A stretch of DNA of 32,000 nucleotides, from NCBI RefSeq assembly GCF_000143085.1, contig NC_014315.1, positions 638,307 through 670,306 on the forward strand, written 5' to 3'. Under the pieces are notes generated by a model. It was not told where the DNA came from. It ran no database searches and saw nothing but the letters and a program-made list of their open reading frames with translations. The DNA is from Nitrosococcus watsonii C-113 (GTDB lineage Bacteria > Pseudomonadota > Gammaproteobacteria > Nitrosococcales > Nitrosococcaceae). Position numbers and translations under genes: made by a program. Below are positions 1-32,000 of this stretch, piece by piece (within the stretch, counting starts at the first letter, position 1; every line of letters begins with the position of its first letter).

Positions 1-1
1 C

Positions 2-442
2 GCTGCTCTAAGGTTGGCCCGTTTTAACACGCAGGTAGGAATCGCCGATAAACGTTATTTCCAGGGTTTGGCAAGTCCTTCCGCAGCTGCTTGTTTAGCA
101 GGATTGGTGTGGTTTGCCACGGATGCCGGTATAGCTGGGGATAATCTCATGATTCCGGCTTTCATCCTTACCGTTGCAACAGCCGTTTTTATGGTCAGCA
201 ATATTCGTTACTATAGTTTTAGAGGTTTAGGGAATGGGGATAAGGTCCCTTTTGTGACTATTTTGGCGGTCGTATTGGTGTTTGTCTTAATATCAGCCGA
301 TCCGCCCAAGGTATTATTCATCGCTTTTCTGCTTTATGCTTTATCAGGGCCAGTAGTGACCTTGGTGCGGCTGCACCAACATCGAGCACAATCTCGAGTG
401 CAGCGCCGGGCTGCCAAACTACCGGACGGCAATGAGAAATAG
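2..442 (+). CDS. pssA: CDP-diacylglycerol--serine O-phosphatidyltransferase (phosphatidylserine synthase), C-terminal part; the 5' end lies outside the window
   Basis: The reading frame is open from the window edge (AALRLARFNTQ...). The RFN...YFQGL(A/P)SP(S/A)AA block followed by hydrophobic helices is typical of CDP-alcohol phosphatidyltransferase-type PssA. The stop is at 440-442. Confidence 0.75.
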   Translation, partial: AALRLARFNTQVGIADKRYFQGLASPSAAACLAGLVWFATDAGIAGDNLMIPAFILTVATAVFMVSNIRYYSFRGLGNGDKVPFVTILAVVLVFVLISADPPKVLFIAFLLYALSGPVVTLVRLHQHRAQSRVQRRAAKLPDGNEK

Positions 443-447
443 AGGCA

Positions 448-476
448 TTGGCATTTACCAATAACCGCGATATAGT
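448..476 (+). promoter_or_regulatory. Predicted sigma70-type promoter TTGGCA-N17-TATAGT upstream of the leuA leader region
   Basis: -35 TTGGCA at 448-453, a 17-nt spacer, and -10 TATAGT at 471-476. The predicted transcription start (about 483) falls next to the ATG of the leader ORF at 484. Confidence 0.35.
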
Positions 477-483
477 AGTTGTT

Positions 484-582
484 ATGTCTGGATTAATACC
501 CTTTATTTACCCTTTCAATGGCTCTATTCTAGAGCTTTGTGGCCTTTATGTGGCTGCCCTACTCTTGCTGCTGCCCTGCTAA
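484..582 (+). CDS. Candidate leucine-rich leader peptide (32 aa, MSGLIPFIYPFNGSILELCGLYVAALLLLLPC) upstream of leuA
   Basis: Below the ORF-track size cutoff. It has 9 Leu in 32 residues, including five consecutive Leu codons (CTA CTC TTG CTG CTG, 559-573) just before the stop. It sits in the 261-nt gap before leuA. No SD sequence is visible, so it may be leaderless if the promoter call is right. Confidence 0.35.
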   Translation: MSGLIPFIYPFNGSILELCGLYVAALLLLLPC

Positions 583-621
583 GGGGCAAAAAATAATCAA
601 TCCAATTATTCAATCAGCAGT

Positions 622-667
622 TGCGCCAGCAAGTCCACAAGACTTGGCGGTGCATTAATTTCGTTGT
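622..667 (+). terminator. Candidate attenuator/terminator hairpin in the leuA 5' region
   Basis: Positions 622-635 pair with 641-654: 6 bp, a 2x2 internal loop, then 6 bp including one G-U, with a 5-nt loop. A T-rich tract TTAATTTCGTTGT (655-667) follows. The 5' arm (CAGCAAG, 627-633) is also complementary to the Leu-codon run CTTGCTG (564-570). Confidence 0.35.
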
Positions 668-703
668 ACATCTAACGGTGTATAAAGAGTAGGTTAGCCA
701 ATA

Positions 704-2239
704 ATGAAAGATAATTTAATTGTTTTCGATACGACTTTACGGGATGGTGAACAAAGTCCTGGTGCTTCCATGACTCGGGAAGAGAAAGTGCGGATTGCCA
801 AAGCCTTGGAACGTATGAGAGTCGATGTTATTGAGGCGGGTTTTCCAGTAGCTAGCCAAGGTGATTTTGAAGCGGTGCAAGCGGTGGCTAGGAGTGTGCG
901 GGAGAGCACGGTGTGTGGTTTAGCCCGGGCGCTCGGGGCGGATATTGATCGTGCTGGCGAAGCTTTGGCGGAGGCCAAGTCTGCGCGCATTCATACTTTT
1001 ATTGCGACTTCGCCTATTCATATGAAAAGGAAGCTCCGGATGGAGCCGGATCAAGTCTTAGAACATGCCGTTAAAGCCGTGAAGCGGGCGAGAGAATATA
1101 CTGATGATGTGGAATTTTCCCCGGAAGATGCAGGCCGTTCAGAGATCGAGTTTCTATGCCGTATTCTGGAAGCCGTTATTGCTGCCGGTGCTCGGACTGT
1201 TAATATTCCTGACACTGTGGGCTACAATCTCCCGGACCAGTTCGCTCAACTTATCCGTACGCTGCGTGAGCGGGTGCCGAACTCGGATAAAGCCGTTTTC
1301 TCAGTCCATTGCCACAATGATTTAGGCATGGCGGTAGCCAATTCTTTGGCTGCCGTAATGAGTGGCGCTCGCCAGGTAGAATGTACCATTAATGGCTTGG
1401 GGGAGCGGGCTGGCAATGCTGCCCTTGAGGAGGTAGTCATGGCGGTCCGGACTCGCCAAGATTTCTTTCCTTGCGACACTAATATCGATATTAGTCAAAT
1501 CGTTCCTACTTCTCGTTTAGTCTCGGGAATTACCGGTTTTCCTGTACAGCCGAATAAAGCCATCGTGGGCGCCAATGCCTTTGCCCATGCATCAGGCATT
1601 CATCAGGATGGTGTGCTCAAGGAACGCCAAACCTATGAGATTATGAATGCAGAAGATGTGGGCTGGCATGCTAGCCGGATGATCCTTGGCAAGCATTCGG
1701 GGCGCAACGCGTTCCGGGCCCGTTTAAGGGAATTGGGTATTGAGCTCGAGACCGAGGAAGAGTTAAATACTACTTTTCAGCGTTTCAAGGAGCTAGCGGA
1801 CAAAAAACACGAAATATATGATGAAGATCTTCAGGCGCTGGTAACCGATGCTAATTTGGCCGCTGAAAATGAGCGCTTCAAACTCTCATGGCTTAAGGTG
1901 GTTTCAGAAACGGGAGAAACCGCAATAGCGTCTGTCACCCTAAATGTGGATAGTATAGAGCGGCAGGCATCCGCTCCTGGAGGCGGGCCGGTGGACGCTG
2001 CTTATAAGGCTATTGATTCTATTCTTCAGAGTAACACGGAGTTATTGCTTTATTCGGTCAATAGTATTACCAGTGGTACGGATGCTCAGGGAGAGGTAAC
2101 GGTTCGGCTGAAGAAAAATGGGCGTATTGTAAACGGCCAGGGCGCGGATACCGATATCGTGATGGCCTCGGCCAAGGCTTACGTCAACGCTCTAAACAAG
2201 ATTTTATACCCAGTAGAGCGTGCCTACCCTCAGGTTTGA
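704..2239 (+). CDS. leuA: 2-isopropylmalate synthase
   Basis: 511 aa. It carries the N-terminal LRDGEQSPG and [16 protein letters not shown] motifs and a C-terminal LeuA dimerisation/regulatory-type domain. Confidence 0.96.
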
Positions 2240-2248
2240 GGTAAATGT

Positions 2249-2944
2249 ATGGATTCCCGCCAGCGATACTATTTAGAGAAGATGGGAATCCAGGTTTGGC
2301 AACAGCGCCAGCCTACAAGCACTGGGAAAACGCCGCTGGTGGAAACGGGCGAAGAACCTATTCCAGTAGCCCCATCTGCCGGGGTGATGTCGGAATGGGA
2401 GGAGCTTGCTGTCCAGGTGGCCGGTTGCAAGGCTTGCTCGTTGCATCGTAGCCGTACGCAAACCGTATTTGGGGTAGGAGATCAAGCGGCAAAATGGCTG
2501 ATTGTTGGGGAGGCGCCGGGGGCTGAGGAAGATCGCCAAGGCGAGCCCTTTGTGGGCCGGGCAGGACAGCTGCTCAATGCAATGCTAGAGGCAGTAGGAT
2601 TGCAGCGAGGACAGGTCTATATTGCGAATATCCTCAAATGCCGCCCCCCCAACAATCGGGATCCACTACCTGAAGAGGTGGCCCATTGTGAATCTTACCT
2701 TCGCCGTCAAATTGCCTTGCTGCGGCCTCGCATTATCCTAGCGGTAGGGCGGGTAGCAGGGCAAAATCTTCTCAAGTCCTCGCTCCCCTTGGGGCGCTTG
2801 CGCGGCAGCGTACATCAATACCCAGAGACGGCTATTCCTTTAGTCGTAACCTATCATCCAGCCTACCTATTGCGTGCACCGCGGGAGAAACGTCGAGCAT
2901 GGCAGGATTTGCGGTTAGCACTCAAGGTATATCGGGAATTTTGA
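2249..2944 (+). CDS. Uracil-DNA glycosylase, family 4 (4Fe-4S type)
   Basis: 231 aa. It has the GEAPGAEEDRQGEPFVGRAGQLL motif and Cys residues (CKAC, KCRPP, HCE) in the pattern of family-4 UDGs. Confidence 0.88.
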   Translation: MDSRQRYYLEKMGIQVWQQRQPTSTGKTPLVETGEEPIPVAPSAGVMSEWEELAVQVAGCKACSLHRSRTQTVFGVGDQAAKWLIVGEAPGAEEDRQGEPFVGRAGQLLNAMLEAVGLQRGQVYIANILKCRPPNNRDPLPEEVAHCESYLRRQIALLRPRIILAVGRVAGQNLLKSSLPLGRLRGSVHQYPETAIPLVVTYHPAYLLRAPREKRRAWQDLRLALKVYREF

Positions 2945-3036
2945 GAATGCCTGCGGTATTATCAAAAGTGTTGTCCTGAGTGCTTAAGAATATATTTTCT
3001 GGCAAAGATAGCAAACTGTTCCGTTGGTAGGAAAGG

Positions 3037-3522
3037 GTGACGAAATTGTTTCCAAAGTTACTGCGCAGGCTGCGGCTTTTTTCTCCCCGGCCTATGAGAG
3101 AGGCCGACTTGAAAGTGGTCGGAGCGATTGAGCGGGCAGCCTGCGCTTTTCCCTGGACTGAGGGTACCTTTGCTGATTGCTTACAGGCTGGCTATGATGC
3201 CTGGGTCTATGAGCGAGGAGGCAAGATTTATGGCTACGGGATGGTAGCGGTAAAGGCCGGCGAAGCTCATGTACTTAATATTTGTGTTCACCCGGACTAC
3301 CATCACCAAGGCTGTGGAGGATATATCGTCCGCCATCTTTTAAAGATTTCTGGTAAGCGAGGCGCCAATACTGTTTTTCTTGAGGTACGTCCTTCTAATA
3401 GCCCGGCGATTCGTCTCTACCATAAATTTGGTTTTAATGAAATTGGAACCCGTAAAGGTTATTACCCGGCCCACAAAGGCCGTGAAGATGCTTTGTTGCT
3501 AGCCTTACACTTAGCCGATTAA
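3037..3522 (+). CDS. rimI: Ribosomal-protein-alanine N-acetyltransferase (GNAT family)
   Basis: It shows a GNAT fold signature (NICVHPDYHHQGCGG, LEVRPSNSPAIRLYHKFGF, YYP...REDAL) very similar in layout to E. coli RimI. The start is uncertain: GTG 3037 or ATG 3094. Confidence 0.82.
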   Translation: MTKLFPKLLRRLRLFSPRPMREADLKVVGAIERAACAFPWTEGTFADCLQAGYDAWVYERGGKIYGYGMVAVKAGEAHVLNICVHPDYHHQGCGGYIVRHLLKISGKRGANTVFLEVRPSNSPAIRLYHKFGFNEIGTRKGYYPAHKGREDALLLALHLAD

Positions 3523-3557
3523 TTTATAATTGCCTGTAATCCTTGGGAAGTAAGCTT

Positions 3558-4832
3558 ATGGCGCTCCTTGAACAACTGGGGCTAGCGCTTGTGCTAGGGT
3601 TGCTAGTGGGTTTGGAACGGGGGTGGCAAGAACGCGATGCGGAAGAAGGTGCCCGTATCGCTGGCTTGCGTACCTTTGGGTTGATTAGCCTGTTGGGGGG
3701 GTTGTGGGCCCTGTTGTCCAAGCAGTTTGGAGCGGTTCTCCTGGGGTTTGCTTTTTTAACTTTTGTTTTATTGGTGCTGATTTCTCATTTTGATAGCGTA
3801 AGACGGAGCGGAGCCCGCGGATTGACCACGGTAGTTGCTACTTTGGTGACTTTTACCTTGGGCGCGTTGGCTGTTGTGGGTTACGAGGCAGTCGCTTCGG
3901 CAGCGGCGGTTGTGGTGACCGTCTTATTGGGCCTTAAACCTGTTTTGCATGCCTGGGTGGCGCGGCTGCGCCAGGAAGAACTCTACGCTGTTTACAAACT
4001 TCTGCTTATTTCTGTAGTGTTGTTGCCTGTGTTGCCTAACCAAGGTTTTGGCCCGTGGCAAATTCTCAACCCCTATGAGATTTGGTGGATGGTGGTCTTG
4101 ATTGCAGGGGTGTCTTTCATGGGCTATTTTGCAGTCCGTATTGTGGGGGCGGGACGGGGAATATTGTTGACCGCACTGTCCGCCGGGCTGGTTTCTTCGA
4201 CGGCTTTGACCCTGCATTTTTCTCGCATTGCCCATGCCAATCCTCAGGGCCAGCGTTTACTTAGCGCGGGAATCGCATTTGCTGCCGCTACCATGTTTGT
4301 GCGGCTCTTATTGGTGGTGGGCATTATCTATCCTTCCCTGGCGCTTTATTTGCTTTTCCCCGCTGGTTTGATGAGTATTAGCATCTATGGAGGAGGGTAC
4401 TGGCTCTGGTGGGGCGCTAAACGCCAATCTACCCCCCATCTGGTGCTGGATAATCCTTGTGATCTGGGGATGGCGGTAAAATTTGGTGGCTTGCTGGCAC
4501 TAGTGCTCTTAACTTCGCATGCGCTAAAAGAGTGGTTTGGAGAGATTGGGTTGTATGTGGTTGCGGGAATTTCGGGTATCAGCGATATCAATGCAATCTC
4601 CCTCGTCTTAGCCCGTATGGCCCAGGAGGATAGTCAAGTTTTGACGGTTGCCGCTATGGGGATTTTCCTGGCCGCCATGGTCAATACGTTGGTTAAAGGG
4701 GGATTAGCCTGGGGGATAGGTGGAACCCGTTTTGGGTTACCTCTTCTGGGAGTTTTTTTATTTTCGATTGTGATGGGAGGGGGCAGTTTATTGATGAGGA
4801 AGGGTAATTTCCTCGGCCTGGGGTTGGCCTAA
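3558..4832 (+). CDS. Polytopic inner-membrane protein, MgtC/SapB-like N-terminal region plus DUF4010-like body
   Basis: 424 aa counted from ATG 3558 (the ORF track opens at TTG 3543). It has about 10-12 hydrophobic helices and an N-terminal LGLLVGLERGW motif typical of MgtC-type domains. The family assignment is from memory. Confidence 0.7.
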   Translation: MALLEQLGLALVLGLLVGLERGWQERDAEEGARIAGLRTFGLISLLGGLWALLSKQFGAVLLGFAFLTFVLLVLISHFDSVRRSGARGLTTVVATLVTFTLGALAVVGYEAVASAAAVVVTVLLGLKPVLHAWVARLRQEELYAVYKLLLISVVLLPVLPNQGFGPWQILNPYEIWWMVVLIAGVSFMGYFAVRIVGAGRGILLTALSAGLVSSTALTLHFSRIAHANPQGQRLLSAGIAFAAATMFVRLLLVVGIIYPSLALYLLFPAGLMSISIYGGGYWLWWGAKRQSTPHLVLDNPCDLGMAVKFGGLLALVLLTSHALKEWFGEIGLYVVAGISGISDINAISLVLARMAQEDSQVLTVAAMGIFLAAMVNTLVKGGLAWGIGGTRFGLPLLGVFLFSIVMGGGSLLMRKGNFLGLGLA

Positions 4833-5342
4833 GATAGCTGCAGCTCGGAATAGGATAACTAACGTTTTAGCATCCTTGATTTTTCCGTTATAAGCCCATT
4901 CAAAGGCTTTGGTAAGGGGAAACCAATAGCTTTCCAGATATTCCTCAGGCTGAGGAGCGCGAGAGGTAGAAGTTAAATTTCGAGCGAGATAAAGGTGCAA
5001 AATTTCATCGCAAAAACCCGGGGTGCTATAAATAGCGCCCAGTTCGGTCCAATGGCTGGCGCAAACACCGGCTTCTTCCGCAAGTTCTCGCTGAGCGGTG
5101 GCAAGTGGAGACTCGCCAGGGTCCAATTTACCTGCGGGGACTTCCCAGATAAAACCGCCAGCCGCATGCCGGTATTGATGAAGTAGGCAAATTTGCTGTT
5201 TATCATCGACAGCCGCGATTACCGCACCACCCGGGTGGCGGACAATCTCCAAATTTATCTGTTGGCCATTGGGCAATGAAGTCTGTTCGAGACCAAGATC
5301 GATGATTTGGCCACGATAGAGTAGTATACGTTGGTTTGGCAT
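4788..5342 (-). CDS. NUDIX hydrolase (ADP-ribose pyrophosphatase-like)
   Basis: 184 aa with a complete Nudix box, GKLDPGESPLATAQRELAEEAGV (Gx5Ex7REUxEExGU). Confidence 0.85.
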   Translation of the reverse strand: MPNQRILLYRGQIIDLGLEQTSLPNGQQINLEIVRHPGGAVIAAVDDKQQICLLHQYRHAAGGFIWEVPAGKLDPGESPLATAQRELAEEAGVCASHWTELGAIYSTPGFCDEILHLYLARNLTSTSRAPQPEEYLESYWFPLTKAFEWAYNGKIKDAKTLVILFRAAAILGQPQAEEITLPHQ

Positions 5343-5405
5343 GGGATTAAATTCTCCAAGGCCAAGATAGACTAAATATTAACCTGATTATCCATTAACC
5401 GACAA

Positions 5406-6230
5406 ATGGCTGACGTGATAGCTTATCTGGCTTTGGGAGCCCTTGTTGGCACTTTGGCTGGTTTGCTTGGAATCGGGGGAGGGCTCGTGATTGTCGCGGT
5501 CCTAGTGCATTTGTTCTCAGCCCAGGGGATCGGCAATGGACTGACTATGCACATGGCGATCGGTACCTCCCAGGCTACTATTGTCATGACGTCTATAGCC
5601 GCTATTTGGGCGCATCACCGACAAAGAGGGGTGTTATGGCCAATTATGGCTGCAATGGCATCAGGAATTGTACTTGGTGCATTGCTAGGAGCGGTCATTG
5701 CCGAGGCTCTTTCCGGACAGGTCCTCAAAGGATTATTTGGCAGTTTTGCTTTACTGATTGCATGGCGGATGGGGGTCGATATTCATCCGGCAGCAGTCCA
5801 TTCTCTCCCGCGGCGTTGGATATTGGCACTAATGGGTGCCCTGATCGGGACGGTTTCCGCGCTCTTTGGAATCGGAGGAGGAAGCCTTACCGTACCTTAT
5901 CTTGTTTGGCATAGTATTCCCATGCGGAATGCGGTAGGGACAGCAAGCGCCTGTGGTTTTCCACTTGCGGTCAGCGGCACCTGTGGGTTTGTTTGGATGG
6001 GTTGGGATAAGCTGGGATTACCTGCCTGGAGTAGTGGTTATGTATATTGGCCCGCCGCTGTGAGTATTGTAGCCACCAGTATGCTATTTGCCCCGCTAGG
6101 GGCAAGACTCGCCCATAGGTTGGCTTCAATAACTTTAAAGAGGATATTTGCTATTTTCCTTGGTGGCTTAGGGTTGGAGATGTTACTGGAGCTGACGGGA
6201 GCCGCTTCTTTTTTATTTAGTGGAAGATAA
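5406..6230 (+). CDS. TauE/SafE (DUF81) family anion/sulfite exporter-like permease
   Basis: 274 aa with 7-8 TM helices. It shows an internal duplication with G-rich motifs (LLGIGGG near the N-terminus, LFGIGGGS in the second half). Confidence 0.82.
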   Translation: MADVIAYLALGALVGTLAGLLGIGGGLVIVAVLVHLFSAQGIGNGLTMHMAIGTSQATIVMTSIAAIWAHHRQRGVLWPIMAAMASGIVLGALLGAVIAEALSGQVLKGLFGSFALLIAWRMGVDIHPAAVHSLPRRWILALMGALIGTVSALFGIGGGSLTVPYLVWHSIPMRNAVGTASACGFPLAVSGTCGFVWMGWDKLGLPAWSSGYVYWPAAVSIVATSMLFAPLGARLAHRLASITLKRIFAIFLGGLGLEMLLELTGAASFLFSGR

Positions 6231-6970
6231 AGCGAGATGTCCTGTCTTATCTGGATTGTCCCGTATTTGCTTACGATGGGTATCCGTGCAGAAATATTTA
6301 CTGGTTAGAAATATAAATTTTGCTCCTAAATTTAGTGGGGTGCTATACGGCCCGAAGCAGTTAATTTTGGTGGATTTTCTTGCGATTACCTCTGATGAGA
6401 GGACTTTCTCCCCCTTACTAAAGAGATCTCCTTGGCTCTAAAATTATGGTTTGGTAGATTATATTGATGAGGGTATCGAGTGTTCTTTTTGGTTTAAAGC
6501 GTATTTAAGCAGGATCTTACAAGAGATAAACTCAACTAACGATGTCCTGTGCAGATGATTACAGGCAGCATTCGTTGCAGAATCAGGTTTATGAGTATCT
6601 TATGAGCGTAAATGATACAGATAAGTGCATGGGACTGTCGTTACTTTTGATTAGTCGGGTGCAATATGCGTGCTAGCGCCTTTTAGGCAACGCACGATTA
6701 TTTTCCTTCTCCTCTTTAGATTTTTTAGGGGCTATACTGAAGGTACGGACTCCCGTGTTTGGGCAGGCCTATTCTGTGCGGCTGCCAATGTTTTGAAAAT
6801 TAATTTGGGGCAATGGCCGTGTCTCATAAGTTCAAAAAACTTCTTAAATTTATTGGGTTATTTAGCATTTTTTATAAGCAAAGGGTTGGAACTCCAAAGG
6901 GGTCTGTTGTGTCTTTACTGTAGCGGGTGTTGTAGCGTCCTAATTGGTATTTTCGGTGAGGAGGTGGAGT

Positions 6971-8902
6971 GTGGCTGATACAAGAAATGGATTTACTGAA
7001 ATTATTCAAAAGGACCGGGCGAGGCGAGAGCGCCAAGAATGGCGGGGAACGTTCATTGATTACTTGGAAAAAGTCAAAAAGGAGCCCCTAGTTGCTAAAT
7101 TAGCCCATTCCCGAGTTTACGATATGGTTATGCGAAAAGGGGCCGAAGACATCAATGCCGCAGATGATCCTCATGTCAAGCGTCTCTACGGGGATGAGCT
7201 GCTTAAAGTATATCCTTTTTTTAAGGATGAATTCTTTGGTATTGAGCGGACTCTGGCTCAATTGGTGCGTTATTTTCATTCCGCATCCCTGCATGGGGAG
7301 GAAAGTCGACAAGTTCTCTACCTGATGGGGCCCGTGGGGGCCGGTAAGAGTTCTCTTATCGAACATTTGCATCGGGGTTTGGAGAATGTTGAGCCTATTT
7401 ATGCCATTGAAGGCTGCCCCATGCGCGAAGAACCCTTGCATCTTCTACCGCGCCACTTACGTAGGGAGTTTGAAAAGATGTTGGATGTGCATATTGAGGG
7501 TGATCTGTGCCCGGTATGCCGTTTTCGTCTCAAAGAAGAGTTTGATGGCCGTTATGAAGATGTGCCTGTTATCACGGTAGATTTTTCCAAGCGGGATCGC
7601 CGGGGTATTGGTGTTGTACCGCCGGTAGACCCTAATAACCAGGATACCTCAGTATTAATTGGATCAGAGGATATCTCCAAATTAGACCTGTATTCCGAAG
7701 GGGATCCCCGGGTTTTGGATCTAAATGGCGCTTTCAACGTGGGCAATCGGGGCGTGGTGGAATTTATTGAGGTCTTTAAGAACGAGACAGAATATCTCCA
7801 TTCCATGATTACCGCAACCCAGGAGAAATTTGTCCCCGCTCCCGGCCGCCACGGTACTGTCTATGTGGATACCTGTATCGTCGCCCATTCTAATGAAGCT
7901 GAATGGCAGAAATTTAAAGCTGACCATACCAACGAGGCTATTCTCGATCGGATTGTCGTGGTTAAAGTGCCCTACAATTTACGTTTATCAGAGGAAATCA
8001 AGATCTACGGGAAGCTTTTACATCACTCTGATTTTCGGGCGCATATTGCGCCTCACACTCTTGAAATGGCTTCTATGTTTGCGATTCTGTCCCGCTTAGA
8101 GCCTACCCCTAAATGCGACTTAATAACCAAACTACGGCTTTATAATGGCGAGGAAGTGGTAGAGAAAGGGTCGACGCTCAAGATTAATGCCAAAGAGCTC
8201 CAGGAGACGGCTTCACGGGAAGGGATGTTTGGCATTTCGACCCGCTTTATTATGAAGGCCCTAGACAATGCCTTGGCGGATAGCGAAGAGGGGATTAATC
8301 CTATCAATGTCCGCGAAGCCTTGATTGTGATGGTCAAACAATCGGAGCTAGCGGACGATACCCGGAAGCACTATTTGGAGTTGCTCCAAGATACCTTGCA
8401 CAAGGTCTATCTTGAGATTCTAGAAAAAGAAATTACCAAAGCTTTTGTCTATTCCTATGAACAACAGGCGGAAACCTTATTTCAAAATTATCTAGATCAT
8501 GCTGAAGCTTATGTGAACAAGAGTCGGGTTAAAGATTGGGATACGCGGGAGGAATTACAGCCTGATGAGAATTTTCTGAAGTCAGTCGAAGAGCAAATCG
8601 CTATTGTCGGCAGTGCTGCTGATGGTTTCCGGCAGGAAGTGATCGCCTTTCTTTGGGCAGCTACCCGCCGTGGCGAGAAGGTAAGCTATCAATCCTATGA
8701 ACCTCTAAAGGAAGCGATAGAGAAAAAATTGACCAGTTCGGTCCGGGATTTAAGCCGTATTATTACTAAATCGCGTACCCGGGACGAGGAGCAGGCCAAG
8801 AAGTACGATGATTTGGTTAAAAATCTCCTTGAGCGGGGCTATAACGAGCACTCGGCGGAGGTGGTATTGAAATATGCTGCCAATAATCTTTGGAAGGATT
8901 AG
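6971..8902 (+). CDS. prkA: PrkA/YeaG family serine protein kinase
   Basis: It carries Walker A GPVGAGKSS and an N-terminal WRGTFIDYLEKVKKEP...AHSRVYDM block like B. subtilis PrkA and E. coli YeaG. The start is placed at GTG 6971, 6 nt after GAGGAGG (6958-6964); the ORF track opens at TTG 6944. Confidence 0.92.
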   Translation: MADTRNGFTEIIQKDRARRERQEWRGTFIDYLEKVKKEPLVAKLAHSRVYDMVMRKGAEDINAADDPHVKRLYGDELLKVYPFFKDEFFGIERTLAQLVRYFHSASLHGEESRQVLYLMGPVGAGKSSLIEHLHRGLENVEPIYAIEGCPMREEPLHLLPRHLRREFEKMLDVHIEGDLCPVCRFRLKEEFDGRYEDVPVITVDFSKRDRRGIGVVPPVDPNNQDTSVLIGSEDISKLDLYSEGDPRVLDLNGAFNVGNRGVVEFIEVFKNETEYLHSMITATQEKFVPAPGRHGTVYVDTCIVAHSNEAEWQKFKADHTNEAILDRIVVVKVPYNLRLSEEIKIYGKLLHHSDFRAHIAPHTLEMASMFAILSRLEPTPKCDLITKLRLYNGEEVVEKGSTLKINAKELQETASREGMFGISTRFIMKALDNALADSEEGINPINVREALIVMVKQSELADDTRKHYLELLQDTLHKVYLEILEKEITKAFVYSYEQQAETLFQNYLDHAEAYVNKSRVKDWDTREELQPDENFLKSVEEQIAIVGSAADGFRQEVIAFLWAATRRGEKVSYQSYEPLKEAIEKKLTSSVRDLSRIITKSRTRDEEQAKKYDDLVKNLLERGYNEHSAEVVLKYAANNLWKD

Positions 8903-8947
8903 GGATAATGGGGAAGGCACCTTGCCTGCACCGGGCTTGGAGCAGAA

Positions 8948-10156
8948 GTGTCCTCGAAAGATAAAAAAGCTATGACGACAGTATTTCGTGCTTATTCTCA
9001 ATCCGATGCTTTGCGCTCTGATCGCAGCGCGAGGGATCGGTTGCGGCATCGACAGAAGGTTCGCAAAGCCATCCGTGATAATGTAGCTGACATTGTTGCT
9101 GAGGAGTCGATTATTGGCCGAAGCCGTGATCGTATTGTTAAAGTTCCCATTCGAGGTATTCGGGAATATCGTTTTGTTTATGGACAGAATACGCCAGGGG
9201 TAGGCACAGGCCAAGGGGATTCGGAGCCAGGCCAAACCGTTGGCCAGGCCCCTCAAGGAGATGGCGGCCCGGGTCATGCGGGTGGTCGTCCCGGCATGGA
9301 TTATTATGAGACGGAAATCACCCTGGAAGAGCTGATCGAGATCATGCTCGAAGACCTGGAGCTGCCAGATATGGAACGTAAACGTTTCCGTGAAGTGTTA
9401 TCGGAGCGTACCAGTAAACGAAAGGGTTTTCGCCGGGTTGGCGTGCGAGTCCATATGGATAAGCGACGCACGGCTAAATCTCGTATTCGACGGCGCTTAG
9501 CAAGCGATAAAGCCACGGGAGATAATGAGGCGAAGCACCGTTTCCCCTTCCATCGGGACGATATGCGCTATCATCGGCTGCGGGAGGATCTGCGTCCTCA
9601 GTCGAATGCGGTAGTGTTTTGTATTATGGATACTTCTGGCTCTATGGATACGTTAAAGAAGTACCTAGCGCGGAGCTTTTTCTTTTTGCTCTACCAGTTT
9701 GTCCGTTCCCGTTACGCTAATGTAGATGTGGTTTTTATTGCCCATCATACTAAAGCCCGGGAGGTGACGGAGGAAGAGTTTTTTCATAAAGGCGAATCGG
9801 GAGGCACCTTTATTTCTTCAGGTTATAGCAAGGCTTTAGAAGTCATTCAAAATCGTTACCACCCCTCATTGTGGAATATTTACGCTTTTCACTGCTCCGA
9901 TGGTGACAACTTTGATAGCGATAATGCTGCTACCTTAAAAGCTGCCGAGGAATTATGCCAAGTCTGTAATTTATTTGGTTATGGCGAAATTAAACCGCGG
10001 CCCTCGGGCTTCTATGAAGGGACCATGCTAGATTTGTTCCGTAATGTACGAGTGGATAATTTTCAATCGGTGTTAATCCAACGTAAGGAAGATATCTGGC
10101 CTAGTTTTAGGCAGCTGCTGTCCAGAGAGTCGGAGAGCAGCCAATATGATAAGTGA
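8948..10156 (+). CDS. yeaH: YeaH/YhbH family protein (DUF444, vWA-like)
   Basis: 402 aa in the conserved position after prkA. It has a DxSGS MIDAS-like motif (MDTSGSM). The start is GTG 8948 (GGAG 6 nt upstream) or ATG 8972. Confidence 0.88.
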   Translation: MSSKDKKAMTTVFRAYSQSDALRSDRSARDRLRHRQKVRKAIRDNVADIVAEESIIGRSRDRIVKVPIRGIREYRFVYGQNTPGVGTGQGDSEPGQTVGQAPQGDGGPGHAGGRPGMDYYETEITLEELIEIMLEDLELPDMERKRFREVLSERTSKRKGFRRVGVRVHMDKRRTAKSRIRRRLASDKATGDNEAKHRFPFHRDDMRYHRLREDLRPQSNAVVFCIMDTSGSMDTLKKYLARSFFFLLYQFVRSRYANVDVVFIAHHTKAREVTEEEFFHKGESGGTFISSGYSKALEVIQNRYHPSLWNIYAFHCSDGDNFDSDNAATLKAAEELCQVCNLFGYGEIKPRPSGFYEGTMLDLFRNVRVDNFQSVLIQRKEDIWPSFRQLLSRESESSQYDK

Positions 10157-10189
10157 ATTTGGTTGAAGTGAAAGGCTGGGATAAAAGGT

Positions 10190-11629
10190 ATGGCCAGTCA
10201 TTGGACAATTGAGGATCTTAAATATTGGGATGACAAGATTCGTGAAAAAGCCGATGAATTTGGCCTTTCTTGTTTTCCCCAGGAGTTTGAGATTTGCGAC
10301 CATACCCAAATGCTAGGCTATATGGCCTACTCGGGTATGCCAGCCCATTATCCTCACTGGTCTTATGGTAAAGCCTACGAGAAGCTCCAAACTCTTTACG
10401 AGCATGGGATGAGCGGGCTGCCCTATGAAATGGTGATTAATTCAAATCCTGCTTTGGCCTATTTAGTGCGGGAGAATTCTTTGTGTTTACAAATTCTGAC
10501 TATTGCTCATGTCTATGGGCATAATGATTTTTTCAAAAATAATTTTACCTTTCGCGATACTCAACCTGAATTAACGCTTTCTAACTTTAAACTTCGCGCT
10601 GATCGAGTACGGGACTATATTGAAGATCCCTCTATCGGACTTCATAAAACAGAAAGGCTGCTTGATGCGGCCCATGCTTTATCTTTGCAGTGCTGCAGGA
10701 ATCAAGCAATACGTAAACTGAGTGCTGACGAACAGAAAGAGCAGGTTGTGGCCGCCGCTCATCCTGCTCACGATCCCTACCAAGGATTGCATAAGCAGCG
10801 TGAGTATGTAGAGCCTGATTTGAATCGTTTTCCTTTGTTTCCTGAAGAGGATATTCTGCTGTTTATACGGGATAATAACCTTTATCTTGCCGATTGGGAG
10901 CGGGATTTGCTCACCATTGTGCATGAACAGGCACGCTATTTTATTCCTCAGATTGAAACCAAGATTATGAACGAGGGTTGGGCCAGCTATTGGCATCATA
11001 AGATCATGAATAGCATAGATTTACCTCAGGATCTCTATCTTGAATTTCTCGTTCATCACAACCAGGTGGTACGCCCCCACCCTGGCGATATTAATCCATA
11101 CTATTTAGGTTTTAAACTTTGGCATGATATCTCCCGTCGTTACCAGGAGATCTTTTCAGAAAAGGAGGGCGGCAGTAAGCTACAGAGGGAGGGACATGAA
11201 AAAATTTTCCAGGTTCGCGAGGTTGATCGGGATACTTCTTTTTTGCGCCGTTTTCTGACCGAAGAACTGATGCGCGAGATGGATATGTTTGAGTATCAGC
11301 CTAAAGGAGAAGACTTGGTTATTAGCAAGGTCTCTGATGAAGAACATTGGCATGAGATCAAAACAACCTTGCTAAAAAATGTAGGCATGGGGGGTATCCC
11401 TGTCATCCGGATTGAAGATGCTGATTATGGGCGCAATCGGCAGCTCTACCTTAAGCATGATCATGATGGTCGAGATCTCCAGACGGAATACGCCGAGAAA
11501 ACCCTTACCTACCTTTACCAGCTTTGGGGCAGAAGTGTATGGCTAGAAACCCGGATTAATGACAGAAGAGTGTGCCTAGGTTATGGGGAAGATGGATTTG
11601 TGCAAAAAACGCTAGGCCGTTTTCGTTGA
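10190..11629 (+). CDS. spoVR: SpoVR/YcgB family protein
   Basis: 479 aa and the third gene of the conserved prkA-yeaH-spoVR trio. It carries the HVYGHNDFFKNN and NEGWASYWH blocks typical of SpoVR. Confidence 0.88.
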   Translation: MASHWTIEDLKYWDDKIREKADEFGLSCFPQEFEICDHTQMLGYMAYSGMPAHYPHWSYGKAYEKLQTLYEHGMSGLPYEMVINSNPALAYLVRENSLCLQILTIAHVYGHNDFFKNNFTFRDTQPELTLSNFKLRADRVRDYIEDPSIGLHKTERLLDAAHALSLQCCRNQAIRKLSADEQKEQVVAAAHPAHDPYQGLHKQREYVEPDLNRFPLFPEEDILLFIRDNNLYLADWERDLLTIVHEQARYFIPQIETKIMNEGWASYWHHKIMNSIDLPQDLYLEFLVHHNQVVRPHPGDINPYYLGFKLWHDISRRYQEIFSEKEGGSKLQREGHEKIFQVREVDRDTSFLRRFLTEELMREMDMFEYQPKGEDLVISKVSDEEHWHEIKTTLLKNVGMGGIPVIRIEDADYGRNRQLYLKHDHDGRDLQTEYAEKTLTYLYQLWGRSVWLETRINDRRVCLGYGEDGFVQKTLGRFR

Positions 11630-11644
11630 CCATAAATGATGGGC

Positions 11645-11673
11645 TTGTCAGGAAGTATGATCGTTACTATACT
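11645..11673 (+). promoter_or_regulatory. Predicted sigma70-type promoter TTGTCA-N17-TATACT
   Basis: -35 at 11645-11650 and -10 at 11668-11673. It lies about 70 nt upstream of the 37-aa ORF. Confidence 0.4.
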
Positions 11674-11744
11674 ACGGCACTTTAGTCGCTATCTGGGCTA
11701 AATTGTCTCAATATAAAATCATCAAAATGTAAGGAGATTATAGA

Positions 11745-11858
11745 ATGGGAGCAATCCTCGAATTAGTCGATAAAATGTTCACCCCCATTGGATTTGTCGT
11801 GACTATAGGAATAATCGCCGGCATTTACTATTTTGTCCGTTGGCTTATGAAGGATTAG
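11745..11858 (+). CDS. Small hydrophobic protein, 37 aa (MGAILELVDKMFTPIGFVVTIGIIAGIYYFVRWLMKD), one predicted TM helix
   Basis: Below the ORF-track cutoff. An AAGGAG SD sequence (11731-11736) lies 8 nt before the ATG, with a candidate promoter upstream. The peptide has one clean TM segment with a C-terminal RW..K anchor. Confidence 0.4.
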   Translation: MGAILELVDKMFTPIGFVVTIGIIAGIYYFVRWLMKD

Positions 11859-12330
11859 GATAAAAAGCCAGCATGCATAAGAGGGGGATAGAAAATAGCC
11901 GTTTTTTGCCGAATTCTGACTATGTTCCCATTGAAATGCATATTGTTTAGAGTGGGATTGAATTCTAGGAGTGGAGTCTCCTTAGCAAGTTAAGAAAGTA
12001 AGCATCCCACATCTAATCTATTGTAAGAAGACGCAGGGGCACAAAAGCGTTGATGGAGATTTAGGTTAATTCAGCGTGTCTCTGCGCCTTCTAACCATTC
12101 ACTCAAAGCAGAAACCTTCCCATGCTTTTTTAGCTATTATGGTTTCCGCTTATCCTGCGTTTTCCTCTTTACTAACAGCAGACTTGAAATAGAAAATTCT
12201 TTAAATTTGCCATCAAGGAACTAAGCAGCGGTAAAGAGAACTAACATTACTAATTTTTAGCTAAAAAGCAAGTCTGGATAGGGAGTTCGGGCTGCCGCTA
12301 AATACCTAGTTGAATTCTTGATAAGGTTGT

Positions 12331-14022
12331 ATGTGTATGCAAATGATGAATATACGTCAAGCCTTCTTTGCCGTTGTGATAGGGTTAGGGAGTCTTGTTC
12401 TCCTGTTCCCTTCCATAGTGCGGTCGGCTCCCTACCAAAAGCCCCCAGCAGCTGAGAGCTTCAATCTTGCTGAGCTGGAGATCGAGCCGATGTGCCCCGA
12501 TGTGGATCCAGTTTGGCGAGAACGTCAGGTGATTGAGGGAATAACGGTGGAGGCATCGCCTCTTTGCGATCCGGATAATCCAGCAGATATCGCCACCTTC
12601 GTCAAAGGCGCGAATAATGTTTCCCATGACACCATCATGGAGACCCAGCTTGCGATGGATGTGGTCACCAAAGGCGAGGATCGGGATGGGGATGGGGATC
12701 CAGATGTCATCCATGTTCGATTAGAAGTGGCCGAGTTGAACGGATTCTCGCCAGATACTCCGGAGCCCATTCCTGCTTATTCGATTGCTCCGGGTGTTCA
12801 GCCTGGGTTCTGGGTTTTCGCCCCCAAGACTCAAGGCATGTCCACTCTTAACTTCGAGAGTTTACAAGCTAATGCTTATCTGCGAGCGCCTTCCCCCGTG
12901 ATCCGCGTTGAGCAGGGAGATACCATAAAGATTACTCTCGAGAACACCCATTATCTTCCCCATACGATCCATTTCCATGGAGTTGACCACCCTTTTGTGA
13001 CTGCAGCGGGCGAAGGGAACGACGGGGTTCCCCAAACCAGCGAGCTGCCCTTGATGCCGGGAGAGAGCCGTACTTACGAGATGACTCCCCGGCATGCGGG
13101 GACCATGCTTTACCACTGTCATGTTCAGCCCCATGCCCATATTGGAATGGGGTTGGTAGGGTTGATGGTGGTGGAAGAAAATCGTCCCAATAACTGGGTC
13201 CAGACCCTGAATGTAGGGGGAGGGCATGTACGTTATCCCTCAGTAGCGGTGAAAGAGACCTATGATCGAGAATATGACCTTCTTTATCAGAGCGTTGACA
13301 AGACCTTGGCGGATAAAATTAAGATAGCCAATGATGCGCGGTTAATCGCTAAAGGAATTAACCGTGATTATAATATTACCGAGAATCCATCTAATTATTT
13401 TTTGCTTAATGGTCGTTCTTTTCCCTATACCCTACGGGAATCGCTGATAGTGGTAAAACCCAACGAGTTAGTAAAGATTCGGATGGGGAACGCGGGTCAA
13501 GATCCTGCCTACATCCACAGTCATGGCCATAAGATGACGATTACCGCCTATGATGGAGCTCCTCATAACCCAGAAGCTTGGATCACGCGGGATGTTTATG
13601 AGCTGGGTCCCGCCCAGCGTATTGATCTTGCTTTGAATACCACTATTGACGGTTTGCATAGTTATGGAGAAGGAATCTGGCTTTTTCATGACCATACGGA
13701 GCGGGCTGTTACCACTGATGGGATGAATCCTGGCGGAGACGTGAGCAGCATTGTTTATGAGTCATTTCTTGGCGAAGAGGGTATGCCCCTCGGTAGGGGG
13801 GTTGATTTAAAACCCTATTTTAGTAAGGAGTTTTACCAAAAGGAAGTGCCGGTATGGGCAAATTTTGATCAAGAAAATCTGTTTGGCGAGATTAGCAAAG
13901 TACCAGCTCAACTTTCCATTCAGCCTGCTTTGCTGGCTTTTGGTGTGGGATTATTGCTTGGGGGTATCGTTATTGGGATTCGCTCAATCATGATCTTGAA
14001 GCGGCGCTCCAAGGAGGTATAA
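12331..14022 (+). CDS. Multicopper oxidase with two cupredoxin domains in type-C-like ligand order, an N-terminal extension and a C-terminal membrane anchor
   Basis: 563 aa with a signal-peptide-like N-terminus. Ligand motifs: HTIHFH (HxxHxH, nt 12961-12978), HCHVQPHAHIGM (HCHx3Hx4M, nt 13114-13149), HSHGH (res 396-400) and HDH (res 453-455). The C-terminal hydrophobic helix is followed by KRRSK. The start could be any of the ATGs at 12331-12346. Confidence 0.88.
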   Translation: MCMQMMNIRQAFFAVVIGLGSLVLLFPSIVRSAPYQKPPAAESFNLAELEIEPMCPDVDPVWRERQVIEGITVEASPLCDPDNPADIATFVKGANNVSHDTIMETQLAMDVVTKGEDRDGDGDPDVIHVRLEVAELNGFSPDTPEPIPAYSIAPGVQPGFWVFAPKTQGMSTLNFESLQANAYLRAPSPVIRVEQGDTIKITLENTHYLPHTIHFHGVDHPFVTAAGEGNDGVPQTSELPLMPGESRTYEMTPRHAGTMLYHCHVQPHAHIGMGLVGLMVVEENRPNNWVQTLNVGGGHVRYPSVAVKETYDREYDLLYQSVDKTLADKIKIANDARLIAKGINRDYNITENPSNYFLLNGRSFPYTLRESLIVVKPNELVKIRMGNAGQDPAYIHSHGHKMTITAYDGAPHNPEAWITRDVYELGPAQRIDLALNTTIDGLHSYGEGIWLFHDHTERAVTTDGMNPGGDVSSIVYESFLGEEGMPLGRGVDLKPYFSKEFYQKEVPVWANFDQENLFGEISKVPAQLSIQPALLAFGVGLLLGGIVIGIRSIMILKRRSKEV

Positions 14023-14029
14023 ATAGAAC

Positions 14030-15049
14030 ATGACGGGTTATCAATTATTCATAGTCAGCGCGGCGCTTATGTTGTCGTTAAGCGCCGCCGCCGTGGAATC
14101 AGCTGACGGCTCAAAGCAGAATAAGTCGCCGTCGGAGGCTGCCGCGCCGGAGCATCACCATGAGCATCCTAATGGCTCGGAATCTCAGAAAAAGTCACAG
14201 CTTGAGGCTGCGCCGGAAGAAAAAACTTCTACCCAGGTTCCGGCAACAGATGCCTCGACCGGAAGAGAAACAGTGGGAACTGAAGGGGAACCGGAGCATC
14301 ACCACCATCATGAACATGGTGCAAAGACAACAGATGTTAAGGTGACTTCCCCTCCTCAGAAAGAAGAGGGCCATATTCATCATGAATTTAAGCATGAGCA
14401 CCATATGATGGATATGGATGCTGAGGGTATGGTCATGAATGAGAACACGGATAATTTGCCCCGCGATTGCCCCAAACTTGCAGGTGATGTGGCAATTACG
14501 GTGCGAGCGGGAACTAAGTATGCTAAAGATTTTCCGGGAACGGTATTTGGCTATGATCAGCATGAGTGGAAGGTCAAGCCTTGTACCCGAATCACGGTCA
14601 CTTTTATCAATGAGGATGATATTCGCCACCAGTGGATGGTTCACATGCTGCCCGCGTATCTTTATCCTCAGGGAATGTTCCACCTTGAACTAGCTGGCCC
14701 TGGCCGCCGCACGGGAACTTTTATCGTACCGAGCGTGGAGAAAACTTATTTTGTCCATTGCGATATCGCTCAGCATACGGAAAAAGGAATGAAGGCTCAA
14801 TTGAAAGTAGGCGGTGGGGATCAGGATTTTCCTAGCATTCCTGGGTTAACCGCGCCGAATTATCCGGACTCGTATCAACAAGGAATAAGTTGGAGCGCCA
14901 TAGGTTCTTTTTTGGGCGCAGGGATAGCGGGTCTAGTTCTGGCGATGGTTGGCCTTGGTCGGCTTAGCAAAAAGGGTAAGGAATCACGGGAGCAAGTGCA
15001 GCAGGATCTCGAGTCAGAAACCAAACAGCGCAAACGGTGGTTCCTGTAA
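14030..15049 (+). CDS. Membrane-anchored type-1 (blue) copper protein / cupredoxin with a His/Met-rich N-terminal region
   Basis: 339 aa with a signal peptide. It has three His clusters (EHHHEH, EHHHHHEH, HIHHEFKHEHHMMDMD). The cupredoxin-like domain has H200...C244-x4-H249-x4-M254 (FVHCDIAQHTEKGM). A C-terminal TM helix (res about 288-311) is followed by a basic tail. The gene starts 7 nt after the MCO stop. Confidence 0.78.
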   Translation: MTGYQLFIVSAALMLSLSAAAVESADGSKQNKSPSEAAAPEHHHEHPNGSESQKKSQLEAAPEEKTSTQVPATDASTGRETVGTEGEPEHHHHHEHGAKTTDVKVTSPPQKEEGHIHHEFKHEHHMMDMDAEGMVMNENTDNLPRDCPKLAGDVAITVRAGTKYAKDFPGTVFGYDQHEWKVKPCTRITVTFINEDDIRHQWMVHMLPAYLYPQGMFHLELAGPGRRTGTFIVPSVEKTYFVHCDIAQHTEKGMKAQLKVGGGDQDFPSIPGLTAPNYPDSYQQGISWSAIGSFLGAGIAGLVLAMVGLGRLSKKGKESREQVQQDLESETKQRKRWFL

Positions 15050-15101
15050 TCAAATAGCCGACTATTATTACTGGGGAGTCATTAGGGTAAGGTCGCCCAA
15101 G

Positions 15102-15215
15102 ATAAATAACAGAACAGTTAAGTAGCAAAATGCTTACCTGTGTTTGCGGACAGGGGACGTAAGTAAATACAGGTAAGCGCGAAAGACCGTCACAAGGAAG
15201 CCCTCATATTCAACC
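15102..15215 (+). repeat. Structured intergenic element, copy 1 (10-bp perfect inverted repeat GCTTACCTGT / ACAGGTAAGC at 15132-15141 / 15169-15178)
   Basis: It shares ordered blocks with 17535-17642: ATAAATA, TTAAG, GCTTACCTGT (10/10), TAAGTAAATA (10/10), (C)AGGTA(A)GC and GGAAGC. Confidence 0.6.
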
Positions 15216-15343
15216 CCACGGCGCATTCTACTGCTTAAACGCCAAGTTTATTTATTTCGTGCCGTATCTCTAATTTGCAAAATTTTGGCTGAAGGATTGT
15301 TAAATCCTTACTTGCAGCACCAGGGTAGGGGTATAAGAAGGCA

Positions 15344-16201
15344 TTATTCCAGGATAGCTGTGCTCATAGATAAAAATGGCAAAACTCCATCTAGGCCGCT
15401 ATGATTAAGAGTTATGCGGGCTGCTGCCTGTACTTTTGGTTTAGCATGGTAAGCTATGCTAAGTCCCGCAACCTTCAACATCTCCAAATCATTAGCCCCA
15501 TCACCGATAGCGATTGTTTGCCAGGGTTTGATGGCTAATTTTTCGCATAGCATAAGTAAAAATTTGGCCTTAGCACTGGCTCCTACAATCTGGCCTGCAA
15601 GGGCACCGGTAAGCTGATTATTCCTAACTTCCAGCTGATTGGCCAACGTATAATCCAAATTGTATTCTTGCTTCAAACGCTCGGTAAAATAGGTAAAACC
15701 GCCAGAAACCAAGGCGATCTTAATATCGCGTTGTTTGAGTGCGGCGAGCAAGGCTTTCCCGCCCGGATTGAGGGTTAGATTCTTCTCATAGATTTCGGCG
15801 AGGGCATGGGCAGAAACACCTGCCAATAGCTTGACTCGTTGGATGAGCGAAGTTTCAAAATTGATTTCACCCTGCATAGCGGTGGTGGTGATTGCGCTGA
15901 CCCGTGCTTCTTTGCCGGTAAAGGCGGCAATTTCATTAATACATTCAATGTTAATAAAAGTGGAATCCATGTCGGTGATAAAAAGGCGTATTTGCTCAGG
16001 GTAGTAGTCCTCGGGAAAAAGGTTAATATCAAGATTGTTATGGGTTGAGTGTAGTATCGCTAAGGTTTGGGGGGAGAATGGCTGTTTGCTATAAAGCCGA
16101 TAATAAGATTCGTGTGAGCGAATCTCGGCATTCGTTTGTTGGGCAATCTTATTTGCGAGATCCCGAGTTAATTGGGACCCTTGAAGAATAAGCGTAGGCA
16201 T
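15344..16201 (-). CDS. serB: Phosphoserine phosphatase
   Basis: 285 aa with HAD motifs DMDSTFI (DxDxT), VSGGF and GDGANDL. An N-terminal ACT-like regulatory region is present, as in SerB. Confidence 0.88.
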   Translation of the reverse strand: MPTLILQGSQLTRDLANKIAQQTNAEIRSHESYYRLYSKQPFSPQTLAILHSTHNNLDINLFPEDYYPEQIRLFITDMDSTFINIECINEIAAFTGKEARVSAITTTAMQGEINFETSLIQRVKLLAGVSAHALAEIYEKNLTLNPGGKALLAALKQRDIKIALVSGGFTYFTERLKQEYNLDYTLANQLEVRNNQLTGALAGQIVGASAKAKFLLMLCEKLAIKPWQTIAIGDGANDLEMLKVAGLSIAYHAKPKVQAAARITLNHSGLDGVLPFLSMSTAILE

Positions 16202-16452
16202 AAATAAGAATTTTCGCTGAAATTCATAGAGAACCTAAATTGTAACATTTCAAGAAAAGCATTGAATTGAGAATATAGAGGCACCAAAGGAAGTAAAAAG
16301 ACAAGCTATATCTTTAAATTAGCCAACGGATTAATGGTGCTCCAAGCTCGTGAGTGTTATTAGCTATCATAGTACCTCTATACTGTACGAGTTATTGAGT
16401 TCTTCCGAAAGTAAATACTAAAAAAGTATTAAAAATTCGTATTTATTATGGC

Positions 16453-16480
16453 TTGACAGGCTTTACATGAGTGCTACACT
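16453..16480 (+). promoter_or_regulatory. Predicted sigma70-type promoter for amoC (TTGACA-N16-TACACT)
   Basis: Consensus -35 TTGACA at 16453-16458 and -10 TACACT at 16475-16480. This implies a 5' UTR of about 165 nt. The inverted repeat TAAATAC-N20-GTATTTA (16412-16445) lies immediately upstream. Confidence 0.45.
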
Positions 16481-16652
16481 TAGTTGCTAAAGGACTTACA
16501 TAGTTTGAGAAAGGATTTAGTTATCCCTCAAAGTAATAAGCTTAAAACGAGGGAAGCATATAGGAAGTGAGGGCCTTAAGGGCTGGCAGTTTCATGGCTG
16601 GCCAAGTGCCATCACTATTACAATGGTTTCAGTCAAATAGGAGGCTATCAAT

Positions 16653-17438
16653 ATGGCTGCAACTAGTAGAGCTGTAGCGCAAGGAGTAGCCGAGAAAGAA
16701 ACTGCTGATCTCTTTGCCTGGCGTGGCATGTGGTTAGCGGTCGCGGCCTTTTTCTTGTTTTACATTGGTGTGCGTTGGTATGAAGGTGTTTACGGCTGGA
16801 AGTATGGTTTAGACGCCTTTTCACCAGAATTCCAAACATACTGGATGAATCTGCTGTATATTGAACTCGTTGTTGAGGCGCTGGCAACGGCGGCCCTGGT
16901 TTCTTACCTGATTAAGACCCGGGATCGCAATATGGAAGCCATGACTCCCCGCGAGGAGTTGCGCCGTTACTGTACCCTTTACATGTGGTGGGTTGTTTAT
17001 GGCGTTGGGTTATTCTGGGGCGCAAGTTTCTTTACCGAGCAGGATGGTGCCTGGCATCAGACTGTGGTTCGCGACACCGATTTCACCCCAAGCCATATTA
17101 TTGAGTTCTACATGAGCTACCCAATCTACGTAATGGTGGGTTTAGGTTCGTTCACGTATGCTAAGACCCGTATTCCTTATTTTGCAAAGGGCTGGTCTGT
17201 ACCCTACCTCATGTTGGTGTTTGGACCCTTTATGATCTTCCCGAATGTGGGGCTGAATGAATGGGGTCACACCTTCTGGTTTATGGAAGAGCTATTTGTA
17301 GCACCTCTGCATTGGGGTTTTGTGTTCTTTGCCTGGTTTATCCTTGCGGTATTCGGCGTATTCTTGCAGGTGCAAGGTCGCATGAAGGAATTGCTCGGCA
17401 GGGAGCTTCAGCAGAGTGAAGATTATGCCCGTAGCTGA
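16653..17438 (+). CDS. amoC: Ammonia monooxygenase subunit C
   Basis: 261 aa polytopic membrane protein with AGGAGG 9 nt upstream of the ATG. It has AmoC/PmoC-like blocks (e.g. NEWGHTFWFMEELF) and is the first gene of the C-A-B order. Confidence 0.92.
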   Translation: MAATSRAVAQGVAEKETADLFAWRGMWLAVAAFFLFYIGVRWYEGVYGWKYGLDAFSPEFQTYWMNLLYIELVVEALATAALVSYLIKTRDRNMEAMTPREELRRYCTLYMWWVVYGVGLFWGASFFTEQDGAWHQTVVRDTDFTPSHIIEFYMSYPIYVMVGLGSFTYAKTRIPYFAKGWSVPYLMLVFGPFMIFPNVGLNEWGHTFWFMEELFVAPLHWGFVFFAWFILAVFGVFLQVQGRMKELLGRELQQSEDYARS

Positions 17439-17484
17439 GATATTTAAATTTAATTTCCAGCTGATTTAAAGGGTTGAGTAAAAG

Positions 17485-17534
17485 GGCGGTCGCAATCTCC
17501 AGAATAGTTAATGAGATGGCGACCGCCTCTTTGT
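17485..17534 (+). terminator. Strong hairpin plus T-rich tract downstream of amoC (partial terminator, processing site or stabiliser candidate)
   Basis: GGCGGTCGCAATCTC (17485-17499) pairs with GAGATGGCGACCGCC (17513-17527): 14 of 15 bp with a 13-nt loop. TCTTTGT follows. Confidence 0.5.
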
Positions 17535-17642
17535 ATAAATAGATTTATTATTAAGGATACGCTTACCTGTTCAGGTTGAAAGGAATGGAAGCAAGCAAGC
17601 TAATAAGTAAATAGGTAGCAGGAAGCATGCCTTTAGAATTCA
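17535..17642 (+). repeat. Structured intergenic element, copy 2 (imperfect inverted repeat GCTTACCTGT 17561-17570 / ATAGGTAGC 17611-17619)
   Basis: It has the same ordered sequence blocks as copy 1 at 15102-15215. The stem is retained as 9 bp with one bulge. Confidence 0.6.
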
Positions 17643-17666
17643 TGGATCTTTTGAGATCCCATGAAT
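17638..17666 (+). promoter_or_regulatory. Stem-loop in the amoA 5' region
   Basis: ATTCATGGATCT (17638-17649) pairs with AGATCCCATGAAT (17654-17666): 12 bp with one bulged C and a 4-nt loop. It lies 58 nt upstream of the amoA ATG. Confidence 0.45.
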
Positions 17667-17724
17667 AAATAATCATAAATTAGTTTAAATAGAACCCTTA
17701 ATATTTTTTAGGAGGGCAGGTTTA

Positions 17725-18468
17725 ATGAGTGCACTTACGTCTGCGGTTCGTACACCGGAGGAAGCTGCTAAAGTCTCTAGAACGCTAGATTTTTTAGCCT
17801 TAGGGGCTTTCTTTGGTATTTTATTGGCTTCCCATCATGTTCATGTCATGCTTTTAATGGGTGACTGGGATTTCTGGGTTGATTGGAAAGACCGGCGCTT
17901 TTGGGTCACCGTGGTTCCCATCGTATCGGTAGCTTATCCTGCTGCCGCACAGGCGTTTTTCTGGGAGAAGTTCCGCCTTCCCTTTGGCGCTACCCTGGTA
18001 ACGCTAGGAGTGTTAGCGGGTGAGTGGGCTAACCGCTACTTTAATTTCGTAGGGTTCACCTATTTCCCCATTAACTTCGTATGGCCAACCATCCTGCTGC
18101 CCATGGCGTTGTTCTTGGATGCCATGCTTGCGATCTCCAAGAGCTACGGCTTGACAGCGGTAGTGGGTGGGCTGATGTACGGCTTGTTGATGTACCCTGC
18201 TAACTGGCCGCTGCTTTCAGCATTCCATGTGCCGGCTGAGTACAATGGAGTAGTCATGTCCTTGGCCGATGTCGCGGGGTATCAATACGTCCGGACCGGC
18301 ACCCCCGAGTATATTCGGATGGTTGAGAAGGGTACCTTGAGAACGTTTGGTAAAGACGTGGTCCCGGTGTCAGCCTTTTTTGCGGGTTTTGTTGCTATGG
18401 TCATGTATTTCGTGTGGCACTTTGTCGGCCGCTGGTTCTCCAAGGATTACAGTGTCGACCAAGTGTAG
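17725..18468 (+). CDS. amoA: Ammonia monooxygenase subunit A
   Basis: 247 aa with AGGAGG 9 nt upstream. It carries the AmoA/PmoA hallmark blocks GDWDFWVDWKDRRFW and YVRTGTPEYIRMVEKGTLRTFGKD. Confidence 0.94.
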   Translation: MSALTSAVRTPEEAAKVSRTLDFLALGAFFGILLASHHVHVMLLMGDWDFWVDWKDRRFWVTVVPIVSVAYPAAAQAFFWEKFRLPFGATLVTLGVLAGEWANRYFNFVGFTYFPINFVWPTILLPMALFLDAMLAISKSYGLTAVVGGLMYGLLMYPANWPLLSAFHVPAEYNGVVMSLADVAGYQYVRTGTPEYIRMVEKGTLRTFGKDVVPVSAFFAGFVAMVMYFVWHFVGRWFSKDYSVDQV

Positions 18469-18524
18469 ATATCGTGTGCGATAAGAGGATAACAACTCTA
18501 AAAATTCTAAAACATAATAGAGAG

Positions 18525-19784
18525 ATGGAGAACATGAAAGGTACCCATATAACAAATCGAGCCAAAAAATGGCTAGCCATTGGGTTTACTGCGGTGATAG
18601 CCTCAAGCGTTTTCTATATTCCGACAGTGGCCGCCCATGGTGAGAAGGCGCAGGCAGCCTTCCTGCGCATGCGGACAATTCATTGGTATGACATGGTATG
18701 GTCCAAGGATACCATTGCGGTTAATGAGACCTATACCATAAGCGGCAAGTTCCGGGTTTTTGAGGATTGGCCGGAAGCAGTCGAAGTACCCCATGTGTCC
18801 TTTTTAAATGCGGGTCAACCCGGACCAGTCACAACCCGGCTCACTTCTTATATCAATGGTATGTTCGTCCCTCGGTCGATAGGCCTTGAATTAGGCGGCG
18901 ATTACGAGTTTGAGATGACGATGCAAGGGCGCCGTCCTGGCACCTGGCATGTGCATACTCTGCTAAATGTCCAAGGTGGGGGACCGCTCATCGGTCCAGG
19001 TAAATACATCACCATTACTGGAGATATGGCAGACTTTGAGAACAAAGTCACAGATCTAACCGGTAATACGGTCAACCTGGAAACCATGGCCACGGGTACG
19101 GTTATTGGCTGGCATCTATTCTGGTACGTACTTGGTATCGCCTGGATCGTGTGGTGGGCCCGTCGCCCCATGTTCTTGCCCCGCTACATGAGAGTAGAGG
19201 CGGGAGAGGCTAATGATCTAGTGACCGCCCAAGACAAAAAAGTGACTATCGGTGTTCTTGTGGGCGTCCTGCTCATTGTTTTGTTCGGCTATAAGAGTGC
19301 TGAGGAAAAATTCCCAGTCACTATTCCTTTGCAAGCTGGGCTGCTGGGCACTATTGAGCCGTTGCCGGTAGATTATAATTCGATGGTAAGCGCTAAAGTG
19401 CTTAAGGCTAACTATCGGGTGCCGGGGCGGACTATCACCATGACGGTTGAGCTCACTAATCATACTGATCAGGTGCTTTCTATCGGTGAGTTCAATACGG
19501 GAGGCATCCGCTTCATGAATGCCAATGTGCGGAGCGATGATACAGGTTATCCTGAGGAGTTGCTGGCGCCGGAAGGGCTGGAAATGAGCCAGCAGGATAT
19601 CGCTCCGGGTGAAACTGTGGTTGTTGATATTTCCGCCACCGATGCTGCTTGGGAAGTGCAGCGTATGGCTGACGTTATTTACGATCCAGACAGCCGCTTT
19701 GCGGGATTGATATTCTTTATTGATCCAGAGGGGAATGAGATTCCGATACCTGTCGGTGGTCCATTAGTTCCTACGTTTGTCTAG
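18525..19784 (+). CDS. amoB: Ammonia monooxygenase subunit B
   Basis: A signal peptide ends ...PTVAA|HGEKAQAAFLRMRTIHWYD, and WHVH follows later. Together these give the His set described for the PmoB CuB site. Two TM helices separate two cupredoxin-like domains. The start is ATG 18525 or ATG 18534; the ORF-track start at 18414 overlaps amoA and is rejected. Confidence 0.92.
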   Translation: MENMKGTHITNRAKKWLAIGFTAVIASSVFYIPTVAAHGEKAQAAFLRMRTIHWYDMVWSKDTIAVNETYTISGKFRVFEDWPEAVEVPHVSFLNAGQPGPVTTRLTSYINGMFVPRSIGLELGGDYEFEMTMQGRRPGTWHVHTLLNVQGGGPLIGPGKYITITGDMADFENKVTDLTGNTVNLETMATGTVIGWHLFWYVLGIAWIVWWARRPMFLPRYMRVEAGEANDLVTAQDKKVTIGVLVGVLLIVLFGYKSAEEKFPVTIPLQAGLLGTIEPLPVDYNSMVSAKVLKANYRVPGRTITMTVELTNHTDQVLSIGEFNTGGIRFMNANVRSDDTGYPEELLAPEGLEMSQQDIAPGETVVVDISATDAAWEVQRMADVIYDPDSRFAGLIFFIDPEGNEIPIPVGGPLVPTFV

Positions 19785-19878
19785 GGGCAGTATTTTAAAC
19801 TATCCTATATTGTGTGTGGTGTGTATGTGCTGCATAGATATAAGTAGGTTGAATTGCTCGCATTGACTTAAAAAGGCT

Positions 19879-19920
19879 GGCCCTTCGTCCTATCGCTGGA
19901 CGAAGGGCCGGTTGTTTGTT
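19879..19920 (+). terminator. Rho-independent terminator-like hairpin after amoB
   Basis: A perfect 12-bp GC-rich stem, GGCCCTTCGTCC (19879-19890) with GGACGAAGGGCC (19898-19909), has a 7-nt loop. GGTTGTTTGTT follows. Confidence 0.7.
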
Positions 19921-20019
19921 GGTCGTCCTTTCCATTTCTTTTTTTACCTTGTGGCTCAGTCTTTTCAGGCTCTGGAGCTGCGTTTTAATCAACTCCTCAG
20001 GGCAAAAAGGTATTGGCTT

Positions 20020-20583
20020 ATGAAAAAAATACTACTTAGCTGCCTTCTATCGTTAGGATTGCTGTTGCTAAATACCTCCGCCATGGCTCATGGGGGAGGA
20101 GGAATTGAAGTAGATACGTGTGTTGTTAATATCGGTAGTTACCGGATGCATTTTTCTGCTTACCAACCAGAAACCTCTGGTGGTGAAGAGTTGTGCTGGG
20201 ATTTGCCGATGACGGGAAGCACTATTTTAGTGTTTGATTTAGTGGATAGAATATTGCGTGATCGGCCGGTTGAAGTTCGGATTGTTGAAGAACGGAAAAC
20301 GGCTGCTGGTCCAGCGAATTATAAAACTATAGTAGAGCGGCCCGCTCAAAAATATCCAAAGGGAACCATTGAGCTTGATACCGAGTTTACTAAGGCAGGA
20401 GCGTATACTGCGGTAGTTATTGTTGGTGGTGAGCAGGCGTTGGTCTTCAAAACCCCTATCCGAGTGGGGCTTGGGGGAGGTCAAGATTTGCAATGGATTG
20501 CCTCGATCGCTGGTGGTGCCCTTATTCTGGGGCTTGCTTTTTGGTATAGCCGCCGCCGCGGAAAGGAAGCAAAAGCAACCTAG
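20020..20583 (+). CDS. amoD: AmoD/PmoD (orf5)-like periplasmic copper-protein candidate with a C-terminal membrane anchor
   Basis: 187 aa counted from ATG 20020. The signal peptide is MKKILLSCLLSLGLLLLNTSAMA|HGGGG. A beta-rich periplasmic domain carries Cys34, Met43-His44, Cys59 and Met64. The C-terminal TM helix (WIASIAGGALILGLAFWY) is followed by RRRGK. Its position directly after amoB matches amoD in Nitrosococcus and pmoD in methanotrophs. Confidence 0.72.
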   Translation: MKKILLSCLLSLGLLLLNTSAMAHGGGGIEVDTCVVNIGSYRMHFSAYQPETSGGEELCWDLPMTGSTILVFDLVDRILRDRPVEVRIVEERKTAAGPANYKTIVERPAQKYPKGTIELDTEFTKAGAYTAVVIVGGEQALVFKTPIRVGLGGGQDLQWIASIAGGALILGLAFWYSRRRGKEAKAT

Positions 20584-20621
20584 TTTCAAGCTAATTGGAA
20601 TTAGATACTTTAAAAAATTCA

Positions 20622-20653
20622 CGGCATTCAATTATTGAAATAATTGAATGCCG
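20622..20653 (+). terminator. 32-bp near-perfect palindrome / hairpin downstream of amoD
   Basis: CGGCATTCAATTATT-ga-AATAATTGAATGCCG gives 14-15 bp. An A-run precedes it (TTTAAAAAATTC), so the T-tract is on the minus-strand side. No clear T-tract is present on the plus side. Confidence 0.45.
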
Positions 20654-20835
20654 GTGAGTTCCAGTTGTCTGCTACCCTACGTAGCATGCTAAATTGGATA
20701 ATCTATGCAGAAGTTGATAATCTAATGCTTGTTATGTTGGTATAACCGAATACCTTGGGTAATAAAAATTCATGCTAGCGGCCTGTTTGTCCTAATGGGC
20801 TATCTCATTACTAGTCGATAGAATAAGGAGCTTAG

Positions 20836-21348
20836 ATGAAACGGTTTCTCTTGATGTTATGTGCAGCTATTCTTGCTTTAGGGTTGGCGGCTTGCCAATC
20901 AGGTGGTCCAAGCGTGGAGGATTTTGGGCTCGCGGGAACCTGGATGACAAAGTTTGAACCTGAGCAGGAAAATGGTGGAACCTTGGAAACTAAAGGAGAA
21001 ATTAACTTCTCCGGCAATACTTACAAATACTCTTGGTTTAAAAAACTTATCGCTGAAGATGGTTCTATAGTTTATGATTGGTCGGAGACTGCAAGAGAAA
21101 CTGGAAGCGTTTCTGTATCCTCTGACTATATGGAGTGGACGGCTAATTCTTACGGTACCGCAGAATATAATAAAGGGACCAAAAGTTGGAGTCCAGTTAA
21201 CATGAAGTCTACTACTAATGATTATGCCATCTACTATACCCTTGAGGGTGATAAGCTTACCATAAAGGAGGATTACAACCTAGATGGTGATTTTGATGAC
21301 GTAATTGGAGGCCTACCTGAAACTGCTGTTTATACTAAAGAGAAATAA
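20836..21348 (+). CDS. Hypothetical lipoprotein
   Basis: 170 aa with a lipobox signal (MKRFLLMLCAAILALGLAAC, Cys20) and AAGGAG 7 nt upstream. The mature part is hydrophilic and rich in Y, W, T and S, and no family was recognised. It is visibly AT-richer than its neighbours. Confidence 0.68.
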   Translation: MKRFLLMLCAAILALGLAACQSGGPSVEDFGLAGTWMTKFEPEQENGGTLETKGEINFSGNTYKYSWFKKLIAEDGSIVYDWSETARETGSVSVSSDYMEWTANSYGTAEYNKGTKSWSPVNMKSTTNDYAIYYTLEGDKLTIKEDYNLDGDFDDVIGGLPETAVYTKEK

Positions 21349-21356
21349 TTTCCTAT

Positions 21357-21380
21357 GGAGAGGCATAGGTATGCCTCTCC
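21357..21380 (+). terminator. Hairpin immediately after the lipoprotein gene
   Basis: A perfect 10-bp stem, GGAGAGGCAT with ATGCCTCTCC, has a 4-nt loop. The T-run is not directly adjacent; TTTAATTTTT starts 12 nt later. Confidence 0.4.
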
Positions 21381-21423
21381 TAAGCCAAACGTTTAATTTT
21401 TGGCTTTTAAGGTATTTTTTATA

Positions 21424-21861
21424 ATGAATGAAACCCGAACTCGTCTAGAGCAGCGTCATCCCATAACGATTTTTCTATCTATTTTTCTTGCCATTGCCTC
21501 TGGTATCGCCTTAATAGGCTATCTTTTTACCATTACAGGAGCTAAAAGGCTTTCTCTTGAGCAACAATTGATGATCGACACTCTGGCGTGGCCGGAGATA
21601 GGATTAACCTTATTAATTAATGCCACAATTTTTATTGCGGCACTAGCTCTTTATCTTCACCGTCGGTTTGCCCTTTATTTTTTTGCTGCTGCTATAGTAG
21701 CTGATCTTGGGAAGCTTTTATTTATAGCTTTTAAAAAGGGTTCCTTGGCTGCGGTTTTTTCAGCGGGGGTAGGTGGAGAGGGATTACTCTTAGTGTTGGG
21801 AATATTGCTTGCTACTTGTGCCTATACTTGGCGCCTTTACCGCATTGGAATGCTAGATTAG
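21424..21861 (+). CDS. Hypothetical small integral membrane protein (about 4 TM helices)
   Basis: 145 aa counted from ATG 21424 (the ORF track opens at TTG 21400). It has four hydrophobic segments, and no family was recognised. Confidence 0.55.
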   Translation: MNETRTRLEQRHPITIFLSIFLAIASGIALIGYLFTITGAKRLSLEQQLMIDTLAWPEIGLTLLINATIFIAALALYLHRRFALYFFAAAIVADLGKLLFIAFKKGSLAAVFSAGVGGEGLLLVLGILLATCAYTWRLYRIGMLD

Positions 21862-21898
21862 AAAGGATAAGCTCTTCCTTGAGTATCACCTTCGTACT

Positions 21899-22693
21899 TC
21901 AGAGCAATGCCGTAAGTTTAGCTATGGGATCTTCCGCTTTCATGAAGGCTTCTCCGATAAGAAAGGCGTTAACCCCATTTTTTTTCATCTTTCTTACATC
22001 TGCGGGACTATGAATCCCACTTTCTGTGACTACTAAACGCTCAGGAGGTATCTGGGGGAGTAAGTCAAAAGTAGTTTCTAGCCTTGTTTCAAAGCTTCTT
22101 AAATCACGGTTATTAATGCCGATAAGTGGTGTGTCGAGAACTAGCGCCCGCTCTAGCTCTTCGGAATTATGCACTTCTATAAGTACATCCATATTTAAGT
22201 GCTCGGCGAGTTGAGCCAGCTCGAGCATAAGGGCATCACCCAAGGCTGCTACAATAAGTAGAATGCAGTCGGCGCCTATTACCCGTGATTCATAGACCTG
22301 ATAGGGATCGATAATAAAGTCTTTTCGCAAAACAGGCAGATTACAGGAGCTGCGGGCCTTCTGTAGATCCCCCTCACTACCTCTAAAAAAATCCTGGTCG
22401 GTGAGTACGGAAAGGCAAGCTGCCCCTCCTTTTTCGTAGCTTTGGGCAATCGCTTCCGGATGGAAGGATTTACATAAAAGCCCCTTGCTAGGGGAAGCTT
22501 TTTTAATTTCAGCGATGACAGCAGATTGCTGCTCGCTTATCTTTTTGGTCAGGGCTTTAAAAAATCCGCGTACTGGGGGCGATTCTTCCACTTGTTGGCT
22601 AAGTTCTTGGATTGAAAGTTTCTGGGCACGTTCGCTGATTTCCTCGGCTTTCCGCTGCAGAATCTTCTTCAACAGATTGGGTATCTCGCTCAT
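21899..22693 (-). CDS. trpC: Indole-3-glycerol phosphate synthase
   Basis: It shows a TrpC layout (ILQRKAEEI..., [27 protein letters not shown]). The start is preferred at ATG 22693 ([17 protein letters not shown] upstream); an alternative ATG is at 22711. Confidence 0.93.
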
Positions 22694-22726
22694 ATCACGG
22701 GTACCTTCCATACTATTATTAGTTGG

Positions 22727-23743
22727 CTAACAGCCCTGAGTAAATGTAATTAAAGCGGTTAATTTCTCTTGGGCTTTGCCTTCGGAGAGAACTTTTAATG
22801 CTTTATTTACGCCTCTTTCTAGCGTTGGGGTTAGATTGGCTGCATAGATAGCTGCCCCTGCATTCAAAGCGACGATATCACGGGCTGGGCCAGGCTGGTT
22901 TGCCAGAACAGAGCGTAAAACATCGAGGCTTTCTTGCGTGCTGTTAACAGCCAGAGATTTCACGGGGGCCCGCTTGATGCCAAATTGCTCGGGTGTGATG
23001 AAATAGCTTGTAACAGTCCCATCTCTTAATTCAGCAATCTGAGTTTCTGCTCCAATACTAATTTCATCCAAGCCGTCTTTAGCATGGACAACAAGCACAT
23101 GCTGGCAGTCTAAACGGTGCAGAACCCAAGCAAACGGCTCCAGCCATTCTTCACTAAAGACCCCTGCTACTTGATTAGGAATATGGGCTGGGTTGGTTAG
23201 AGGCCCTAAGAGGTTAAATAAAGTGCGAATTCCCATTTCCCGTCGTGGAGCTATCGTGAATTTTATGGCGCCATGATGGCAAGGGGCGAACAGGAATCCC
23301 ACGCCAAGTTCCTCAATACAGTAGGCAATCTGTTCGGGGGTAAGTTCGAGTTTAATACCAGCCGCTTCAAGTACATCAGCACTGCCGCACTGGCTGGAGA
23401 CAGAACGGTTGCCATGCTTGGCGACTCTGCCTCCTGCCGCGGCAACAACAAAAGCGCTGGCCGTCGAAATATTGAAAGTATTAGCGCCGTCCCCACCAGT
23501 ACCACAGGTATCGACAAGGTGGGGGCCCGTTACCGTCACCTTAGTCGCTAGCTCCCGCATCACCTTGGCAGCAGCGGCGATTTCCTCCACCGTTTCTCCT
23601 TTCATCCGAAGCCCAATGAGCAAGCCGCCAATCTGCGCGGGGGTTGCTTGGCCACTCATGATGAGGTGCATGACCGATGTCATTTCCTCGCTGGTGAGGT
23701 TGCGCCCCGTGGTAACGGCACGAAGGGCGGTCTGAATATCCAT
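22727..23743 (-). CDS. trpD: Anthranilate phosphoribosyltransferase
   Basis: 338 aa with the DTCGTGGDG and HGNRSVSS motifs. Confidence 0.95.
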
Positions 23744-23774
23744 CGCGTTTATGTAAAATCTTTAGAAATAATGC

Positions 23775-24356
23775 TCAGGTTCGTTTAAGAAAATTGAGAA
23801 GTAAACGGTGTCCTTGCTGGGTAAGAATTGACTCAGGATGAAATTGCACGCCTTCGATTGCTAGCTCTTTATGGTAAATGCCCATGATCTCATCTAGCTC
23901 CCCCGTATCGGTTTTAGTCCAAGCGGTGATTTCTAAACATGGCGGAAGGCTCGCCTGATCAATAACTAAAGAATGGTAACGAGCTGCCTCAAAGGGATCA
24001 TCAAGACCTTGAAATATGCCTTGGTGATTGTGATGCACTTGTGAGGTTTTACCATGCATAATTGCCTTGGCATGCACTATTCGGCCACCAAAAGCTTGGC
24101 CAATACACTGGTGGCCAAGGCATACTCCCAATAGAGGGATCTTACCGGCAAAATGGCGAATAATGTCAAGAGAAATACCGGCTTCGTTGGGAGTGCAAGG
24201 GCCTGGGGAAATAACTAGACCTTTTGGACGCAGCCTCTCTATTTCTGCCGTATTGATTTGATCATTGCGAAAGACGCAAACTTCTTCGCCCAACTCACCT
24301 AAATACTGGACAAGGTTGTAGGTAAATGAATCATAATTGTCGAGCATAAGCAACAT
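23775..24356 (-). CDS. trpG: Anthranilate synthase component II (glutamine amidotransferase)
   Basis: 193 aa with GVCLGHQ (catalytic Cys) and the HPES motif. Confidence 0.95.
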
Positions 24357-24367
24357 ATTCAGCTCCC

Positions 24368-25846
24368 TTAGCGGAAGGAACCAGTTAGGCCGGCCTCGGC
24401 CAAGGCTACTGCTCGAAAGATGGCTCGCCCCTTATTCAAGGTTTCTTCCCACTCGCTCTGAGGTACCGAGTCATAGACGATTCCCGCGCCTGCTTGAATA
24501 TGAAGAATCTGATCTTTAATGATTGCGGTACGAATAGCAATTGCTGTATCCACGTTGCCTGACCAAGCAAGATAGCCCACGGCGCCGGCATAGATTCCCC
24601 GCTGAATAGGTTCTAATTCATCAATGATTTCCATCGCTCGTATTTTGGGAGCGCCAGAGACCGTACCTGCAGGAAAAGTTGCGCGTAAGACATCCATGGC
24701 TGAGAACTCCGGTTTAAGTTGGCCGGTTACATTAGAGACGATATGCATAACATGAGAATAGCGTTCGATAAGCATTTTTTCGGTTACGCTGACACTGCCA
24801 ATGGTGGCTATCCGGCCAACATCATTTCGGCCAAGATCAATGAGCATCCGGTGTTCTGCCAGTTCCTTAGGGTCAGCGAGCAACTCTTGTTCCAGCGCTC
24901 GATCTTCTTCTTCGCTCCTACCACGACGCCGGGTGCCAGCGATGGGGCGTACGGTAACCGCACTATCCTCTAGGCGTACTAGGATCTCAGGAGATGAGCC
25001 CACCACATGGAAGTCTTCTAGGTTCAAATAGAACATGTAGGGAGAAGGGTTGAGGCAACGTAGTGCCCGGTATAGGTTTAAGGGAGAGGCGGAAAAAGGC
25101 ACCGAGAGTCGTTGGGAGAGCACTACTTGCATCACATCACCGTTAGTAATGTATTGACGCGCCTTATCGACTGCCGCCTTAAAGGCTTGCTCTGTAAACT
25201 CAGAGATAAAATCATCTTCTAGGACTATGCGGGAGGGAGCCATAGTATGGCGGGTAGGGACGCTTGCCCGTAGACGATTTTCTAGGATATCCAAGCGTTG
25301 TTGGCCTTTTGTGTAGTCTTCGGGGCCACAGTGAATAATAAGGTAGAGCTTACCACTCAGATTGTCAAAAACAACAATTTCGTTAGAAACAAGTAGCAGT
25401 ATATCTGGCGTTTCCAAGGAGTCGGACTTTTTCCAATGGGCAAGCTTAGGCTCGATATAGCGGATCGTATCATAGCCAAAATACCCTACGAGGCCGCCTG
25501 TAAAGCGAGGCAAAGAGTCAATGGCCGGGATTTTAAAGCGTTGCTTAAAAGTTTCTACCCAGGCCAGTGGATCATGGGTATGATAAGTTTCTTCAATGCG
25601 GTGATCGGTTTCAACAACTATTTCATATTTCTGCACCTTAACTACCGTGCGGCACGGCAGGCCGATAAATGAATACCGGCCCCATTTTTCGCCGCCATGG
25701 ACGGATTCTAGTAAATAGGAGTAAGGGCCATCAGCCAGTTTGAGATAAGTGCTAAGCGGGGTATCTAGATCAGCTAAAACCTCCCGTACAAGGGGAATAT
25801 GATTATAACCTTGAGCAGCAAGCTGTTTGAATTGTTCGACTTTCAT
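24368..25846 (-). CDS. trpE: Anthranilate synthase component I
   Basis: 492 aa with a chorismate-binding domain ([25 protein letters not shown]) and the N-terminal LLES regulatory motif. Confidence 0.95.
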
Positions 25847-25903
25847 GGTTGTGGCTTCCAGCGTTCAGCGTTAAAAAATAACTTTGGCAGATTTAGTAGG
25901 AGA

Positions 25904-25963
25904 TTAGTCCCACCATCGTTTTATTTTCCGCCATAAACTGTTCGTCTGGAAGTCAATAACCAT
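25904..25963 (-). CDS. Candidate tryptophan leader peptide (19 aa, MVIDFQTNSLWRKIKRWWD)
   Basis: Below the ORF-track cutoff. It has 3 Trp in 19 residues, with tandem TGG TGG two codons before the stop. It lies in the 126-nt gph-trpE gap, starting 10 nt after the gph stop. A U-tract (TTATTTTTT on the minus strand, 25872-25880) follows. No SD sequence is visible. Confidence 0.45.
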   Translation of the reverse strand: MVIDFQTNSLWRKIKRWWD

Positions 25964-25972
25964 GTTATGTTT

Positions 25973-26650
25973 CTAAGCCGCTTGGCTCAATAAGTTTTTG
26001 ATCTCAGCTAAAGAATCGATGACACTATCCGGCTGGCTATCGCGGATATCCACGCCATGATTATAGCCATAACTGAGGCAGACAATCTGGAAATTAGCCG
26101 CCCTTGCTGCTTTTACATCACTAATGGAATCCCCAATCATCAGCGCCTTCTCAGGGGCGATACCGAAGTGGTTAGCCGCATGGAGCAAGGGGGCAGGATG
26201 AGGTTTTTTCTCCGGCAATGTATCGCCGCTAATGACTATCTCAAAATAGTCAATTATTCCTAGCTCTGTAAGTAGAGGATAGGTAAACTGGGACGCCTTA
26301 TTAGTAACACAGCCTACACGATACCCTTGGGATTTTAACCAGGCTAATCCCTCGTTCACCCCCGGATAGAGATGACTACGCTTGCTTGTGTTATCTGCGT
26401 AGAGAGCCAGAAAAATGGTTTCAGCCTTTTGATACAAATCTTCTTCCGGTTCTCCCTCCATATTATCGACCAAGGCCCGCTTAATGAGCCGTTCTACGCC
26501 GTTACCTACCCATTGTCGGACTTTATTTTCTCCCCGCGGGGGCAGACCTAACTGCTCCATCATGGTATCGGTACAAAAGGTTAGATCCGGTACGCTGTCT
26601 ACCAAAGTACCGTCCACGTCAATAAGAATCATTTCAGGTTGTTTCAGCAT
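25973..26650 (-). CDS. gph: Phosphoglycolate phosphatase (HAD family)
   Basis: 225 aa with the IDVDGTLVDS motif I and GDSISD motif. It sits directly downstream of rpe, the usual rpe-gph (cbbE-cbbZ-like) pairing. Confidence 0.86.
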   Translation of the reverse strand: MLKQPEMILIDVDGTLVDSVPDLTFCTDTMMEQLGLPPRGENKVRQWVGNGVERLIKRALVDNMEGEPEEDLYQKAETIFLALYADNTSKRSHLYPGVNEGLAWLKSQGYRVGCVTNKASQFTYPLLTELGIIDYFEIVISGDTLPEKKPHPAPLLHAANHFGIAPEKALMIGDSISDVKAARAANFQIVCLSYGYNHGVDIRDSQPDSVIDSLAEIKNLLSQAA

Positions 26651-26697
26651 TTTCGCTATTTATTTTGTCTTCTGAAAATTTATATATTGTTCGTTTA

Positions 26698-27369
26698 TTA
26701 TCCTACCTTGGCCAGCTCAGCGCGCATCTCGCCAATGGTGGTCTTATAATTCTCACTTTGGAAAATTGCGGAACCCGCTACAAAGGTATCGGCGCCTGCC
26801 ATTGCAACTTGCTGGATATTATCTATCTTGATACCGCCATCAATTTCAAGGCGAATAGGGTAGCCGCTGGCATCAATAATCCGCCGTGCCTCGCGCAATT
26901 TGTCGAGTGCCGTGGGGATGAATTTTTGCCCACCAAAACCTGGATTCACCGACATGATAAGTACCATATCCACTTTATCTATGACATATTTGAGATAATC
27001 GAGGGAAGTGGCTGGATTAAATACCAAGCCGGATTTGCAACCCTCGTCTCGAATTAGCTGCAGAGTCCGGTCAATATGTTCGGAAGCTTCCGGATGAAAA
27101 GTAATATAATTTGCCCCTGCTTTGGCAAAATCAGGGGCGATTCGATCCACGGGCTTTACCATGAGATGAACGTCGATGTCAGCGGTGATGCCGTGTTTGC
27201 GTAGGGCTTCGCAGACGAGAGGACCGATAGTTAGATTGGGGACATAATGGTTATCCATAACGTCAAAATGCACGATATCGGCACCCGCTTCTAATACTGC
27301 GGTCACTTCTTCCCCCAAGCGGGCGAAATCGGCTGATAGGATAGAGGGGGCAATTTTATAATCGGCCAT
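26698..27369 (-). CDS. rpe: Ribulose-phosphate 3-epimerase
   Basis: 223 aa with the blocks [31 protein letters not shown] and DGG. Confidence 0.95.
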
Positions 27370-27554
27370 ATTTACTATACCTCTTTACAGAATATATTGG
27401 CTTTTGGAGTTGGGTAGTTTTCGGCTCAGTAAATTTGCGCACTTTACCCTATTATCGGTCATTTTTCAGCTTTACTCTGAAAAAAGCGGAAATTTACCCA
27501 GCAAAATTGAAAATCTTAAATTGACGCTTATCAGGAAATACTTTACTAAATTGC

Positions 27555-27599
27555 TTGGTTTTGAACTTAATTAGGACTATAATAGTCCTACATTAGGAC
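27555..27599 (+). promoter_or_regulatory. Predicted promoter (TTGGTT-N17-TATAAT) with an overlapping palindromic operator for the Rrf2/suf operon
   Basis: -35 at 27555-27560 and -10 TATAAT at 27578-27583. A perfect 9-1-9 palindrome, TAGGACTAT-A-ATAGTCCTA (27572-27590), spans the -10. A third TTAGGAC half-site lies at 27593-27599, and GGAGG SD at 27601-27605. Confidence 0.55.
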
Positions 27600-27610
27600 C
27601 GGAGGCTCCT

Positions 27611-28087
27611 ATGCTCCGCATGAGTAAAATGACCGATTACGCTATTGTGTTGATGACACGTTTGGCGATGGATCCGAAGGGCCAGCATGCCGCAACGGAT
27701 TTATCCGCTCAAGTAGAAATGCCCTTGCCGACAGTGAGCAAAATCCTTAAACAATTGGCTCGGGCAGGATTATTAGTGTCGTCCCGGGGTGCCCAAGGCG
27801 GTTACAGTTTAGGAAAGTCGCCCGAGGCAATCTCAGTAGCCGAAATTATTACGATCCTAGAGGGACCTATTGGTTTAACGGAGTGCGTCAGCACACCGGG
27901 AGAGTGTGGACAGGAAGCCCATTGTGCCACCCGTGCTCACTGGGAACAGATTAACCAAGCGGTCTACGGAGCATTAAATGAGATTAAATTGTCTGATATG
28001 GTTCAACCGATGGGAGCATATCCTATCCGATTTCGCCAGCTTACCAGACATTCAAGACCGTTACCTACAGATAATACGACGAGATAA
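27611..28087 (+). CDS. Rrf2-family (IscR-like) transcriptional regulator heading the suf operon
   Basis: 158 aa with an N-terminal MLRMSKMTDYAIVLMTRLA wHTH start typical of Rrf2 proteins. The Cys cluster C-x6-C-x5-C (CVSTPGECGQEAHC) is suited to Fe-S ligation. Confidence 0.86.
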   Translation: MLRMSKMTDYAIVLMTRLAMDPKGQHAATDLSAQVEMPLPTVSKILKQLARAGLLVSSRGAQGGYSLGKSPEAISVAEIITILEGPIGLTECVSTPGECGQEAHCATRAHWEQINQAVYGALNEIKLSDMVQPMGAYPIRFRQLTRHSRPLPTDNTTR

Positions 28088-28102
28088 CTGCGGGAGTAGG
28101 CT

Positions 28103-29551
28103 ATGACTAATTCGACCCTTAAGGTTGAAAATCTTGTTCAAAAAGAATATCGAGCTGGTTTTATCACCGATATTGAGGCGGATTCTATTCCACCAGGACT
28201 CAACGAGAACGTTATTCGTCTCATCTCTAGCAAGAAGAATGAGCCAGAATTTATGTTGGAATGGCGCCTCAAAGCCTACCGTCATTGGTTGGAGATGAAA
28301 ACGCCGGAGTGGGCGCATGTGCATTATCCACCCGTTGATTATCAATCCATTATTTATTATTCCGCGCCCAAGTCCAAAAAAGATGGTCCTAAAAGTTTGG
28401 ATGAAGTTGATCCAAAACTACTTGAAACCTATGAGAAACTGGGGGTGCCGCTGCATGAACGGGCGCGGCTTGCGGGAGTTGCCGTGGACGCGGTCTTTGA
28501 TAGTGTTTCGGTAGCAACGACTTTCAAGGAGAAGCTATCTGAAGCAGGCGTAATTTTTTGCCCCTTTTCCGAGGCGGTACGGGACCATCCCGAGCTGGTG
28601 GAAAAATATCTTGGCACAGTGGTACCCTGCCGGGATAATTTTTATGCTGCTTTAAATTCAGCCGTTTTTAGCGATGGCTCTTTCGTTTATGTGCCTAAGG
28701 GGGTTCGCTGTCCTTTAGAGCTGTCCACCTATTTCCGCATCAACGCTGCCCAAACGGGTCAATTTGAGCGCACGCTTATCATTGCCGATGAAGGCGCTCA
28801 TGTTAGTTATCTCGAAGGTTGTACCGCTCCGATGCGTGATGAGAACCAGCTTCACGCCGCAGTGGTAGAGCTTGTAGCCTTAGGCAATGCCGAGATTAAA
28901 TACTCCACGGTACAAAATTGGTATCCCGGCGATGAAGAAGGCCGGGGTGGAATTTACAATTTTGTGACTAAACGAGGGGCGTGCCGGGGAGCAAATGCTA
29001 AGATTTCCTGGACTCAGGTAGAAACCGGCTCAGCCATCACCTGGAAATACCCGAGCGTTATTCTGCAAGGAGATAACTCGGTGGGGGAATTCTATTCGGT
29101 TGCCCTTACCAATAATTTTCAGCAAGCAGATACCGGCACCAAAATGATTCATATGGGACGCAATACCCGTAGCACTATTATTTCTAAAGGAATTTCCGCT
29201 GGGCGAGGACAAAATGCTTATCGGGGATTGGTGCGGGTAACCCCCACTGCCGTGGGCGCGCGTAATTATACTCAGTGCGATTCTTTGCTTTTAGGAGATC
29301 GGTGCGGCGCCCATACCTTCCCCTACATTGAGGTGAAACATCCTTCGGCGCAGGTGGAGCATGAAGCATCGACCTCTAAGATTAGCGAGGATCAGCTATT
29401 TTACTGTAAGCAGCGGGGAATCTCCGCCGAGGATGCCATTTCCATGATTGTGAATGGCTTTTGTAAAGAAGTGTTCAAGGAATTGCCCATGGAGTTTGCG
29501 GTAGAAGCCCGAAACCTATTGAGCGTGAGTCTGGAAGGAGCAGTAGGCTAA
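28103..29551 (+). CDS. sufB: Fe-S cluster assembly scaffold protein SufB
   Basis: 482 aa with the SufB/SufD beta-helix core ([36 protein letters not shown]). Confidence 0.95.
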
Positions 29552-29576
29552 TAGTAAGAGTAAGAGGTTTTCTTAA

Positions 29577-30353
29577 ATGCTAACTATCAGAAACTTACAT
29601 ACCCAGGTGGATGATAAACCCATCTTGCGGGGTATTGATTTGCAAGTGAATCCCGGTGAGGTGCATGCCATTATGGGACCCAATGGCTCGGGCAAGAGTA
29701 CCTTGGCCAATGTCCTGGCGGGGCGTGAGGGTTACGAAGTAACCGCGGGGGAGGTGCTTTATCAAGGTCAGAGCTTATTGGACTTGGCCCCGGAAGAGCG
29801 CGCTTGCGCGGGAATTTTCCTGGCATTCCAATATCCCGTGGAAATTCCTGGCGTAAGCAATGTCTATTTATTGAAAACAGCTTTGAATGCTGTGCGCAAG
29901 CATCGCGGACTCCCTGAGCTTGATGCCATAGATTTTCTGGCTCTAGTGCGAGAAAAAATGAAGCTGGTGAAAATGGATGAAAGTTTCCTGCAGCGAGCGG
30001 TTAATGAAGGCTTCTCGGGAGGTGAAAAAAAACGTAACGAAATTCTGCAGATGGCGATTTTGGAGCCCGCATTGGCGATTTTGGATGAGACTGATTCCGG
30101 GTTGGATATCGACGCCCTCAAGATTGTTGCCGATGGAGTCAATGCCCTGCGGAGCCCGGAGCGGGGGCTTATCCTTGTGACTCATTACCAGCGCCTCCTA
30201 GATTACATTGTGCCAGATTATGTCCATGTACTTTCCCAGGGCCGTATCGTGAAATCCGGAGATAAAACGTTAGCTTTGGAACTGGAGAAGGAAGGTTACG
30301 GTTGGATTGAGCAAGGTGAAGGTGCCACTACGGCGGGGGCTACCGTATTATGA
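29577..30353 (+). CDS. sufC: Fe-S cluster assembly ATPase SufC
   Basis: 258 aa with Walker [10 protein letters not shown], signature FSGGEKKR and Walker [11 protein letters not shown]. Confidence 0.95.
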
Positions 30354-31690
30354 AAGGGATCAGTGAGGCTTGGCAGCCCTATGTGGATTCCTATGCCCGC
30401 CTGGAACCGGATCTAGCGGGGTCAAATCTACCCTGGCTGCGAGAATTACGCCAGCAGGCATTAGCGCGTTTTATCTCCCTCGGTTTTCCTGGTCCCAAGC
30501 ATGAGGACTGGAAATATACGCGAGTCCGTACGCTGGCCGAGACTGCCTTTACCTCGGCGGTTTCTTCATCGATAGCGGTCAGTCTAGAACAATGTCAGCG
30601 GTATTTTTTAGCAGAGACGCCCTGTTTCCGGTTGGTATTTGTTGATGGTGGCTTTGCCCCCGGGTTATCGGAGGTTGCAGATCTCCCGGCTGGCGCAGTG
30701 GTGGGCAATTTAGCCAGCTGTTTCAAACAGCAGGCGGAAAGCCTGCGTGGGGTATTGGCCAGTTATGCGGACTATCAAAATCAGCCTTTCACCGCGCTTA
30801 ATACCGCCTTCATGGCCGATGGCGCTTATCTTTATTTACCCCCCAGAACCGTGTTGACCAAGCCGGTACATCTGATATTTCTGACCACGGGTCGTAGTAA
30901 GGCCGTTGTGACTCACCCCCGTAATTTGATAGTTCTTGAACCAGAGAGTGAACTGACGGTTATTGAGCACCATGCTGGGTTAAATGATGCCGTGTATTTC
31001 ACAAATACGGTCACCGAAATAGTCGTGGGAAAGGGTGCTAGCGTTGAGCATATCAAACTGCAAGAAGAATCAGCTAAAAGCTTTCATATTGCTACGGTAC
31101 AGGTCCAGCAGGAACAAGATGCGCAGTTTCTTTCCCGTAATCTGGCCTTGGGGGGCCGGCTAGCTCGTAACGATATCAATAGCGTATTGGCGGGAGAGGG
31201 CGCCGGGTGCATTTTAGAGGGACTCTATGCTTTAGATGGTGTACGTCATGTGGATAACCATACGAGAGTTGACCATCAACAGCCCCATACCACTAGCCAG
31301 GAATTCTACAAAGGAATTTTAGAGGGTAAATCGCGAGCGGTCTTTAATGGCAAAGTAATTGTTCATCCTCATGCGCAAAAAGCGGATGCCTGCCAGGCCA
31401 ACCGCAATTTGCTGCTGTCGGAAGGGGCTGAAGTCGATACCAAACCAGAACTGGAAATCTACGCTGACGATGTTAAGTGTGCTCATGGGGCCACGGTCGG
31501 GCAATTGGATAAAGATCAAATTTTCTATCTTCGCTCCCGCGGGATGAAAGAGGACGCGGCGCGTCAGCTCTTGACCTATGCTTTTGTCGAAGAGATTGCT
31601 AGGCGTATCAAACTACGCCCTATTCGCACCCGTATCGAACATAGATTAAGCGCGCAATTTTCTGAACAACAGCGCAAGGAGGTGGGTTGA
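30350..31690 (+). CDS. sufD: Fe-S cluster assembly protein SufD
   Basis: 446 aa paralogous to SufB. Its ATGA start overlaps the sufC stop. Confidence 0.92.
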
Positions 31691-32000
31691 TGACAATTGC
31701 TAACATGGCGGCTGAAGCACCTATAGTCAGCGTCCCTTTTGAGATTGAGCGAGTCCGCGCCGATTTCCCTGTTTTGCGGCAGGAAGTACATGGGAAGCCT
31801 CTAGTTTACCTAGATAATGCGGCGACGATGCAAAAACCTAGGCAAGTTACTGAGGCGATTGATCACTATTACCGTTGGGATAATGCTAATATCCACCGTG
31901 CTGTGCATCAGCTTAGCGAACGGGCGACCCAGGCATACGAGGCAGCGAGGAATAAAGTGCAGCACTTTATTAACGCTGCTCAGCGGGAAGAAATCGTGTT
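31690..32000 (+). CDS. sufS: Cysteine desulfurase SufS (N-terminal part; the 3' end lies outside the window)
   Basis: The ATG overlaps the sufD TGA (TGATGA context). The N-terminus reads FPVLRQEVHGKPLVYLDNAATMQKP, typical of SufS/CsdA class V aminotransferases. Confidence 0.85.
   Translation, partial: MTIANMAAEAPIVSVPFEIERVRADFPVLRQEVHGKPLVYLDNAATMQKPRQVTEAIDHYYRWDNANIHRAVHQLSERATQAYEAARNKVQHFINAAQREEIV

What the first reader, a model, noticed from the sequence alone, without database searches (positions are those of the whole stretch)
12331..15049. Membrane-anchored type-C-like two-domain multicopper oxidase plus membrane-anchored His/Met-rich cupredoxin: a two-gene copper operon next to amoCABD
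Seen in sequence, ORF 12331-14022:
- Its copper-ligand motifs run HxxHxH (H211/H214/H216), then HCHx3Hx4M (H262-C263-H264, H268, M273), then HxHxH (H396-400), then HxH (H453/455).
- The blue-copper site therefore sits in the first of two cupredoxin domains.
- The protein also has a signal-peptide-like N-terminus, about 160 extra N-terminal residues and a C-terminal TM helix followed by KRRSK.

Seen in sequence, ORF 14030-15049 (7 nt downstream):
- It encodes a signal peptide, a His/Met-rich stretch and a single cupredoxin domain, followed by a C-terminal TM helix.
- The cupredoxin domain has the same C-x4-H-x4-M spacing (C244/H249/M254).

Established knowledge:
- That motif order defines type-C two-domain MCOs, the class of the structurally characterised Nitrosomonas europaea MCO.
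- Ammonia oxidisers need copper for AMO.
- The enzyme that converts NO (the proposed product of hydroxylamine oxidoreductase) to nitrite has not been firmly identified.

Inference:
- A membrane-tethered oxidase with a tethered blue-copper partner, one gene away from amoCABD, could have either of two roles.
- It could be a copper-handling (cuprous oxidase / loading) module for AMO.
- It could be a periplasmic electron-transfer or N-oxide-oxidising module.
- I do not know of a described function for this tethered pair.
Basis: partly seen in the sequence, partly recalled or inferred. Interest (0 to 1): 0.75.

Follow-up and report, generated by a model that had tools for sequence, protein, structure and literature searches.

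The report
Tethered copper oxidase pair beside AMO
Next to the ammonia monooxygenase genes of Nitrosococcus sit two always-paired genes, a membrane-anchored copper oxidase and a membrane-anchored blue-copper protein with a copper-catching tail. The same pair sits inside or near methane-, alkane- and ammonia-monooxygenase gene clusters in several bacterial phyla, so it is probably an undescribed copper-handling accessory of these enzymes.

Summary
The window is Nitrosococcus watsonii. ORF 12331-14022 is a type-C two-domain multicopper oxidase (MCO). It has a conserved ~120-residue N-terminal extension that matches nothing known, and a C-terminal membrane anchor. ORF 14030-15049 (CUP) is a C-terminally anchored cupredoxin behind a His/Met-rich arm, and it has no Pfam, NCBIfam or PDB sequence match.

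One correction: the conserved type-1 copper His of the MCO is H270, not H268.

- **Pairing.** The two genes are neighbours in 75 of 80 related loci, with a median gap of -4 nt.
- **Link to the monooxygenase.** The pair sits directly behind xmoCAB(D) in 15 of 57 testable loci (Binatia, Methylomirabilota, assorted Proteobacteria). Most other carriers are methanotrophs. Synteny with amoCABD holds across gamma ammonia oxidisers.
- **Fusions.** MCO::CUP and CopC-CopD::CUP fusion proteins exist. In Skermanella aerolata the latter lies in xmoCAB-xmoD-MCO-YcnI-like-CopCD::CUP, beside a copper storage protein gene.
- **Not a resistance island.** No plasmid homologue was found.

Best reading (about 0.5): a split cuprous oxidase that serves the copper supply of copper membrane monooxygenases. 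I found no published description of the pair. New variant of a known kind; interest 0.7.

The parts
12331..14022 (+). MCO gene (563 aa from the first ATG; GenBank starts it at 12337 or 12343). It encodes a membrane-anchored type-C two-domain multicopper oxidase.
   Evidence: Pfam Cu-oxidase_2, _3 and Cu-oxidase. Best PDB sequence matches 2zwn and 3g5w. AlphaFold2 model pLDDT 88.5, pTM 0.84. Foldseek best hits 2zwn and 3g5w.
12346..12432 (+). N-terminal hydrophobic helix of the MCO (aa 6-34): a Sec-type signal peptide or signal anchor with no twin-arginine motif.
   Evidence: Hydropathy 2.48. Helix 2-25 in the model. Only 12 of 61 homologues match an RR-like pattern.
12433..12795 (+). Family-specific N-terminal extension of the MCO (aa ~35-155). 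It has invariant C55 and C79 and an invariant D117-x-D-x-D-G-D-P-D125 loop, which looks like a calcium-binding loop (inference).
   Evidence: Invariant columns in 61 homologues. pLDDT 93-98. No Pfam match. Not covered by any PDB hit, TMq 0.45 or less. No plasmid homologue.
12796..13200 (+). Cupredoxin domain 1 of the MCO. It carries the T1 copper site (H211, C263, H270, M273) and four ligands of the trinuclear copper cluster (TNC): H214, H216, H262, H264.
   Evidence: Alignment to 3g5w and 2zwn. Residue invariance.
13378..13770 (+). Cupredoxin domain 2 of the MCO. It carries the other four TNC ligands (H396, H398, H453, H455).
   Evidence: Alignment to 3g5w residues 163-277. Residue invariance.
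13912..14019 (+). C-terminal TM anchor of the MCO (aa 528-557) and basic cytoplasmic tail (KRRSKEV).
   Evidence: Hydropathy. Helix 530-560 in the model. TM segment present in 61 of 61 homologues.
14011..14017 (+). Shine-Dalgarno-like AAGGAGG for CUP, inside the last codons of the MCO gene. This suggests translational coupling.
   Evidence: Read from the sequence. The MCO-CUP gap is 41 nt or less in 69 of 71 loci, median -4.
14030..15049 (+). CUP gene (339 aa): signal peptide, His-rich acidic linker, His/Met arm, single T1 cupredoxin domain, C-terminal TM anchor and a basic tail.
   Evidence: No Pfam, NCBIfam or PDB sequence match. More than 2,700 homologues. Model pLDDT 81.6. Foldseek best hits are CueO (multicopper oxidase) chains and auracyanin.
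14105..14446 (+). His-rich, low-complexity periplasmic linker of CUP (16 His in aa 25-150; HHHEH and HHHHHEH runs). It ends in the family-wide His/Met motif H115..HEHHMMDMD..GMVMNEN (aa 115-139).
   Evidence: Composition. H122, H124, M127 and M129 are at least 90% conserved, and D130, V135, M136 and N139 are invariant. Median of 6 His and 3 Met in the 30 residues before the domain in 54 homologues.
14429..14824 (+). Cupredoxin domain of CUP. T1 ligands are H200, C244, H249 and M254. Additional invariant residues are H205, H243 and D245. An invariant Cys pair (C147, C185) is probably a disulfide.
   Evidence: Residue invariance. Beta-sandwich fold with strands 200-205 and 238-243. Weak HMM match to auracyanin 6kol aligning 'VHCDVAQHTEKGM' with 'FLCTYPAHYAGGM'.
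14885..14968 (+). C-terminal TM anchor of CUP (aa 286-313).
   Evidence: Hydropathy. Long helix in the model. Present in 55 of 59 homologues.
11745..11858 (+). Possible third component: a conserved 37-aa single-TM microprotein (MGAILELVDKMFTPIGFVVTIGIIAGIYYFVRWLMKD).
   Evidence: Homologues lie just upstream of MCO-CUP in unrelated genomic backgrounds (L092, L002, L009-L011) and beside xmoC in Skermanella and L032. Annotated only as a hypothetical protein.
16653..20583 (+). amoC (16653-17438), amoA (17725-18468), amoB (18414-19784) and amoD (19912-20583). This is the CuMMO operon with which the pair is syntenic.
   Evidence: Pfam AmoC, AMO and Monooxygenase_B. NCBIfam AmoC_BACT. The amoD homologue class is Cx8MH.

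Best explanation
The two genes encode one periplasm-facing, membrane-tethered copper oxidase split into two polypeptides. It belongs to the copper supply chain of copper membrane monooxygenases, here AMO.

**Proposed mechanism.**
1. Both proteins are exported and held on the outer face of the (intra)cytoplasmic membrane by C-terminal anchors. This step rests on sequence features only.
2. The disordered His/Met-rich arm of CUP captures Cu(I), or Cu(II), in the periplasm. This step is inferred.
3. The copper is oxidised next to the CUP blue-copper centre. It may sit at a second site formed by the invariant H205, H243 and D245. These residues occupy the positions that bind interfacial copper in nitrite reductase and in MCO domains. 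This step is inferred.
4. The electron passes from the CUP T1 site to the T1 site in domain 1 of the (presumably trimeric) MCO, and then to its trinuclear cluster, which reduces O2 to water. The ligand set is shown; the electron path is inferred.
5. The Cu(II) product is handed to Cu(II)-specific periplasmic binders and importers (CopC/CopD, YcnI-like proteins, PmoD/AmoD) that metallate the monooxygenase, while toxic Cu(I) is kept low. This step is inferred from gene fusions and neighbourhoods.

The logic resembles an oxidase-permease couple (Fet3p-Ftr1p, FtrB-FtrC) applied to copper.
For: **Catalytic equipment.**
- A complete T1 site plus eight TNC histidines are invariant in 61 MCO homologues.
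- The fold and sequence are closest to the type-C two-domain MCOs 3g5w and 2zwn.
- CUP keeps an invariant His-Cys-His(-Met) T1 set in a confidently predicted cupredoxin fold.
- CUP is preceded by a conserved His/Met-rich arm.

**The two proteins act together.**
- They are adjacent in 75 of 80 loci, with a median gap of -4 nt.
- Three independent MCO::CUP fusion proteins exist: P0283, P0312 and P0380.

**Tie to CuMMO.**
- xmoC-A-(x)-B-(D)-MCO-CUP lies on one strand in 15 of 57 loci that have enough upstream sequence, and also in L081-L085 and L094.
- A PmoD/AmoD homologue lies directly upstream of the MCO in 5 further loci.
- By my count of the record titles, about 43 of the 80 best genome loci are named as Methylococcales methanotrophs and 10 as Binatia, and one is Methylomirabilota.
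- Synteny with amoCABD is conserved in N. halophilus, N. wardiae and Ca. Nitrosoglobus.

**Tie to copper trafficking.**
- CopC-CopD-(FixH-like)-CUP fusions exist (P0257, P0270).
- In Skermanella aerolata the cluster reads xmoCAB-xmoD-MCO-DUF1775 (YcnI-like)-CopCD::CUP-...-PepSY_TM, with a Csp copper storage protein gene alongside.
- YcnI and YcnJ are a Cu(II)-exchanging uptake pair (PMC12154828, PMC8424229).

**Not a generic resistance island.** No CUP or N-extension homologue was found in 72,556 plasmids.

Against: - No expression, genetic or biochemical data exist for any member. The N. oceani microarray supplement is truncated before these genes.
- In most methanotroph loci, and in several Gammaproteobacteria MAGs, the pair sits among housekeeping genes. 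No xmo or cop gene lies within about 10 kb.
- One Ca. Nitrosoglobus MAG carries a decayed MCO next to an intact CUP. The MCO is therefore dispensable in at least one ammonia oxidiser, or CUP can work alone.
- MCO substrate specificity cannot be read from sequence. Phenols, Fe(II), Mn(II), hydroxylamine or a protein partner are not excluded.
- The direction of copper flow (supply versus detoxification) is not resolved.
- The proposed second copper site on CUP rests on motif position only. I could not inspect model coordinates.
Confidence: 0.5

Rival explanations
1. Generic periplasmic Cu(I) detoxification. The chemistry is the same (a CueO- or CopI-like cuprous oxidase), but the role is protective. 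It would be kept by organisms with a very high periplasmic copper flux, and it would not feed copper to the monooxygenase.
For: - His/Met arm plus cupredoxin, as in CopI.
- A full MCO ligand set.
- Many carriers keep the pair away from xmo genes, among housekeeping genes.
Against: - No homologue in 72,556 plasmids, which are rich in pco/cop islands.
- The pair is placed inside xmoCAB(D) operons.
- CUP is fused to a CopC-CopD importer rather than to efflux components.
- The CUP family is small: 258 cluster representatives in 1.84 billion. The 80 best genome loci come mostly from CuMMO lineages.
Confidence: 0.2
2. Electron-transfer module. CUP would be a membrane-anchored blue-copper carrier, like auracyanin, that exchanges electrons with the monooxygenase or the respiratory chain. 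The MCO would be an alternative terminal oxidase or safety valve that drains excess electrons to O2.
For: - The CUP fold is close to auracyanin.
- The genes share an operon with xmoCAB.
- Tethered cupredoxin domains act as built-in electron donors in extended nitrite reductases and in Nmar_1354, which are among the fold hits (6the, 9cck).
- The physiological reductant of CuMMOs is unresolved (my background knowledge, not checked here).
Against: - An MCO can only pass electrons to O2, so it cannot deliver them to the monooxygenase.
- The conserved His/Met arm and the CopCD fusion are hard to explain for a pure electron carrier.
Confidence: 0.12
3. Oxidation of a nitrogen intermediate (hydroxylamine or NO).
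For: - The pair is adjacent to amoCABD in gamma ammonia oxidisers.
- Nmar_1354, a two-domain MCO with an extra cupredoxin, oxidises NH2OH (PMC11761707 as cited in PMC13058606). It appears among the structural hits as 9cck.
Against: - The family is found mostly in methanotrophs, in Binatia whose clusters carry alcohol and GMC oxidoreductase genes, and in the non-nitrifier Skermanella.
- The copper-trafficking fusions and neighbours argue for a metal substrate.
- No Nitrosomonas, Nitrosospira or Nitrospira names appear in the lists I saw. Those lists are truncated by score.
Confidence: 0.05
4. Manganese, iron or phenol oxidase (laccase-like) unrelated to the monooxygenase. This is what the 'manganese oxidase' label on some homologues suggests.
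For: JGI names several homologues 'manganese oxidase'. The closest solved relative, 2zwn, was deposited as a two-domain type laccase.
Against: - The label is an automatic transfer. Such homology is known to predict function poorly (10.1101/2024.12.25.630300).
- It explains neither the obligatory CUP partner, nor the CuMMO linkage, nor the CopCD fusion.
Confidence: 0.05

Closest known systems
Type-C two-domain multicopper oxidases: Nitrosomonas europaea blue copper oxidase (PDB 3G5W) and metagenomic mgLAC (PDB 2ZWN)
   Same: - Two cupredoxin domains, with the T1 site in domain 1.
- The same HCH-x5-H-x2-M loop.
- Eight TNC histidines split four and four between the domains.
- Best sequence matches (E 1e-30 to 1e-33) and best fold matches.
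   Different: - Only about 24% identity over the core.
- The window protein adds a conserved ~120-aa N-terminal extension with a Cys pair and a DxDxDGDPD loop, and a C-terminal TM anchor.
- It is always paired with CUP.
- The N. europaea enzyme is soluble. From memory, it is encoded in the nirK cluster.
CopI, the periplasmic copper-tolerance cupredoxin of Rubrivivax gelatinosus
   Same: [quoted passage not shown]
- The proposed model is Cu(I) capture followed by oxidation at the cupredoxin centre (PMC13308877).
   Different: - CUP is membrane-anchored.
- Its His/Met motif lies N-terminal to the domain rather than inside it.
- It carries the extra invariant H205, H243 and D245.
- It is genetically coupled to an MCO and to CuMMO clusters.
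- Homology to CopI was not tested because I had no CopI sequence.
CueO, PcoA and CopA three-domain cuprous oxidases
   Same: - MCO chemistry, with a Met-rich Cu(I) substrate region next to the T1 site.
- CUP's nearest structural matches are CueO chains.
   Different: - Here the oxidase is a two-domain (trimer-type) MCO with no Met-rich insert of its own.
- The Met/His-rich element and an extra T1 site sit on a separate polypeptide.
- There is no Tat motif.
- It is not found on plasmids.
Two-domain MCO or NirK cores with a tethered extra cupredoxin: N. maritimus Nmar_1354 (PDB 9CCK) and cupredoxin-extended nitrite reductases (e.g. 6THE)
   Same: A trimer-type two-domain copper core plus one additional T1 cupredoxin. 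The MCO::CUP fusions P0283, P0312 and P0380 reproduce this architecture in a single chain.
   Different: - In the window the cupredoxin is a separate, anchored protein with a metal-binding arm.
- The core has a full trinuclear cluster and is not a nitrite-reductase T2 site.
- The genomic context is copper trafficking, not N-oxide metabolism.
Oxidase-permease metal uptake couples (yeast Fet3p-Ftr1p; bacterial FtrABCD with the cupredoxin FtrB)
   Same: A copper oxidase or cupredoxin is coupled physically or genetically to a membrane permease for the metal it oxidises. The CopC-CopD::CUP fusion has the same logic (FtrB in PMC11966278).
   Different: - Those systems handle iron.
- Copper oxidation coupled to CopCD import has not been shown for any system. 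This is analogy only.
Known CuMMO operon accessories: PmoD/AmoD, CopC, CopD, PCuAC (Fisher et al. 2018, PMC6189053) and the YcnI/YcnJ copper uptake proteins
   Same: Periplasm-facing copper proteins encoded in or next to pmo/amo operons. xmoD homologues lie directly upstream of the MCO in about a third of the loci.
   Different: - MCO and CUP are different families.
[quoted passage not shown]
- The Binatota genome paper does not mention them at all.

Membership tests
Type-C two-domain multicopper oxidase | Two cupredoxin domains, not three or six | tested here: met
   Pfam domains at aa 181-284 and 347-437. The model aligns to the two-domain MCOs 2zwn and 3g5w with TMt 0.74-0.78.
Type-C two-domain multicopper oxidase | T1 copper ligands (His, Cys, His, Met) in the N-terminal domain only | tested here: met
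H211, C263 and H270 are invariant and M273 is kept in 59 of 61. Domain 2 has no Cys motif.
Type-C two-domain multicopper oxidase | Eight His ligands of the trinuclear cluster, four from each domain | tested here: met
   H214, H216, H262, H264, H396, H398, H453 and H455 are invariant in 61 homologues and align with 3g5w.
Type-C two-domain multicopper oxidase | Homotrimer with the cluster at subunit interfaces | not testable with these tools
   Only a monomer could be modelled. Trimer formation is inferred from homology.
Type-C two-domain multicopper oxidase | Four-copper content and oxidase activity | not testable with these tools
   Needs purified protein.
Type-1 (blue) cupredoxin | Greek-key beta-sandwich fold | tested here: met
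   CUP model: domain pLDDT about 90-98 with ten predicted strands. Foldseek best hits are CueO chains and auracyanin, E about 1e-7.
Type-1 (blue) cupredoxin | His ... Cys-xn-His-xn-Met ligand set | tested here: met
   H200, C244 and H249 are invariant and M254 is kept in 55 of 59, with Leu in the rest. The loop aligns with that of auracyanin.
Type-1 (blue) cupredoxin | Membership of a curated cupredoxin family model | tested here: not met
   No Pfam or NCBIfam hit for the window protein. Some homologues give faint PF07731 hits. It is a distinct family of 258 representatives.
CueO/PcoA/CopA-type cuprous oxidase | Three-domain MCO with a Met-rich insert over the T1 site and Tat export | tested here: not met
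   Two domains only. The sole low-confidence loop (aa 222-236) is not Met-rich. No twin-arginine motif. NCBIfam scores are far below the cut-offs: CueO 38 against 525, and copper_res_A 44 against 479.
Copper-containing nitrite reductase (NirK) | A T2 site with three His instead of a trinuclear cluster | tested here: not met
   The MCO has all eight cluster histidines. NCBIfam Cu_nitrite_red scores 41 against a cut-off of 296.
Copper-containing nitrite reductase (NirK) | His at +5 from the T1 His, and His immediately before the T1 Cys (the two T2 ligands supplied by the T1 domain) | tested here: inconclusive
   CUP has invariant H205 (+5 from H200) and H243 (-1 from C244). The same positions are cluster ligands in the window's own MCO (H216, H262). 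A third ligand and copper occupancy are unknown, and I could not access model coordinates.
CopI copper-tolerance cupredoxins | Sequence homology to R. gelatinosus CopI, with an internal conserved His/Met segment | not tested
   I had no CopI sequence. The resemblance is architectural only.
Manganese oxidase MoxA/MnxG (label on some homologues) | Demonstrated Mn(II) oxidation or orthology to a characterised Mn oxidase | not tested
   Only an automatic JGI name. No comparison with MoxA was possible.

The most novel reading that the evidence does not exclude
MCO-CUP, perhaps together with the 37-aa microprotein, is a previously unrecognised and widely conserved maturation factor of bacterial copper membrane monooxygenases.
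- It would be an oxidase-coupled copper relay that converts periplasmic Cu(I) to Cu(II).
- It would hand that Cu(II) to CopC/CopD-, YcnI- and PmoD/AmoD-type proteins.
- AMO, pMMO and related alkane monooxygenases would not be properly metallated without it.
- CUP would carry a second, nitrite-reductase-like interfacial copper site (H205, H243, D245) that serves as the substrate copper site.

If true, this could be one of the missing ingredients for producing active CuMMOs in foreign hosts.
Probability: 0.25. Interest if true: 0.85.

Novelty: new variant of a known kind. Interest (0 to 1): 0.7.

Why it matters
Ammonia and particulate methane monooxygenases control key steps of the nitrogen and carbon cycles. 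How they obtain their copper, and which accessory proteins they need, is still open. PmoD/AmoD and CopCD are the only operon-encoded helpers that have been studied (PMC6189053).

This analysis shows three things:
- A specific MCO and cupredoxin pair recurs in CuMMO operons of several phyla.
- The pair is syntenic with amoCABD in all gamma ammonia oxidisers sampled.
- It is linked to the CopCD importer by gene fusion.

That gives a concrete candidate that can be tested genetically for the copper redox step of CuMMO metallation. Several carriers are cultured, including Nitrosococcus, Methylobacter marinus and Skermanella aerolata.

The analysis also defines a protein family (CUP) that has no Pfam or NCBIfam model. 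And it flags that these MCOs are being labelled 'manganese oxidase' in metagenome annotation.

Tried and rejected
- **Profile comparison.** An hhalign comparison of the CUP family against the MCO family gave only a 27-column, non-significant match. The equivalence of CUP H205 and H243 to cluster-ligand positions therefore rests on motif spacing and predicted strands, not on an alignment.
- **PDB sequence searches with CUP.** A single-sequence search found nothing meaningful. A family profile found only auracyanin, at E 0.004.
- **Expression evidence.** The N. oceani microarray paper (PMC3772326) lists amoCABD and downstream genes but not the genes upstream of amoC. Its supplement is truncated near Noc_0173. 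The N. oceani genome paper is not held. Searches for Noc_2504 to Noc_2507 found nothing.
- **Literature.** Ten searches found no description of the pair.
- **RNA and promoters.** Rfam found no RNA family in the window. Promoter-like sites were no more frequent than in shuffled sequence. Terminator-like hits were more frequent than in shuffles (14 against 5.4), but none marks the end of the pair.
- **Manganese-oxidase reading.** Rejected because it rests on a label only.
- **Nitrifier-specific N-oxide oxidase reading.** Rejected because of the family's taxonomic spread.
- **Generic copper-resistance island reading.** Weakened by the lack of any plasmid homologue.

Full report
**Source and anatomy**

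The window comes from Nitrosococcus watsonii. ORF 14030-15049 is 100% identical to an N. watsonii protein, and ORF 12331-14022 is identical over GenBank's 561 residues to the 'multicopper oxidase type 3' of strain C-113.

The local gene order is as follows:

| Coordinates | Strand | Gene |
|---|---|---|
| 6944-11629 | + | prkA-yhbH-spoVR |
| 12331-14022 | + | the oxidase (MCO) |
| 14030-15049 | + | the cupredoxin (CUP) |
| 15344-16201 | - | serB |
| 16653-20583 | + | amoC, amoA, amoB, amoD |
| 20836-21861 | + | two small ORFs |
| 21899-25846 | - | four tryptophan-pathway genes (IGPS, glycosyl transferase family 3, GATase, anthranilate synthase component I) |

**Check of the observation**

- The MCO scores on Pfam Cu-oxidase_2, Cu-oxidase_3 and Cu-oxidase.
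- Its best solved relatives are the two-domain oxidases 2zwn (E 1.9e-33) and N. europaea 3g5w (E 3.2e-30). These align over residues 185-287 and 352-480.
- The HCH motif is in the first cupredoxin domain, so the enzyme is type C.
- An AlphaFold2 model built on 61 homologues is confident (pLDDT 88.5, pTM 0.84).
- Foldseek again ranks 2zwn and 3g5w first, followed by nitrite reductases.

In the 61-sequence alignment these residues are invariant: H211, H214, H216, H262, C263, H264, H396, H398, H453 and H455. M273 is kept in 59 of 61.

One assignment needs correcting. H268 is Gln in 31 of 61 homologues. H270 is invariant and aligns with the His of 'HCHVNVNEHVTM' in 3g5w.

**Family-specific features of the MCO**

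- Residues ~35-155 are a highly conserved extension with invariant C55 and C79 and an invariant D117-x-D-x-D-G-D-P-D125 loop.
- The extension is modelled with pLDDT 93-98.
- It has no Pfam match, is not covered by any PDB hit (TMq 0.45 or less), and has no plasmid homologue.
- A C-terminal TM helix followed by basic residues is present in 61 of 61 homologues.
- The N-terminus is a Sec-type hydrophobic helix without a twin-arginine motif.

**CUP**

CUP has no hit in Pfam, NCBIfam or the PDB by sequence. Its C-terminal ~190 residues are nevertheless 55-70% identical to more than 2,700 proteins of about 225 aa.

The family is small and tight. Only 258 cluster representatives (50% identity) reach E 1e-3 or better among 1.84 billion, and 99 reach E 1e-30 or better.

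The model (pLDDT 81.6, domain ~90-98) is a cupredoxin sandwich followed by a long TM helix. Its nearest structural matches are CueO chains and the membrane-anchored blue-copper protein auracyanin. A family profile weakly finds auracyanin and aligns the Cys-His-Met loop.

Conserved residues in 59 homologues:
- H200, C244 and H249 are invariant, and M254 is kept in 55 of 59. These form the T1 site.
- C147 and C185 are invariant and probably form a disulfide.
- H205, H243 and D245 are also invariant.

H205 lies five residues after the T1 His, and H243 immediately precedes the T1 Cys. In the window's own MCO these two positions are trinuclear-cluster (TNC) ligands (H216 and H262). From established knowledge of NirK, they are also the two T2 ligands supplied by the T1 domain (His100 and His135 in Achromobacter numbering). 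I therefore infer that CUP may bind a second copper at an interface or on its surface. This is not shown.

Just before the domain, all family members carry a His/Met motif of the form H-x-H-H-x-M-x-M-D...G-M-V-M-N-E-N, with a median of 6 His and 3 Met in 30 residues. Nitrosococcus adds about 100 further His-rich acidic residues.

**The two genes form one unit**

An MCO homologue that includes the N-terminal extension lies directly upstream of CUP in 75 of the 80 best loci from species-representative genomes. The other five are cut by contig ends.

The ORF-based gap is 41 nt or less in 69 of 71 loci, with a median of -4. In the window the gap is 7 nt, and a Shine-Dalgarno-like AAGGAGG sits inside the MCO stop region.

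Three independent fusion proteins join the extended MCO to a CUP domain: P0283, P0312 and P0380. P0380 has no intervening TM helices.

**Association with copper membrane monooxygenases (CuMMO)**

The record titles of the best 80 loci, by my count:
- about 43 are named as Methylococcales methanotrophs (Methylobacter, Methylomarinum, Methyloglobulus and others);
- 10 are Binatia and one is Methylomirabilota;
- the rest are unclassified Proteobacteria MAGs.

Gene order in these loci:
- Among 57 loci with at least 5 kb upstream of the MCO, 15 have xmoA and xmoB directly upstream on the same strand. The order is xmoC-xmoA-(small ORF)-xmoB-(xmoD)-MCO-CUP.
- Five more have only a PmoD/AmoD homologue directly upstream.
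- Independent look-ups on contigs of 0.5-5.5 Mb show the same order. Luciferase-like, GMC and zinc alcohol dehydrogenase genes follow, or in some contigs precede, which suggests alkane or alcohol oxidation.
- In N. halophilus, N. wardiae and a Ca. Nitrosoglobus MAG, the window's synteny is conserved: spoVR | MCO-CUP | CBS-domain gene and serB on the minus strand | amoCABD.
- Elsewhere the pair sits among housekeeping genes, for example pcnB-folK-panBCD | MCO-CUP | pntAB.

**Association with copper trafficking**

Two family representatives, P0257 and P0270, are CopC-CopD-(FixH-like)-CUP fusions. P0257 is from the cultured alphaproteobacterium Skermanella aerolata.

The Skermanella locus reads as follows:
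- xmoC, xmoA and xmoB, which are 64%, 63% and 46% identical to the window's AmoC, AmoA and AmoB;
- an xmoD-like gene;
- the MCO (46% identical to the window's);
- a DUF1775 (YcnI-like) gene;
- the CopCD::CUP fusion;
- GFA, DUF2946 and PepSY_TM genes;
- a Csp copper storage protein gene on the other strand.

YcnI and YcnJ are a Cu(II)-exchanging uptake pair in Bacillus (PMC12154828, PMC8424229). Skermanella's CuMMO was already known to nest next to that of Nitrosococcus (PMC6215863).

Neither the CUP domain nor the MCO extension has any homologue in 72,556 plasmids. This argues against a generic copper-resistance island.

**Most likely mechanism**

What is shown:
- both proteins have a full set of copper ligands;
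- both face the periplasm on membrane tethers;
- their genes are translationally coupled;
- they occur as natural fusions with each other and with CopCD.

What is inferred:
1. CUP's flexible His/Met arm captures Cu(I).
2. The metal is oxidised beside the CUP T1 centre, possibly at the H205/H243/D245 site.
3. The electron moves to the T1 site in MCO domain 1 and then to the trinuclear cluster, which reduces O2.
4. Cu(II) is released to Cu(II)-specific binders (CopC, YcnI-like, PmoD/AmoD) that feed the monooxygenase.

[quoted passage not shown] The closest architectural precedents for 'two-domain core plus extra cupredoxin' are Nmar_1354 (9cck) and the cupredoxin-extended nitrite reductases, both among the fold hits. 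The coupling to an importer resembles oxidase-permease systems such as Fet3p-Ftr1p and FtrB-FtrC, by analogy only.

I put about 0.5 on the supply role and about 0.2 on a purely protective cuprous-oxidase role. That is about 0.7 on cuprous-oxidase chemistry overall.

**Rival explanations**

- **Electron-carrier or terminal-oxidase role (0.12).** It fits the auracyanin-like fold and the operon position. It does not explain the metal-binding arm or the CopCD fusion.
- **Hydroxylamine or NO oxidase (0.05).** It fits the position next to amo and the Nmar_1354 precedent. It conflicts with the predominance of methane and alkane oxidisers and of Skermanella among carriers.
- **Manganese oxidase (0.05).** The name on some homologues is an automatic label.

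**Caveats**

- No experimental data exist for any member of either family.
- The genome lists are truncated by score. I cannot show that every carrier has a CuMMO, nor that beta-AOB, comammox or alpha-methanotrophs lack the pair.
- One Nitrosoglobus MAG has a decayed MCO next to an intact CUP.
- I could not inspect model coordinates.

**Novelty**

The MCO gene is annotated, and the fold class is known. I did not find the following in ten literature searches:
- the obligatory partnership with a distinct, unmodelled cupredoxin family;
- the conserved N-terminal extension;
- the membrane tethering;
- the recurrent placement behind xmoCAB(D) across phyla;
- the fusions to CopCD.

[quoted passage not shown] The Binatota genome paper describes CAB, CAxB and pmoD but never mentions an oxidase.

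I class this as a new variant of a known kind, a split and tethered cuprous-oxidase-type system dedicated to CuMMO organisms. Interest is 0.7.

Noticed in passing
window 11745-11858 (+); also L087 8324-8437, L088 7617-7730, L089 7628-7741, L092 6561-6674, L002 ~7800-7913, L009 ~5898-6008, L010 ~7249-7359, L011 ~7254-7364, L090 2289-2399 (-), L032 ~2506-2620 (-): A conserved 37-aa single-TM microprotein (MGAILELVDKMFTPIGFVVTIGIIAGIYYFVRWLMKD), annotated only as a hypothetical protein. It lies just upstream of MCO-CUP in gamma ammonia oxidisers, where it follows spoVR, and in unrelated Gammaproteobacteria MAGs, where it follows panD. It lies beside xmoC in Skermanella and in L032. It was not detected in the Methylococcales or Binatia loci. 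It may be a third component of the module, or a small CuMMO-associated subunit.
   Followed up: partly
L087 9051-9951 (Ca. Nitrosoglobus MAG, GCA_052906565.1): The MCO gene is a pseudogene here. tblastn finds pieces for aa 28-102, 294-474 and 497-549 in three different frames. Residues 103-293, the T1/cluster domain 1, are deleted. The downstream CUP is intact and carries expanded HEHHMMDMD-type repeats (388 aa). Another Nitrosoglobus MAG has an intact MCO (P0133).
   Followed up: partly
L090 (Skermanella aerolata KACC 11604, AVFK01000047.1) 3498-15482: A cultured non-methanotroph and non-nitrifier carries xmoCAB-xmoD-MCO-DUF1775 (YcnI-like)-CopC/CopD/CUP fusion-GFA-DUF2946-PepSY_TM, with a Csp copper storage protein gene alongside. 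This is an unusually complete copper-trafficking suite within one CuMMO cluster.
   Followed up: partly
window 20836-21348 (+) and L005 10590-11108: The 170-aa ORF after amoD occupies the position of N. oceani Noc_2499, which that study reports as strongly induced by ammonium (PMC3772326). It has a 50%-identical homologue immediately downstream of CUP in a Gammaproteobacteria MAG. This hints that more of the small amo-cluster ORFs belong to the same functional set.
   Followed up: no
homologues P0129, P0136, P0193, P0203, P0224: Several close homologues of this MCO are named 'manganese oxidase' by JGI. This is probably an automatic label transfer, and it could inflate counts of Mn-oxidation genes in metagenome surveys of methanotrophs and nitrifiers.
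   Followed up: no
window 15049-15344 compared with L087-L089: N. halophilus, N. wardiae and the Nitrosoglobus MAG have a CBS-domain gene of 116-150 aa on the minus strand between CUP and serB. The window has only a 295-nt gap there.
   Followed up: no
L093 7337-9000: In one metagenomic contig the MCO is split into two called genes (268 and 285 aa). This could be a frameshift, a pseudogene or a long-read indel error. Upstream lie a Ni_hydr_CYTB-type cytochrome b gene and a 189-aa ORF.
   Followed up: no
L012, L025, L037, L039, L044, L048, L049 (downstream of CUP); L014 (between MCO and CUP): In several Binatia-type loci a gene of about 590 aa follows CUP directly. From its sequence I judged it a PQQ-dependent (XoxF/MxaF-like) dehydrogenase, but I did not run it against Pfam. 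In L014 a member of this cluster lies between the MCO and CUP on the opposite strand.
   Followed up: no
window 6944-11629: A prkA-yhbH(DUF444)-spoVR triad lies directly upstream of the pair. It is syntenic with the pair in all gamma ammonia oxidisers examined, but not in other carriers.
   Followed up: no
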